Notes: generated from the sequence alone by a model not told the origin. A DNA stretch of 64,000 bases from an uncultured Acidobacteriaceae bacterium (GCA_964600355.1 CAZRKW010000001.1:1856-65855); one strand, 5' to 3'. Numbered from the stretch's first letter, positions 1 to 64,000 are shown. Numbers and translations: made by a program.

Positions 1-2055
1 TTCCGCATCGGTCTGCTTCGCAACACCAACGTGATCGGCCAGCCCAAGGGCGGCCTCGGCGTCACCCTCGCGTCTCAGGGATTTCTTACCGGTGCGGGAA
101 CGCAGGGCATCGTCGTGCAGGCACCCCAGTTTGAGGGCGTCATGAACATCACCTTCCCGACTTTTGTGATGGGCGTGCCCATCACCAATGTAAGCCAGGA
201 GAACAACACGCTCTATCTGGGCGACACTGTCACCAAAGTGGTGGGAGCGCACACCCTCAAGTTCGGCGCGCAGTTCCATTACGACCAGGTAAACGAGCAC
301 CCGAACGCCACCTTCAACGGCACTTTTAACATCAGCGGCAGCGAAACCGGCGTCGCTTTTGCGGACTTCCTCATCGGCGTCCCCAGCAACTTCACGCAGT
401 CATCGGGCGAGCCGTTCTACATGCGCAACCGCTACGAAGGGCTCTTCGGCCAGGACAGCTGGCATGCCAGAAGCGACCTGACTTTTAATTTCGGCCTGCG
501 CTGGGACTTCATCTTGCCGTGGTTGGAAAAGTACAATCAGCTGCAGACGATCATACCGGGCCGCCAGTCGGTTCTCTATCCCGGGGCGCCCGGCGGACTC
601 GTCGTCCCCGGCGATCCGGGAATTCCGCCCACGATCTCGCCGGCCAAACTCGTCAACCCGGCTCCGCGGATCGGGCTTGCCTATTCGCCGAATTACGATC
701 ATGGAATGCTGAAGAAAATCTTTGGCGGCACCGGCCAGAGCAGCATTCGCGCCAGCTACGGGCTCTTCTATACGGAATTTCCGGGAATCAGCGCCGGCAT
801 CATGTACGCGGTCCCTCCCTTTGGATACAACTACCTGAGTCCCGTGGAGCCGCTGCTGGCCACTCCCTTCACCAACGCGGGAGACGGCACCAAGAACATC
901 AATCCCTACCCGCTCACCTTCCCGCCTCACAACGTGTCGGCGACAAATCCGAACAAGACCTTCAATTTTGCAAACGTAATTCCCATCAGCGCGGACCCCT
1001 TTTGGTACTACCGAAACTCGGTTCCTTACACGGAAGATTACATGCTGTCTATCCAGCGGCAGATCACGCCGAGCCTGTTGTGGACGGCGAGCTACGTCGG
1101 GAACCAGGGGCACCACCTGATCGCGGTGGTCTCAGCGAACCCCGGCAATCAGGCACTCTGCCTCAGCCTGAGCCAGGCCGCCAATGTGGCGCCCGGCACT
1201 CAGACCTGCGGTCCGTTCGGGGAAGACGGCACCTATACCACCGCCTCCGGAAAAGTGATTCAGGGCACACGCACGGGATTGGGATCGAATTACGGCGAGG
1301 ACACGGCTCAGAAAACGATTGCCAATTCCAATTACAATGCGCTGGAAACCAACCTCCGCTACGTCGGCAAGAACTCGAATTTCCTGCTCGGCTACACCTA
1401 CAGCAAGTCCATCGACCAGGGCTCGAATATCGGAGAGCAGCTCGACCCGCTGAATCTCGGTTTCACCCGTGCGATTTCCGCCTTCGATCTGCGGCACAAC
1501 TTCGTAGCCAGTTACCGCTACGCGCTGCCTTTTGACCGCATCTTCCACCGCTCGGATCGGCTGACGCAAGGCTGGTCCATTTCCGGCACTACGCGCTTCT
1601 CGACGGGCTTTCCCGTCACGCTCTTTGACGATTCCGACAATTCGCTCCTGGGAACTCTGGGCAACGGCGTAAACAATTACCTGCTCGACACGCCGAATTA
1701 CAACGGCAACCCGCTGAACATCAACACGAATCCCAGAAACGGCCGCCCCGCGTTCAACACGTCGGCGTTCAGCCCCGAAGCGCTTGGACAGCTGGGCAAC
1801 GCGCGTCGCCGGTTTTTCTACGGCCCCGGAATCGACAACTACGACATGACTCTCGCGAAATCGCTGCGGATATCGGAATCCAAGTCGCTCGAAATGCGTG
1901 TCGAGGGCTTTAACGTTTTCAATCACGCCCAGTTCTACGCGTCGTCCACCGGCGTATCCGCTGTGGACGGCGAAATCAACGATCCGAATTTCGGTAAAAT
2001 CGTGAACGCAGCGGCCCCCCGCCTGATCCAGCTCGCCGCCAAATTCTCTTTCTAA
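1..2055 (+). CDS. TonB-dependent outer-membrane receptor, C-terminal beta-barrel part (5-prime end lies outside the window)
   Basis: Frame 1 is open from base 1 (same frame as track ORF 31..2055). Gly/Asn/Tyr/Phe-rich alternating beta-strand composition with motifs such as FGLRWDF and EGFNVFNHAQF. The protein ends ...LAAKFSF, with a terminal Phe as expected for the closing strand of an outer-membrane barrel. Confidence 0.8.
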   Translation, partial: FRIGLLRNTNVIGQPKGGLGVTLASQGFLTGAGTQGIVVQAPQFEGVMNITFPTFVMGVPITNVSQENNTLYLGDTVTKVVGAHTLKFGAQFHYDQVNEHPNATFNGTFNISGSETGVAFADFLIGVPSNFTQSSGEPFYMRNRYEGLFGQDSWHARSDLTFNFGLRWDFILPWLEKYNQLQTIIPGRQSVLYPGAPGGLVVPGDPGIPPTISPAKLVNPAPRIGLAYSPNYDHGMLKKIFGGTGQSSIRASYGLFYTEFPGISAGIMYAVPPFGYNYLSPVEPLLATPFTNAGDGTKNINPYPLTFPPHNVSATNPNKTFNFANVIPISADPFWYYRNSVPYTEDYMLSIQRQITPSLLWTASYVGNQGHHLIAVVSANPGNQALCLSLSQAANVAPGTQTCGPFGEDGTYTTASGKVIQGTRTGLGSNYGEDTAQKTIANSNYNALETNLRYVGKNSNFLLGYTYSKSIDQGSNIGEQLDPLNLGFTRAISAFDLRHNFVASYRYALPFDRIFHRSDRLTQGWSISGTTRFSTGFPVTLFDDSDNSLLGTLGNGVNNYLLDTPNYNGNPLNINTNPRNGRPAFNTSAFSPEALGQLGNARRRFFYGPGIDNYDMTLAKSLRISESKSLEMRVEGFNVFNHAQFYASSTGVSAVDGEINDPNFGKIVNAAAPRLIQLAAKFSF

Positions 2056-2129
2056 AATTTCGCTGGCTGAATTAACCCACGCTTCTCCGGGAGTTTGATA
2101 TCCTTCCCGGGAAGCGCTTCCCGACGAAA

Positions 2130-2834
2130 ATGTCCACGACACTGCTTCCTCCGCCTGTTGCTCCGCAGCCCAAAAGACAAAAGTCGCTCTCCGATCGCAA
2201 GGGAAACGGATCGGGCGGCGGAAATGCCGGCTACCCTGGCGATCCCCGGCGTGACAATCCGGAGCCGGACCCCGAGCGATGGGCCACTCCGCTGGGGGCT
2301 TACCGGACGGCCAGTTGGTTTGCCGTGTTTTCCATCATGTCGGTGTTTGCGACCCTCACCCACGTCCTCGAATCGCGCTGGGTGCATTCGAAGGATTGGG
2401 TCTCGGTGGCGCTTCCTCATATTCTCTACGTCAACACAGCCGTGCTGCTGGTCAGCAGCCTGACCATCGAGCTTGCGCGCGTGGCGGCAGCCCGGCAGAA
2501 CGCGGCCCGCTGCGTCCGCTGGCTGCTCGCGACTCTCCTGCTCGGCTTCGCGTTCGTGGCAGGCCAACTCGTGGCATGGCGGGAACTCGTTTCGCGGGGA
2601 CTCTACGTCGCGTCCAACCCGGGCAGCTTCTTCTTTTATTTCCTCACCGCGACGCACGGGCTGCACTTGCTCGTGGGGATTCTGGCGCTGGCGGGAGTCG
2701 TGCTGTTCGCGGCGCGGCTGGCTCGCAAGAACCGCCAGGAAACGGCGGTCGGCGCGCTGTCCATCTACTGGCACTTCATGGACGGTCTCTGGCTCTACCT
2801 GTTCGTCCTCCTGTTTGCAACCATCCAGCGTTAG
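2130..2834 (+). CDS. Cytochrome c oxidase subunit III family membrane protein (stand-alone)
   Basis: 234 aa with multiple hydrophobic helices. C-terminal YWHFMDGLWLYLFVLLF matches the conserved YWHFVD..W motif of heme-copper oxidase subunit III. No subunit I or II gene is adjacent. Confidence 0.7.
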   Translation: MSTTLLPPPVAPQPKRQKSLSDRKGNGSGGGNAGYPGDPRRDNPEPDPERWATPLGAYRTASWFAVFSIMSVFATLTHVLESRWVHSKDWVSVALPHILYVNTAVLLVSSLTIELARVAAARQNAARCVRWLLATLLLGFAFVAGQLVAWRELVSRGLYVASNPGSFFFYFLTATHGLHLLVGILALAGVVLFAARLARKNRQETAVGALSIYWHFMDGLWLYLFVLLFATIQR

Positions 2835-2841
2835 CGGAACG

Positions 2842-4335
2842 CTAGTGTCGCGCGCGGCGCTGAACCTTCACAGTGGACATCGGTTCCTGCAGCCAGCGTA
2901 GCAGCGAGTCCACATTTCTTTCCCACTGCACCGAAGCGAGATAGTCCCGCGCGTCGCCTGCCCAGCGAGATAGCGACCGGCGGGAGAACTGCCAGCGCGA
3001 CGATGACCAGCGGGACAATGCCTCCGTAATTTCCTGCAGGCGCGCCGAAGCTTGTCGCAGCGCGCCGCCAAAGAATTCCCGCAAATCCGCCAAATCGACG
3101 TACTCTTTTCCCCGCGTTCTCGCGCGGGACGCTGGGGCAGCCCGCCGTCGCTGCGTCTCCGAGCCGGACTCGCGCTTGTGTCCGCCACTTTCCGCATGCG
3201 CACTCCCGGCTTCCGTTTTCCAGTTATCGCGAGATATCTCCGTGACATTCGAAGCCCTGGATGGGGAACTGACGATTCGCAACCCCTGCCGTGAATCGTT
3301 GTGCTGCGCTGCGATCGCCTCTGAGAGCCAGACCGGTTCCGCTTCGTTCGCGATGTCCGCGAGAAGGGCCTCCTCAGTTGTGCAGGAAATGGAAGTCGCC
3401 GCCGCGGACTGGCTCGTCAGAGTAAGAACAGGAAGTGCTGAATCCGCCTCGATCAGCGTTTCACGAGAAATCTCGCTCGCCATGAAGGGAGCAGCCATCG
3501 TCTGCGCTGGTCTGCCCTCATCCAGTTGAAGCTGCCGCGCCACGTTTTCGATCACTCTGGCCCCCACAGGCCGAGTCTGCTCGAGGTACGCCTGAATGAG
3601 CGCATGCTCACACAGCATGTTCATCACCCGCGGGATTCCACGGGAGTACCGGTGCACCGCGTCGGCCGCCTCGGGCAGAAAAATCGTCGCCGGCGGCGCC
3701 CCGGCAAAGTCAAGGCGCTTCTGGATGTAGCCATGCGTTTCTTCCCCGCTAAGCGCCGTCATCCTGCAGCGCACGCTGATCCGCTGCCGCATCTGGCGAA
3801 GCTCCAACCGGTTCAGAACCGTCTCCAGCTCCGGCTGGCCGCACAAAAGAATTTGCAGCAGCTTTTCGTGGGGCGTCTCCTGGTTCAGCAGCATCCGGAT
3901 TTCTTCCAGGACGTGAACCGGCAGGCCCTGTGCCTCATCGATGATCAAAACTGCATTCTTCCCGCCGCGATAGCGCTCCAGCAGCCATTGATTCAGCCGC
4001 AGAAGCGCACTCCCGTGCGCGCCAGGAATGGCAAAGCTCGCCAGCATCAAATCGAACAGCTCGCTTACCTGCAGCCGCGGGTTGAAAATAAAGGCGGAGG
4101 GCGTTCCCTGCCTCTGCAGCCACTCGATGAGGTAGTTCACCAGCGTCGTCTTGCCGGTGCCTACGTCTCCTGTGAGCACCATCAGCCCTTTGCGGGCTTG
4201 GATGGCACCCTTCAGATCGACCAGCGCATTCTGGGTTCGTTGGTTCAGGAACAGATAGCTGGGGTCCGGATTCACATTGAAAGGATTTTCACGAAGCCCG
4301 AAAAACCGGTAGAACGCGAGGTATGTTTGATCCAT
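2842..4335 (-). CDS. ExeA-like AAA+ ATPase (GspA / PEP-CTERM-associated ATPase type) with a long non-conserved C-terminal region
   Basis: N-terminus FGLRENPF...DPSYLF, Walker A GDVGTGKTT, Walker B VLIIDEAQ and the GQPEL motif are the typical ExeA-family layout. The last ~230 aa are low-complexity, Ser/Ala/Arg-rich. Confidence 0.75.
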   Translation of the reverse strand: MDQTYLAFYRFFGLRENPFNVNPDPSYLFLNQRTQNALVDLKGAIQARKGLMVLTGDVGTGKTTLVNYLIEWLQRQGTPSAFIFNPRLQVSELFDLMLASFAIPGAHGSALLRLNQWLLERYRGGKNAVLIIDEAQGLPVHVLEEIRMLLNQETPHEKLLQILLCGQPELETVLNRLELRQMRQRISVRCRMTALSGEETHGYIQKRLDFAGAPPATIFLPEAADAVHRYSRGIPRVMNMLCEHALIQAYLEQTRPVGARVIENVARQLQLDEGRPAQTMAAPFMASEISRETLIEADSALPVLTLTSQSAAATSISCTTEEALLADIANEAEPVWLSEAIAAQHNDSRQGLRIVSSPSRASNVTEISRDNWKTEAGSAHAESGGHKRESGSETQRRRAAPASRARTRGKEYVDLADLREFFGGALRQASARLQEITEALSRWSSSRWQFSRRSLSRWAGDARDYLASVQWERNVDSLLRWLQEPMSTVKVQRRARH

Positions 4336-4636
4336 AGGATTTCTGGCGCCCTCGGGAGGACCTGTCAGGATCCCGTGAGGGAGTTCCGATCATCCGCAAA
4401 AGACCTTATAAGGGGAATACAGGTTTCCCCCGGGATGAGGGAAAAATGTAAGCCAACCAGTACTAGTAGCTGTGGAAAACGCACGGACTTTCGCCTCCTC
4501 GCCGCATTCCCTTCAAAAAGATTCTATCTGTTGCATTTAGTCAGTTGGATAGCTATAACGGTGTGCGCCATTTCGTCGTGGATGGTTTCGGTCCAGGCTC
4601 CGGAATCCGATCGCCAATTGAGGACTCAACAAGAAA

Positions 4637-6247
4637 ATGTTCCAACAAATTCTTAATCCGACGGGAAATTTGTGGCTTACGGTTTTCGCTTCGCTGGTGC
4701 CTCTTCTCGCCCTCCTCTTCATGCTGGCGATCCTCCGCATGACGGCATGGCTCGCCACCATCTGCGCGGGCGTTATCACCATGCTGGTGGGAGCCCTGGT
4801 ATGGCACGCGCCGCTGGCGAGCATGCTCAAGTCATACACCCTAGGCGGTCTGACGGGCTTCTGGGTGATCGACTGGATCACTTTCTGGGGCTTGATGATC
4901 TTCAATACCATGGTGCTGACCGGCGTGTTTGAGCGCTTCAAGAACTGGATGGTGCACCACGCCACCGCCGATATCCGCATTCAAACGATCATGCTGGCCT
5001 GGGCTTTCGGAGCGCTGCTGGAAGGCGTCGTCGGATTCGGCTACCCGTGGGCCGTGGTTGTGCCCATCCTGGTGGGTCTGGGAATTGGCGATCTGGATGC
5101 GATCCGAGTAGCCGCGCTCGCCAACAACGCGCCGGTCTCCTACGGTGCTCTAGGGGCCCCCATCCTCGGCCTCGCCGCCGTCACCGGACTCCCGCTGATG
5201 GCATTGTCCGGCTCGATCGGGAACATCGTCGCGGTGCTGGCGCTGCTGCCTCCGTGGGTGCTGATTTATCTCGTCAGCGGATGGGAAGGCGTCTTCGAAG
5301 CGTGGCCTCTCGCGATTGTCGGCTCGCTCTCTTATATCGCCGGACAGTGGCCCGTCGCGCACTACCTGGGGCCGTATCTGCCTGACCTCTCCGGCGCGCT
5401 CGTCTCCTTCTGGATTCTCTTCGTCTTCGTGAAGATATGGCACCCCAAGACCATCCGCGGATTCGGCGGCGTGCCGCTTCCCCCGACCGCCGTTTCCGCC
5501 GCCGAGGTCGAGATGTTCACCTCTCCGCGCGAATCGTTCATCATCTGGTTCCCGTACCTGGTGCTGATCGCGGTAGTAGTCTCCTGGACCGGCCCGTGGT
5601 CGCATCTTCCCGCGATCAGCTGGTTCAAGGTCTCCATCGGGGCCATCTCCTCGATCACCCAGAAACCGGTGCTTTCGCTCTTCAATTTCACGCCTTTCGC
5701 CGGCGGAACCTCGACCCTCGTGTCTTTTATCGTGATCTTTACCCTCTTGCGGCCCAAGTCGGGCACGCTCGGCGCGGTTTTCGCCAAGACGTTCAAGCAG
5801 ATGTGGGGAGCGCTGCTGGTGGCATTTTTCACCTTTGCGCTCGCTTACATCTTCGTCTTCACGGGAATGGCCAACTCGCTCGCTTACGGGCTTTCGAAGA
5901 TCGGGAGCTTTTTCGTGATCCTCGCTCCGATTCTGGGCTGGATTGGCGTGGCCCTCTCCGGCAGCAATACCACCACCAACGCGATGTTCGGCCCTGTCCA
6001 GCTGATGACCGGAAGGCTTCTCGGATTGCCGCCGCTCCTGTTGCCCTCCTTTAACTCGGTAGGCGCGGAGGTTGGCAAACCCATCTCGCCTCAGACGGCC
6101 AGCGTCGGCGTATCCACCAGCAAGCTGGTGCGCGGCGAAGGTCAGGTGATCCGCCACAACATGGGCTGGACGCTCATCATGCTGGCCTATCTCATCCTGA
6201 TCGCGATCTTGTTCAACAAAGTGTTTCCGAACCTGATGCTGCACTAG
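4637..6247 (+). CDS. lctP: L-lactate/glycolate permease family transporter (LctP family)
   Basis: 536 aa polytopic membrane protein. The N-terminus (QQILNPTGNLWLTVFASLVPLL), the length and the overall helix pattern resemble LldP/GlcA-type lactate permeases. Confidence 0.75.
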   Translation: MFQQILNPTGNLWLTVFASLVPLLALLFMLAILRMTAWLATICAGVITMLVGALVWHAPLASMLKSYTLGGLTGFWVIDWITFWGLMIFNTMVLTGVFERFKNWMVHHATADIRIQTIMLAWAFGALLEGVVGFGYPWAVVVPILVGLGIGDLDAIRVAALANNAPVSYGALGAPILGLAAVTGLPLMALSGSIGNIVAVLALLPPWVLIYLVSGWEGVFEAWPLAIVGSLSYIAGQWPVAHYLGPYLPDLSGALVSFWILFVFVKIWHPKTIRGFGGVPLPPTAVSAAEVEMFTSPRESFIIWFPYLVLIAVVVSWTGPWSHLPAISWFKVSIGAISSITQKPVLSLFNFTPFAGGTSTLVSFIVIFTLLRPKSGTLGAVFAKTFKQMWGALLVAFFTFALAYIFVFTGMANSLAYGLSKIGSFFVILAPILGWIGVALSGSNTTTNAMFGPVQLMTGRLLGLPPLLLPSFNSVGAEVGKPISPQTASVGVSTSKLVRGEGQVIRHNMGWTLIMLAYLILIAILFNKVFPNLMLH

Positions 6248-6268
6248 TCTGGAGAGATCGATACAGCC

Positions 6269-6300
6269 CGGCGGCCGGCCATGAAACTCTCCGGCCGCCG
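6269..6300 (+). terminator. GC-rich hairpin downstream of the lactate permease gene (candidate intrinsic terminator)
   Basis: A 10-bp perfect stem, CGGCGGCCGG (6269-6278) pairing with CCGGCCGCCG (6291-6300), with a 12-nt loop. It starts 22 nt after the stop codon and is followed by the T-rich TTGAGTTGTGT. Confidence 0.55.
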
Positions 6301-6336
6301 TTGAGTTGTGTAAATTGCGGGTGATACACTTCTTCC

Positions 6337-6822
6337 ATGCCTAAAAAGAAAAAGTCGACCACGAAGAAAAAATCGGTAGCGAAATCGAAAAAGCCGGCAC
6401 TAAAGAAGAAAGCGGTCAAATCGAAGCCGGCTCCAAAGAAAGTGGCGAAGCCTAAGAAGTCCGCGCTGGCCAAAAAGCCCGTATCGAAGAAAGCTGCTCC
6501 GAAGAAAGCCGCTCCTAAGAAAACAGCAGCGCGGAAACCGCGCCGCGCTTCGAGCAGTCCCAATGAAGCGCTCCCGATGATCAAGGGTCCGGGCGCAGGC
6601 TCGGGCGGCCAGTCCGGCGATATCGAGGGACTCTCCGATGTCGAGAGCGCCGATTCCGAAAGTGTCGAAGAACTCGTCGAGGAAGGCCAGGACTACGAAG
6701 CCGAACTCGTAAGCGCGGTCGAAAACGCCGCCGACCCTGACCAAGGCGAACTCTCCACCGAGGTTCCGGAAGACGATCTCGATCCGGACGCCGGCAGCTT
6801 TTCGAAGCGGAACCGCCTGTAG
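6337..6822 (+). CDS. Charge-bipolar protein: lysine-rich histone H1/AlgP-like N-terminus plus a strongly acidic C-terminus
   Basis: Residues 1-70 are almost entirely K/A/P/S repeats (KKPALKKKAVKSKPAPKKVAKPKK...AAPKKAAPKK). Residues ~95-161 are Asp/Glu-rich (DVESADSESVEELVEEGQDYEAE...EDDLDPD). The reading frame keeps high third-position GC. Confidence 0.6.
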   Translation: MPKKKKSTTKKKSVAKSKKPALKKKAVKSKPAPKKVAKPKKSALAKKPVSKKAAPKKAAPKKTAARKPRRASSSPNEALPMIKGPGAGSGGQSGDIEGLSDVESADSESVEELVEEGQDYEAELVSAVENAADPDQGELSTEVPEDDLDPDAGSFSKRNRL

Positions 6823-6938
6823 GTCGTCCGATTCCACGCACCCGATCCCGTGTCCGGTTCGTCGCTGGCGCAGGCCACCCATCCTTGTTCTATCGAATCC
6901 CAATACGGTAAGGTTGTGTCTGCCATCCGGGCCGGTGC

Positions 6939-8156
6939 ATGAACTGGAGCGAAACTTCTAACCTGGCGATCGAAGCCCTGCGCGCCAATAAGCTGCGCGC
7001 GACGCTCACCATGCTCGGCGTAATTATTGGCAGCGCGTGCATCGTGCTGGTGGTCACCGTGGCGCTGGCCGGAAAGCGTTACATCGGCGACCAGATCGAG
7101 GCGGTCGGCTCCAACATCGTTTACGCCTGGCTCGAGCAGTCCAACACTTCTCAAAACGTCAGTCTCGCCGACCAGATCTCCGTCGGCGATCTCAACGCCA
7201 TCGAGCAAGGGGTTCCGCAAGTCACCCACGTTTCCGGCACCAACGACATTCCTATGACCGTCGTCGCCGCCCGAAAAGTCTGGCCCGTGAAGCTCATCGG
7301 CGTCACCCAGGGCTTTCAGCAGATTCGCAAACTGGTGATCTTGCGCGGGCGCTATTTCGACGATGCGGATTTCTCCACCGTCAGCAAGGTTTGCGTCGTC
7401 TCCGAGCACCTCGCGCAAATCGCTCTCCCCACCGATAACCCTGTCGGCCAGGAAATCCATGTGGGCGAGCTGAGTTTCACCGTGATTGGCACCTTCCGCG
7501 AACGCGTCGGCACCTTCGGTCAATCGGAAATCCGCGACGATTCCGTACTCGTCCCCTTCCCCTTGATCAAATACTACGCAGGCGACAACTACATCGTCAC
7601 CCTGTACGCGCAAGCGGATCGTCCCGAGGACGTTCCCGAGGTCACCCAGGACGTCACGCGCATCCTGCAGAGCCGCCATCGTCCGGAGGCGAATTACAAC
7701 GTTCAGAACCTCACGTCCATTCTCCAGACCGCCCGCAGCATCTCCGTCGCATTGACCGTGGTGCTCCTCCTGATCGCCATGCTGGCCCTCGTGATCAGCG
7801 GAATCGGCATCATGAATATCATGCTGGTGACGGTGACCGAGAGAACGCGCGAGATCGGAATTCGCAAGGCAATCGGCGCGCAGCGGAAGGAAATTCTGTA
7901 CCAGTTTCTGATCGAGGCGGTCCTGATCAGCGGCGTCGGAGCGTTGATCGGCATCGCCATTGCCGTGGCCATCCCGTTTGCGATCGAAGCGCTCGTGCAG
8001 TTCCTGCCTGTGCCCGGAGGTATCGTCATCCCGATTTCGTGGCTTTCGGTGGCGGCGGCCTTTATAGTATCCTGCGCCACAGGCGTACTTTTTGGATACC
8101 TTCCGGCGAAGAAGGCCGCCAGCCTTCAGCCTGTTGAATCTTTGCGTTACGAGTAG
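6939..8156 (+). CDS. ABC transporter permease, MacB/FtsX family (MacB-type periplasmic domain plus FtsX 4-TM)
   Basis: The N-terminus AIEALRANKLRATLTMLGVIIGSACIV is the canonical MacB-like first TM. The C-terminal FtsX region carries ERTREIGIRKAIGA. No cognate ATPase gene is adjacent. Confidence 0.85.
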   Translation: MNWSETSNLAIEALRANKLRATLTMLGVIIGSACIVLVVTVALAGKRYIGDQIEAVGSNIVYAWLEQSNTSQNVSLADQISVGDLNAIEQGVPQVTHVSGTNDIPMTVVAARKVWPVKLIGVTQGFQQIRKLVILRGRYFDDADFSTVSKVCVVSEHLAQIALPTDNPVGQEIHVGELSFTVIGTFRERVGTFGQSEIRDDSVLVPFPLIKYYAGDNYIVTLYAQADRPEDVPEVTQDVTRILQSRHRPEANYNVQNLTSILQTARSISVALTVVLLLIAMLALVISGIGIMNIMLVTVTERTREIGIRKAIGAQRKEILYQFLIEAVLISGVGALIGIAIAVAIPFAIEALVQFLPVPGGIVIPISWLSVAAAFIVSCATGVLFGYLPAKKAASLQPVESLRYE

Positions 8157-8239
8157 CACAAGCCCTTCCTGATGGTGTAATTCGCAGGCGTCCCGGAAGG
8201 CGTTCGCAGCCGCGGTCTCAGCGTAAGGGGTTACCGAAA

Positions 8240-10165
8240 TTGTGCGGAATTGCAGGCTTCACGCGTAAAAACTGGGCGCCCGGCCCCGGCCGCATCCAAA
8301 GCGCCGTCGCCTCCATCGTCCATCGCGGCCCCGACCAGCAGGGTGTGTTCGAGGGAGACCTCGTCTCGCTCGGCGCCACTCGCCTGAAAATCATCGACCT
8401 CGATACCGGCGATCAGCCGATTTTCTCCCCGGATCGCGATTCCGTCATCGTCTTCAACGGCGAGATTTACAACCATCTCGAAGTGCGCGCGGAACTGGAA
8501 GCGCGCGGCCACCGCTTCCACTCGCGTACGGACACCGAGACCGTACTGCATAGCTTTCTAGAATGGGACACCGCCTGCTTTTCCCGGCTTCGCGGGATGT
8601 TCGCAATCGCCATCTGGACCGCGTCGAAAAAGCGCCTGGTGCTTGCGCGCGACCGCATGGGCATCAAGCCGCTTTACATTGCGCGGCGCGGCGAAGATCT
8701 CCTGTTCGGCTCGGAACTCAAGACCATCTTCGTTCACCCGGAGTTCGACCGCCGTCTGGACCCTGCGTCTTTAGATTGTTATCTCGCGCTGAATTACGTG
8801 CCCTGCCCTTTCACGATGGTCGAAGGAATCGAAAAGCTTCCTCCGGGACATTTTCTCGAATGGCAGGACGGCAGAATTCGCACAGAATCCTATTGGACGC
8901 TGCCGGAACCGCGCGCAGGCAACCGGACCCTCGAATCCGCCCAGGAAGAGCTCGACTCGCTCCTGCAGAAGTCCGTGCGCGAGCATTTGCTCTCCGACGT
9001 TCCCCTCGGCGTCTGGCTTAGCGGCGGAGTGGATTCATCCACGGTGCTGCATTACGCCGCGAACGCCTCACCCTCGAAATTGAAGACGCTCTCGATCTCG
9101 TTTCGCGGCCGGACTTTTGACGAGAGCAGCTATATTCGCGAAGTCGCTTCGCAGTACGACACCGACCACGAACAGTTCGACCTCAATCCGGACGTAAATC
9201 TGCAGGATGCTGTCGAGGAATTCTCGCAGTACGCCGATGAACCCAACGCCGACGCCGGCGCTCTGCCCGTCTGGTTCCTCTCAAAGATGAGCAAGACGAA
9301 GGTCACAGTAACCTTGAGCGGCGAGGGAGCGGACGAACTTTTCGGCGGCTATCTAACCTATCGCGCCAACGTGCTGGCAAAGACCGCCCGGCGCCTACCT
9401 TCCCCGGCGCTGCGCCTGGCGCTCGCCTCCACCCGGCTCCTGCCTGTCTCGGACGAAAAGATCAGCTTCGAATATAAGGTGCGGCGCTTTCTCGAAGGCT
9501 CCTCGATGGCTCCCGAGCGCGCCCATGTGTATTGGAACGGCACTTTTTCGGACACTGGCAAGCGCGCCCTCGTGAACGCGCCACTCCCGGCCTCGCTCAA
9601 CAATATCCTCGCGGAATTGAGGCAGGCATCTTCGGCCGGCGACGATGTGGCGCCCTATCTCTGGTTCGACCAGAAATATTTCCTCCCCGACGACATCCTG
9701 AGCAAGGTCGACCGCATGAGCATGGCCCACGCCGTCGAAGTGCGCCCGCCGTTCCTCGATCATCGCATCGTGGAGTTTGCCGCCACCTTGCCGTCATCGT
9801 TCAAAATACGGGGCGCGCGCCAGAAATTCATTCTCAAAAATTTGATGGCATCGAAACTGCCGCGCTCGGTGATCCGGCGCAGCAAAGTGGGGTTCGATAT
9901 TCCCGCGCACGAATGGCTGCGAGGGCCGCTGCGCGCCCTTTTGCTGGACACGCTCGGTAGCGTAGGATCGGAGCACTCGCAATTTTTCAGGCAGAGCGGG
10001 ATCGAAGCCGCCGTGAACCGGCATCTTAACCGGCGCGAAAATCTCGGTTATCACCTTTGGGGGTTATTGGTCCTATTCCTGTGGATGAAACGATGGCGGA
10101 TTCAAACAGCGCCCCGGGCTGCTCAGTTGGGGCCGCTGGCGGAAAGCGTTCTGACGTCTACCTAG
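8240..10165 (+). CDS. asnB: Asparagine synthase (glutamine-hydrolysing) family amidotransferase
   Basis: Begins M-CGIAGF, with the class-II amidotransferase nucleophile Cys at position 2, which fixes the TTG at 8240 as the start. The SGGVDSS pyrophosphatase loop is present. AAGGGG lies 9 nt upstream of the start. Confidence 0.9.
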   Translation: MCGIAGFTRKNWAPGPGRIQSAVASIVHRGPDQQGVFEGDLVSLGATRLKIIDLDTGDQPIFSPDRDSVIVFNGEIYNHLEVRAELEARGHRFHSRTDTETVLHSFLEWDTACFSRLRGMFAIAIWTASKKRLVLARDRMGIKPLYIARRGEDLLFGSELKTIFVHPEFDRRLDPASLDCYLALNYVPCPFTMVEGIEKLPPGHFLEWQDGRIRTESYWTLPEPRAGNRTLESAQEELDSLLQKSVREHLLSDVPLGVWLSGGVDSSTVLHYAANASPSKLKTLSISFRGRTFDESSYIREVASQYDTDHEQFDLNPDVNLQDAVEEFSQYADEPNADAGALPVWFLSKMSKTKVTVTLSGEGADELFGGYLTYRANVLAKTARRLPSPALRLALASTRLLPVSDEKISFEYKVRRFLEGSSMAPERAHVYWNGTFSDTGKRALVNAPLPASLNNILAELRQASSAGDDVAPYLWFDQKYFLPDDILSKVDRMSMAHAVEVRPPFLDHRIVEFAATLPSSFKIRGARQKFILKNLMASKLPRSVIRRSKVGFDIPAHEWLRGPLRALLLDTLGSVGSEHSQFFRQSGIEAAVNRHLNRRENLGYHLWGLLVLFLWMKRWRIQTAPRAAQLGPLAESVLTST

Positions 10166-11925
10166 CCGTTCTTCTCGTTGCCAGCGCGATCTATTTAGGG
10201 TGCATCGTTTCTCCACCGTCGCTGATGGACGATGTGGATTCCGTGCAGGCGCAGATCGCGCGGAACATGCTCACCTCCGGCGACTGGGTAACCGCGCGCC
10301 TCGACGGCGTCGATTATTTTGAGAAAGCCCCCTTCGTCTACTGGGCGATGGCCGGTTCCTACAGGATTTTCGGCGTCCATGATTGGTCGGCGCGCATCCC
10401 TATTGCCCTTTCCTCGATCGCGCTCGCGTGGCTCACGGCGGCCTTCGCTGCCTGGGCTTTCGGAAAAAGGGCGGGGCTCTACGCAGGACTCTGCATCGCC
10501 ACTTGTGTCGGGCTTTTCCTGTTCACCCGGATATTGATCCCCGATGTGATGCTCACCTTCAGCATCGCCCTCGCGATGTGGGCGTTTCTTCGGGCGCTCG
10601 ACGAAGACGAGCCTCACCCGCGTTTCTGGGCCGCTATTCTCGCCGCCAGCCTCGGCCTGGGCCTGCTGCTGAAAAGCCTGGTCTCGGTGGTGTTTCCGGT
10701 GGGCGCCGGTCTCGTGTACCTGGCCCTCACGCACCAGCTCTTTTCCCTCCGCACGTGGAAGCGCCTGCGCCCCTTCAGCGGCTCGTTGATTGCGCTCCTG
10801 ATCGCGGCGCCCTGGCACATCCTGGCTACCCTTCGCAATCCTCCCTATTTCTCGTTCACGCTTCACAGCGGACCCAACCAGTACCACGGCTTTCTCTGGT
10901 TTTTCTTCATCAACGAGCAGTTGCTGCGATTCCTGAATCTGCGCTACCCGCGCGATTACAACACCGTTCCGCGCTTCCTTTTCTGGACGCTGCATCTCGT
11001 CTGGCTGTTTCCCTGGAGCGTTTACTTCCCCGCCGTCGCGCGTCTCTCTTTCAAGCCAGTGGACCGCGCCGGGCGCACACGCCTTCTGGCCCTTTGCTGG
11101 GCGGGATTCGTGCTCGTCTTTTTCACCTTTTCGACCACCCAGGAATACTATTCGATGCCCTTATATCCCGCCCTCGCGCTCCTGCTGGGCTCGGCCATCG
11201 CGATGGGTGGCAGCTGGGTTCGCTGGGGTACGCGCGCCTTGTCTGGCATTGCGGCTCTCGCTGCGATTGCCTGCTTTGCGCTGGTCTACCTGGTTCGCAA
11301 CGAGCTTACGCCCGGGGACATTTCTTCGGCTTTAAGCTCTCATCCCGATGTTTACACTCTTGCGCTCGGGCATATGCTCGACCTCACGCTGGCTTCGTTT
11401 GCCTATCTGCGGGTTCCGTTGCTTGTCGCGGGAATTGCGTTTCTGATTGGCTGCCTGGGGACGATGTTCGCCGAAGGCCGGCGCGCAGCCTTGGCGATCG
11501 CCCTTATGATGGTCCTGTTTTTTCACGCGGCGCGCCTCGCGATGGTCACTTTCGACCCCTTTCTTTCCTCACGCCCCTTGGCGGACGCCATCCTGAAATC
11601 GCCGCCCGGCAATCTGATTATGGGCGACCAGTACTACACCTTCTCCTCCACCATCTTTTACACCAACCGGAACGCCCTGCTCCTGAACGGGCGCTACTTC
11701 AACCTCGAATATGGGTCCAATGCGCCCGGCGCCCCTTCCGTCTTTATCGACGACTCGCAATTGAAGAACTTGTGGCTTGAGCCCACCCGGTACTACCTCG
11801 TCGCGGACCACGAGCAGCTCCCTCACTTCGACGCCCTGCTCGGACCATCGAATCTCACCACGGTAGCCTCCAGTGGCGGAAAAGCCGTGCTCACCAACCA
11901 TCCCTTGGCGACCAGCGGTGGTTGA
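10093..11925 (+). CDS. GT-C fold polyprenyl-phosphate-sugar dependent glycosyltransferase (ArnT / PMT_2, GT39/GT83-like)
   Basis: ~610 aa with more than 10 TM helices. The N-terminal signature D..DSVQAQIARNMLTSGDWV....Y.EKAPFVYW is typical of ArnT-like enzymes. The ATG at 10093 (or the TTG at 10057) must be used to include the first TM, so the gene overlaps the asnB tail by at least 73 nt. Confidence 0.75.
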   Translation: MADSNSAPGCSVGAAGGKRSDVYLAVLLVASAIYLGCIVSPPSLMDDVDSVQAQIARNMLTSGDWVTARLDGVDYFEKAPFVYWAMAGSYRIFGVHDWSARIPIALSSIALAWLTAAFAAWAFGKRAGLYAGLCIATCVGLFLFTRILIPDVMLTFSIALAMWAFLRALDEDEPHPRFWAAILAASLGLGLLLKSLVSVVFPVGAGLVYLALTHQLFSLRTWKRLRPFSGSLIALLIAAPWHILATLRNPPYFSFTLHSGPNQYHGFLWFFFINEQLLRFLNLRYPRDYNTVPRFLFWTLHLVWLFPWSVYFPAVARLSFKPVDRAGRTRLLALCWAGFVLVFFTFSTTQEYYSMPLYPALALLLGSAIAMGGSWVRWGTRALSGIAALAAIACFALVYLVRNELTPGDISSALSSHPDVYTLALGHMLDLTLASFAYLRVPLLVAGIAFLIGCLGTMFAEGRRAALAIALMMVLFFHAARLAMVTFDPFLSSRPLADAILKSPPGNLIMGDQYYTFSSTIFYTNRNALLLNGRYFNLEYGSNAPGAPSVFIDDSQLKNLWLEPTRYYLVADHEQLPHFDALLGPSNLTTVASSGGKAVLTNHPLATSGG

Positions 11926-12117
11926 AAACAATGTGCCACCGATAGAAGAGGGCTACAATCCGTGGGTAATTTCAAAAGAAGCCACGCCGATTGCCGATAC
12001 GATCACTGTAGTAATAAAAGCACATAAAACTCTTTGGAACTTTTCCCGGTTTTTGGGTTAAATCATTACTTACACTGATGTACCCGTTTGCTAACTCGGG
12101 CCATCTAAATCTCTTAG

Positions 12118-13383
<1,266 letters not shown>

Positions 13384-13465
13384 TTAACCGGACAATTTCG
13401 GCAGTGATTTTGAAAGACGGCGGGAACAAATGCTGCGTAGCTGCAGCGGATCTGCGTAAATTAAA

Positions 13466-14638
13466 TTAATCGGAAGCGTTCTGCGCGGTACCAGTGATTA
13501 CCGGGACGAGCATTCCCCCTCGTATGTGGTAATCGATTCCCTTCCAGCGGATGGTCTTACGCCCGAAGCTGGCCAGCCAGATCAGGAAAGCCGTCGCGTC
13601 CCAAAGCGGAATCAGCGGCATTTTTTTCCAGACGCCTGAATCCTTCAATCCCCGAACGCCGATCATCCAGGTCATTGCGACGCGCAGCAGGAGGTAGATT
13701 CCTAGGTACGCCGCTGCCACGGCCGCCGTTGGATGAATCGCCACTGCCAGCAGCGCCCACGGCAGTCCCCACGTAAAAATAAGCCCCAGATGCCCCCAGG
13801 GACGCATACCGCGCATCACCGTCATCCAGCGCACGCGCTTGTAGAGCAAATCGCGGAGGGACTCGAAGTCGGCCACCGCTTCCACGGTCTGCGGCAGCAG
13901 CTTCACTTCGTATCCCTGCTCGGCGATCAGCCGCCCCACCAGCAGATCGTCCGCGGGGCGCGTTTCGATCATCTGGTAGCCGCCAAAGCTGGCGAGGCTG
14001 CGCCGGGTCACCACAATCGTCTGCCCCAGCGTGAATTTGACGCCGTCCAGTTGCCACGCCACCATCACTCCGGCAAAGAAATCCGACACCATTCCGATCG
14101 ACTGCATCTTCTCCACAAAAGTGGTTTCCTTCGTGGAAACATAGAAGCAAGTCGCCGCGCCCACCTTGGGATCGCGGAACGGGCCGATCACGCTGCGCAG
14201 ATAGTCGGGCCGCACTCGCACATCGCCGTCGGTGATCACCAGCATGTCGTGGCGCGCCTCGTCCACGAGACGTACGAGTCTGGCCACCTTATCGTTGATG
14301 GCATCGCGCCCCGAGCCGTAGAGCAGGCGAATCTGCCGCTCCGGAAAATCGCTTACCAGCTTCTTCAGAACGGGAACGGCCGGGTCGTCCTCGTCCACGC
14401 AAAACAGGATCTCGTAGTCGGGATAATCCTGGCGGCAAAAACTCGCGTAATTTTCGTAAGCCTCCACGTCGAGGCCGCGAATAGGTTTCAGGCAGCTTAC
14501 CGGGGGAGTGAAATCCGTATTGCGAAGGCTTTCGTTCCGGGCCGCGGAGAAAAATCGCGCAGTGCTGTAGAGAACCAGGAAGTAGTAAATGGCTGGGATT
14601 GCGGCAATCCCAAGGAAAACTGTATCGATGGCCTTCAA
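13466..14638 (-). CDS. Lipid glycosyltransferase of the GT21 (ceramide glucosyltransferase-like) family
   Basis: N-terminal TM, then PPVSCLKPIRGLD....N..SFCRQDYPDYEILFCVDEDDPAV, which parallels the PLKG.D...N...FF..DYP.YE.L.CV motif of glucosylceramide synthases. Also ITDGDVRV (D.D) and C-terminal TM helices with R.RW. Confidence 0.8.
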   Translation of the reverse strand: MKAIDTVFLGIAAIPAIYYFLVLYSTARFFSAARNESLRNTDFTPPVSCLKPIRGLDVEAYENYASFCRQDYPDYEILFCVDEDDPAVPVLKKLVSDFPERQIRLLYGSGRDAINDKVARLVRLVDEARHDMLVITDGDVRVRPDYLRSVIGPFRDPKVGAATCFYVSTKETTFVEKMQSIGMVSDFFAGVMVAWQLDGVKFTLGQTIVVTRRSLASFGGYQMIETRPADDLLVGRLIAEQGYEVKLLPQTVEAVADFESLRDLLYKRVRWMTVMRGMRPWGHLGLIFTWGLPWALLAVAIHPTAAVAAAYLGIYLLLRVAMTWMIGVRGLKDSGVWKKMPLIPLWDATAFLIWLASFGRKTIRWKGIDYHIRGGMLVPVITGTAQNASD

Positions 14639-14819
14639 TATCCTCGCACCTCAAAAACGGTCATGAACGAATCCTGTTGCCTCGCAAGCGAGTTACAGGA
14701 ATTTGGCCGCTGCGACACCAGCCCTCGAGACGAATCGAAATAACCCCCGGGACGGTCTTTCAGTTTAATCCTTTTGAATCAAGCGTATTCCCCGTAGTCG
14801 CGCGCAGTATAACACGAAA

Positions 14820-14835
14820 CAAAAGCCGTCTTTTG
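14820..14835 (-). terminator. Weak A/U-rich hairpin downstream of the small EamA-like ORF
   Basis: On the minus strand: CAAAAG-ACGG-CTTTTG followed by TTTCGTGTT, 37 nt after the stop at 14872. The stem is only 6 bp and AT-rich. Confidence 0.3.
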
Positions 14836-14871
14836 CTATCAATTGCGCTTCGTGGTTCGTGGCGCGGTGTT

Positions 14872-15144
14872 TCAGACGATCAGGGCCCCGCAACTGATGC
14901 TGCTCACCCCAAACCACTGCAACGGCGTCACCGCCTCGTGCAGCAGAAAAAAGCTCAGCAGCGTGACCACGCCGCAGGAAACGGCCGAGGCCGGCTGCAC
15001 GAAGCTGTAGTCCGCCCACGAAAGCACCACCATGTAAGCCACGAAAAACGTCAGCAGCGCCGCAGGAGCCCAGCTGTTGAGCGCGCCCACGCTCTTCATG
15101 CCCTTCCCCACCAGCACGTTCCCGAGCGGCCCAAACAGCACCAC
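14872..15144 (-). CDS. Small (about 90-100 aa) EamA/SMR-like half-size membrane protein
   Basis: Three hydrophobic helices, ending ...FFLLHEAVTPLQWFGVSSISCGALIV like the last helices of an EamA (DMT superfamily) repeat. GTG start; the start position is uncertain. No N-terminal EamA half is found upstream in any frame. Confidence 0.4.
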   Translation of the reverse strand: MVLFGPLGNVLVGKGMKSVGALNSWAPAALLTFFVAYMVVLSWADYSFVQPASAVSCGVVTLLSFFLLHEAVTPLQWFGVSSISCGALIV

Positions 15145-15319
15145 GACGAAAAGCGGCAGGTACCTTGAAGTGAATATTCCCGGAACGGTGCATACCCGGG
15201 CTTTCGCCCATTGTTTCCTTTCTTTCCACCAATGATTTCTTCATGCCGCCGTATGCATAACAGGCCAGCCTTGTCCACCCTTGAAACCTGCCCCAGGCTA
15301 ATCTGTACGTGGTCTTTTT

Positions 15320-15352
15320 CCACAGGGATTCCACAGGGATTCCACAGGGAAA
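15320..15352. repeat. 11-bp tandem direct repeat CCACAGGGATT x3 (third copy ends AA)
   Basis: Read directly: CCACAGGGATT CCACAGGGATT CCACAGGGAAA. It lies 78-110 bp upstream of the response-regulator start at 15430. Confidence 0.9.
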
Positions 15353-15429
15353 ATTAAATCCGGGCTTGTGAATTAACCAGGCGTTGTTATACCTTCCAAA
15401 CCCCGTAACCAAAACGAAGGGAGCGCCCG

Positions 15430-15819
15430 TTGCCGGCAATTCGCATCCTCGTAGTAGATGATTACGAACACTGGCGGCGCAAAATCAGTCAGCTGCTTCA
15501 AGTACATCCAGAGTGGCAAGTCGTCTGCGAAGTGTCGGATGGATTGGAAGCCGTTCAGAAGGCCGAGGAGCTCAGGCCGGACTTGATTCTGCTAGATATC
15601 GGTCTCCCAGGACTGAATGGAATCGAAGCCGCCCGCCGGATACGACAACTCTCTCCCAACTCCAGGATCGTCTTCCTGAGCGCGGACAATTCCCAGGATG
15701 TGGTGCAGGTCGCTTTGAGCACGGGGGCTCAGGGTTGCGTTCATAAGACACGCGCCTCGAATGACCTGCTGCCTGCGATCGACGCGGTTCTGCGGGTAAA
15801 CAACTTGTCAGCGGCATAA
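15430..15819 (+). CDS. Stand-alone receiver-domain response regulator (CheY-like, no output domain)
   Basis: ILVVDD....phospho-acceptor LILLDIGLPGLNG...FLSA...K: the canonical REC motifs in 129 aa. TTG start. Confidence 0.85.
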   Translation: MPAIRILVVDDYEHWRRKISQLLQVHPEWQVVCEVSDGLEAVQKAEELRPDLILLDIGLPGLNGIEAARRIRQLSPNSRIVFLSADNSQDVVQVALSTGAQGCVHKTRASNDLLPAIDAVLRVNNLSAA

Positions 15820-16058
15820 TAAAAGGCTATAGCTTTTCTGATACCCCTGGAGCGCAAGCTCATCCCCGCCATCAGGTTTCATTCCGATCCGGTTCTTGTG
15901 AACCGCCGCGTTCGTTTTGTCGCCGGCATGCTGTTGACACACTCTCTACATTCATAACCGGGATGTACCCCCCTTCCTTGATCGGTACTCTAAAGGCCGG
16001 AAATGTGGCTATCGCTGTTGCTACCCGGTCGTACCGGGATAGCTTTTTCCCGCCTTGA

Positions 16059-17198
16059 TTGAAACCGGAGGGTGTAAACTTACGTCCCTGCTCTAGAGTA
16101 GTACTAGACTTCAGCGGAGTCCCTCGAGTGGAAAACCAGCAAGGGCAACATGCGCGGCCTGACGGCGAGCGGCTGTTCCAGAGTCTTTTTCATGCGGCTG
16201 CTATCGGGATCGCGGTGGAAGACCTGGAGGGGCGGCCCTTGTTCGCGAATCCGGCTCTTTGCTCCATGCTCGGATTCACCGAAGCGGAAATGCGAACCAA
16301 GCACTGCGTTGAGTTCTCTCCCCCCGAGGATGCCGCGAAGGATTGGGCTCTTTTTGAGCAATTACGACAGGGTTCGATAGACAACTATCGTCTGGACAAA
16401 CGCTTCTTTCGAAAAGACGGCACGCTGATCTGGGGCCGGCTCCGTATTTCTCTGATGAAGGATGCCGCCGGTTCATCTCCGCTGGTAGTCGCCGTAGTGG
16501 AGGACATCACGGAGAAAAAAGCGTCAGAAGAAAAGCTCCAACACCTGGCGAGCCGTCTTATCGAGGTGCAGGAGGAGGAGCGGCGGCGCATCGGCCGGGA
16601 GCTTCATGACGACATCGGCCAGCGCCTATCCCTGTTTGTAATGGAACTGGAGGAACTCCATTCCTCTCTTGCTGAGACCGGACGAAACAACCAAAGTCTG
16701 CTCGCGTGGGAACTGCACGGGAGGGCCAAAGCGCTTGCAACCGATATCCAGAATCTTTCCCATGATCTGCACTCCTCAAAACTTGAATATCTGGGTTTGG
16801 ATGCCGCTCTACGAAGTCTTTGCAAGAAAATCTCCAGGCAGCAAAACATCCCAATAACCTTTCACGCCGAGGAGTTGCCTGCGAACTCGCCATCTGACCT
16901 GAAGCTCTGTGTTTTCCGCGTCGCACAGGAAGCGCTGAATAATGTGGTCAAGCATAGTCATACTCCCGAGGTTTTCGTCGAGCTGACCCACGTTGACGAC
17001 GCGATCGTTCTGAAGGTCAGAGACGTGGGTGTGGGTTTTGATCCCTCGGCTTCTCACCAAGGGATCGGGTTATCCACCATGCGAGAGCGTCTCCGGATGT
17101 TTGGAGGAGAGCTATTCGTGGAATCTATGTCCGGAACAGGAACCACGATTATCGCTAAGGTAAAGCTGGAGAAGTCCCAAGCGGCCACGACAGGGTAA
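16059..17198 (+). CDS. PAS-domain sensor histidine kinase (HisKA_3 / NarX-DegS type), cytoplasmic
   Basis: PAS region (FANPALCSMLGFTEAEM...DGTLIWG), the H-box ELHDDIGQRLS typical of HisKA_3, the N-box EALNNVVKHS and G-box DVGVGF. No TM segments. The start (TTG at 16059) is approximate. Confidence 0.85.
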   Translation: MKPEGVNLRPCSRVVLDFSGVPRVENQQGQHARPDGERLFQSLFHAAAIGIAVEDLEGRPLFANPALCSMLGFTEAEMRTKHCVEFSPPEDAAKDWALFEQLRQGSIDNYRLDKRFFRKDGTLIWGRLRISLMKDAAGSSPLVVAVVEDITEKKASEEKLQHLASRLIEVQEEERRRIGRELHDDIGQRLSLFVMELEELHSSLAETGRNNQSLLAWELHGRAKALATDIQNLSHDLHSSKLEYLGLDAALRSLCKKISRQQNIPITFHAEELPANSPSDLKLCVFRVAQEALNNVVKHSHTPEVFVELTHVDDAIVLKVRDVGVGFDPSASHQGIGLSTMRERLRMFGGELFVESMSGTGTTIIAKVKLEKSQAATTG

Positions 17199-17264
17199 AC
17201 CTTTCGCTGCTGACGGCCGGTCAACGTCGCATAGAACCTGTAAGGTTTTCGTCATCACGATTCG

Positions 17265-18440
17265 TCATAATGTTCGTCCGGCGGCTACAGCGGAGGCCCA
17301 GGCCCACTGGAAATTGTGGCCGCCAAGATGCCCCGTCACATCGACCACCTCGCCCACGAAGAACAAACCCTTCACCTTCCTGCTCTCCATCGTCTTGCTG
17401 GAGAGTTCATCGGTGTCCACACCGCCAGCCGTCACCTCGGCTTTTTCATAGCCCTCGGTACCCGCCGGGGTAAGCTTCCATTCATGGGCTTGGCTCTCGA
17501 GTTCCGCCAGCCCCTGGTTCGACCAGTCGGATGACGCATGCAGATCGAGCCAGCGCGTTGCCAATCGCTTCGGCAAAAACCGCTGAAACACAGAGCGAGC
17601 TCCCGCCATGTTTCTCACATCCCCTTCCCGAAGCGCCCCTGCCACTTCAAAACCGGGAGCCAAATCAATTTCGATGGGCTGGCTCTTCTTCCAATACGAT
17701 GAAATCTGCAGGATCGCCGGCCCGCTCAAGCCCCTGTGTGTGACGAGCATCTTCTCGCGAAAGGACTGGCGGCCGGTCGCTACGATCACCTCCGCCGACA
17801 CTCCCGCCAGATCGCAATAGCGCGCCCGGTCTCTTGAATCGAGAAGCAGCGGCGTGAGCGCCGGCCTGGTCGGCTCTATCTTCAGGCCGAATTGCCGCGC
17901 CAGATCGTAGCCGAAAGCGGTGGCGCCCATCTTCGGAATGGAAAGCCCGCCCGTCGCCACCACGAGCGCCGGAGCCTGGAACTCACCCGGGCCGTTGGGA
18001 CTTTCCGTGCAAGCAATAAAGCCCGCGGCCTGCCGCACCTCGCGAATTCTACTGTTGAGAAACACCTTTACCCCGCCCGCCCGGCATTCCGCTTCGAGCA
18101 TGTCGGTAATGTCTGTAGCCGCACGGTCGCAAAAGAGCTGTCCGAGGGTTTTCTCGTGATAGGGGATGCGATGCTTTTCCACCAGGGCGATGAAATCCGA
18201 AGGCGTATACCGGGCCAGCGCCGACTTCGCAAAGTGCGGGTTGGCCGAGATGAAATGTTCGGGCCCGCAATGGATGTTCGTGAAATTGCAGCGCCCGCCG
18301 CCGGAGATCAGTATTTTCTTGCCGGGCCGGTCCGCATGCTCGATGACGGCCACGCGGCGTCCGCGCTTCCCAGCCTCTGCCGCGCACATCAGCCCCGCGG
18401 CCCCGGCGCCAATGACCAGCACATCGAACGTTTGACCCAT
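17265..18440 (-). CDS. HI0933/YhiN (BaiN-like) family NAD(P)/FAD-dependent oxidoreductase
   Basis: The N-terminal dinucleotide fold VLVIGAGAAGLMCA and the family hallmark ISGGGRCNFTN. The length of 391 aa is typical. Confidence 0.85.
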   Translation of the reverse strand: MGQTFDVLVIGAGAAGLMCAAEAGKRGRRVAVIEHADRPGKKILISGGGRCNFTNIHCGPEHFISANPHFAKSALARYTPSDFIALVEKHRIPYHEKTLGQLFCDRAATDITDMLEAECRAGGVKVFLNSRIREVRQAAGFIACTESPNGPGEFQAPALVVATGGLSIPKMGATAFGYDLARQFGLKIEPTRPALTPLLLDSRDRARYCDLAGVSAEVIVATGRQSFREKMLVTHRGLSGPAILQISSYWKKSQPIEIDLAPGFEVAGALREGDVRNMAGARSVFQRFLPKRLATRWLDLHASSDWSNQGLAELESQAHEWKLTPAGTEGYEKAEVTAGGVDTDELSSKTMESRKVKGLFFVGEVVDVTGHLGGHNFQWAWASAVAAGRTL

Positions 18441-18465
18441 CTCAGCATTCTGCGTTGGTCACCAC

Positions 18466-18504
18466 AAACGAGCAAATGAAACGAGCAAATGCAGCGAGCA
18501 AACC
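18466..18504. repeat. 13-bp tandem repeat AAACGAGCAAATG x2 plus a degenerate third copy
   Basis: 18466-18478 and 18479-18491 are identical. 18492-18504 (CAGCGAGCAAACC) matches 9/13, and AACGAGC recurs at 18513. It lies in the divergent intergenic region between the oxidoreductase and acyltransferase genes. Confidence 0.85.
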
Positions 18505-18681
18505 GGCAGATTCAACGAGCGAGGTCGCCTCAAAACAATCGCCAGTGGCGGCAACCAAGCGAAGCGATTTGCCGGCGTTTCCACCACCGACCTCGGCTAT
18601 CATTGCAACTGTCGTCTTCAGCGATATCCGGCGTCGATCGTAGCGGCGTTCTGCCGCTGGTTCACGTTTCTTAGAGGAGCG

Positions 18682-19866
18682 GTGGTGCGGAAATCCGAGA
18701 CGTTCACGGCGCTGAATGGCCTGCGGTTCCTCGCAGCGCTCGCCGTCGTCATCTTCCATTACGCACCCCGCGTCGGCGGGTATGCGCGGCTGCCGGAAAT
18801 TCTAAAGAACCTGATCGGGGAAGGACCCGCGGCGGTCGGCTTCTTTTTCATTCTTTCAGGTTTCGTATTGGCCCACCGACATCTCAACGGTTCTCGCGTG
18901 CAGGCGTCCGACTTTTACTGGGCCAGGTTTGCCCGGCTCTATCCCGCGTATTTATTGGCTTTCCTTCTATTTCTGCCGATCGCCCTGCAAAGATACGTTG
19001 TCAATCCATCGCCGGGAAACACGGGCCGTCACACCTTCGTCCTCAGCGCGATTCTTTCCTGTCTCATGCTGCAATCGTGGACGCCATTGGCGCAGGCCTG
19101 GAACGGTCCCAGCTGGTCCTTGTCGGTAGAAGCCTTCATGTATTTGATGTTCCCGCTTATTGGCTATCGTCTGTCCACCGTCCGCCGCCAAAATTCTATT
19201 TTCATCATGCTGTTGGCGTGGCTGATTCCGTCGAGCCTCGCAGTTGCGTACGTAGCCCGCTGGATTCCCGGCGACACCTGGCGGCTTTACGTAACCAACA
19301 ATCCGCTCCTGTGGCTGCCTTTATTCGTGATGGGCATTTGCGCCAGCCGGATGGTCGCGGATTGGCGGAAGGTGCCGGAACGCACGGCCAACGCACTCTC
19401 GACAGCAGCTTTCGTTGCCCTGATTCTATGTGCCCTGGCGTGGCCGCTCAAATGGGCTGACGTCTTCGTGACGGGCGGAATCGCGCCGCTATTGGCGGTG
19501 GTAATCCTGTTCTTCACCCGCAGGCGGGGATGGATCACTCGGGCAGTAGGCAGCCCATTGTTGAGCAAACTGGGAGAGGCCAGCTACGCAGTCTATATTC
19601 TGCAGGCGCCCCTGTGGTGTTACTGGCAGGAAATTACGAATTCTCTTCGCGGCGCCCCCGCGCAGACCGGCGTTGCGACCTTGTGGCAATTGGGACTGTT
19701 CGTCCCGCTGCTCGTGCTAGCCTCCCGGGCTGTGCAGCGATACGTGGAAGTCCCCGCGCGCACCTGGCTCAGCGGATTAAAGAAGAAACGTGCCCTTCAG
19801 CAACCGGCAGGCACAATCGAGCGCCCTGTGCTGCAGCCAAACGCGATCCAATTGCAGGGAGATTAA
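18682..19866 (+). CDS. Acyltransferase family 3 integral membrane O-acyltransferase
   Basis: The N-terminal LNGLRFLAALAVVIFH motif, about 10 TM helices and ~390 aa. Confidence 0.8.
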   Translation: MVRKSETFTALNGLRFLAALAVVIFHYAPRVGGYARLPEILKNLIGEGPAAVGFFFILSGFVLAHRHLNGSRVQASDFYWARFARLYPAYLLAFLLFLPIALQRYVVNPSPGNTGRHTFVLSAILSCLMLQSWTPLAQAWNGPSWSLSVEAFMYLMFPLIGYRLSTVRRQNSIFIMLLAWLIPSSLAVAYVARWIPGDTWRLYVTNNPLLWLPLFVMGICASRMVADWRKVPERTANALSTAAFVALILCALAWPLKWADVFVTGGIAPLLAVVILFFTRRRGWITRAVGSPLLSKLGEASYAVYILQAPLWCYWQEITNSLRGAPAQTGVATLWQLGLFVPLLVLASRAVQRYVEVPARTWLSGLKKKRALQQPAGTIERPVLQPNAIQLQGD

Positions 19867-19895
19867 TTCAAGGAACGGCGCACGGGCTTCCGCGC

Positions 19896-21326
19896 CTACT
19901 GCTGCCATCCCCCGCCCAAAGCGCGATAAAGCTCCACGTAGTCGAGCATTTCGTTCAATTGGGCCTGGGCCAGCGTGAGTTCAGCGGAGTAGTAGCGCGT
20001 ATCGGCGTCGATCACTTCGAGGTAGCTCGAAGCGCCGCCCCGATAGCGCAGATCAGATAGACGGCTGGCATCTTCAGCCGAGCGGGTGAGCAGCTGCTGC
20101 TGCTTGCGGAATTCCTGATCCTTGGCATAGGCGATCAGCGCGTTAGACACCTCGCGAAAGGCCTGTTGGATCGTCTGCTGGTACGTAAGCGCGGCTTGCT
20201 CGCGCTGAGCCTCGGCCAGCTTCACGCCGCCGCGCAGGCTCCCGCCGGCGTAAAGCGGCTGCGTAAGCTGTCCCGTGAAGGACCACAATCCCGCCGGCCC
20301 CGTGAACAGCTGCGATAGCGCGATGCTCTGGACCCCGCCTACGCCCGTAAGAGTGATGGCCGGGAAATACGCCGCCTTCGCCACACCGATCTGCGCGTTC
20401 ATCGACATCAATTGCGCTTCCGACTCGCGAATATCTGGCCGGCGGTCCAGCAGCGACGAGGGCAGCCCCGCCGGAACCTCGGGCGGGTGTGGCTGGGCCG
20501 TTAATTCCATGCCTCGCGCCACGCCGCCGGGATTTTCCCCCAGCAAAATGCTGATCAGGTTTTCCTGTTGATCGATCTGCTTCTCGATGAAAGGAATCTC
20601 GCCCGAGGCGTTGAAGACCAGCTGTTCGGCCTGGCGCACATCGAGCAGCGACGTTCGGCCATGGTCCACCAGCAGTTGCGTCAGCCGCAGCGAATCCTGA
20701 TCGGACGCCAGCGTGCGCCGCGAAATATCGATCTGAAGATCGAGCTCGCGCAGCGTGAAATACGCCGACGCGACGTTCGCCACCATCGAATCGATCACCG
20801 CCTTCCGCGCCCACTCATTCGCAAGCAGTTGATCGCGAGCCGCTTCCGTGGCGCGCCGATACTTCCCCCAGAAGTCGAGGTTCCACTGGAACCCCAGCCC
20901 CAGCTCGGTATAGCTGTTGTCGTACGCGTTAAAGAATTTCGACTTGGCGTTCCGGCTGCCATTGCCGATGGCGATCGCCGCAGCCGACGGAAACTCGTTG
21001 CTTCGTGTGATGCCCAACTGGGCCTGCGCCTGCAGAATCCGGCTGGCGGCAATGCGCACGTCGTAATTCTGCTGCAGCGCCGTGCGGATCAGCGACTGAA
21101 GTTGCGCGTCCTGGAATACGTCCCACCATTTCTCTGCGCCGAACGAAGCCGCGGCGCCCCCGCTGGAGGCTGTTGCCTCCGTCCCGGCCGGCGCGCCGCG
21201 ATACGTCTGCGGAGTCACAACCGCCGGACGCCTGTAATTGGGCCCCACCGCGCATCCGGCCAGCAGGAGTGTCCCAAAAGCACCAAGCATCATTCGGGAA
21301 GCCGCCCACCGCATCAGCCGCCGCAT
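19896..21326 (-). CDS. RND efflux outer membrane factor lipoprotein (NodT/OprM family)
   Basis: Lipobox LLAGC, GPNY.RP after the Cys, WW..F.D..L, and a duplicated alpha/beta OMF architecture. The start ATG shares one nucleotide with the stop of the upstream RND gene (TGATG). Confidence 0.9.
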   Translation of the reverse strand: MRRLMRWAASRMMLGAFGTLLLAGCAVGPNYRRPAVVTPQTYRGAPAGTEATASSGGAAASFGAEKWWDVFQDAQLQSLIRTALQQNYDVRIAASRILQAQAQLGITRSNEFPSAAAIAIGNGSRNAKSKFFNAYDNSYTELGLGFQWNLDFWGKYRRATEAARDQLLANEWARKAVIDSMVANVASAYFTLRELDLQIDISRRTLASDQDSLRLTQLLVDHGRTSLLDVRQAEQLVFNASGEIPFIEKQIDQQENLISILLGENPGGVARGMELTAQPHPPEVPAGLPSSLLDRRPDIRESEAQLMSMNAQIGVAKAAYFPAITLTGVGGVQSIALSQLFTGPAGLWSFTGQLTQPLYAGGSLRGGVKLAEAQREQAALTYQQTIQQAFREVSNALIAYAKDQEFRKQQQLLTRSAEDASRLSDLRYRGGASSYLEVIDADTRYYSAELTLAQAQLNEMLDYVELYRALGGGWQQ

Positions 21327-24300
21327 CAGTCGTCGCCCCTCTCTGCGTCGTCCGGAGTTGGCAGGCTCCTCAGGTCCATTCCGCTGGGCCGAGCTTCATG
21401 CATTCTCAGCGCGATGCGCTCAAACAGCACAAACAATACCGGAATCACGAAAATCGCCAGCAGCGTAGCCGCCAGCATTCCTGCAACAACCACCGTCCCA
21501 AGAATCTCGCGCCCCACGGCGCCCGATCCCGAAGCCACCGCGAGCGGTATGCAACCCAAAATAAAAGCGAACGACGTCATCAAAATGGGACGCAAGCGCA
21601 GCTTGGCCCCCTCCAGCGCCGCGGACACCACATCGCGCCCCTTGGCCATCTCGTCGCGCGCGAACTCCACGATCAGAATCGCGTTCTTCGCCGCCAGCCC
21701 GATCAGCATCACCAACCCGATCTGCGCATAAATATCGAGATCGAAGCGCCGCAGGTACAGCCCCGCGAAAGCGCCGAAAATCGCGATCGGCACCGAGAGC
21801 AGCACCGAAAACGGCAGGCTCCAGCTTTCATAAAGCGCCGCCAGAATCAGGAACACCACCAGCAGTGACAGCGCGAAAATAGGTCCCGCCGTGCCGCTGG
21901 CCTTGTTCTCTTGGTACGAGAGGTCCGCCCAATCGTAGCCCATCGTGGCCGGCAGCGTTTCCCGCGCCACTTCCTCCAGCGCCGCCTGGGCCTGCCCCGA
22001 GCTGTATCCAGGGGCGGCAGAGCCGATGATTTGCGCCGCGCGGAAAAGATTGAAGCGGTTGGTATAGTCGGGACCATTGATAGGCTTCGTCGAGACCAGC
22101 GTCGAGAGCGGCACCATGGTATTGGCGCGGTCGCGCACGTAATATTGATCGATCGACGCGGCCGACGTCCGGTCCTCCGCCTCCGCCTCGAGAAACACCT
22201 TCCACTGCCGGCCGAACCGGTTGAATTGATTCACGTACAGTCCGCCCAGCGAAGTTTGCAGCACCTGGTAAACATCGCCCAGCGAAACCCCCTGCTTCAG
22301 GGCCTTGTCGCGATCGACCGTAGCGAAAACCTGCGGAGTCCGCGCCGAAAATTGTGAATTGACGCCAGTCAACTCCGGCCGTCTGCGCGCCGCCTGGAGA
22401 AATCGCTGCAGCCCCTGGTCGAGATCCTCCACCGAACCTCCCGAGCGGTCCTGCAGCCAGAGCGAAAAGCCGCCGGCGTTTCCAAGCCCCGGGATCGGAG
22501 GCGGGTTAAAAGCAAAGGCCACCGCCTCCGGTATCTGCCTGGTCAATTGCCTGTTGATGTTCGCCAGGATTGCCTTCGAGTCAAGGCTGGGAGACCGCCG
22601 CTCGGACCACGGCTTCAAAGACACAAAAAACAAGGAATTATTGGTGGTCGAGACGCGCGATAGAAAGCTGTACCCCACAATCGTCGTGAAATGCGCCACG
22701 CCCGGCGTGTGGGACAGCACGTTCTGAACCTTGTCCGCGACCGCTGCGGTGCGAGCCAGCGACGCTGCAGGCGGAAGTTGCGCGTTCAGAAAAAGAAAGC
22801 CGTAATCCTCGTCCGGCAGAAAGCTGGTAGGCAGCTTCCTGCCGATAAATCCATCCAGGAGCATAAAGCAGCCGAGAACCACCATAGCCACCACGGCCTT
22901 GCGAATCAGACCCTGGCTGATCCACACGTAGCGGTCCTGCAGCTTGCCGAACCCCCAGTTAAAGCCGCGGAAGAATCCTGCCAGAATCCCTGTGGAAGCC
23001 TTGCGCGGGCGAAGCAGCATGGCGGCAAGGGCCGGCGACAGCGTGAGCGCGTTGAAAGCGGAAATGAGAACCGAAATCGCCACCGTAACCGCGAACTGCT
23101 TGTTCAACCGGCCCTGTATTCCGCTCATGAACGCCATCGGTATAAATACCGACGCTAGAATCAGCGCTATCGCCACCACCGGGCCGGACACCTCGCGCAT
23201 CGCTTGCAGCGTGGCCTCGCGCGGCGCCATCCCCTCTTCGATGTGGTGCTCCACCGCTTCCACCACCACGATCGCGTCATCCACCACCAGCCCAATCGCC
23301 AGCACGAGGCCAAAAAGCGACAGGGTGTTGATCGAAAATCCCAGCGCTGGAAAGAACGCAAAAGTGCCGATCAGCGAAACCGGCACCGCAATCATGGGAA
23401 TCAACGTGGCGCGCCAATTTTGCAGGAAGATGTAAACAACGAGAATCACTAGCGTCAGCGCGATCAGCAGCGTCACCAGTATTTCGTGGATGCCCTCGGT
23501 CACGGGCAGCGTCGTATCGAGCCCCACTGTGTAAGTCAGATCGGGCGGAAACCTCTTCTGCAGCTGATCCATCGTTTTGCGGGTGGCGTCGGCAACGGCG
23601 ACCGCGTTTGCGCCCGGTGTCAAAAATACGGCGACGATGCAGGCCGGCTCCCCGTCAAAGCGCGAGGTCTCGTTGTAGCTGAGCGCCCCTAATTCGATGC
23701 GCGCGACATCCTGCAGCCGCACTACCGATCCATCAGGATTCGCGCGCACCACGATCTGCCCGAACTGCTCCGCCGTCACCAGGCGTCCCTGGGTGCGGAC
23801 GGTATAGGTCATCGCCGTTCCCGGCGGCGCGGGATTCCCCGAAAGCTGCCCCGCCGGATTCACGGTATTTTGCTGGTTCAAGGCCGACACCAGGTCGGCG
23901 ACCGTCATCCCCAATTTGGCCAGCACCTGCGGCTTGAACCACACGCGCATCGAGTAATCGGTGGCGCCAAAGAGCAGCACTTGTCCCGCGCCGGGAATGC
24001 GCAGCAATTGATCGTTGATGTTTATGTTCGCGTAGTTCGCAAGAAAGAGAGAGTCGTGAGTGTGGTTCGGCGAGTACAGCCCGAAAGCGATCAGCGGCAG
24101 CCCGGTGGATTTTCGGATCGTCGTGCCGAACTGATTCACGTCGGGCGGCAGATTCGGCGCGGCCTGCGCCACGCGGTTCTGCACGTTGACTTCATCGGTG
24201 TTCACATCGGTGTCGACATCGAACGTCACGGTCAGCGACATCGAGTTGTCGTTCCCGTTGGTCGACTGCATGTACAGCATGTTGTCGACGCCGTTCATCT

Positions 24301-24502
24301 GCTGCTCGAGCGGCGTCGCCACCGACTGCTCGACGGTTTGCGCATCCGCTCCAGGATAGGTGGTGGAAACGATCACCTGCGGCGGCACGATGTCGGGAAA
24401 TTGCGCTTCCGGAAGCCCGCGGATCACCACCAGCCCGGCCAGCACGGTGATGATGGCGATTACGATCGCAACGATAGGCCGGCTAACGAAAAACTTTGCC
24501 AT
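21326..24502 (-). CDS. RND multidrug efflux permease (HAE1 / AcrB-MexB type)
   Basis: 1058 aa. The N-terminus MAKFFVSRPIVAIVIAI and 12-TM/large-loop layout; conserved VVDDAIVVVE and GLAAKNAILIVEFA motifs. Confidence 0.95.
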   Translation of the reverse strand: MAKFFVSRPIVAIVIAIITVLAGLVVIRGLPEAQFPDIVPPQVIVSTTYPGADAQTVEQSVATPLEQQMNGVDNMLYMQSTNGNDNSMSLTVTFDVDTDVNTDEVNVQNRVAQAAPNLPPDVNQFGTTIRKSTGLPLIAFGLYSPNHTHDSLFLANYANININDQLLRIPGAGQVLLFGATDYSMRVWFKPQVLAKLGMTVADLVSALNQQNTVNPAGQLSGNPAPPGTAMTYTVRTQGRLVTAEQFGQIVVRANPDGSVVRLQDVARIELGALSYNETSRFDGEPACIVAVFLTPGANAVAVADATRKTMDQLQKRFPPDLTYTVGLDTTLPVTEGIHEILVTLLIALTLVILVVYIFLQNWRATLIPMIAVPVSLIGTFAFFPALGFSINTLSLFGLVLAIGLVVDDAIVVVEAVEHHIEEGMAPREATLQAMREVSGPVVAIALILASVFIPMAFMSGIQGRLNKQFAVTVAISVLISAFNALTLSPALAAMLLRPRKASTGILAGFFRGFNWGFGKLQDRYVWISQGLIRKAVVAMVVLGCFMLLDGFIGRKLPTSFLPDEDYGFLFLNAQLPPAASLARTAAVADKVQNVLSHTPGVAHFTTIVGYSFLSRVSTTNNSLFFVSLKPWSERRSPSLDSKAILANINRQLTRQIPEAVAFAFNPPPIPGLGNAGGFSLWLQDRSGGSVEDLDQGLQRFLQAARRRPELTGVNSQFSARTPQVFATVDRDKALKQGVSLGDVYQVLQTSLGGLYVNQFNRFGRQWKVFLEAEAEDRTSAASIDQYYVRDRANTMVPLSTLVSTKPINGPDYTNRFNLFRAAQIIGSAAPGYSSGQAQAALEEVARETLPATMGYDWADLSYQENKASGTAGPIFALSLLVVFLILAALYESWSLPFSVLLSVPIAIFGAFAGLYLRRFDLDIYAQIGLVMLIGLAAKNAILIVEFARDEMAKGRDVVSAALEGAKLRLRPILMTSFAFILGCIPLAVASGSGAVGREILGTVVVAGMLAATLLAIFVIPVLFVLFERIALRMHEARPSGMDLRSLPTPDDAERGDD

Positions 24503-24505
24503 GGC

Positions 24506-25705
24506 TCAGCGTCGCTCGGAGGCAGCCGGGACCAACTCGGGATGAACCACCGCGCCCTGGCGCGCGTATTGCAAGCCGCCAACCACCACACGCTCGGTCG
24601 GAGAAAGCCCTTGGTTGACCACCCAGTCGGACCCCACCTGTGATCCCATCTGCAGGTTGCGGATTGTAACGCGGTTGTCGCTGCCGACCACACTAGCCTG
24701 GAAGGTGCCCTGAAGTTCGGTCACCGCCGCTTGAGGAATCAGCAGCGCGTCGTGGCGCATATCCGTAACAGCACGCACCCGTCCGTATTCTCCCGGACGC
24801 AGAATGCTGTTGGGATTCGAAAAGCCGGCCGCCACGCGAATGGTTCCCGTGCTGGGATCCACCTGCCGGTCGGTCCACAACACCTTGCCGGGATGCGGAT
24901 AAATACTGCCATCCGCAAGAACCAACGTCAGCGGCACTCCGTCCAGAGGCAACGCCTGCCTCCCGGCTCCCGTAGCGTGGATTTTCTGTGCCCGTAAGTA
25001 ATCCTGCTCGCTGATCGGGAAATATACCTTTATGGGATTCACCTGCGACACCGACGTCAGCACCGTCGTCGTCGCCACCAGATCCCCGATCTGCGCCTGC
25101 GCGATTCCCGCCACTCCGTCTACCATCGACGTGATTCTCGTAAACGAAAGATTCAGCTGAGCCTGCTCCACCGCCGCCTTCGCCGCCGCCACTCCAGACT
25201 GCGCCGCCGTTACCGCAGCCGCAGCCCCGGCCTTGGCTTGCAGGTCGTCATCCAGTTGGCTTTGCGCAATGGCCTTCGCGTCTGCCAGTGGAGTATCGCG
25301 CGCCACATCCTGCGAGGCTTTCGCCAGTTGAGCCTGCGCTTGTATCACCTGCGCCTCGGCCTGCGCCAACTGTCCCTGGGTCTGGTCAAGCGTGGCCTGA
25401 AACGGGCGCGGATCGATCTCAAACAACAACTGCCCCTTGGAAACGATCGATCCTTCCCGGTAATCCTGGCGGATCAAATAGCCTGAAACGTGCGATTGGA
25501 TCTGTGCGTTCACGTAGCCGTCCATCGTGGCGATCCATTCGCTGGTTAAGGCGACATCCCGCCGCTGCACCGCGGCCACCTGCACCGTGGGAGGCGTTCC
25601 GGCAGCCTGCGGATTTTGCGAATCCGTCCGGCACCCACTCAGACCCAATACGACAGAGATAATGAGTAGGAATACGCACGAAAGGGGCTGTCGACCTCGG
25701 GGCAT
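24506..25705 (-). CDS. RND efflux periplasmic adaptor (AcrA/MexA membrane fusion protein), lipoprotein
   Basis: Lipobox LSGC, the coiled-coil hairpin region (AQAEAQVIQAQAQLAKA...) and a barrel-sandwich hybrid pattern. It is 3 bp upstream of the RND gene. Confidence 0.9.
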   Translation of the reverse strand: MPRGRQPLSCVFLLIISVVLGLSGCRTDSQNPQAAGTPPTVQVAAVQRRDVALTSEWIATMDGYVNAQIQSHVSGYLIRQDYREGSIVSKGQLLFEIDPRPFQATLDQTQGQLAQAEAQVIQAQAQLAKASQDVARDTPLADAKAIAQSQLDDDLQAKAGAAAAVTAAQSGVAAAKAAVEQAQLNLSFTRITSMVDGVAGIAQAQIGDLVATTTVLTSVSQVNPIKVYFPISEQDYLRAQKIHATGAGRQALPLDGVPLTLVLADGSIYPHPGKVLWTDRQVDPSTGTIRVAAGFSNPNSILRPGEYGRVRAVTDMRHDALLIPQAAVTELQGTFQASVVGSDNRVTIRNLQMGSQVGSDWVVNQGLSPTERVVVGGLQYARQGAVVHPELVPAASERR

Positions 25706-25860
25706 TACTGATCCTCCGGTTCCGGGGCACTTACGGCCAATTCACCCCGGACATATCACAGTTCGGTTTAAAGGTTTTCGATCGAGCGCGGGGCGAATCT
25801 CAGGGGCGCGCCACCCTCATTCTCGCACATCGCCAGCGCAAACGCGCCGCAGCTAAGTCG

Positions 25861-25885
25861 CCGATAATAGCTAGGTTATTATCGG
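25861..25885. promoter_or_regulatory. Inverted repeat CCGATAATA-N7-TATTATCGG, candidate operator upstream of RND operon 1
   Basis: Perfect 9-bp arms read directly, flanked by the direct repeat TCGCCGA (25858-25864 and 25886-25892). It lies about 155 bp upstream of the adaptor gene start, in an otherwise GC-rich region. Confidence 0.35.
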
Positions 25886-26113
25886 TCGCCGAGAGTCTCG
25901 GTTCCACAAACGCAAACCGAAGCGAGTACGTCCGCGCAGGGCATACCGCCACCCACCATCTCGAACTAATAGGACGAACTCCTAACCCCTCGCGTTACAT
26001 GCGCTGCATGCCCCTGAATACCCTGGAATCGCGATTTGAGAGCGTGCCCGTGTGCTGTACACTTCCATTTCTTGGCGCAGTAACTCGTCATGATTTCAAG
26101 GGGGCAATTCCAT

Positions 26114-26596
26114 ATGGCTTTCCGGCTCTGGAGCAACGATCTCAAAGAGGGAGACCGGCTTCCCGAAGCCCAGGTCTTCAATGGGATGGGCTACACCGGA
26201 GGCAACCGCTCTCCCCACCTCGCCTGGGACGGAGCGCCCGAAGGCACCAAAAGCTTTGTAGTCACCATGTATGACCCCGACGCGCCCACCGGCTCGGGAT
26301 GGTGGCACTGGCTGGTAATCAACGTCCCTGCCACAGCAAAAGAACTCCCGGCAGGCAGTGGCAGCGGTTCGAATCTGCCCCCCGGCACCATGCAGACGCG
26401 CACAGATTTCGGCACCCCAGGTTACGGCGGCGCCGCTCCCCCACCAGGGGCGCCGCACCGCTACATCTTCACGGTACACGCGCTCAAAACCGAGCGCCTC
26501 GATCTCGACCCCGAAGCCAGCGGCGCCATGGTCGGCTTCATGATCTACATGAACAGCCTCGGCAAAGCCTCGCTGCAAGCCACATACGGTAAGTAG
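26114..26596 (+). CDS. ybhB: YbhB/YbcL family phosphatidylethanolamine-binding (Raf kinase inhibitor-like) protein
   Basis: Collinear with E. coli YbhB as I recall it: SNDL..GD.LP....FNGMGY.G.N.SPHLAW, YDPDAPTGSGWWHW and HRYIFTVHAL. The start is placed at the second Met (MAFRLWSNDL), giving 160 aa. Confidence 0.9.
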   Translation: MAFRLWSNDLKEGDRLPEAQVFNGMGYTGGNRSPHLAWDGAPEGTKSFVVTMYDPDAPTGSGWWHWLVINVPATAKELPAGSGSGSNLPPGTMQTRTDFGTPGYGGAAPPPGAPHRYIFTVHALKTERLDLDPEASGAMVGFMIYMNSLGKASLQATYGK

Positions 26597-26635
26597 CAGC
26601 AGACACAGGGGCGATAGTGGACAGCGTGGGTCCGC

Positions 26636-27637
<1,002 letters not shown>

Positions 27638-27697
27638 TCACCCTCCCAACTGGTCCCTCTCATCCCCAGATTAGGCTCAAACAAAGCCGAGCTGCTA

Positions 27698-27715
27698 GTC
27701 CGATTCGTCCGATTC
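27698..27715. repeat. 9-bp perfect tandem duplication GTCCGATTC x2
   Basis: Read directly. It lies 64-81 bp upstream of the aldo/keto reductase start, in a 480-bp divergent intergenic region. Confidence 0.85.
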
Positions 27716-28116
27716 TTAGCCTATTCCTCCTGCCCACAAAGTCGAGCGTCGCCATTTTGAATGGTCCTCGGGCTTTCATCCACGCGAACAACCGCTTGAA
27801 ACCCGCTTGATTCCGCGCTACGGTGCCGAAGGTATGAAAAATATGGAGAACAGGTGGCGCGTCACTAAACAAATATCGCTAGGCACCGCAGCGGCGAAAT
27901 CAGCCTGCAATATTTCGCTTTTCGTTCGCATTTTAGGCCGAAAGTCCGCCGCGACCACTCGACACACTGAGACGAACGAAACGCAGGCTAAATTATTGAA
28001 AACAATCAAGAGCGATGCAGCCCACTCGACACTCTTGTGCACACCATGCGCAGCGCATTTCGCGCCCTCACATCGGCCCGCTTTCACGATTTTTAGTACC
28101 GGAGGCGTCACCGGTC

Positions 28117-29295
28117 ATGCCTGACAGCGTTGCCACCGCGGGCAAGGTTCCGCCAGCCCTCACAATGCTCTCCGAAGAGGAGCAGATGTTCCGGGATACC
28201 GTCCGCGCCTTCGCCCAGCAGACGATCAAGCCCCACGTGCGGCAGATGGACGAAAAGGGTGAATTCCGCCACGAGCTGATCGAGGAATTCTTCGGGCTTG
28301 GACTGATGTCGATTGCCGTGCCGGAGGAGTATGGCGGATCGGGCGGAACGTTTTTCCAGACCATCCTGGCAATCGAGGAATTGTCCGCCGTGGATTCGTC
28401 CGCCGGCGTAATTGTCGACGTTCAGAACACGCTGGTGACCAACGCCATCATCCGCTGGGGCAGCGCCGAGCAAAAGACGCGCTATCTCCCGCGCCTTTCG
28501 AAAGACACCGTCGGCGCCTACGCGCTTTCGGAGGCCGGCTCCGGCAGCGACGCCTTCGCCCTGGCCACCCGGGCGGAAGATCGCGGCGAACATTTCGTCC
28601 TGAACGGACGCAAATTGTGGATCACCAACGCCAAGGAGGCAGGCCTTTTCCTCCTATTCGCAAATGCCAATCCCGAAGCGGGTTATCGCGGCATCACGGC
28701 GTTTCTGATCGAAGCGGATGCGCCGGGTTTCAAGGTAGGCAGAAAAGAGGACAAGCTCGGCATCCGCGCCTCTTCCACCTGCGAACTGTTGCTTGAGGAT
28801 TGCAGAGTTCCCAAACAGAATGTCGTGGGCGAGGTCGGCAAGGGCTACAAGATCGCCATCGAAACACTGAATGAAGGCCGCATCGGCATCGGCGCGCAAA
28901 TGTGCGGACTGGCGCGAGGCGCTCTCGATCACGCAATCGCCTACGCACAGGAGCGCAAGCAGTTCGGCAAGCCGATCGCAGACTATCAGGCCGTGCGCTT
29001 TCAACTCGCGGAGATGGCCCTCGAAGTCGAGGCGGCCCGTAATCTTACGTACAACGCCGCGCGTCTGAAAGACGCCGGAGCGCCGTTCGTAAAAGAAGCA
29101 GCGATGGCTAAGTACTTTTCCTCACAGGTGGCCGAGCGCGTGGCATCCCAAGCGATCGAAATCTTTGGAGGCTACGGCTTCACAAAAGATTATCCGGTGG
29201 AGAAATACTGGCGCGATTCAAAGATCGGGAAAATCTACGAGGGCACGTCCAACATGCAGCTGCAAACCATCGCGAATCTGATTCTCGGCAAGTAG
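28117..29295 (+). CDS. Acyl-CoA dehydrogenase (short/branched-chain type)
   Basis: LSEEEQMFRDTVR.FA, YGGSG, GSDA, and the C-terminal catalytic-base region IYEGTSNMQLQTIA. The start is moved to the Met at 28117 (392 aa); the upstream track extension is Arg/His/Cys-rich and not protein-like. Confidence 0.9.
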   Translation: MPDSVATAGKVPPALTMLSEEEQMFRDTVRAFAQQTIKPHVRQMDEKGEFRHELIEEFFGLGLMSIAVPEEYGGSGGTFFQTILAIEELSAVDSSAGVIVDVQNTLVTNAIIRWGSAEQKTRYLPRLSKDTVGAYALSEAGSGSDAFALATRAEDRGEHFVLNGRKLWITNAKEAGLFLLFANANPEAGYRGITAFLIEADAPGFKVGRKEDKLGIRASSTCELLLEDCRVPKQNVVGEVGKGYKIAIETLNEGRIGIGAQMCGLARGALDHAIAYAQERKQFGKPIADYQAVRFQLAEMALEVEAARNLTYNAARLKDAGAPFVKEAAMAKYFSSQVAERVASQAIEIFGGYGFTKDYPVEKYWRDSKIGKIYEGTSNMQLQTIANLILGK

Positions 29296-29314
29296 TTAGC
29301 GGCGGGAATGAATC

Positions 29315-29971
29315 CTACGGCGCGACGATGTGGTTCCGCAGCGCGTAGCGGACAAGTTCGGTGACGGAGTGAATTTGCAGTTTGCGCATGAGGTTCGCGC
29401 GGTGGGTGTCGGCAGTCTTCGTACTAATACCTAGCGTGGAAGCGGCTTCCCGGCTGTTTTTGCCTTCGGCGATCAGTTGCAGCAGTTGCAGTTCGCGCGC
29501 CGTCAACGGTTCCTCCCAATTGTAGGCCGATGGAGAAAAGTCACTGTGGGTCTTTTTGGAATTCAGCATTAATTCCGTTGCGCAGATTGCGAAGAACGGC
29601 CGGTGATTCTCCAGCGCCTCGACGGCCGCAATCAGGTCGCGGTCGGAATCGCTCTTGAGAATGTAGCCGCGCACGCCGGCACTCAGTAGATCCCGAATCA
29701 GCTGGTTGGAATGGTCTACCGTGAAGATCAGCGTTTCTATCTGCAGCGACAGCTTCAGGATGCGCTTGGCCGCTTCCAGCCCGTTGAGTTCCGGCATGTT
29801 GAAATCGAGGATGGCGATATGGGGCTTGAATTCCTGGCATTTGAGGACGGCTTCATTTCCGTTGCGCGCCTCGGCACATACCTCCCACCCAGGACGCATC
29901 TCCAGCAGAGTTCTCACTCCGCGGCGAACCAGATCGTGATCGTCGGCGACGAGTATCTTAAGGGGCGGCAC
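29315..29971 (-). CDS. NarL/FixJ-family response regulator (REC plus LuxR-type HTH)
   Basis: ILVADDHDLVR, the phospho-acceptor AILDFNMPELNG, and the C-terminal LTARELQLLQLIAEGKNSREAASTLGISTKTADTHRANLMRKL. Confidence 0.9.
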   Translation of the reverse strand: MPPLKILVADDHDLVRRGVRTLLEMRPGWEVCAEARNGNEAVLKCQEFKPHIAILDFNMPELNGLEAAKRILKLSLQIETLIFTVDHSNQLIRDLLSAGVRGYILKSDSDRDLIAAVEALENHRPFFAICATELMLNSKKTHSDFSPSAYNWEEPLTARELQLLQLIAEGKNSREAASTLGISTKTADTHRANLMRKLQIHSVTELVRYALRNHIVAP

Positions 29972-30175
29972 CTCAACACCTTTCCGAGGAAGGCGAGGCG
30001 CCGTGGCGGTTGGCGCTTCACCGTAAGCAACACAGAGAGTGTAGGCCTGGCTACCGTAAAGTAAGAATGCACGGAAGACAGTAGTTCAGCGGTCAGTTTA
30101 CTGTAGGCAGTTAAGCGTTTGCCTGGCTAAAGCGAAGTGAGAGCTCTCCATGTGTACCGGCGACATTGACGGCGG

Positions 30176-31273
30176 CTAGAGTGTGACGTGGTCGGCAGCG
30201 CGGCGGGCTGAACCCGAAGCGCGGCTCTCTGTCACGCGGCGCGTGATTTCGGCTGCGAGTTGATTCAGCGGGAACACGCCGTCAGCCTGCCCCGCCGCAT
30301 ACACGAGGCCTGGCATCCCCCAAACGACCGAAGAGGCTTCGTCCTGGATGATTACGTGGCCTCCGGCTTCGCGAATTTTCTGGGAACCAATCACTCCGTC
30401 CGCTCCCATTCCGGTCATGACAATCGCGAGAGCGCTGGCGCCATACATGGAAGCCACCGACCGGAAGAGAACGTCGACGGCCGGGCGGCATGAGTTCTCA
30501 GGGGGATCCTGATTCAGGCTGAGTCGCGCACTCAGGCCCGAGCGTTTGACGGTCATGTGGAAGTTGCCGGGCGCGATCCACGCGTGGCCGGGTGCGAGCG
30601 GGACGTCGGCGGCACCTTCTTCGACGGGAATGCGGGAGCGGCTTGCGAGCCGATCGGCAAGCATCTTGGTAAACAGGGGCGGCATGTGCTGGACGGCGAC
30701 AATCGGAACGGGAAAGTCTTTCGCGAATCCCGGAACAACTTCGGCAAGCGCGTTGGGGCCGCCTGTGGAGGTGCCAATGGCCACAATCTCGATGGGGCGC
30801 GGGATCGTGGGTCGCATTCTGGGAACAATGCGCGGCGGCGGTTTCACCGCGGGCCTTGCCGCAGGCCGCGTGCAGAGCGCCTTGATTTTGGGGATCAGGT
30901 CGGCCTTGATCCGTTCGACAGCGACCGCCATGCTGCCGGTATTGCTGGGCTTGGTCACGTAGTCGGATGCGCCCAGGGAGAGCGCGTCGAGTGTGGAGGA
31001 CGCGCCTCGTTCGGTGAGGGTGCTGAACATGATCACCGGGAGGCTGGGGTAGAGTTTGCGGACCTCGGCGAGAGTCTGGAGGCCATCCATAACAGGCATC
31101 TCGACGTCGAGGGTCAGCAGGTCGGGATGAAGCTGGGCGATCTTCGACAGGCCTATGCGCCCGTCGCCGGCCGTCGCGACAACCTCAATATCCGGGTCCG
31201 AGGATAAAGTTTCCGATAGGATTTTGCGGATGACGACCGAGTCATCGACAACGAGTATGCGCAGAGGAGCCAT
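30176..31273 (-). CDS. cheB: Chemotaxis protein-glutamate methylesterase/response regulator CheB
   Basis: REC domain (RILVVDDS...LTLDVEMPVMDG) plus the methylesterase domain with IGTSTGGP and the catalytic His/Asp context. The ATG at 31273 is preferred; the track start at 31309 is a TTG alternative. Confidence 0.9.
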   Translation of the reverse strand: MAPLRILVVDDSVVIRKILSETLSSDPDIEVVATAGDGRIGLSKIAQLHPDLLTLDVEMPVMDGLQTLAEVRKLYPSLPVIMFSTLTERGASSTLDALSLGASDYVTKPSNTGSMAVAVERIKADLIPKIKALCTRPAARPAVKPPPRIVPRMRPTIPRPIEIVAIGTSTGGPNALAEVVPGFAKDFPVPIVAVQHMPPLFTKMLADRLASRSRIPVEEGAADVPLAPGHAWIAPGNFHMTVKRSGLSARLSLNQDPPENSCRPAVDVLFRSVASMYGASALAIVMTGMGADGVIGSQKIREAGGHVIIQDEASSVVWGMPGLVYAAGQADGVFPLNQLAAEITRRVTESRASGSARRAADHVTL

Positions 31274-31312
31274 GCTAGCTTCCCATGAACCTGAATGCTG
31301 TTTGCTCAACAG

Positions 31313-31771
31313 CTAAGTTTGTATCGCCGCGACTTCGCTGGTCTCCGCCACCTGGCAGGCTTTTTCGGTGTCGAGCACGTGCAGGAGGCGGTCGTCGAGT
31401 TTGTGGACGCCGAGAATTACCGTGCGGACCATGCCGCGCAGGGTTTCCGGCGGCGGCTCAAACGAGTCTTCCTCGACTTCGACCACATCTCCAATCTGAT
31501 CGACCAGCAGACTCACGGCGCAATTTTCGCTGCGGACCACTACGTTCATGGGCTGGGCCTCGCCGGGACGCGGCGCAATGTCGAGGCGCTTGCGCAAGTC
31601 GATGGCGGTAACGATCTGGCCGCGCAGGTTGATGAGGCCGCTGACTACTCCCGAGGAGAGCGGGACGCGCGTCACCTCCAAAAAGCGAATGACTTCCTGA
31701 ACGTCGGTGAGCTTCACGCCGAAGAGCAGGCCGTCGAGGTAAAAGGTGCAGAATTGGAGTTTTTGGGCCAT
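31313..31771 (-). CDS. cheW: Chemotaxis coupling protein CheW
   Basis: 152 aa with a FYLDGLLFGV....V.EV......T.VP......V.G.INLRG.IV..IDLR pattern. Confidence 0.9.
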   Translation of the reverse strand: MAQKLQFCTFYLDGLLFGVKLTDVQEVIRFLEVTRVPLSSGVVSGLINLRGQIVTAIDLRKRLDIAPRPGEAQPMNVVVRSENCAVSLLVDQIGDVVEVEEDSFEPPPETLRGMVRTVILGVHKLDDRLLHVLDTEKACQVAETSEVAAIQT

Positions 31772-31779
31772 GAGCTTAC

Positions 31780-34029
31780 TTACTGGATGACCTCCGCCGC
31801 GCGTTCGTCCTGGAAGGCCTCGATGCCGCTGCCTTCGAGGATGGCGGGTATATCGATCAGCTCGGTGACTTGTCCCTGAACGACGGCTGAATACAACACG
31901 CCCGCGCGGCTCGCGGGATACCTGACTTCAGCGCTATCTTCGACGATGTCAACGATCTGCTCGACCATGACGCCGACGCGCTGTCCCTTGTAGTTGCAGA
32001 CGAGAATCTGAAGGCGGGCGTTCTCCGCCCCCGCGGCAAAGAACTTCTTGTGCCGGCGGCGGCTGCGCCGCTCCTCGAGAGCGAAAGCCAGGTTGACGAG
32101 CGGAAGAATCTGGCCGCGATATTGTGCGACCCATCGCGTGCCCGATCTTTCCACCTGCGAGGCGGGGATTTCTTCGAGTCGCGCGAGCGTGTCGAGGGGC
32201 ACGGCCATGTGCGCTTCGTCCGGGCCGGTGAACAGCAGGAAGGAACTCTTCTGGCTGACCTGTGGCCCGGTTCCAGTTACGGCCTCTTCCAGCTCTCGGT
32301 CGTGCGTTTCGCCAATGATGTTGGCGCGCTGAGCGACGCCCAGCACGTCCAGAATCAGGGCAACGCTACCATCTCCCATGATGCTGGCGCCGGCAAACGT
32401 CTTGATGCCCTTGATCTGTTTGCTCAGGGGCTTCACGACGATTTCTTCCGTGTCATTGATCGTGTCGACGATCAGGCCGAACGGGCGGCCGTCCGCCTGC
32501 AAGACGACGATATTGATGGCACCGGCGGCTTCCGCCCCGTCTTTCGGCTTCACGTCCAGTTCGTGCCGCAGGTAGGCGAGAGGCAAGAGGCGCTCTCGAA
32601 GGCGGTAAACCGGCGCGCCATGCACGAGCTCGATTTTCGTTTTGGCCTGCTCGGCTTCCAGGCGCACCAGCTCCAGCAGGCTCACCTGCGGAATGGCGTA
32701 ACGGTCCCCGGCGCAGGTGACCACCAAGGCGGGGATAATCGCCAGCGTCAGCGGAATCTTCACGCGAACGGTGCTGCCGTGCCCGGGCGTCGATTGCACG
32801 TCGACGGTGCCGCCAATCTTTTCGACGTTGGTCTTGACGACATCCATGCCGACGCCGCGACCGGAGACGTTGGTAACCTTCTCGGCGGTCGAGAATCCGG
32901 GCAAGAAAATGAGGTTGTAGGTTTCGCGGTCGGCCATACGCGCGGCCTGGTCAGGGCTTAGAAGCCCGCGTTCGACGGCCTTCTGCTTGATGCGATCGCG
33001 ATTCAACCCGCCGCCATCGTCGCTGATTTCAATGTTGACCTGCCCACCCTGATGAAACGCGCGCAACAAGAGCCGACCCGTTCTCGGCTTCCCGGCCTTG
33101 ACGCGCACTTCCGGCAATTCAATCCCGTGATCGACCGCGTTGCGCACGAGATGGGTGAGCGGATCCTTGATCGCCTCGATGATGGTCTTGTCGAGCTCGG
33201 TCTCCTTGCCTTCCATTTCGATGGCCACTTCCTTGCCGCAGCCGAGGGCCACGTCGCGCACGGTGCGCGGGAACTGGTTCCAGATGTTGCCGATGGGCTG
33301 CATGCGCGTCTTCATCACTTCGCCCTGCAGCTCGGTGGCGATGAGGTTCAGTCGCTGGGACACGGCCTGGAGGCTGGCGTTTTCGACAAGGTTCGAATAT
33401 TGGAGAAGCTGGTTGCGCGCGAGAACCAGCTCGCCGACCAGGGTCATCAGGTTGTCGAGAAGGTTCACGCCTACGCGGATCGTTTCGGAGGACGCCGTGC
33501 CGGTTGCGGCGGGCGGCGCTTCGGATTTGGCAGCAGGCTGAATGACTGCTTTTTCGACTTCCTTCGCTTCAATAATCGGAGGGGCCACAGGGGGCGGGGG
33601 CGCAGCGCTGGGCGACGCGGGTGGCGCATCCGGCTTTGCCCCGGACGATTGCAGCAGCTTCAGGCGCTCCAACAGGCCGGAATAATCGGCATCGCCCTCA
33701 AGGCCCGTCGTTTTTATTTCGGCAAGGATCTGGCGGATGGCATCCACCATCCCCAGCAGAACGGTGGTGATTTCCGGGGTCAGGTTCAGGCGGCCATCGC
33801 GGAGAAGGCTGAGCAGGTTCTCGCCGGCGTGGGCCACTTTTTCGAGCTTTCCGAAACCAAGAAATCCGCAGGTGCCTTTGATCGTGTGGATGGTGCGGAA
33901 AACGCCGGCCAGGGAGTCGCGGTTCTGGGGATCCTTTTCGAGGCTGACGAGTTCGCGGTCGAGCCGGTCGAGGTTTTCGTAACTCTCGGCCAGGAATTCG
34001 CTGACGATGTCGCTGTCGTTTGCGGGCAT
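31780..34029 (-). CDS. cheA: Chemotaxis histidine kinase CheA with two C-terminal CheW-like domains
   Basis: Hpt domain with FRTIHTIKG, the dimerisation/HATPase region (HLVRNAVDHGIE, DDGGGL, GRGVGMDVV), then two successive CheW-like segments (YAIPQVSLLELV... and FLLFTGPDEAHMAVPLDTLARLEE...). The start is set at the Met preceding PANDSDIVSEF. Confidence 0.9.
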   Translation of the reverse strand: MPANDSDIVSEFLAESYENLDRLDRELVSLEKDPQNRDSLAGVFRTIHTIKGTCGFLGFGKLEKVAHAGENLLSLLRDGRLNLTPEITTVLLGMVDAIRQILAEIKTTGLEGDADYSGLLERLKLLQSSGAKPDAPPASPSAAPPPPVAPPIIEAKEVEKAVIQPAAKSEAPPAATGTASSETIRVGVNLLDNLMTLVGELVLARNQLLQYSNLVENASLQAVSQRLNLIATELQGEVMKTRMQPIGNIWNQFPRTVRDVALGCGKEVAIEMEGKETELDKTIIEAIKDPLTHLVRNAVDHGIELPEVRVKAGKPRTGRLLLRAFHQGGQVNIEISDDGGGLNRDRIKQKAVERGLLSPDQAARMADRETYNLIFLPGFSTAEKVTNVSGRGVGMDVVKTNVEKIGGTVDVQSTPGHGSTVRVKIPLTLAIIPALVVTCAGDRYAIPQVSLLELVRLEAEQAKTKIELVHGAPVYRLRERLLPLAYLRHELDVKPKDGAEAAGAINIVVLQADGRPFGLIVDTINDTEEIVVKPLSKQIKGIKTFAGASIMGDGSVALILDVLGVAQRANIIGETHDRELEEAVTGTGPQVSQKSSFLLFTGPDEAHMAVPLDTLARLEEIPASQVERSGTRWVAQYRGQILPLVNLAFALEERRSRRRHKKFFAAGAENARLQILVCNYKGQRVGVMVEQIVDIVEDSAEVRYPASRAGVLYSAVVQGQVTELIDIPAILEGSGIEAFQDERAAEVIQ

Positions 34030-34212
34030 TCCGTTCACTTTTGAAACTGATCTGTTTGACGGGGCGGAGTTGCTCCGCCGCGAGGATGGCGTGACGCTGT
34101 TCTCGCGGCCGGGAATTCCGCCGGACGTATTCCTACTGTGTATCGTCCCAGGGTGATTCTTCTTTAGGAGGGCGGAGCTCAGCCTCAATGCGTGCCGCGG
34201 ACGAGATTCGGT

Positions 34213-35505
34213 CTATCGCAAAGCCCCGAGTTGGAAATTGAGGGCGGAGGTTTGCGCTTCGTAATCGTATTTGGCGGAGGCTTGCTCAATCTGTGCCTGT
34301 GTCAGATTAAGCTGAGCCTGACTGAGTTCCACGATGGAGCTGAGACCCAATTTATAGCGCGACTGCGCGAGATCGAGTGCGTCACTTGCTTCGGCGAGGA
34401 GTTTGTCAGTGACCGAAAGGCGCTGAAAAGCCGAGTTGGCGTTCAGCCAAGCCATCTGAACGTCGCGGACGATACGGTCCTGCAAGGCGCGCAGGTATTG
34501 ATTCTCGGCGCGGGCACGAGCAGCAGCCTCCGACTCCAACGCCGAATACAAGTGACCGTTGAAGATCGGAATGTTGACGTTGAATCCAGCAGCGGCGTAT
34601 CGCGGACCCAGGGGAAATTCAGCGTACGGCGTAAGTCCCGCGACGCCCAGGGCGGAAATGGTGGGAAAACGCAGATCACGCTCCGCCGTGGCATAGTTCT
34701 GCGCTGACTGGACGTCCAGGCGCTGGCCAATCATTTCCGGGCGGTCTCTGAGGGCCTGCTGGATCAGCGGAGCGACGTCGGCAGGTGGCGGAGGGGGAAG
34801 AGACTCATCGGCCAATTGAAAGGTCCGCTGATCCGAATAGCCGAGGGCTTCCGAAAGCTGAGCGTAAGAAGACTGCAGATCGTCTCGCGCCTGAATTTGC
34901 AGCAGCTGCGATTGGGCGAGATCCACGTTGGCGAAGCTGACATCCAAACCGGACTTGATCTTGTTCTTCGCCAACTCGGTGATCTGGTCAGAAACGAGCT
35001 GGCGCGACTGGACGGTTTGATCCGCGACCGTGAGAACGGCTTGAGCGCGCAATACCGCGTAAAAGGCCCCGTCAACCTGCAGAATAACGCCAGCTCGCGT
35101 GGTAACGACGTTTTCCTGCTGGGCCTGCGCGCGCTGATCCGAGCTCCTGACGAGTTCGTGGGTGCGGCCGAAATCGGTGAGGAGCTGGCTGACAGTGAGG
35201 CCGTTTGAATAGCGCTCATAGATGATCGGGTTATTCAGACCGCCGGCCGCGATGCGGCTGTTATGCTCCCCGTCCACTCCGGTTAGGCTGCCGTAGACGG
35301 TTGGGTAATATGCCGAGCGGGCTTGCGTCACTTGCGCCTGGGCGGCCGCGGCCAAATTCGCGGCTGCCTGGATCTGAGGGTGATTCTGAATCGCGATTTG
35401 CTCGGCTTCACGGAGACTCAACGTTTGAATTGCTTGTCCGGCGGCGGCCCCTGAGACAATGGTGGTGAAAACCACGAGCGCGAAAAGTCGAATTCGGATC
35501 CTCAT
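34213..35505 (-). CDS. TolC-family outer membrane efflux protein
   Basis: Signal peptide MRIRIRLFALVVFTTIVSGAAAG, and a duplicated OEP repeat pattern with Q/A/L-rich coiled helices. The ATG at 35505 overlaps the stop of the upstream RND gene by 4 nt (ATGA). The longer track N-terminus lies inside the RND gene. Confidence 0.85.
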   Translation of the reverse strand: MRIRIRLFALVVFTTIVSGAAAGQAIQTLSLREAEQIAIQNHPQIQAAANLAAAAQAQVTQARSAYYPTVYGSLTGVDGEHNSRIAAGGLNNPIIYERYSNGLTVSQLLTDFGRTHELVRSSDQRAQAQQENVVTTRAGVILQVDGAFYAVLRAQAVLTVADQTVQSRQLVSDQITELAKNKIKSGLDVSFANVDLAQSQLLQIQARDDLQSSYAQLSEALGYSDQRTFQLADESLPPPPPADVAPLIQQALRDRPEMIGQRLDVQSAQNYATAERDLRFPTISALGVAGLTPYAEFPLGPRYAAAGFNVNIPIFNGHLYSALESEAAARARAENQYLRALQDRIVRDVQMAWLNANSAFQRLSVTDKLLAEASDALDLAQSRYKLGLSSIVELSQAQLNLTQAQIEQASAKYDYEAQTSALNFQLGALR

Positions 35506-38500
35506 CGGGCTTCCTCCGTGACAGCGGGCGCCTGGAACTCCGCGCGGCGCTGGTAGATCAAAAGATATGCGGCGGGAACCACAAAAATTGTAAGGACAAC
35601 GGATACGGTGAGGCCGCCGATGATCACCCGTGCGAGAGGAGCGTAAGCCTCGCTCCCCGATTCCAGTTTCAGCGCCATAGGCAGAAGGCCGACGATGGAG
35701 GCAAGCGACGTCATCAAGATGGGACGTAAGCGTAACCGGCACGAGTGGGCCACCGCGCTGCGAACGTCGCGGCCTTCCAAACGGAGGCGATTTGCAAAAT
35801 CGACGATCAAAATGCTGTTGGAGACCACCATACCCGTGAGCATCACGATTCCCATGAGCGATTGAATATTGAGTGTGGTGTCGGTGAAAGCCAGCGTGAG
35901 GATCACCCCGATGAGGCCGGTGGGAACGGCGAGTACGATCAAAAAAGGGTCGATGAAGGACGCGAACTGGGCGACCAGAACGAGGTAAACCAATAGAACC
36001 GACAAGAGCAATCCAAAACCAAAGCTCCGGAACGAGGAGTTCATGGTGGCGATCAAACCGCGAATGTTCACGCGAATGTTCGGCGGCAGGCGCTCGGCGG
36101 CGACGATCTTCGCGATTTCCTTCGAAGGCCGGCCAAGGTCCTCGGCAGCGGGCGCGACATATACGTCAATTGTGCGCTGCAGTTGATAGTGGTCTACTTC
36201 GGTGGGACTTACGGTTGGGGTGACATCAGCGACCTGATTTAAGTAGGTAGGAAGCTTCAGGGCCGGGGCGCGCAATGGCATCGTCTTCAGATCTTCGAGG
36301 GTCTTCACCTGATTTTCCGGATACTGCACGGTGACGAAATAATTGTTGCCGCTCTTCGGGTCGACCCAGTAGCTAGGCGCAATCATCGCATCGGAAGTGA
36401 GCGCTGTAATCAGGTTGCCAACAACTTCCCTGGGACTAAGGCCGAGCTGGCTGGCTCGCTCGCGATTGACGTTCACTTGTAAAGCGGGATAGTCCATATC
36501 CTGCGGAATGTAAACATCCGATACTCCGGGCAGAGCTTTGATCTGGCGCGACAAATCCAGAGCCAGGGCGTCGGCGGCTTCCAAGTCACTCCCGCTCACC
36601 TGCACATCGATGGGCGCCGGCATTCCCTGGTTGAGCACGGAGTCCACGAGTCCGCCCGATTGGAAGTACGTTCGCAACTCCGGCAGCTGGGCAGAAACCC
36701 GCTTTCGAACTTCGTTCATGTAGACAAAGCTGCCGACCTTGTGTTCTTCGTTGAGACCGACCTGAATGAAGGCAGTGTGCATGCCGGAGTTGGGAGTGGT
36801 CAAAGCGGAGAGATCGGGAGTCAATCCAATATTCGATACGACGGCATTGAGGTCACCCGGACGAATGACATCGCGAACGATGGCTTCCACCTTTTCCACA
36901 TAGGCTTCGGTGATCTCTAATCGAGTGCCAGTGGGCGCCTTCACGTTAATGATGAACTGGCCCGCGTCCGTGCGTGGAAAAAACGAAACTCCGATCAATG
37001 GATAGAACGCGAAGGCCAACAGAAACACGCCGATAAAGGCGAAGGTAAACTCTTTTGGGCGATCCAGGACTTTTTGAATCAAGCGGTCGTACGCGCCGAG
37101 CATGCGTTCGAAGCGAGCGTTAAACCAGCCGTGGAATTTTCCCGCCCAGGATCCAGCCGACGCGTGGGACGGCTGATCTTCCACGTTATGGGCCAGCTCG
37201 CGAAGCATCTTTGCGCAGTAGAGCGGCACAACCGACACCGCAACAAAATAGGAGGCGAACAGCGAAATCACAACAGCGAGCGCAAGAGCGGTGAAGAGAT
37301 ATTTGCTGACTCCGAAGAGCAGCGTGACCGGAAAAAAGACCACAACGGTAACGATGGTGATGGCCAGCACGGCGACCGAAACTTCGTTGGCGCCCACCTC
37401 CGCGGCCACGAGGGGGGACTCGCCAAGTTCGAGATGGCGGAAGATATTTTCCAGAACGATCACGGAGTTGTCTATCAAGCGGGAAAAGGCCAGAGCCAGG
37501 CCGCTGAGAACCATGCTGTTAATCGTTTCGCCATCCATGTGGAGCAGAAAAACGGTGGCCATCACCGAGAGCGGAATGGAAAGGAACACGGCCGCGGTCG
37601 CGCGAAGGCTCCCGAGAAAAATCAGGATCATGACTGCGGTGAGCAGCAACCCGATCCCGCCCTCCCGCAGAACCGTCGAAATCGCCTGCTTGACGAAAAG
37701 GGACTGGTCGAAAACGACGTGCGTTTTTAACTGAGCCGGGATGTCGCGCAGGTCCTTGATTGCCCTTTCAATACCACTGACGACGGCAATCGTGTTTGTG
37801 TCGCCGCCCTGTTTCAGAATCGGATCGTAAACGGATCGCTGTCCGTTGACGCGGACAATATTGTATTGCAGGGCCGCTCCATCGACGGCCTTGCCAACGT
37901 CAGAAACAAATACGGATCTATCGCCCTCGGTTTTCAGAGGGATGTCGTTGAGCGCCTGAGGGCTCGGTACCTGGGCATTGGTGTAGAGGTTGTAATCCAT
38001 GGCACCGATGCGGACATCCCCGGCGGGCAAGATGAGATTGGATTCATCCGTGGCGCGAACCACATCCATGGGGCTCAGCTGATTTGCCTGGAGCTTCAGG
38101 GGGTCAACATACACCATGATCTGCCGATACTTGCCGCCGTAAGGAGGGGGCACGGTGGCGCCCGGAACACCCGCAATCTGGTTGCGAATCGCAAATTGAA
38201 GGTAGTCGTGCAACTGAGTTTCGTCGAGTCCCTGGCCTTCCACAGTCAGCAAGCAAACGGGAAGGTTCGAGGCGTCCATACTCATGACAACCGGCGGCAA
38301 GGTGCCTTGCGGCAGGCGACGCAGATCCGCCATTGCGAGATTGGAAATCTGCGTAACGTCGGCATTGGCGGAAGTGCCCGGCTGGAAATAAATTTTGATG
38401 AGGCTCACGCCTGCCATGGACCGCGACTCCATGTGGTCAATACCGCTGCCCAAGGTGAAGAACCGCTCGAAGGTGTCAGTAATATCCGCCTCGATCTGCT

Positions 38501-38663
38501 GAGGCGGCATGCCACTATAAAATGTGGCCACCATGACTACGGGAATGTTGATCGGCGGAAACATATCCACCGGCATCTGAACGAGACCTGAAAGGCCCAA
38601 CACACAGACGAAGAGACAGATCACAACGATGAAATACGGATATTTCAAGGAAAATGAAGGCAT
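35502..38663 (-). CDS. RND efflux permease (AcrB/CzcA superfamily), second system
   Basis: 1053 aa, N-terminus LKYPYFIVVICLFVCVLGL, two large periplasmic loops, 12 TM helices and conserved IDNSVIVLENI. Confidence 0.95.
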   Translation of the reverse strand: MPSFSLKYPYFIVVICLFVCVLGLSGLVQMPVDMFPPINIPVVMVATFYSGMPPQQIEADITDTFERFFTLGSGIDHMESRSMAGVSLIKIYFQPGTSANADVTQISNLAMADLRRLPQGTLPPVVMSMDASNLPVCLLTVEGQGLDETQLHDYLQFAIRNQIAGVPGATVPPPYGGKYRQIMVYVDPLKLQANQLSPMDVVRATDESNLILPAGDVRIGAMDYNLYTNAQVPSPQALNDIPLKTEGDRSVFVSDVGKAVDGAALQYNIVRVNGQRSVYDPILKQGGDTNTIAVVSGIERAIKDLRDIPAQLKTHVVFDQSLFVKQAISTVLREGGIGLLLTAVMILIFLGSLRATAAVFLSIPLSVMATVFLLHMDGETINSMVLSGLALAFSRLIDNSVIVLENIFRHLELGESPLVAAEVGANEVSVAVLAITIVTVVVFFPVTLLFGVSKYLFTALALAVVISLFASYFVAVSVVPLYCAKMLRELAHNVEDQPSHASAGSWAGKFHGWFNARFERMLGAYDRLIQKVLDRPKEFTFAFIGVFLLAFAFYPLIGVSFFPRTDAGQFIINVKAPTGTRLEITEAYVEKVEAIVRDVIRPGDLNAVVSNIGLTPDLSALTTPNSGMHTAFIQVGLNEEHKVGSFVYMNEVRKRVSAQLPELRTYFQSGGLVDSVLNQGMPAPIDVQVSGSDLEAADALALDLSRQIKALPGVSDVYIPQDMDYPALQVNVNRERASQLGLSPREVVGNLITALTSDAMIAPSYWVDPKSGNNYFVTVQYPENQVKTLEDLKTMPLRAPALKLPTYLNQVADVTPTVSPTEVDHYQLQRTIDVYVAPAAEDLGRPSKEIAKIVAAERLPPNIRVNIRGLIATMNSSFRSFGFGLLLSVLLVYLVLVAQFASFIDPFLIVLAVPTGLIGVILTLAFTDTTLNIQSLMGIVMLTGMVVSNSILIVDFANRLRLEGRDVRSAVAHSCRLRLRPILMTSLASIVGLLPMALKLESGSEAYAPLARVIIGGLTVSVVLTIFVVPAAYLLIYQRRAEFQAPAVTEEAR

Positions 38664-38672
38664 GCCAGACTC

Positions 38673-39929
38673 CTATTCCGAACCCGATGCGGTAGCAGGC
38701 TGCACGATCTGAGGTGCAACCAGCTCGCCCGTTTTGAATTGCGACTGCTCTCCAAATACGACGAGTTCATTTTCCCCAAGTCCTGAAATAATTTCGGCGT
38801 CGGTAGCGCTTTGAAGCCCCAGGCGGACATCACGTCTTTCGATGCGTTTCTGTCCGTCCACGACGAGCACGGTGCCTCGCCCGTCCCCTACGCTCTGCAC
38901 TGCCTGAAGCGGCACGGTCACGACGTCTTGCACGGTGTGCAGGGGAACACGGACGGTGGCGTACATTCCGGGGACCAAGGTGTATTGGGGGTTGGGGACG
39001 TCGATTTCGGTATACATCGTGCGCGTCTGGGTATCGATCTGGTCCGAGAAGCGGGCAATCTTGCCCTCGAAGGTTTTGTCATTCGTGGAAACGTGGACGG
39101 CAACCGTTTCACCCAGATGGACATCTCCGACGGCTCGTTCAGGCAGGGGAATTACAAGCCGAAGAAGGTCATTCTGCGAGAGGCGGCAGAGGGCTTGATC
39201 GCCCTTGTTCGAGGAGGTTCCGGCTGGAAGAAGCGAGCCGGTATAAGAATCCATTTTGGTGACTACACCGTTGAAAGGGGCGGAGATTCGCGCATAGGCA
39301 TACATGGCCTTGTCCTTTTCGAGCGACGCTTTGGATCCGATCAAGGCCTGCTCGGCTCCGGCGACGGCATCTTTCGCGGAGGAAACGCCTGCGTTGGCTT
39401 CCAGGTCTTTCCCTTGAGCCTGGTCGATTTCCTCCTGCGCTACGAGTTCAGGACGGGTCTTCTGCACGTCCGCAAGGCGGGTATAGGTAAGGTGGGCAAC
39501 ATTGTAAGCGGATTGCGCGCGGGTTAATTCCTCGTTCGAGCGCGCGAGGTCTTGTTCACTGCGTCGGACGGCCGATTCATCAAGTTGAAGCTGCTGCTGT
39601 AGTTCCGGGATTTCCAGGACCGCGAGGAGCTGCCCTTGAGTTACGTGGGTTCCCCAGTCGATATAAAGCTTCTGGATATAGCCGGAGACCTTGGCGTAAA
39701 CATCGATTTCCTGGAACGGTTGGAATTCCGCGGCGATTTCAAGGGTATTGGAGATGCTGCGGCGAACGGCTTTGACAACCGCTACCCTCGGTGCGCTCGA
39801 TGGATCGTCGGCGCGAACCTTCTGTCCCGACCCGCAGCCGCAGAGTGCAAGCAGCAGAAGTGCGAGCGGCAAAGCATCCAGGCGCATCCGAGTTCTCGCA
39901 GTCTGTCCCATACATAACTTCTCTTTCAT
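38673..39929 (-). CDS. RND efflux periplasmic adaptor (HlyD/MFP family), lipoprotein
   Basis: Lipobox LALCGCGS, the pattern VSGYIQKLYIDWGTHVTQGQLLAVLE, a coiled-coil hairpin and a beta-barrel domain. The start is chosen at MKEKLC (the Met codons at 39911 or 39887 are alternatives). The 5-prime track extension to 40301 is Arg/Ser-rich and not protein-like. Confidence 0.85.
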   Translation of the reverse strand: MKEKLCMGQTARTRMRLDALPLALLLLALCGCGSGQKVRADDPSSAPRVAVVKAVRRSISNTLEIAAEFQPFQEIDVYAKVSGYIQKLYIDWGTHVTQGQLLAVLEIPELQQQLQLDESAVRRSEQDLARSNEELTRAQSAYNVAHLTYTRLADVQKTRPELVAQEEIDQAQGKDLEANAGVSSAKDAVAGAEQALIGSKASLEKDKAMYAYARISAPFNGVVTKMDSYTGSLLPAGTSSNKGDQALCRLSQNDLLRLVIPLPERAVGDVHLGETVAVHVSTNDKTFEGKIARFSDQIDTQTRTMYTEIDVPNPQYTLVPGMYATVRVPLHTVQDVVTVPLQAVQSVGDGRGTVLVVDGQKRIERRDVRLGLQSATDAEIISGLGENELVVFGEQSQFKTGELVAPQIVQPATASGSE

Positions 39930-40012
39930 AAAGTCACCTGGCGTTGGATTAAAAAACACTTCGAGACGAAGGCCCCTTACATGGAAATTCCCGATTGTGA
40001 AAAACGGTTGAG

Positions 40013-40378
40013 TTACGGGCGTGCGGCGGGGGGAGCGCGAAGCTGTTTCGAATCGATAAAACAGAGCTGAACGATGGGAGGCGGAGCGGCGGCCCGGTCC
40101 ACCCGAATCGCGCGCATGGGCGGTTGCGGTGTAAAGAGCAGAGCAGCAGGTTGCAGGTGATCTCCGGCAAAAAGCACCGGAGCGTGAGCCACATTCATCT
40201 TGGTGGAGATGGAAACGTAATGAGCGGCGCTCGTCTCGGGAAAGTACTGGCCAGTCTTGGCCATGGTGGCGAGGCCCGCGACGGCCAGGAGAAGGGAACA
40301 AATAATAAATCGCGCGAGAAGGCTCTTGGCGAGCGTTGTGAAGGAGTCGAATATCGCCGTTTTTGTTTCCAGCTTCAC
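40013..40378 (-). CDS. Hypothetical small membrane-anchored/secreted protein upstream of RND operon 2
   Basis: 121 aa with a GTG start and one hydrophobic segment (LLARFIICSLLLAVAGLATMA). Third-position GC is roughly 70 percent by my manual count, which is coding-like. I recognise no family. Confidence 0.3.
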   Translation of the reverse strand: MKLETKTAIFDSFTTLAKSLLARFIICSLLLAVAGLATMAKTGQYFPETSAAHYVSISTKMNVAHAPVLFAGDHLQPAALLFTPQPPMRAIRVDRAAAPPPIVQLCFIDSKQLRAPPAARP

Positions 40379-40440
40379 GTCAGATGCCCTTTTAAATCAT
40401 AGGACCAATTCCTTGGGGAAAGCAAGCCTGGCTGAAGGTG

Positions 40441-40473
40441 GGTAGTGGGTCAGTTTCAAACTGACCCACTACC
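40441..40473. repeat. 33-bp perfect palindrome (16-bp arms) flanked by 8-9 bp direct repeats; possible terminator of the Ser/Thr kinase gene
   Basis: GGTAGTGGGTCAGTTT-C-AAACTGACCCACTACC read directly. (C)TGAAGGTG occurs immediately before it (40432-40440) and after it (40473-40481). It lies 38 nt downstream of the kinase stop. No U-tract follows on either strand. Confidence 0.9.
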
Positions 40474-40510
40474 TGAAGGTGCGATGTGATCGGTGAGATT
40501 GCTGGAGTGC

Positions 40511-42310
40511 TCAGGGAGCGGGCCGGGAGACCGCCCGATGAGATGGATTCACGTGACCGGCAATTTCTTTGTTTGGCTTGGCCCCCTCGAATCCTATCGA
40601 TTTCAGCCGTTCGATGATGCCGCCGATCTTTGCGGCCGAATAGGGGCCGGAGAGAACCACAAAGGAGTCCTCATCGGTTATGGGATTGTGGCGGGGAATG
40701 ATGCTGACCGGCAAACCCATGTCTTCGACTTTCTTGGCGGCGTTCTGGGCTCCCACCTCGCGTGGAAAGCGGCTCACCCAAACATAACCGCCTCCGCCCT
40801 TTGCTGCCGGGCCGCCGAACGCCGCCGGAGCGTCCTGCGAAGTTGCCCTTGCGGTTTCGACCGGAGCTGTTTCAGCGGTAGCTGAAACGGTGGAAGCCGT
40901 GGGGATCACAATCGGAGGAACAGGCGAGGAAGCCGGCGCGGCTGGATGGGCAGGCGTGGACGAATCCGTGATGGCTTCCGCTGGACGCGGCGTGGCAGGC
41001 TTGGAAGGCTTGGGCGCCGCAGTCGTTTCGAGCTTTACCGACTCATCCGCCGTCACAGAACCAGAGTTCGGATTTGCCGCGGGCGAAGGCAAATCCTTGC
41101 TGGCAGGAGCGGTCACTTCAGCGGAGTCCCTGTTCACCCGAGCGTGCCAGATTATCCCAGCACCCACTGCGATGATACCCAACACGACGATAGCGGCGAC
41201 CCATCCAACGCGGCTCTTTCTGGGCGATGGCGGCACGTTTGAAACAAGCGGTGGCGTGGTAACCGTATTCCCAATCGTGGGGTTACTCGGAGTAGCCGGG
41301 AACACGGTGGTGTCTCGATCCGAGGCGGGTGTGAGCAGCTGGAAACGAAGGGTATTCTCGAGCTCCGCTATGGATTGAAAGCGGTTATCTGGAGCCTTTT
41401 CCAAGCATTTCAATATAGCTCCTTCGAGCGGAGCGGAAATCCCGGGCTCAATTTCTCGCGGCGGGCGGGGCGATTCCTGGATGTGCTTCATGGCCAGGGC
41501 AACGGCGTTTTCCGCGCGAAAAGGCTGAACGCCAGTGAACATTTCGTACAGCATCAAACCGAGGGCGTAAATGTCTGCACGGTGGTCGACGGACTTCCCT
41601 GCGGCCTGCTCGGGAGCCATATAGGCCGGCGTACCCACCATTGCGCCGGTGAGAAGCGTCATCGCCTCCATCGAACGCGCGATGCCAAAATCCATCAGCT
41701 TCACGTTGCCTTGCCTATCGATCATCACATTTTCAGGCTTCAAGTCGCGGTGGACGATTCCCTGTGCGTGGGCTTCTTTCAGGCCGGCGCACATTTGCAG
41801 GGCCAGATCGATGCCCTTCCGGGGCGTCAGGCTGGCGAAGCGCTTGAGGACGGAGCGAAGGCTTTCCCCGTCGACGAACTCCATGGAGATGTACGCAGTC
41901 CCGTCGACGCGGCTGAATTCATATACGCGGCAAACATTCTTGTGGGTGATTTTGCGAGCGAACAGCAACTCGCTCTTGAACCGCTCGAGCATGGCCGGAT
42001 CGGAGGCGATCTCGGGTTTGATCAGCTTCAGCGCAACGATTTCCCCGGTTTCGCGATCGCGCGCCTTGTAGACCTGGCCCATGGCGCCACGCCCGGCATC
42101 TTCGAGAATGTCGTAACGCTGGCCGAGCACGGCGAGGATCTGCGAGTTGAGGTTCGCGATATTGGTTGACGAAGCCACAGGGGGCGCCGCGGCAGGCGTG
42201 GAAGAATCTGGAAACCAGCGGGGTGCGGTCTTCGCCTGCGTAGCAGAGGAATCCGCGTCGCTGGGGGAACGATTCTCAGGCCCCGAATTGGGTGGCTGAT
42301 CCATGATCAT
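40511..42310 (-). CDS. Ser/Thr protein kinase with one TM segment and an extracytoplasmic SPOR-like C-terminal domain
   Basis: Hanks kinase motifs GRGAMGQVYKA, VALK, HRDLKPENVM, DFG and APE. TM segment VAAIVVLGIIAVGAGIIW, then a Pro/Ala/Ser linker. The C-terminal ~75 aa (YVWVSRFPREVGAQNAAKKVEDMGLPVSI....FVVLSGPYSAAKIGGIIERLKSIGF) has the beta-alpha-beta-beta pattern of SPOR repeats. Confidence 0.8.
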   Translation of the reverse strand: MIMDQPPNSGPENRSPSDADSSATQAKTAPRWFPDSSTPAAAPPVASSTNIANLNSQILAVLGQRYDILEDAGRGAMGQVYKARDRETGEIVALKLIKPEIASDPAMLERFKSELLFARKITHKNVCRVYEFSRVDGTAYISMEFVDGESLRSVLKRFASLTPRKGIDLALQMCAGLKEAHAQGIVHRDLKPENVMIDRQGNVKLMDFGIARSMEAMTLLTGAMVGTPAYMAPEQAAGKSVDHRADIYALGLMLYEMFTGVQPFRAENAVALAMKHIQESPRPPREIEPGISAPLEGAILKCLEKAPDNRFQSIAELENTLRFQLLTPASDRDTTVFPATPSNPTIGNTVTTPPLVSNVPPSPRKSRVGWVAAIVVLGIIAVGAGIIWHARVNRDSAEVTAPASKDLPSPAANPNSGSVTADESVKLETTAAPKPSKPATPRPAEAITDSSTPAHPAAPASSPVPPIVIPTASTVSATAETAPVETARATSQDAPAAFGGPAAKGGGGYVWVSRFPREVGAQNAAKKVEDMGLPVSIIPRHNPITDEDSFVVLSGPYSAAKIGGIIERLKSIGFEGAKPNKEIAGHVNPSHRAVSRPAP

Positions 42311-42563
42311 CCGGTTACCCAGAGGGACGACAGTCCCCTGAGGACAAGGATCATATCAGTTTCGGCGGGCAGTGGGGTAAGCAGGGGAGCCGACCGCGGG
42401 CGTGATGCTTTTGTACCGAGCTGTAATATACCTTTCGACACACTTCCCGGCACGTTTTCCATGCTCCAAATACGGCGGTGCTAGAGTCAAATCAGGTGGG
42501 GCGTTCGTCGTTTTTCACAGCAAGCTATACCTTCCGCGGGCGAAATCTGGGGGCGGGATTCGC

Positions 42564-44807
42564 ATGGGACCAATCCGGCTGCGAACGAAGTTTCTTCTCT
42601 CTCTTCTGGCTATTTCGGCCGGACTTACCACCGCCACGCTCCTGATCGTTCGCTACAGAGTACAGAAGCAGGTGCGGACAGGGATTCAGCAGGACCTGCG
42701 CAACTCGGTTGGCACCTACGAAAGCTTCGAAAAGCAGAGGCAGGAGACGCTCACCCGGTCCGCCGAACTTCTGGCCAATCTTCCGAACGTTCGCGCCCTG
42801 ATGACCACCGGCGACGAAGCGACGATTCAAGACGGATCCGCCGAAGTCTGGCGGCAAAGCGGAAGCGACCTGCTCGTGATGGCCGGCCGCTCCGGAGACG
42901 TGCTAGGACTCCAGACAAACGGCACCGGCCTCGAACATACGGTCGTTCAGAATCTTTTGCGCGATTCGCTCGGGAAGCAGGAGGCGAAGGACTGGTGGTT
43001 TGGCGGGGGCCGTCTGTACGAGGTTTGGATCCAGCCCATTTATCTCGGCGCTCCCTCTGCGAATAGCAGCCTCGGATTCCTCGTGGTGGGCCATGAGATC
43101 AACGAACGGGCCGCGCGGGACTTGAGCAATATCGCCGCTAGCGAAGTGACGTTCTATGCGGGAGAACAGATCGTTGCCAGTACCCTGAACGCCGATCAGC
43201 AATCCGAACTGGCCGGCAACATCCATCCTCAGCTGGCGGAGTCAGCGGAAACTCCGCGGGAAATACGGATCGGCGATGAACGATACCTTGCGACTACCGT
43301 CCGATTGTCTTCGGCCGGGGAGCCGACGGTCTCTCTGAGCGTTCTGAAATCGCTCGATAAGGCCACTCAGTTTTTGGCGCAGCTGAATCGCGTGTTGCTT
43401 GGCCTTGGATTGCTGAGCGTGATTGCGGGCAGCGCGCTCGTCTTTCTGATTTCGCACACGTTCACGCGCCCATTGGCTAGCTTGGTCGCGGGAGTGCGCG
43501 CCCTGGAACGGGGCGACTTCAGCTATCCGCTGGCTTACAGCGGCGGCGACGAAGTAGCGGAGGTGACCGGCACTTTTGACCGGATGAGGACCAGCCTGCA
43601 GAAGACCCAAGCCGAGCAGAAACAGCTGGAAGACAGACTTCGCCAGGCGCACAAAATGGAAGCGGTGGGAAGGCTGGCGGGCGGGGTCGCGCACGACTTC
43701 AACAACCTGCTCACGATCATCCGCGGGCATGGCGATCTGCTGCTCGACCGCATCGGCGGCGTGGATTCAAACCGCCACAGCGTGGAACAGATTCAGAAGG
43801 CCGCCGGACGCGCCGTTTCCATGACGCGCCAACTGCTGGCCTTCAGCCGCATGCAGGTGCTGCAGCCTCGTGTGCTCGATTTGAACACGATCGTCGCCGA
43901 GATGGGCAAGATGCTGCCGCGGCTGATCGGCGAGAACATCGAATACACGTTCCAGCCCGCGGCGAAACTATCGCCCGTGAAAGCCGATCCCGGGCAGATC
44001 GAACAGGTGATCCTGAATCTGGTGGTCAATTCACGCGACGCCATGCCCAACGGGGGAAAAATCTCTGTCTGCACAAAGAATGTCGAATTAAGCGCCGCGG
44101 AGGCTTTGAAACGCCCGCCCATGCCTCCCGGGCACTACGCGCTTCTTTCGGTCACCGACCGCGGTCACGGAATGGACGAGGAAACCAAGGCACATATCTT
44201 CGAGCCGTTCTTTACCACCAAGGAGGTGGGAAAAGGAACCGGCCTCGGTCTGGCGACGGTGTACGGCGTTGTGAAACAGAGTGGCGGCTTTATCTGGGTG
44301 GAAAGTACGATGGGGAAAGGCACGACTTTCGAGATCTACCTACCGAGCGTTGCGGAAAAAGTGACGCTGGGCGACGAGGAGTCCAAGCCATCCGCCATGC
44401 CGCGCGGCAGTGAAACGATTCTGGTGGTCGAGGACGAATCGGGAGTGCGCGAACTGACCAGGGAATTTCTCAAAATCAGCGGATATACCGTGCTCGAAGC
44501 CAAAGACGGGCTGGAAGCCCTGGAAATCGCATCCGGCCATACCGGCAGGATTCATCTGGTGCTGACCGACATGGTGATGCCGCGGATGAGCGGGTCGGAG
44601 ATGACGACACGCTTGAAGGCCCTGCGTCCGGACGTGAAGGTCCTTTTTATGACCGGCTACTCCGAATATGCGGGCGACGGGGCCAAGTCCGTGGCCGAGT
44701 TTCCCATTCTGCAAAAGCCATTTTCGATTGCGTCGCTGGTAGGCAAGGTTCGCGAAGCGCTGGCTGAGGTTGAGCAAACGAGCGAAGTGGATGTCCGCGT
44801 TGGCTAA
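42564..44807 (+). CDS. Hybrid sensor histidine kinase (periplasmic sensor, HAMP, HisKA, HATPase, REC)
   Basis: TM1 FLLSLLAISAGLTTATLLIV, a ~270-aa extracytoplasmic region, TM2 LLGLGLLSVIAGSALVFLI, HAMP (RPLASLVAGVRALERGDF), the H-box GGVAHDFNNLL, N/G boxes (NLVVNSRDAM, DRGHGMD, GTGLGLA), and a C-terminal REC (ILVVEDE...LVLTDMVMP...K). The start is set at MGPIRL. Confidence 0.85.
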   Translation: MGPIRLRTKFLLSLLAISAGLTTATLLIVRYRVQKQVRTGIQQDLRNSVGTYESFEKQRQETLTRSAELLANLPNVRALMTTGDEATIQDGSAEVWRQSGSDLLVMAGRSGDVLGLQTNGTGLEHTVVQNLLRDSLGKQEAKDWWFGGGRLYEVWIQPIYLGAPSANSSLGFLVVGHEINERAARDLSNIAASEVTFYAGEQIVASTLNADQQSELAGNIHPQLAESAETPREIRIGDERYLATTVRLSSAGEPTVSLSVLKSLDKATQFLAQLNRVLLGLGLLSVIAGSALVFLISHTFTRPLASLVAGVRALERGDFSYPLAYSGGDEVAEVTGTFDRMRTSLQKTQAEQKQLEDRLRQAHKMEAVGRLAGGVAHDFNNLLTIIRGHGDLLLDRIGGVDSNRHSVEQIQKAAGRAVSMTRQLLAFSRMQVLQPRVLDLNTIVAEMGKMLPRLIGENIEYTFQPAAKLSPVKADPGQIEQVILNLVVNSRDAMPNGGKISVCTKNVELSAAEALKRPPMPPGHYALLSVTDRGHGMDEETKAHIFEPFFTTKEVGKGTGLGLATVYGVVKQSGGFIWVESTMGKGTTFEIYLPSVAEKVTLGDEESKPSAMPRGSETILVVEDESGVRELTREFLKISGYTVLEAKDGLEALEIASGHTGRIHLVLTDMVMPRMSGSEMTTRLKALRPDVKVLFMTGYSEYAGDGAKSVAEFPILQKPFSIASLVGKVREALAEVEQTSEVDVRVG

Positions 44808-44880
44808 GGTCGCCGCGAACGCTCGTCTGTTCACCGGACCTGAAGTGGCAAGGCGCTCGGGTCGAGCGCGGGAGGCAATC

Positions 44881-46497
44881 ATGCAAGGGATAGGCTGCCG
44901 CACCTTTATTTCCAAAGCGTGCATGGCGGCATGCACATTTTTTATCTGTTCGGGAGTAGTGCTCGCGCAGAACGCCGCTCCACCGGCTTCGGATTCGAGC
45001 GCAACCGATCTGACGAACGTGGTTCGCTCCCTTTCCGAAACGGTCCGGCAGCTCCAGACCCAGGTGCAATCGCTCAATGCCGAGCTGAACGAGATGCGCG
45101 CGAGGGAGCAAGGGGGCGCTGCGCCCGACAAGCCATCGGCTGCTGCTTCGGAAGCAGTGGCCTCCAGCGGAATCACCGACCCCTACGCGACGCTGGCGTC
45201 GCGGGAAAAAACGCCCGGCTCGACACCAAGCTCCAGCGCCGCTTTCTCATCGTCCACTCAAAATGAAACCCTGGAGCAGCGAGTGTCGCAGCTTGAGGAC
45301 AATCAGGAACTCATCGATTCAAAGCTCACCGATCAGGATCAGACGAAGGTCGAAAGCGGTTCCAAATATCGTCTGCGCATCTCCGGTATCGTGCTTGTGA
45401 ACACGTTCGAGAATCGCGGCGTGGTGGATAACGCCGATTTCCCCGAGATCGCGCTCGAGGCGGGCCCTCTGGATTCCGCGGGCACCTTCGGTGGCACGCT
45501 GCGCCAATCGCAGATAGGGCTTGAGGCATTCGGTCCCGATGTGCTGGGGGCGCGCACGAGCGCGGATATCAAATTCGATTTTGCGGGGGGATTTCCGACT
45601 GCGCCGAACGGCGCGGTGCTCGGGCTGGTGCGGCTACGGACCGGAACCATCCGCATGGACTGGGCCAACACGTCCGTGATCGCGGGACAGGATTTCCTGT
45701 TTTTCTCGCCTCTTGCTCCCACATCGCTTGCGTCGTTTGCGGTACCCGCTCTTTCCTACGCGGGAAATCTCTGGGCATGGACTCCGCAGGTGCGCGTGGA
45801 ACATCGCATCCATTTCTCGGAAAACTCCAGCCTGCTGCTGCAAGCCGGGATCCTCGATTCGCTTTCGGGGGACTTGCCCTATTCCCAGTATGAGCGCTAC
45901 CCATCGTGGGGCGAGGAATCCGGTCAGCCCGCTTACGCAGGGCGCGTCGCCTGGAGCGAGCGGGTATTCGGCCAGGATATGACACTGGGAACGGGAGGAT
46001 ATTACGGGCGGCAGTACTGGGGATTCGGCCGCCACGTAAACGGCTGGGCCACCACGGCTGATCTGACTATGCCTCTCGGAAAATACTTTGGCTTTACGGG
46101 ACAGTTCTATCGAGGGAGCGCTCTCGGTGGCTTGGGAGGCGGCGTTGGCCAGGACGTTTTGCTTGCCGGCCCCTTGTTCAGCCCAGCGGTGATTCAAGGA
46201 CTGGACTCGATGGGAGGCTGGGTGCAGTTGAAGTTCAAGCCCGCGCCTAAGTTCGAGATCAACGGCGCGCTGGGAGACGACAACCCGTTCGCGTCAGAAC
46301 TTCGCCGGTTTCCCTCCAGCGATTCGTATTATGGGCTTTCGCTGTCGAAAAACGTAAGCCCGTTCGTAAACATCATATATCGAATGCGGTCGGACGTGAT
46401 GATGTCGGTGGAATACCGGCGGCTGAAAACCTACGTGGTCAATGACGATGCCTATACCGCGAATCACATCAACTTCAGCCTGGGATATCTCTTCTGA
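44881..46497 (+). CDS. Putative outer-membrane porin with an N-terminal coiled coil (DcaP-like architecture)
   Basis: Signal peptide ending VLA-QN and a heptad-like segment (VRSLSETVRQLQTQVQSLNAELNEMRA, LEQRVSQLEDNQELID). This is followed by ~380 aa of alternating aromatic/Gly beta-strand sequence ending INFSLGYLF with a terminal Phe. Confidence 0.6.
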   Translation: MQGIGCRTFISKACMAACTFFICSGVVLAQNAAPPASDSSATDLTNVVRSLSETVRQLQTQVQSLNAELNEMRAREQGGAAPDKPSAAASEAVASSGITDPYATLASREKTPGSTPSSSAAFSSSTQNETLEQRVSQLEDNQELIDSKLTDQDQTKVESGSKYRLRISGIVLVNTFENRGVVDNADFPEIALEAGPLDSAGTFGGTLRQSQIGLEAFGPDVLGARTSADIKFDFAGGFPTAPNGAVLGLVRLRTGTIRMDWANTSVIAGQDFLFFSPLAPTSLASFAVPALSYAGNLWAWTPQVRVEHRIHFSENSSLLLQAGILDSLSGDLPYSQYERYPSWGEESGQPAYAGRVAWSERVFGQDMTLGTGGYYGRQYWGFGRHVNGWATTADLTMPLGKYFGFTGQFYRGSALGGLGGGVGQDVLLAGPLFSPAVIQGLDSMGGWVQLKFKPAPKFEINGALGDDNPFASELRRFPSSDSYYGLSLSKNVSPFVNIIYRMRSDVMMSVEYRRLKTYVVNDDAYTANHINFSLGYLF

Positions 46498-47249
46498 TGA
46501 AAATCTTCGCAGATCGGAGCTTCCCGCGAATCGGCGCGTTGTTCGCCGGGCTATATATTTGCGGCGCAATCTCGTGCTGGGCGCAAGCTCCTCCGGTCAC
46601 CGCGCAATTTCAAATCGTCAAGCGTAGCGGCAACCAAAAAGTCAACTCGGGCTCCGCCTCCGGCGATGCGTCGAATGTGGTGCTATGGCTGTCGCCGCTT
46701 GACCGCCCTGCCGCCCTCCCGACAGCCGCGGCCGGCATTCCCCAACTGGTGCAGCGCAATAAGGCATTTGAGCCGCATGTGCTGGTGGTTCAGGCCGGCA
46801 CCACGGTTCAGTTTCCGAATAAAGACCCCTTCTTTCACAACGTGTTTTCGCTGTTCAACGGAAAGCGATTCGATCTGGGGCTATACGAGGCGGGATCCAG
46901 CCGCTCGATCCGTTTCGATCGTGCGGGCGTGAGCTTCCTGTTCTGCAACATCCACGAGGAAATGAGCGCCATCATCGTGGCCGTCGACAGCCCCTACTTC
47001 GCATTGTCGGACCGGGCAGGAAACGCGACAATTTCTAAGGTGCCGGATGGACGGTATGAAATGCACGTGTGGTACGAGCGAAGTCTAGGGGATGATCTGA
47101 AGGACCTGGACCGCCCCGTGACAATTTCCGATTCTGGGCGAAGGCTGGGGACAATCCAAGTGCCCAACAACCCGGATTTCACGCTGGCGCACAAGAACAA
47201 GTACGGCGAGGACTACGTTCCTCCCCCGGCCATGGGGTATTCCAAATAG
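46497..47249 (+). CDS. Secreted cupredoxin-like protein plus a carboxypeptidase-regulatory-like (Ig-fold) domain
   Basis: Signal peptide ...CWA-QA. The segment GTTVQFPNKDPFFHNVFS....FLFCNIHEEM supplies a His, Cys-x2-His-x2-Met arrangement reminiscent of type-1 copper ligands. The C-terminal NATISKVPDGRYEMHVWYE resembles the CarboxypepD_reg fold. The start ATG overlaps the porin stop (TGATG). Confidence 0.55.
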   Translation: MKIFADRSFPRIGALFAGLYICGAISCWAQAPPVTAQFQIVKRSGNQKVNSGSASGDASNVVLWLSPLDRPAALPTAAAGIPQLVQRNKAFEPHVLVVQAGTTVQFPNKDPFFHNVFSLFNGKRFDLGLYEAGSSRSIRFDRAGVSFLFCNIHEEMSAIIVAVDSPYFALSDRAGNATISKVPDGRYEMHVWYERSLGDDLKDLDRPVTISDSGRRLGTIQVPNNPDFTLAHKNKYGEDYVPPPAMGYSK

Positions 47250-47288
47250 ATTCTCTGTAAGAACCTTAGCCGCAGAGACCGCGGGAAC

Positions 47289-47492
47289 CTAGTCGACTTC
47301 CATGATGCGGGAAGACTTGACGACGGGGGATTTCTTTTGCCTTTCGGCAAAGCGCTCGGCGCGCTCCCGGTCGATGTAGACACGGGCGAATTTCTCACCG
47401 TCGTGGTAGTAGACGGTTACCTGCCAGTGCTTGTGCTTGCGCCGACGGTCTTTCTTGACGCGGCTTATCTTTGGGGCGGGTTTCTTCTTCAC
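47289..47492 (-). CDS. Hypothetical small basic protein (67 aa)
   Basis: GTG start preceded by GAGGGA at SD distance, with strong G/C bias in third codon positions. Lys/Arg-rich N-terminus, then WQVTVYYHDGEKFARVYIDRERAERF. I recognise no family. Confidence 0.4.
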   Translation of the reverse strand: MKKKPAPKISRVKKDRRRKHKHWQVTVYYHDGEKFARVYIDRERAERFAERQKKSPVVKSSRIMEVD

Positions 47493-47533
47493 GCGAATCC
47501 CTCGAAATCCCTGCGACTATCACAAATTTACCG

Positions 47534-47622
47534 CTCTCGCGCAAGTAGCAATTTCGAGGTTAACCCCCGAGATATGTGGCGATTCCGGTACCCGTCAGTA
47601 CGCTGGCCTTATTGCGCGAGAG
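47534..47622. repeat. 11-bp perfect inverted repeat CTCTCGCGCAA ... TTGCGCGAGAG separated by 67 nt
   Basis: Arms at 47534-47544 and 47612-47622, read directly. The right arm abuts the stop codon (47609-47611) and covers the last sense codons of the DUF4340-like gene. The left arm lies 41 nt upstream of the small basic ORF start. Confidence 0.8.
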
Positions 47623-48949
47623 ACGAAGCTTCGTAATTCAATGGGTCGTAATCGGGTTTCTTCAACGTGTAGACGGCCGGATCGCCGCTCACCTGAGCGT
47701 AAACAACGTCATTTTCAGGCTGCGTGAGACGCACGGTGACGATCTTCTTGTCCTTGTAAGTAAGCTTCACTTCAATCGCGGGCTTGGCGGTCTTTGAAGC
47801 GATGCTCGCGGGAGGATGGTCGATGATCTTATCGGAACGCAGCGCGTTGAGCGGATCGAACAACATCGAAGACGGCGCATTCTTGCCCTTCAGATTCGCG
47901 GGCGCTTCGATCACCCACATGCCGCTCCCCTGGCTGTTCACAGCGATGTCGCCGTGCTCGTTGTGAATCTCAAAGCGGGTGATATCGGCGGCGTCGACGT
48001 GAATCACTTTTTTGTCGCGCAGGTCGGCAAGCGATTTGGTCAGCTGGGTATCCAAATCGGAGTTGACGTGGAAAATCATGGGGCGCGAAAGATCGCGGGC
48101 GAAGTAGTCGTTGCCGTCCTTCTTGCCGATCACGAGCGTGGATTGCTTACCCGTGTCGTCGGTGGAAATGAAGGTCACTGCGGGATTCGCGAGTCCGTAT
48201 TTCGCCAGGTCGTCGGGTTTCTCGTTGGCGACCGCCGTGAACTTGGCATTTTGTACCGCGCTCAGCAGTGAATCGATGGAATCCTGATCGCCGCGCACGT
48301 CCATGGGCTTCGAGAAATTCCATTGGTCCTTCGCCTTGGCAGCGGCGAGCTCGCTCGAACCGTTCTTGATCGTGAACGACTTCACCTGGCCGCTCGTGAT
48401 ATGGAGCGCGGCGTGGTCGCGCCAATCGTCGAGGGACTTGTCGGCGCTGGTGAGCACGGAACCCGGCAGCAGCAGCACGGTGTTTGCGCCATCGGCGACC
48501 GCGTACACGGAGTCTCCGTCAAACACTTTCTCGCCAACCAGCAGCGAGTGCTTTGCGCCATTCTTGGTCTGGAAGGTGACCGATACTTTTGCGGGATCGA
48601 GTCCAAACGCCTTCAGGCGGTCCGGCGTGCCCGGTTCGGTTTGGGTGCTTCGCGCAAAGGCGAGGTTGCTGAGGGACCCGTCGACTACGGTGGAGTCCGC
48701 CGCTGTGTCCACGGGCTGAACGATCTTCCAGTTGCCACCGCTCTTCTCCATGCGGACGGGAGGCACGTCCGGTTTCGACGGATGACTCACCGTCACGGAG
48801 GTGACGTCGCCCGACGAAAAGGTGAAGGCGGGCTTGGAAGTATCGAGTAGAGCGGTCACGTCCTTGTCATGCTTCTTGTTAAGAACGTAAAAGACGCCGC
48901 CGAGGATGGCCGCGCAAACCAGCACGATTAAGGTAGATTTCTTGATCAT
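47609..48949 (-). CDS. DUF4340-like periplasmic protein (last gene of the ABC-2/GldG operon)
   Basis: N-terminal anchor KKSTLIVLVCAAILGGVFYVL followed by repeated beta-rich modules. The position directly downstream of a GldG-like gene is the usual context of DUF4340 proteins. Confidence 0.65.
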   Translation of the reverse strand: MIKKSTLIVLVCAAILGGVFYVLNKKHDKDVTALLDTSKPAFTFSSGDVTSVTVSHPSKPDVPPVRMEKSGGNWKIVQPVDTAADSTVVDGSLSNLAFARSTQTEPGTPDRLKAFGLDPAKVSVTFQTKNGAKHSLLVGEKVFDGDSVYAVADGANTVLLLPGSVLTSADKSLDDWRDHAALHITSGQVKSFTIKNGSSELAAAKAKDQWNFSKPMDVRGDQDSIDSLLSAVQNAKFTAVANEKPDDLAKYGLANPAVTFISTDDTGKQSTLVIGKKDGNDYFARDLSRPMIFHVNSDLDTQLTKSLADLRDKKVIHVDAADITRFEIHNEHGDIAVNSQGSGMWVIEAPANLKGKNAPSSMLFDPLNALRSDKIIDHPPASIASKTAKPAIEVKLTYKDKKIVTVRLTQPENDVVYAQVSGDPAVYTLKKPDYDPLNYEASSLAQ

Positions 48950-48970
48950 TTTTGCTTGTCCGCCGGATGC

Positions 48971-50503
48971 TTACCGGCGCTTCCACCAGATATAGACACC
49001 GGAAAAAATCACCAGCCCGGGAACGAAGATTAAATCGACCCACCGCAGGCCGGCCGACTGGCTTTCGGTGAGCGTGAGATGGCGATCGGTGGCTTCCTTG
49101 GGACGGATGGAAATCAGATTCTCGTCCTGCGCCAGCCAGTCGACCGTATTGAAGAACAAGTCGCCGTTATGCTGCAAACCGGACCATTGATTCGCGGCGA
49201 AGTCGGAATCCCCGATCACGACCAGGCGCGCATCCTTCTCGCCCTGCTTTCTATCGCCCGCGATTCCGAGCGTAAGAGGTCCAGCCGTGTCCGTCTTGGG
49301 ATCGAACTTCACTTCCTTCTGCTGCAGATTGGGAATCGTGAAGCTTTGCTGCGAAGTCTTCAGAAGCTCGACGTCCTGGATGTCGGCCTTGCTCTTGTCC
49401 GCGACGGACTCGGTGCGGGCCAGGGGGAAGAACGTCATGCCGCCTTTCAGGTTCTTAGTGATGGGGCTGTCGCCATAATCGACAACCAGCGGCACAGCGG
49501 GCCCCGTGCCGAACATGCGGCCAACGCCGCTTGCATCGACGACAACGTTCGAGCCCTGGTTCACGTTCCAGGCTTGCAGGATGTCGTCAAGCTTCGGGTC
49601 GGTCTGGGGATCGATTTCGATGAGGGCTTTCCCGCCGCCATCCAGATACTTGCCGACCATGGCATCTTCCTGCGGGAAGAAGGCCTGCGTCGGACCGGCA
49701 ATCACTAGGACGTCGCAGTCGGACGGAACCTCGTTCTGGGAAACCAGGTTGATCGATTTTGTGGTGTAGCCCTCTTTCTTCAGGCCTGTATCCACCGAGC
49801 TGTAGCCGTTCGCTTGCGTGTCAGCGAGGCCCTTTTCGCCATGGCCGGTTACGAAGCAGACCGTCTTCACCTTATCCTGGGTGATTTTCAGGAGCGCGCT
49901 GGTGATATCAGACTCGCTCACGGGCGCTTCCGGATTGGGAGGGATGGTCTGCTTCTTCGCGCCCATGGAGACAATCACGTCGCCGATGTGACTGGCGCCG
50001 TAGTCCTTGGCTACTTCGGGCTTCTCCTGCGGGTCGACATTCTGGAAATGGATATGCGAATTCAGGGTGCGGTATTCCGTCATGATTTCGTCGAAATGCG
50101 AGTCCGGAGTCTTGGCGAAGCGCACCACGTTGACGTCGTTCTTCAACCCGCCGACGATCTTCTTGGTCTGGTCGGAAAGCGTGTAGAGCTTCTCGGTGGT
50201 CAGATCAAAAAACTTGTGGTGCTGGTAGCCGATCACGTTGGCGATCACGAGAATCACGAGCACACCCAGCGCCAGAACGGACGTGTTGGTGCCCAGTTTG
50301 GAGGAACGCTTCGAGAAAAATGAGGCAATGCCGCTGAATCCGAACACAATGGCCGCGACCACGAAAACGGCTCCCGCGATGAGCAGAATCTTGCTCATCG
50401 TGAGCAGCTCGGACTGTATGGAATACCGCAGGTACCCGGCCACCAGCATGGCCACGCCGATACTTCCCAAGAACTTCCCGATTTCTACCCGGTCCCACTT
50501 CAT
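48971..50503 (-). CDS. GldG-like ABC-type transport auxiliary protein
   Basis: N-terminal TM helices, a large extracytoplasmic domain, and a C-terminal TM (LRWVDLIFVPGLVIFSGVYIWWKRR). The size and context match the GldG / ABC_transp_aux family. Confidence 0.75.
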   Translation of the reverse strand: MKWDRVEIGKFLGSIGVAMLVAGYLRYSIQSELLTMSKILLIAGAVFVVAAIVFGFSGIASFFSKRSSKLGTNTSVLALGVLVILVIANVIGYQHHKFFDLTTEKLYTLSDQTKKIVGGLKNDVNVVRFAKTPDSHFDEIMTEYRTLNSHIHFQNVDPQEKPEVAKDYGASHIGDVIVSMGAKKQTIPPNPEAPVSESDITSALLKITQDKVKTVCFVTGHGEKGLADTQANGYSSVDTGLKKEGYTTKSINLVSQNEVPSDCDVLVIAGPTQAFFPQEDAMVGKYLDGGGKALIEIDPQTDPKLDDILQAWNVNQGSNVVVDASGVGRMFGTGPAVPLVVDYGDSPITKNLKGGMTFFPLARTESVADKSKADIQDVELLKTSQQSFTIPNLQQKEVKFDPKTDTAGPLTLGIAGDRKQGEKDARLVVIGDSDFAANQWSGLQHNGDLFFNTVDWLAQDENLISIRPKEATDRHLTLTESQSAGLRWVDLIFVPGLVIFSGVYIWWKRR

Positions 50504-50567
50504 TCTATAAATCCCCTCCCGAGCCGCACGCTCGTTTACGATCTTCGATCAGTCACCGGATGAATGA

Positions 50568-51353
50568 TTAAGCGCGGCGCCATCGCATGGAATCGACTGC
50601 GCGCACCGTCAAGAAAACGAACAAAATCATGAAGCTTGCGTAATAAATCAAACTGGACGAATCGATCACCCCTCGCGTGAAGTCGTCAAAGTGACGGATC
50701 ACGGACAGGTACTCGAGCACATTCCCCGCGCCGCCGCCGGCGTTGCGCCCCAGATCGATCACCCACACGCCCAGGAAGGCGGCAAACGTGAGCACCGCGG
50801 CGATCAGCTGATTTTCCGTGAGCGAAGAAATAAACGAGCCGAGCGACAGGAGGCAACCGCCCAGCAGCATCACTCCGACATACCCTGCCACAAGCAATCT
50901 CCAGGGCGGAACCGGATCGCTGTGAAGGTAGATGAAAACCAGATAGGCGGCGGTGGGCAGCAGCATGATGGCAAACAGCGTGACTGATGCCAGAAACTTC
51001 CCGACCACGATCTGGACTTCCGTGATGGGCGAGGTCATCAGCAGCTCCATCGTTCCGCGCTTGCGCTCCTCGGAGAACACGCCCATGGTCAGCATCGGGG
51101 TAAGGAATAGAACCAGCGTGGAGAGCAATCCGAAAAAGGCGCGCATCACCTCCATGGTGACGTCGATATTCGGGTGCATGCCCATTTCCATTTCCTGCAT
51201 CTGCATTTGCATGGCCTGCTGCATCACGGCCGCGAGGAAATAGTTGAAGAAGAAGGCGCTGAGCGCCAGAAAAACGCCCACGACCACATAGGCGACCGGC
51301 GAAACGAAGTAATGGCCCATTTCCTTGCGATAAATAGCGTAGAGACCTTTCAT
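50568..51353 (-). CDS. ABC-2 type transporter permease (GldF-like)
   Basis: 261 aa, 6 TM helices, N-terminus YRKEMGHYFVSPVAYVVVGVFL and EERKRGTMELLMTSP, the typical ABC-2 permease motif. Confidence 0.85.
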   Translation of the reverse strand: MKGLYAIYRKEMGHYFVSPVAYVVVGVFLALSAFFFNYFLAAVMQQAMQMQMQEMEMGMHPNIDVTMEVMRAFFGLLSTLVLFLTPMLTMGVFSEERKRGTMELLMTSPITEVQIVVGKFLASVTLFAIMLLPTAAYLVFIYLHSDPVPPWRLLVAGYVGVMLLGGCLLSLGSFISSLTENQLIAAVLTFAAFLGVWVIDLGRNAGGGAGNVLEYLSVIRHFDDFTRGVIDSSSLIYYASFMILFVFLTVRAVDSMRWRRA

Positions 51354-51371
51354 CTTTTCCGTATCGCTCCT

Positions 51372-52331
51372 TTAGTCCGCTGCTTCTGAATGAGCTGAAT
51401 CTTCGGTAGTCAACTCCAGGAAAATGTCCTCGAGGCTGAGGCTTACGCCGCGCAACTCGAAAAGCGGCCAGCCCTTCTGAACAACACCTGCGGCAATCTG
51501 GCTGCGGACGTCCTTACCAGCGGCGGCTTCCACAGTGGCCGTCACATGGCCGTTCGCGTGAGCGGCTTCGATCTGCGTCCGGCTGACGCCGGGAATCTGC
51601 GCGAGCAGCTCCTGCAAAGAACGCTCCGGGGCCTGCACCTCGACGCGAATCTTCTGGCCGCCCTTGAGCTGTGCGGTGAGGTTTTCGGGCGTGTCCACCG
51701 CGGCGACTTTTCCCTTATTGATGATGACGACGCGGTCGCACGTCATGCTGACTTCGGGCAGGATGTGCGTCGAGAGAATGATGGTGTGGTTGCCCGCGAG
51801 GCCCTTGATCAAATGCCTCACCTCGATGATCTGCTTGGGGTCGAGGCCGACGGTAGGCTCGTCGAGGATGATCACGTCGGGGTCATGGACGAGCGCCTGG
51901 GCCAGCCCTACGCGCTGCTTGTAGCCGCGGGAGAGGCGCTTGATGAGCTGGTCGCGCTTGTCTTCGATATTCGTTTTGTGCATCGCATCGGCTACGCGTT
52001 CGGCGCGGCGTTCCGAGGGAACGTTCTTGATGCGGGCCACGAAGTCGAGGTAACTCGCGACCGTCATATCGGGATAGACAGGGGGCGCTTCCGGCAGATA
52101 GCCGATATGGCGGCGGACTTCCAGGGAATCGTCGAAGACATCAAAACCCGCGATGCGCGCCGTGCCGGAGGTCGCCGGCATGTACCCGGTGAGAATGCGC
52201 ATCGTGGTGGTCTTGCCGGCGCCGTTCGGGCCCAGAAAACCCAGGATTTCTCCTTTATTTACGGTAAACGATACGTGGTCCACGGCGATTACCGAGCCGT
52301 AGGACTTGGTCAGATCCTGTACTTCGATCAA
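51372..52331 (-). CDS. ABC transporter ATP-binding protein (GldA-like)
   Basis: Walker A GPNGAGKTT, the signature LSRGYKQRVGLAQAL, Walker B IILDEPTVGLD and the H-loop STH. Confidence 0.95.
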   Translation of the reverse strand: MIEVQDLTKSYGSVIAVDHVSFTVNKGEILGFLGPNGAGKTTTMRILTGYMPATSGTARIAGFDVFDDSLEVRRHIGYLPEAPPVYPDMTVASYLDFVARIKNVPSERRAERVADAMHKTNIEDKRDQLIKRLSRGYKQRVGLAQALVHDPDVIILDEPTVGLDPKQIIEVRHLIKGLAGNHTIILSTHILPEVSMTCDRVVIINKGKVAAVDTPENLTAQLKGGQKIRVEVQAPERSLQELLAQIPGVSRTQIEAAHANGHVTATVEAAAGKDVRSQIAAGVVQKGWPLFELRGVSLSLEDIFLELTTEDSAHSEAAD

Positions 52332-52633
52332 TGCATTCTCCTCCGAACAAAAGAAAAGGACGACTCCCGCATAGCCTCAGAGCGGGCGGTCCGTTATACT
52401 AAACTTTACTCAAAATTGGTATCGCCGATTCACGAAACACCGGTGCAGAAGGGGTTTGGAAGCCCCGCCCAGATTGAAGTTTGCAGGCGCATAACGATTT
52501 TTCGCCTCTCACTCTTCCATTGGATAGACGCACCAGAACTGAAAATGGTTAGGCAACGGTGTTTCCGGGCACCGCATCCACATGCCTTACCAGCTGCGTT
52601 CCGACTCCGGGCCTGCCGGGCGGGCTCGTAAGT

Positions 52634-52653
52634 GATGGAGATGAAATGGAGAT
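52634..52653. repeat. 9-bp direct repeat ATGGAGATG x2 with 11-bp phasing next to a TTGACA hexamer
   Basis: Copies at 52634-52642 and 52645-52653. TTGACA lies at 52658-52663. All are in the 525-bp intergenic region upstream of the large lipoprotein gene. Confidence 0.8.
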
Positions 52654-52856
52654 GTGCGTTGACACACTCCGGCTGTTTTGTTATTCAGCTCGTTTGTCTT
52701 AATATGGCCAGGGTTTGAATACGGTGATCTAGCCGCCGCCTGGGCTTATCGAAAAGCAATCCAAAGGTGATAATGACGAGTCCGAAGGTTTATGCCCGCA
52801 CTGGCGGGAAATCCGCGAAGGTCGGCGGCGCGCACGACCAGGGGTTTGGCGGTTGG

Positions 52857-55589
52857 ATGAGGGTGCGGGAATCTCTCTTAGCTCTGCTGGTTATCTGCTG
52901 CGGAATCTTTCTGCTGTCGGGATGCCACAGCGGCTCCGCGGGCATCACGGTGCAGATACTGCCCAACAGCACGGTCTCGCTGGACTCGGGGCAAAGCTAC
53001 AACTTTACGGCGACCGTCGCCAACGACATTCACAACCAGGGCGTTACGTGGAGTCTGACTCAGACGACCAGTTGCTCGGGAAGCGGATGCGGCACGCTGA
53101 GCAAGGTGACCAATTCTTCGGTCACCTACACCGCGCCTTCCAACCTTACGGCAGCCTTGTCGGTTACTCTTACCGCGGCATCCGTATCTCAGACCAGCGC
53201 CACTACGACCGCAACGATCAGCATTGCTATTCCCGTGACTTTCACAACGACCACCCTGCCGAATGGCGCCAATGGTGTTCCTTACAACCAGTCCATCACG
53301 GTCACGGGAGGAGTGACTCCGCTTACGTTCTCGCTTCAGTCCGGCACATTTCTTCCACCAGGTCTGGCGTTGAATTCCACCGGAAGCATCGTGGGAAAGC
53401 CGACCGCTCCCACGGTAGGCCAACAGATGACCACATCTTCCTTCACTGTGGTAGTCACAGATAACGGTACACCTCCCGTGGCGGTGAACGAGCCGTATAC
53501 GATCTCGGTTACGCCGCCGCCAGTGCTCGCGATTACGTCCACTTCCGTAAAAGCCGCGGTTACCAATACAACGTACGCCGCTCAAGTGGCGACGACCGGC
53601 GGCGTTTCGCCGTTAACGTGGACCCTGCTGACGGGAACCGGCGCCGCGCCTTTCAACACTTTGCCGCCTGGTCTCGGCCTGGGGACGAATTCCGGCCAGA
53701 TTACGGGCGTGGTGCCGCAAGGTACGGCGGTGGGAACCTACAATTTCAAGGTGCAGGTGCAGGATTCGTCGCTGCCGTCGGCGCAGTCGTTGCAGCAATC
53801 GCTTTCGATCGTTGTTACGACACCACAGCCACTGACCATCTCCTCGACCGTGCTGCCGACAGGCACCACGGCCACCGCGTATAACGCCTCTTTGCAGGCG
53901 GCGGGCGGGATTACACCGTATGTGTGGACAGTGACCAGCGGCCAGCTTCCCTCGGGTCTCACACTCGGGCCGGATGGGACCATTTCAGGGGTCCCTGTGC
54001 TGGCTACAACGTCACCGAACAATTTCACAGTCAAAGTGACGGATTCGGAAGTGACTCCGCAAACCTTATCGCAAGCCCTGAGCATTTCGATCACGGCTGG
54101 CAGCACGAGCGGCGATTCGCTGATCAATGGCTCTTATTCGTTCCTGTTTAACGGATTCGATTCCAACGGATCGGTGGCCATCGCGGGTTCGATCGCAACC
54201 GACGGGAACGGCAACATTACCTCGGGAGAGGAAGACAGCAACCGGTCGGGAACCAATAACCTGATCACCGCAATCCCGCTGCTGGGATCCTACTCGCTGG
54301 GATCGGACGGCCGCGGAACGATGGAACTGGTCGCTTTCAACCCGAGCACGCACGTAAGCCTCACCACCGATTACCGGATCGTGCTCGATTCATCCGGCAC
54401 GATTCATTTCATCCAGAATAACGACATCACCACCGTCGGCGTGGGCACCGATACCCTCGGCACGCACGGCGAGGGCATCATGAAGCCCATTGTGGGAAGT
54501 TTCTCGGGCGTCAGCTTCAATGGAAACTATTCGTTCCTGTTCGCCGGACAGGACACGAGCGCCAAGCCCGCAGCGCTTGCCGGAGCGATCCGCGCCGACG
54601 GCAACGGCAACATCAACCCCGCGGCGGGAGGCGTCAGCAGCGATTTCAACGATAATGGCACTATCAGCTCGCAGAATATTTCGGGCACCTTTTCCGTGGG
54701 AGCCATGAACAATCGCGGTACCGCTGAATTTCTTTTCCAGATTCCCGGAAAATCGGCGAGCACGCTGCAATTTGCGTTCTATTTCGTCACACCCCTGGAT
54801 ATTTATTTTGTGGAGACGGACAGTTCGACCACCGCTCTTTCTCCCGTGTATTACCGGCTGAGCGGCGAAATGATCGCCCAGAATTCCAGCTACGCGTTTT
54901 CGAACAGCTCCCTTTTGGGTACCAGCGTGGTGAGCGGAAGCGGATCGAACGGCAACAACGCGAGCGTTCTGGCGGGCTTGCTCACGTCCACAGCGGGAGC
55001 CGGAGCCGCCACCCTGACGTATGATGAAAACAATGGGGGCGCGATCACGTCTCCCTCGCCAAGCTTCAGCGGAGCCTATTCAGTGGCGGGGAATGGCCGC
55101 ACGCCGTTCACCAGTCTCGGGTCGCGTGCCGCGGTGGCTTACCTAACCGGTCCGGGCCAGGGCTTCTTACTCGGCGGCGATGCCGCGGTAACCACCGGCC
55201 TGCTCGAACAACAATCGGGCGCTCCTTTTGCTACTTCGTCTGTGCAGGGCGGGTATACGATCAGCACATCTTTGCCCGTGGAAACCAAGGTTCCAAACTT
55301 GCTGGGCCAGGTCAGCTCGGACGGCGCAGGCAGCGTGACGGGCATCGTGGATGAAATCGATCCTCCAGTCACGGCCACACCTGAGGGCAAGGCGAATTTG
55401 AACCAGTCCTTGATCGCGCACATCAACTTTATCGGCACAAACGGCCGGGGAACAGCCACGACGAATTCGCCTACCGGGATTCCGGCCACGATGATCTTCT
55501 ATTTGGTGTCCCCGGCGCATTTCCGGGCGATCTCGGCGGATTCGAACCCGGGCAATAGCCACCCGGACGTGCTTTTCTTTGACCACTAG
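52857..55589 (+). CDS. Large surface lipoprotein: three Ig-like (putative-Ig, cadherin-like) repeats plus four copies of an unrecognised ~110-aa module
   Basis: Lipobox LLSGC. There are three ~95-aa repeats with the pattern LP.G..G..Y...(L/V).(A/T)(T/G)GG(V/I)(T/S)P(L/Y).(F/W)(S/T)(L/V)....LPPGL.L...G.I.G.P. These are followed by four repeats of the type G.Y.F...G......A.AG.I..DG.G.I......D.N..G.......G.Y.V...GRG. The start is placed at the Met preceding the lipobox. Confidence 0.75.
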   Translation: MRVRESLLALLVICCGIFLLSGCHSGSAGITVQILPNSTVSLDSGQSYNFTATVANDIHNQGVTWSLTQTTSCSGSGCGTLSKVTNSSVTYTAPSNLTAALSVTLTAASVSQTSATTTATISIAIPVTFTTTTLPNGANGVPYNQSITVTGGVTPLTFSLQSGTFLPPGLALNSTGSIVGKPTAPTVGQQMTTSSFTVVVTDNGTPPVAVNEPYTISVTPPPVLAITSTSVKAAVTNTTYAAQVATTGGVSPLTWTLLTGTGAAPFNTLPPGLGLGTNSGQITGVVPQGTAVGTYNFKVQVQDSSLPSAQSLQQSLSIVVTTPQPLTISSTVLPTGTTATAYNASLQAAGGITPYVWTVTSGQLPSGLTLGPDGTISGVPVLATTSPNNFTVKVTDSEVTPQTLSQALSISITAGSTSGDSLINGSYSFLFNGFDSNGSVAIAGSIATDGNGNITSGEEDSNRSGTNNLITAIPLLGSYSLGSDGRGTMELVAFNPSTHVSLTTDYRIVLDSSGTIHFIQNNDITTVGVGTDTLGTHGEGIMKPIVGSFSGVSFNGNYSFLFAGQDTSAKPAALAGAIRADGNGNINPAAGGVSSDFNDNGTISSQNISGTFSVGAMNNRGTAEFLFQIPGKSASTLQFAFYFVTPLDIYFVETDSSTTALSPVYYRLSGEMIAQNSSYAFSNSSLLGTSVVSGSGSNGNNASVLAGLLTSTAGAGAATLTYDENNGGAITSPSPSFSGAYSVAGNGRTPFTSLGSRAAVAYLTGPGQGFLLGGDAAVTTGLLEQQSGAPFATSSVQGGYTISTSLPVETKVPNLLGQVSSDGAGSVTGIVDEIDPPVTATPEGKANLNQSLIAHINFIGTNGRGTATTNSPTGIPATMIFYLVSPAHFRAISADSNPGNSHPDVLFFDH

Positions 55590-55717
55590 ATTGGTTTGTA
55601 GTGCAACGGGCGGAAGGATGCCGACGTTTATAGGCTTGGCCGCGCGAACTTCAAATCACCGGCTGCACACTAGGGTCATCCTCGAGGTTATCGCGAAGCC
55701 ATAAAGAGCGAGCAGAT

Positions 55718-56143
55718 TTATGCTTTTTTCTTGCCTTGGTCTTCGTCTTCTTTCTCGACCAATTGAAGCGCCGCGGAGTTAATGCAGAACCTCAATCCTG
55801 TGGGCTGGGGTCCGTCCTCAAATACGTGCCCGAGGTGCGCGTCGCACCGGCTGCATAGAACTTCCGTGCGGGCCATCCCGTGGCTGGCATCGCGCTCCAT
55901 CTCCACATTTTCCGCCGCGATCGGCTGCCAGTAGCTGGGCCAGCCGGAACCCGAGTGGAATTTTGCTTCGGAGCTAAAAAGCGGCTGTCCGCAGCAGACG
56001 CAGACATAGGTGCCTGGAGTCTCGGTATCTTCATATTCGCCCGAGTAAGGGGGCTCGGTGCCCTTTTTTCGCGTTACGTGAAATTGATCTTCGTTCAGCT
56101 GGGATCGCCATTCCGCATCGCTTTTTCGAATTTTGTCGCTCAT
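55718..56143 (-). CDS. msrB: Peptide-methionine (R)-S-oxide reductase
   Basis: Both Zn-binding CxxC pairs ([21 protein letters not shown]), GWPS, and the catalytic RFCINS. Confidence 0.95.
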
Positions 56144-56291
56144 GCCTCTAGGTTACTATCAGCCGCGGGAGGCGTCCAGATGAGCCTCGATCGGTCGCGT
56201 GGTTCTCGCCTCCCGTGTTATTTGCCACGGTAAGGAAAATCTAATGCGTCCTGCCCCGGTATGGTGTTAAATTCCGCATAGAGGAAGGCTT

Positions 56292-56825
56292 TTGCTTAAA
56301 CCCCGATTCTTCGCCGTCTGCACGCTCGGCCTCCTGCTGGTTCTTTCGGCTGGCGGGGCGCTGGAGGGGGCTCGGTTACTCGCGAATTCCGCGGGTTCGT
56401 GGAATTCCCATGCCATCGAAAGCACGCTCCAGGGAGTGCGCGTTCGCGAGATCGATCCCACCCGGGCAGAAATCGTGTTTCTCTACGATCTCGAGAACAA
56501 AACCGACAACGACTACCTGCTCTCCAAGGGGCCGGCCGTTGTAATTATGAGCCGCCTGAAATCGTCGGGCAGCCTGAGTTCGGAAAAGCAGGTCACGCTG
56601 AATTCCGGCGCTTTTGTGCCGGCAAGAAACCGCACCCGCATAGAAATCGCGATCACCCAGCCGTTCCGCTGGCCTTCGCGGATGGATGCAGCCGGGCAGA
56701 TGCGGATACGGGAGTTGGTGGCGGGTGAGGTCGCAGACCTCGGGGGATTCGCCCTGTTCGACCAAGGGACGCGCTATCAGATCGACTTACCTGGCGCCTG
56801 GCCGGAGATCGAAAAGGCTCCGTAG
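56292..56825 (+). CDS. Hypothetical secreted protein
   Basis: TTG start and a signal-like N-terminus FFAVCTLGLLLVLSAGGA. 177 aa; I recognise no family. Confidence 0.4.
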   Translation: MLKPRFFAVCTLGLLLVLSAGGALEGARLLANSAGSWNSHAIESTLQGVRVREIDPTRAEIVFLYDLENKTDNDYLLSKGPAVVIMSRLKSSGSLSSEKQVTLNSGAFVPARNRTRIEIAITQPFRWPSRMDAAGQMRIRELVAGEVADLGGFALFDQGTRYQIDLPGAWPEIEKAP

Positions 56826-56983
56826 GGTTCCGACAAGGTATCGCGGGCCGGTCCTTGCCCTCGCACTCGGCCCTTGAGGTCTGCGTTTGCGCTCTTGCAT
56901 TATGGCGAATATCGGGCGAACATAGGCTGCCGCGTCGAAGAAAATGCGGACCCCCTCCCGCATCAAAGGAACCGATTTAGGAA

Positions 56984-58555
56984 ATGTCCCAGGTCTCCGC
57001 ACACGTAGACGGAAGCAAACAGGGTTTCGATCGCCGTGTGCACGCGCGCCGGTCCGTGCGCTCCCTCGCCTATGTCGAATTGGGCGAAGGGAACGGAGGA
57101 ATCGTACTCAACGTCAGCGAAGGCGGAATCGCCGTACAGGCCGTCATGAGCCTGCTCGGCGATGAATTGCCGGCCGTGCGGGTCCAGCTTTCGCACTCGA
57201 AGAAAAGCATTGAAGCAAGAGGGCGGATCAGCTGGACGAGCGGCCTTCGCAAGACCGCGGGGCTCGAATTTGTCGGGCTTTCGCCGGAGGCTCGCAGCCT
57301 TCTGCGCGAATGGGTAGCGATGGAAACCCCAGCGGGCGACTTGATCGAGGAGATGACCTCGCCCATCGAGAAAAGCTCCCTCGAAGCCGCGGCGCCGCCT
57401 CCAACGGAAGCAGCGAAATTGGACTTGAAACGCGGATTCGCTTTGTCGCCGGCTGAAAAGCCAAGCAAGCTTACGGAATCGCTGTCGGTGGCGAAGGAAG
57501 AAGTCGCCGAACCTTTTCCCCTGCGCCGGATGTCTCGCACCTTAACTGATATCGACGCCATTCCTGCTCCCCCTGTGTTGTCAGTTCCGGCCACGCCGGC
57601 CGAACCCACGGTGAATGTATCTGTGGCGGCGACAGCGCCGTCCGCATCGCAAGCCGCCGAGGCTGACTCGGTTGGCTTGCTGCATTCTTCCGCCTCCTTG
57701 CCAGACGACCGTTTTGGGTTCAAGCAACTTAGCGCCTTGTCGGGCTCGCCAGCGGCTACCCCTGCGGAGGGTCGCTGGAAAATGGCGAAGCTGGTGGCCA
57801 TTTTTGCGGGAGTGTCTCTGGCCGCGGGCTGGTTTGCCGGACACGGCGCGTTGCATGGGAAGTTCGGTAAAGCCACGAAGGAAACCTCTAATTACGCTGT
57901 TGCGGCCGAAAATCCCGAAGTGGCGCCTCCGGGCAAACCAAACATTTCCAACATCGAAGTCGTCGATTTGAATAACCAGCATTGGCTGATCCCGATGCAA
58001 GGTCCATTGGGACCGCCGCGGTCTTCAACCGGGCAAGGCTCGAGCAGCTCTTCGGAGCAAGTGCAAAAGAGCCAGTTGAAATCGGACGTCCCGCTGCCGA
58101 CACCCGAGCATGCGAAAAACCAAGTAACCGGCGGCGAGGATAAGGCGAGCAGCCCCTTGCTGAATCCCACTTCCGGCGGCCCGGAAAGCGTCTTGTCCGG
58201 GAGCGCCGCATCCAATTCGCAACCGGTAGTTCCACTTCCGACCCCGGCAGCGGCTGCTGATGATCCGGAAGCCAAGAACCTGCGGTCCGGCGAATTAATC
58301 CACCGCGTTGACCCTGTCTATCCCCCCAGCGCGCTGGCACAGGGCATCGACGGCACGGTCACGCTGTATGCCGTGATAGCCTCTGACGGTACAGTGAAAA
58401 ATTTGCAATCGCTGGATGGTCCCCCCGCGTTGGTTCCCGCGGCATTGGCCGCGGTTCGGCAGTGGCGTTACAGCCCAAGCCTTCTCAACGGACGGCCGAT
58501 TCAAACGGAGAGGCAGATCAAGATCCACTTCGAGCTCTCTCCGCCCCCGCAGTAG
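56984..58555 (+). CDS. PilZ domain - transmembrane - TonB C-terminal domain fusion protein
   Basis: The N-terminus carries both c-di-GMP-binding PilZ motifs: RVHAR (RxxxR) and NVSEGG (D/N-x-S-x-x-G), at nt 57035-57127. There is a single TM (LVAIFAGVSLAAGWFAG) near residue 270 and a Pro/Ser-rich linker. The C-terminal 80 aa (LIHRVDPVYPPSALAQGIDGTVTLYAVIASDGTVKNLQSLDGPPALVPAALAAVRQWRYSP.LLNGRPI) have the TonB_C pattern. Confidence 0.75.
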   Translation: MSQVSAHVDGSKQGFDRRVHARRSVRSLAYVELGEGNGGIVLNVSEGGIAVQAVMSLLGDELPAVRVQLSHSKKSIEARGRISWTSGLRKTAGLEFVGLSPEARSLLREWVAMETPAGDLIEEMTSPIEKSSLEAAAPPPTEAAKLDLKRGFALSPAEKPSKLTESLSVAKEEVAEPFPLRRMSRTLTDIDAIPAPPVLSVPATPAEPTVNVSVAATAPSASQAAEADSVGLLHSSASLPDDRFGFKQLSALSGSPAATPAEGRWKMAKLVAIFAGVSLAAGWFAGHGALHGKFGKATKETSNYAVAAENPEVAPPGKPNISNIEVVDLNNQHWLIPMQGPLGPPRSSTGQGSSSSSEQVQKSQLKSDVPLPTPEHAKNQVTGGEDKASSPLLNPTSGGPESVLSGSAASNSQPVVPLPTPAAAADDPEAKNLRSGELIHRVDPVYPPSALAQGIDGTVTLYAVIASDGTVKNLQSLDGPPALVPAALAAVRQWRYSPSLLNGRPIQTERQIKIHFELSPPPQ

Positions 58556-58616
58556 CTTCCATTCCTCGTCGTAACCGTCCGCCTAAACTCCCACCCTGTT
58601 TCTACCGATAGTTTCA

Positions 58617-59540
58617 ATGAGTTCCCTTATGTCTGAATTGGAAAGTTCCGAGATATTTCGCGTGGTTCTGGAGAACCTCCAGACGGGGGTCTACTTCGTG
58701 GACCGTGACCAGAAGATTCTCTTCTGGAACCAGGGCGCGGAGAAGATTACGGGCTATCTGCGGCAGGAAGTGGTCGGATGCTTTTGCCGGGACAATATCC
58801 TGGCGCTCGGCGACAGCAATAAGAGTGTGCTGGCAGACGCAGCCGAGTCGATCACTGGGGTGCTGCGTGACGGCAAGGCGACAATCTCCGAAGTATCGCT
58901 TCGACACAAGGCAGGGCACCGAATTTTCGTCCGGCTCCGAGCTGTTCCAATTCGGAACGCCCATGGCACGATCATCGGCGCCGCCGAGAGTTTCGACGAA
59001 AGCCTGTCCGCATCCGATTGGGACCGCCGCCAGAGACGACTCGCCGATTATGGCTGCCTGGATGAAACGAGCGGAGTCCTGAGCAAGGGTGTGACGTTGG
59101 CGCATCTTCGCGAAAATCTGGCCACCTTCGCGGAGCACCGTGTGCCTTTCAGCATCCTCTGCATTGAAGTGGACCAAATGGACCACATGCGGGCGACCTA
59201 TGGCCTGGCGGTATTGGGCTCTATCCTGCACGTGGTGGGACAGACGATCGAAAACAGCCTGCGGCCTACCGATTTTCTCGGGCGCGTTGCGGAGAATCGT
59301 TTTCTCGCGATCCTCACCGAATGCGGCCCAGCGGACATCGAAAAAACGGCCCGGCGCGTGAAGAAAATGGTAAGCACATCGGAAATCAAATGGTGGGGCG
59401 ATGAGTGGTCGGTAACGGCTTCGTTTGGGGGTGCCACCGTTCAGACGGGCGACACCTGCGAATCCGTGCTGGAGCGCGCGGAAAAATCGCTCGCCGAAAG
59501 CATCGCGTCGGGCGGAAACCACGTCCACGTCGCGGCCTGA
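58617..59540 (+). CDS. PAS domain protein with a degenerate GGDEF domain (A-site AENRF, I-site RPTD retained)
   Basis: PAS region (YFVDRDQKILFWNQGAEKITGY...) followed by a GGDEF-fold region. The GG(D/E)EF position reads AENRF (nt 59289-59303) and an RxxD motif sits 5 residues upstream (RPTD, nt 59262-59273). Upstream metal/GTP residues also differ from consensus (EVDQMD..R.TYG). Confidence 0.8.
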   Translation: MSSLMSELESSEIFRVVLENLQTGVYFVDRDQKILFWNQGAEKITGYLRQEVVGCFCRDNILALGDSNKSVLADAAESITGVLRDGKATISEVSLRHKAGHRIFVRLRAVPIRNAHGTIIGAAESFDESLSASDWDRRQRRLADYGCLDETSGVLSKGVTLAHLRENLATFAEHRVPFSILCIEVDQMDHMRATYGLAVLGSILHVVGQTIENSLRPTDFLGRVAENRFLAILTECGPADIEKTARRVKKMVSTSEIKWWGDEWSVTASFGGATVQTGDTCESVLERAEKSLAESIASGGNHVHVAA

Positions 59541-59570
59541 AAATCTCGCGTCACCGGAGGCGCTTTTCGG

Positions 59571-60452
59571 ATGTTCACGATTATTGGAGTTGTCGTTGTA
59601 TTCGGCGCGGTCCTTGCGGGCTACCTTATGGAAAAAGGCCCGCTGGCGGTGCTCATCCAACCGGCCGAGCTGATTATCATCCTGGGCGCGGCGATCGGAA
59701 CGGTGCTGATTGCGAATCCTCTGCATATCCTCACAAAAATTGGCGGAGGCATTGCGGGTGTTTTCGGCAGCTCTCCGTTCACGAAACAGCGCTATCTCGA
59801 TTCGCTCAAGATGATGTACGAGATCTTTGGCCGCGCGAGGAGAGATGGAATGATGGCGCTCGAGGCCGACAGCGATGCCCCGGACAAGAGCGTGGTCTTC
59901 TCGAAGTACCCCGCGTTCCTCAAGGACCATCACGCGCTGGCGTTTGTCTGCGACTCGATTCGCATGGCTTCCAGCGGAAGCATCGAGCCCTTCGATGCCG
60001 ACCAGATGATCGAGCTCGACATGGATGTGCACCATCACGAAGCGACGCTGCCCGTGGCGGCGTTGTCGACCATGGCCGATTCCCTTCCCGGATTGGGGAT
60101 CGTGGCGGCGGTGCTCGGCGTAGTTATCACCATGGGCGCTCTCGGGGGACCGCCGGAAGAAATCGGCAAGCATGTGGCGGCGGCGCTGGTTGGAACGTTT
60201 CTCGGCATCCTGATGTGCTACGGGCTGGTGGGGCCGATCGCCGCGAATATGGCGAAAACGGCGGACGAAGAGCATGCGTATTACAACGTGCTGCGCGTGC
60301 TGATTATCGCGTTCATGAAGGGATCGGCGCCCGTGCAGGCGGTGGAATTCGGACGGCGCGCGATTCCGGGCCATGTCCGGCCTTCGTTTCAGGAGACCGA
60401 AAAGTTCATTCGCGAGAAGTCGGCCGCGCCGGCCGAGGCGGCTGCGGCTTAG
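59571..60452 (+). CDS. motA: Flagellar-type stator protein MotA (proton channel subunit)
   Basis: 293 aa and collinear with E. coli MotA as I recall it: the N-terminal TM pair, then DSLPGLGIVAAVLGVV, ALVGTFLGILMCYG and APVQAVEFGRRAIP...RPSF.E.E. GGAGG lies 10 nt upstream of the ATG. Confidence 0.9.
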   Translation: MFTIIGVVVVFGAVLAGYLMEKGPLAVLIQPAELIIILGAAIGTVLIANPLHILTKIGGGIAGVFGSSPFTKQRYLDSLKMMYEIFGRARRDGMMALEADSDAPDKSVVFSKYPAFLKDHHALAFVCDSIRMASSGSIEPFDADQMIELDMDVHHHEATLPVAALSTMADSLPGLGIVAAVLGVVITMGALGGPPEEIGKHVAAALVGTFLGILMCYGLVGPIAANMAKTADEEHAYYNVLRVLIIAFMKGSAPVQAVEFGRRAIPGHVRPSFQETEKFIREKSAAPAEAAAA

Positions 60453-60479
60453 AAAGCCCGCTGTCCGCGCACAAATCCT

Positions 60480-61325
60480 ATGGCTGCCAAACCGATCATC
60501 GTCATCAAAAAGAAGGGCGGCCACGGCGGGCATCATGGCGGTGCGTGGAAGGTCGCCTACGCCGATTTCGTGACGGCGATGATGGCGCTTTTCATCGTTC
60601 TCTGGCTCTTGAACAGCAGCAAGAAGATTCAGGACGCCGTGGGCGGCTACTTTCGCGATCCTCATGGCACGGCGGACAAGGCCGGCAAAGATATCGTCGG
60701 CTCGGCGGGAGGTTCGATCGTCCCGCATGACAATATGGAACAGCTCAAGAAGCAGTTGGAGAAGGCTATCAGCGGCGTCCCCAATTTCGACAAACTGAAA
60801 AGCCACATCGAAATGACGGTCACCCCAGAAGGCTTGCGTATCGAGCTCTTGGAGGCCGATACGGCCCACGGAACATTTTTCGAGAGCGGAAGCCCGAAGC
60901 TCAGTTCCGATGGACAGGACATTGTCGTGGTTCTCGCGCAACAGCTGGGGAAGCTGCCGAACAAGCTCACGGTCGAAGGCCATACGGACGCGAAGCCCTA
61001 CGCAAACTCGAGCGCCTACGGGAACTGGGAGCTCTCCGCGGATCGCGCAAATTCGGCGCGCCGCCTCATCCAGCAAAATGGCGTGCAGCCTGACCAGGTG
61101 ATGCAGGTGCGAGGCTACGCGGATCAGAAATTACGCAAGCCCGATGCACCGCTGGACCCTTCTAACCGGCGAATATCGCTGATCGTCCATTATCTCGATA
61201 CGCCGGACGGCAAGAAGCAGGATTTCAGCGGGCTCACCGGTGCGACCGCCGCTTCGTCCGCTCCAGGTGCGGCAACTGCTGCCCAAGAGCGCGCTCCGCT
61301 TCAAATCGGCCCCTCCCACCACTGA
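60480..61325 (+). CDS. motB: Flagellar-type stator protein MotB (OmpA-like peptidoglycan-binding C-terminus)
   Basis: AWKVAYADFVTAMMALFIVLWLL contains the channel Asp in the conserved YADF.TAMMAFF context. The C-terminus has GHTD..P........NWELSADRA...RR and NRRISL. Confidence 0.9.
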   Translation: MAAKPIIVIKKKGGHGGHHGGAWKVAYADFVTAMMALFIVLWLLNSSKKIQDAVGGYFRDPHGTADKAGKDIVGSAGGSIVPHDNMEQLKKQLEKAISGVPNFDKLKSHIEMTVTPEGLRIELLEADTAHGTFFESGSPKLSSDGQDIVVVLAQQLGKLPNKLTVEGHTDAKPYANSSAYGNWELSADRANSARRLIQQNGVQPDQVMQVRGYADQKLRKPDAPLDPSNRRISLIVHYLDTPDGKKQDFSGLTGATAASSAPGAATAAQERAPLQIGPSHH

Positions 61326-61460
61326 GCCACCGCCTTAGCAACGCTAATACGTGCGAAAGCCTCGTTCATTCAGCCTTAATAGATGGACGTTAGCTTCGTG
61401 TAGCGGGGATTTGATCGACGGGTACCGCGAGCCGAATTGATAGTCTGCTAGGATGAGCGT

Positions 61461-62666
61461 GTGAGCCCCGATGTGCCAGGCCGCGATGGCGCCCGAATAC
61501 TCACGATGAATCGCGGCTCGTCGAGCTTGAAAGCTGCGATCTACCGGGCGGCCGCGGACGAGAAATTGGAGCTGTCCATTCAAGTGGACCGCGCGGACTC
61601 CTCCGGCGGCCACGTGACCATCACCGATGCCGGCGGAAAATCATTGCTGGATACGGCAGCTGGGCATGAAGATTCTGACGCGGCCTTAAACATCGTGTTC
61701 GACTGGCTGGCAAAACAAGGCTACCTCGGGAACGTGGCTGCGGCAGGGCACAGAATCGTGCATGGCGGCACACGATTCACGGAGCCACAGCGCGTGACGC
61801 CCGATTTTCTGACAGAGCTTAAGACGCTGGCGCCGCTCGATCCCGATCACCTGCCCGAAGCGATCGCGGGAATCCGGTTTATCGCGCGAAGACTTCCGCA
61901 GCTTCCTCAAATCGCGTGCTTCGATACTGCCTTCCACATCGGGCTTCCCACCGTGGCCCGCATGTACGCAATTCCGCGCCCCCTTTACGACGAAGGCATC
62001 CGGCGCTATGGCTTTCACGGGCTTTCCTACGAATACGTCCTGCAGCAACTGCGCGCGATGGACGACGGCCTGGCCGAGGGACGGGTGATCATCGCGCATC
62101 TGGGCAATGGCGCCAGCATGGTGGCCCTTCGTGGAGGCAAAAGCGCGGACACCTCGATGGGCTTCACTCCCCTCGAAGGGCTAGTAATGGGCACGCGCTC
62201 GGGGGACGTGGATCCCGGGGCGCTCATTTACCTGCTGCAGCAGAGGAAAATGCCTCCCGGGGAGCTGGGCGAGCATCTAAACAAGCGCTCGGGACTGCTG
62301 GGGGTTTCCGGTTCGAGCGAAGACATGCGCGATCTGCTGGCGAAATCTCCTGGCGATGTTCACGCCGCGGAAGCCGTCGAACTGTTCTGTTACCGCGCCA
62401 AAAAATATATCGGGGCCTACGCGGCAGCCTTGGGCGGACTCGATCTGCTCGTCTTCACCGGCGGCATCGGCGAACACGCAGCTCCGGTGCGCGACAAGAT
62501 CTGCGCAGGCCTGGAATTTCTCGGCATTCAACTTGACGCTCCACGCAACCACTCCAATGCACCGCTCATTTCATGCGCGGACGCCGCAGTAAAAGTGCGC
62601 GTCATCGCAACCAATGAGGACCTGATGATCGTCCGGCACGTTCGCGCCGCGCTTGGCTGGGCCTGA
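61461..62666 (+). CDS. ackA: Acetate kinase
   Basis: [16 protein letters not shown] (N.GSSS.K), [31 protein letters not shown], and EDMR with GGIGE near the C-terminus. GTG start. Confidence 0.9.
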
Positions 62667-62685
62667 CCGAATTCCCGAGGTAGCC

Positions 62686-64000
62686 ATGTTCCTATTCGAT
62701 CCGAAGTTATCTTCAGCTGTAGAAGCACCGAAAACGCCTCCAAAGCAGGGGGAGCCACCCTACGCGGGACCGCTCTCGCCGGAACTGCTCGATAAAATGC
62801 ACCGCTACTGGCAGGCGGCGAATTTTCTGACGGTGGGGCAAATCTATCTGCAGGAAAATCCCCTGCTGCGCGAGCCGCTTCTCAAAGAGCACATCAAGCC
62901 ACGCCTGCTCGGACATTGGGGAACTTCCACTGGCTTGAGCTTCATCTACGTGCATCTCAACCGGCTAATCAACGAGAAGCAGGCCAGCGTCCTTTACATC
63001 GCCGGCCCCGGACACGGAGGGCCCGCCCTCAACGCAAATTCTTACCTGGAGGGAACCTACTCGGCCGTCCACCAGGAAATCACCCAGGATACTGCCGGCA
63101 TCCGGCACTTTTTCCGCGAATTTTCCACTCCCGGAGGAGTGCCCAGCCACTGCGGACCGCATCTTCCGAATTCGATCCACGAGGGCGGTGAATTGGGCTA
63201 CGCGCTGCTGCACGCCTTCGGAGCCGCGTTCGATAATCCGGATCTGCTCGTCGCTTGCGTTGTCGGCGACGGCGAAGCGGAAACCTGCCCGCTCGCGGGA
63301 AGCTGGAAATCGAACCGCTTCCTGAATCCGGCGCGCGACGGCGCCGTGCTCCCGATCCTTCATCTGAACGGCTACAAGATTTCCGGCCCGACGCTCGAAG
63401 CTCGCACCCAGGACGCAGAACTCACCCAGCTCTATTTCGGCCATGGATACAAGCCGTACATTGTCGCGGGAGACGATCCGTCTTCTATGCACCAGAAATT
63501 TGCCGCCGCCCTGGACACTGCCTACGCCGAAATCCGCGCCATCCAGGAAGCCGCGCGCAAGGACGGCGCGATCAAAGTTCCCTTGTGGCCGATGATCATC
63601 CTGCGCTCGCCGAAAGGCTGGACCGGGCCGAAGGAGGTCGACGGACTCCCCATCGAAGGCACTTTCCGCGCGCACCAGGTTCCGCTCGCGACCGTGCGCG
63701 AGCATCCGGCGCAGCTCAAGCTTCTCGAAGAGTGGATGAGAAGCTACCAGCCGGAGAAACTCTTCGACGCGGAAGGGAATTTCGACCCCGCCTTGCAGGC
63801 GATCGCGCCGCAGGGAGCGCTGCGCATGGGAGCGAATCCCGTGGCGAACGGCGGCCGCCTCCTGAACGCCCTGTCGCTGCCCGACTTCGTGAACTACGCA
63901 CTGGAAGTTCCCGAGTCCGGGTGCGTGATCGCCGAAGCGCCGCGCAAGCTGGGCGAATACTTTCGCGACGTGATCAAATGCAATCCGGATAACTTCCGCC
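62686..64000 (+). CDS. xfp: Xylulose-5-phosphate/fructose-6-phosphate phosphoketolase (N-terminal ~438 aa; continues beyond the window)
   Basis: Not in the supplied ORF track because the frame has no stop before the window end. My manual translation from the ATG at 62686 gives [57 protein letters not shown], the phosphoketolase signature [18 protein letters not shown] and [15 protein letters not shown] checked that the frame is open codon by codon from 63061 to 64000. Confidence 0.9.

Follow-up and report, generated by a model that had tools for sequence, protein, structure and literature searches.

The genes examined here, all on the + strand of the window (the whole 64-kb stretch of DNA that was analysed), form two adjacent and separable units and not one module. 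One is g2-motA-motB, in which g2 encodes a PAS protein with a degenerate GGDEF domain; the other is g0-g1, in which g1 encodes a protein combining PilZ, a transmembrane segment and TonB_C. On the basis of sequence and synteny, g2-motAB, conserved in these soil Acidobacteria, is probably an operon in which the stator comes with a dedicated, PAS-gated receptor for c-di-GMP; this receptor would be the GGDEF-type equivalent of PilZ brakes such as YcgR.

Gene linkage and natural variants

A first-pass annotation had read the genes from g1 to motB (56984-61325) as a single four-gene module. The four open reading frames, their spacings, domains and motifs were all confirmed: g1 (56984-58555, 523 aa), g2 (58617-59540, 307 aa), g3 or motA (59571-60452, 293 aa with four transmembrane segments) and g4 or motB (60480-61325, 281 aa) are separated by gaps of 61, 30 and 27 bp. 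Gene callers and the orthologue alignment both place the start of g2 at Met5, giving a protein of 303 aa; the true start is probably 58629, with which the g1-g2 gap becomes 73 bp instead of 61 bp. Lying outside the annotated coordinates, g0 (56292-56825) encodes a 177-aa protein.

Linkage was counted outward from g2 orthologues. By this count motA directly follows g2 in 63/63 informative loci and motB comes next in 46/51; the order g2-motA-motB was also found in four of four long contigs with different flanking genes. However, g1 lies directly upstream of g2 in only 5/52 loci, a g1-like match is absent within 8 kb upstream of g2 in 39 of these 52, and in L089, L092 and L097 a convergent dehydrogenase gene is inserted between g1 and g2. 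Similarly, motAB is downstream in only 2/36 g0-g1 loci of reference genomes. The neighbourhood is thus conserved for g2-motAB and not for g1-motAB: the genes and spacings of the four-gene module are real, but the link of g1 to motAB did not stand, g1 being a clade-specific neighbour only. Accordingly, the stator's link to c-di-GMP is supported via g2 and not via g1, on which the annotation had laid the emphasis.

In the clade to which the window belongs, the four genes sit side by side with short gaps, and no terminator is detectable, so that g1 may be co-transcribed with g2-motAB in this organism. Scanning of 55500-62000 gave no sigma-70-like promoter, and terminator-like matches did not outnumber those in shuffles (7 versus 6.7), which is silent on operon boundaries. 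No flagellar structural gene is present in the 64-kb window, in agreement with the annotation, which had reported no other flagellar gene; there is, however, a chemotaxis cluster on the - strand (30176-34188), consisting of cheB, cheW and a cheA-cheW fusion. No ExbB, ExbD, TolQ or TolR was found among the scanned ORFs of the window.

The closest genome, L001, has deleted in frame the segment from g2 codon 7 through MotB codon ~233, and retains g1 with its domains intact. Between the window and this deletion lineage, dN/dS of g1 is 0.016 for PilZ and 0.14 for TonB_C, and g1 is under strong purifying selection in L001. Relocation of g2-motAB in L001, rather than loss, was considered and not adopted: in other assemblies, a g2 orthologue of 86% identity (P0127) has the usual four-gene surroundings, which says nothing either way about a second copy in the L001 genome. 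One subclade has nine loci in which g2 is intact and the remainder of motA, plus motB, is missing from the locus. A MotA_N stub of 116-135 aa is kept there, and its median dN/dS of 0.07 at dS about 0.9 indicates purifying selection. Since g2 persists there without full motAB at the locus, it may have a stator-independent role. A clean g2-motAB deletion and a subclade with g2 and a MotA N-terminal stub represent ready-made natural experiments.

The g2 protein and the neighbouring stator proteins

Pfam recognises in g2 a PAS domain (aa 14-122, nt 58656-58982) and a degenerate GGDEF domain (aa 149-301, nt 59061-59519). Its I-site motif RPTD (residues 216-219, nt 59262-59273) is located five residues before AENRF (nt 59289-59303), which stands in place of GGDEF. 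No variation occurs at R216, P217 or D219 among 24 aligned orthologues, hence the motif is not due to chance, and RxxD is present in 94/95 g2 orthologous loci. None of 95 orthologues carries GG[DE]EF; at least 29 different non-catalytic pentapeptides occupy this position. Compared with DosC, g2 has Arg and Gly in place of the Asn and Asp, respectively, with which active cyclases bind guanine. Orthologues are ~303 aa long, 56-99% identical and far better conserved than those of g1. Judged from these residues, g2 is not a diguanylate cyclase, its GGDEF active site and GTP-binding residues being gone. It would be of the degenerate-GGDEF receptor type with putative c-di-GMP binding at the I-site, an RxxD motif by itself being no proof of binding. 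PopA, PelD and SgmT are such receptors, with an inactive GGDEF and the RxxD I-site as ligand site; like them, g2 is a catalytically dead GGDEF protein that retains RxxD. A LOV-type PAS, suggested by a weak YtvA match, was rejected because orthologues do not conserve the Cys of the 'FCR' motif.

We then consider the stator proteins. g3 carries Pfam MotA_N and MotA_ExbB and scores 370.5 bits (cutoff 303.8) against NCBIfam TIGR03818 'MotA1', a type which we take to be the E. coli-like proton-driven class. Its PDB matches are exclusively flagellar MotA, with no ExbB or TolQ structure matching at E<=1e-3, and its ARRDGMMALE aligns to ARREGVLALE of solved MotA. In g4, Pfam detects MotB_plug (60.1 bits) and OmpA (58.9 bits), the latter of peptidoglycan-binding type, and Asp29 (nt 60564-60566) within the transmembrane segment is the proton-binding Asp. 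Crystal structures of MotB C-terminal domains (2zvy, 2zov) are matched by the periplasmic domain at about 1e-25; over its full length the protein reaches 223.6 bits against NF006548, short of that model's equivalog cutoff of 277. By these matches MotA and MotB are flagellar-type; the pair does not qualify as ExbB/ExbD or TolQ/TolR, g4 having a plug and an OmpA-like domain. Acidobacterial stators fall within flagellar clades (PMC12505986).

The PilZ-TonB_C protein and its neighbour

The g1 protein is composed, in this order, of a cytoplasmic PilZ domain (aa 16-112, nt 57029-57319; Pfam 33.3 bits, cutoff 22.5), an A/S/P-rich linker, a single transmembrane segment (aa about 267-288, nt 57782-57847), a periplasmic linker rich in S and P, and TonB_C (aa 444-518, nt 58313-58537; Pfam 65.3 bits), with 13% Pro in the linker. 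Both YcgR-type PilZ motifs are present, RxxxR as RVHAR (residue 18, nt 57035-57049) and D/NxSxxG as NVSEGG (residue 43, nt 57110-57127). Invariance of R17, R18, R22, N43, E46 and G48 in an alignment of 19 family members indicates that these motifs are not due to chance. V442, P444, Y446 and P447 of TonB_C, including the YP motif, are likewise invariant in the family. The best PDB match of this domain is Vibrio TonB2 (2k9k, 1.3e-9), followed by 6i97, 6fip and 1xx3, whose chains are deposited under 'Protein TonB'. With TonB energy transducers g1 thus shares a TonB_C domain carrying the YP motif and a proline-rich spacer.

Unlike soluble YcgR, g1 has a transmembrane segment and a periplasmic C-terminal half, and Pfam detects PilZ and TonB_C only, with no PilZN (YcgR_N). 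It resembles E. coli TonB by its single transmembrane segment, proline-rich periplasmic spacer and canonical TonB_C. GltG and GltJ of the Myxococcus gliding machine are also TonB-like anchors, GltJ adding cytoplasmic regulatory domains to TonB_C. Unlike that of TonB, the transmembrane segment of g1 is not N-terminal. In contrast to TonB, GltG and GltJ, g1 has a ~260-aa cytoplasmic region with PilZ ahead of this segment, the family alignment shows no conserved transmembrane His of the SHLS type, and no ExbBD/AglRQS-type motor genes are linked. Unbiased clustering of neighbours within 5 kb of 79 g1 loci revealed no recurrent ExbB/ExbD-like cluster; tonB is often unlinked from exbBD. The PilZ plus TonB_C architecture comprises at least 187 protein clusters and 581 confirmed matches in reference genomes, is spread over hundreds of species genomes and occurs as several paralogues per genome. 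Our literature search found no paper on PilZ together with TonB_C, and a PilZ census preprint does not mention TonB.

The top neighbour cluster around g1 loci is g0, the conserved partner of g1; in 36/79 genome loci it immediately precedes a g1 homologue. Its product combines an N-terminal helix, a signal or an anchor, with a beta-sandwich (AF2 model pLDDT 87.4) and has no match in Pfam; the family counts 69 clusters, every one named hypothetical. A PDB fold search returned generic beta-sandwich matches only (E >= 5e-3, TM about 0.3), from which a function is not assignable. Our best reading is that g1 would be a c-di-GMP-responsive, TonB-like, inner-membrane-anchored protein acting independently of the stator, and g0-g1 an independent envelope unit of this kind, with g0 as its putative exported beta-sandwich partner.

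Proposed role of g2 and alternatives

The stator-operon proposal for g2-motAB is built on what was observed: the genes are linked, the motifs conserved and the catalytic residues lost, MotAB is of flagellar type, and the two units can be separated. The joint deletion of g2, motA and motB in L001 shows them behaving as a block, the MotA_N stub kept with intact g2 speaks for coupling to MotA, and the chemotaxis genes of the window agree with the flagellar type. From these we infer c-di-GMP binding by g2, its physical contact with MotA and the direction of its effect. In the scheme that we favour, g2, as a soluble partner dedicated to the stator, would take dimeric c-di-GMP at the I-site and integrate a cue sensed by PAS; it would dock on MotA, probably on the two helices of its N-terminal segment or where the cytoplasmic loop begins, and once docked would alter stator engagement or torque. 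A more ambitious version, which we put forward tentatively and would not expect to hold in full, makes g2 a new class of motor effector, a stoichiometric, operon-encoded stator partner gating engagement, and the large PilZ-TonB_C family of Acidobacteriota the first TonB-type transducers directly under c-di-GMP.

The role proposed for g2 is that of YcgR (E. coli/Salmonella), MotI/DgrA (B. subtilis), FlgZ (Pseudomonas), PlzD (Vibrio) and MotL (Shewanella), soluble c-di-GMP receptors which slow or disengage the motor by acting on its stator or rotor. These proteins use PilZ, often with PilZN, whereas g2 would use a dead-GGDEF I-site and PAS. To our knowledge, motAB operons do not generally begin with the gene of a PilZ motor effector, whereas g2 is strictly linked to motAB, and we know of none of PopA, PelD, SgmT or CmrA from a stator operon. 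CbrR (C. jejuni) is a GGDEF-domain protein that binds c-di-GMP via an autoinhibitory site and represses motility; unlike g2, it carries response-regulator domains and reduces the expression of flagellin. No GGDEF-type stator effector is listed in a 2026 review on the suppression of motility, and nothing relevant was found in the literature on Acidoferrales/Acidiferrales motility.

Signalling could also run in the opposite direction, g2 being an outward reporter of stator state, an adaptor that engaged or disengaged stators would recruit and that would pass the signal to active cyclases or other effectors for surface sensing. Stator-to-c-di-GMP signalling is established. In P. aeruginosa, MotC binds and stimulates SadC, a GGDEF protein but, in contrast to g2, an active, membrane-bound cyclase (10.1101/483339); reports on SadC-MotC, as those on CbrR, do not describe a location in the motAB operon. 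Caulobacter CmrA is functionally tied to MotAB, relocalises with stator/motor state and acts through PleD on adhesion, but this degenerate protein combines GGDEF with EAL and has DxxD as a variant I-site, unlike the PAS-GGDEF protein g2 with its RxxD, and the paper does not describe it as encoded with motAB (10.64898/2026.08.21.746235). The strict g2-motA linkage and the kept MotA_N stub would suit a docking adaptor equally well. Nevertheless, g2 is presumably unable to make c-di-GMP and such a reporter would thus need a separate output partner, no output partner is conserved in the neighbourhood, and the invariant I-site suggests that c-di-GMP is the input, so we consider the outward direction rather unlikely. 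Less probable again is that g2 serves stator structure or assembly, like FlgX of Campylobacter, and that its nucleotide binding is vestigial; FlgX is a PilZ-fold protein that attaches to stator units in their cytoplasmic region and makes them stable (PMC11725899). The operonic position and 1:1 linkage with motAB fit a subunit-like role; however, the I-site is invariant while the remaining nucleotide-handling surface drifts, which argues for selection on c-di-GMP binding, and the conserved PAS argues for a regulatory role.

The first-pass annotation had instead sought the link to c-di-GMP in g1, seen either as a membrane-anchored YcgR-like brake on this MotAB, the four genes being one module, or as a TonB-like transducer energised by the MotAB channel, with outer-membrane transport under c-di-GMP control. 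A brake would be in line with the canonical, invariant PilZ motif of c-di-GMP-binding type and with the contiguity of the four genes, with short gaps, in the window's clade. But this idea loses its main support with the weak synteny of g1 and motAB described above (5/52 and 2/36), genes in convergent orientation are inserted between g1 and g2, g1 remains constrained in L001 after the motAB deletion, PilZN is lacking and several paralogues exist per genome; synteny largely refutes it, and we judge it very improbable. Energisation of g1 by MotAB is disfavoured still more strongly and appears hardly credible. MotAB and ExbBD are homologues, and g1 has a canonical TonB_C, in which the YP motif is invariant and which matches TonB in the PDB; on the other hand, MotA passes the flagellar equivalog cutoff and its PDB matches are flagellar stators only, MotB has the plug and peptidoglycan-binding domain of flagellar MotB, the g1 family is almost never beside motAB and never beside a recurrent ExbBD-like pair, and its transmembrane segment is neither N-terminal nor provided with a conserved His.

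Control of the motor by c-di-GMP is known almost entirely from PilZ proteins of Proteobacteria and Firmicutes, and genetic models are very few in the Acidobacteriota, a phylum abundant in soil. If g2-motAB is indeed a stator operon with its own receptor, a motAB-linked, I-site-only PAS-GGDEF protein would constitute a second receptor class at the stator and would offer a first handle on motility control in Acidobacteriota. Besides, the PilZ-TonB_C family suggests, as a testable idea, that envelope or outer-membrane processes may be wired directly to c-di-GMP.

Domains of the four genes and the degenerate GGDEF of g2

The four forward-strand ORFs of the first-pass annotation, separated by 61, 30 and 27 bp, were all found at their positions, and their domains were confirmed by Pfam and NCBIfam with the motifs present: g1 (56984-58555; PilZ at residues 16-112, TonB_C at 444-518), g2 (58617-59540; PAS at 14-122, GGDEF at 149-301), motA (g3, 59571-60452; MotA_N and MotA_ExbB) and motB (g4, 60480-61325; MotB_plug and OmpA). 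MotA scored above the NCBIfam MotA1 equivalog cutoff (370.5 versus 303.8 bits) and the MotB transmembrane (TM) segment carries Asp29. In g1, RVHAR at residue 18 and NVSEGG at 43 precede a single TM segment (about 267-288). In g2, RPTD at 216 lies five residues upstream of AENRF, which stands in place of GGDEF. The true start of g2 is probably Met5: gene callers and the orthologue alignment both give a protein of 303 aa. An 820-aa ORF running antisense across g2-g4 (58614-61076, reverse strand) is most likely a high-G+C artefact because the forward-strand genes have strong family matches.

The I-site R216-P217-x-D219 was invariant in 24 aligned g2 orthologues and RxxD was present in 94 of 95 g2 loci, whereas 29 or more different non-catalytic pentapeptides occupied the GGDEF position and none of the 95 had GG[DE]EF. 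Alignment with the active cyclase DosC shows substitutions at both the guanine-binding Asn and the Asp (DvDkFKeiNDtWGHntGDeiL in DosC, EvDqMDhMRAtYGLavLGsiL in g2). Also conserved among the orthologues are the PAS domain and a WWGD motif specific to the family. This pattern is that of a putative c-di-GMP receptor, not an enzyme.

Linkage of g2 to motA and motB

The g2 orthogroup is tight (about 303 aa, 56-99% identity). On four long contigs whose surroundings differ, motA and motB always lay downstream of g2; two of these carried no PilZ-TonB_C gene within 10 kb, and in a third, g1 and g2 flank a PQQ dehydrogenase gene of opposite orientation. We extended the analysis to 84 further g2 loci, made up of the four long contigs and 80 loci recovered by a metagenome scan. 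Neighbourhood conservation in related genomes was upheld for g2-motA, motA lying directly downstream at all 63 informative loci (motB downstream at 46/51), but not for g1-g2: a PilZ-TonB_C gene was directly upstream of g2 in 5/52 loci, a g1-like match was non-adjacent within 8 kb upstream in 8 and none was found within that distance in 39. In three loci altogether, a convergent reverse-strand gene of about 620-650 aa separates g1 from g2: L089 (7933-9789, annotated PQQ/cytochrome c dehydrogenase), and, with the same gene, L092 (1934-3898) and L097 (4465-6321). The g1/g2 boundary tolerates insertion and deletion; at all loci sampled, that between g2 and motA was unbroken.

In the window's clade, where g2 is at least 84% identical, the genes retain the full order MsrB, g0-g1-g2-motA-motB-AckA-XFP; the four-gene adjacency is therefore synteny inherited in a single clade. 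Two loci contain split genes, motB in L171 (9880-10686) and ackA and xfp in L170 (10814-14588), which may be assembly frameshift errors or real pseudogenisation.

The closest genome, L001, retains MsrB, g0, g1 and AckA in the window's order (99%, 92%, 83% and 93% identical, respectively) without g2-g4. Its junction is a clean in-frame scar (11642-11760) in which MSSSMS, g2 codons 1-6, is fused to IVRYLDTPDGKKQDSSG from roughly the last 45 motB codons, corresponding to window positions 58617-58634 and about 61180-61325, so that an ORF of 43 aa is all that remains between g1 and ackA. Between the window and L001 lineages the g1 domains are strongly constrained, with dN/dS of 0.016 for PilZ, 0.09 for the TM segment and 0.14 for TonB_C, versus 0.6-0.74 for the linkers. 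The single four-gene module proposed at first pass thus breaks down, g1 being kept here where motAB is absent and rarely adjoining g2 elsewhere. As judged from gene order, the PAS-dead-GGDEF gene belongs with motAB, and g0-g1 and g2-motAB are very probably separable units.

In a subclade of nine loci (L139, L143, L147, L151, L154, L157 at 7944-9323, L165, L166 and L168), g2 is intact including its I-site (68-92% identical among the nine) and is followed by an ORF of 116-135 aa comprising MotA_N residues 1-77 and a short unrelated tail. The tail, about 40 aa, is conserved and resembles a receiver-domain end. No motB was found at the nine loci. (In L157 the gene after the stub is MurJ-like by translation alone.) Purifying selection acts on the stub (median dN/dS 0.07-0.18, the MotA_N part giving 0.07 at a dS of about 0.9), and the pair of g2 and MotA N-terminus therefore persists without the rest of the stator at the locus. 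This shows that g2 is able to persist without a full stator alongside, and points to the first two MotA helices as the part probably relevant to g2.

The g1 family and its partner g0

The PilZ plus TonB_C architecture was found in at least 187 protein clusters, and 581 matches were confirmed when species-representative genomes were scanned. Nearly all of these come from MAGs of Acidobacteriota (Acidiferrales, Terriglobia), a single genome having several paralogues (L004, L032 and L052, for example, share one MAG). Our literature search returned no description of such proteins. In the family alignment, neither the c-di-GMP-binding residues nor the YP motif of TonB varies. Within the family (alignment A1), P0060 and P0097 have two PilZ domains by N-terminal duplication, and P0051 a second TonB_C-like domain as a C-terminal extension.

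When window genes were searched by tblastn against 79 fetched g1 loci, g0, the 177-aa ORF upstream of g1 (56292-56825), accompanied g1 in 36 and g2, MotA and MotB lay downstream in only two (L002 and L075). Unbiased neighbour clustering recovered g0, response regulator/kinase genes, a He_PIG surface protein and housekeeping enzymes as recurrent neighbours, a TonB-dependent-receptor-like protein in six loci, and no ExbB/ExbD-like family. The large He_PIG Ig-repeat protein (about 940 aa; 52767-55589 in the window) occupies a syntenic position upstream of MsrB-g0-g1 in many loci, including L001, L080-L086 and L170-L172 (cluster 3, 15 loci), and could be related to an envelope role of g0-g1. The g0 model is confident (pLDDT 87.4), with an N-terminal helix and a beta-sandwich; a fold search gave no significant structural relative.

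By synteny, g1 thus belongs with g0 and not with motAB. In the g1 protein, one TM segment and a long spacer rich in Pro and Ser connect PilZ with TonB_C, and g0-g1 is a predicted independent unit: a c-di-GMP-binding cytoplasmic PilZ, a periplasmic TonB_C and an exported beta-sandwich partner. The simplest guess for its output is that it couples c-di-GMP, from the inside out, to a partner in the outer membrane or wall.

Stator type and possible roles of g2

Flagellar stators were the sole PDB matches of MotA, whose conserved cytoplasmic loop segment ARRxGxxALE contains what we take to be the equivalents of E. coli MotA Arg90 and Glu98. The MotB periplasmic domain resembles crystallised MotB C-terminal domains (2zvy, 2zov; about 1e-25). 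In a 2025 phylogeny, acidobacterial stators fall in flagellar clades (PMC12505986). Neither flagellar structural genes nor ExbB/ExbD were detected among the window ORFs scanned. The first-pass statement that the window has no other flagellar gene holds for structural genes, but overlooks a cheB-cheW-cheA cluster at 30.2-34.2 kb: on the reverse strand lie a LuxR-type response regulator (29315-29971), CheB (30176-31309), CheW (31313-31771) and a CheA-CheW fusion (31780-34188), which suggests that the organism is motile. Two reverse-strand RND efflux operons (OEP, AcrB-type and HlyD-type genes; 19896-25705 and 34213-40301) flank this cluster.

Known c-di-GMP motor effectors are PilZ proteins (YcgR, MotI, FlgZ, PlzD, MotL), and FlgX is a PilZ-fold stator stabiliser (PMC11725899). 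Known degenerate GGDEF receptors act elsewhere, CmrA being the nearest in theme (10.64898/2026.08.21.746235), and our literature search turned up no report of motAB operons that include a dead-GGDEF gene. An adaptor signalling the stator state outward is equally compatible with the synteny of g2, and has parallels in CmrA and SadC-MotC of other bacteria (10.64898/2026.08.21.746235; 10.1101/483339). That g2 acts on the stator as a c-di-GMP-dependent regulator is a serious though tentative possibility; the readings of g2-motAB and g1 alike draw only on sequence and synteny. The best supported proposal is that g2-motAB would be a stator operon with its own dedicated PAS-gated c-di-GMP receptor, g2, acting on MotA.
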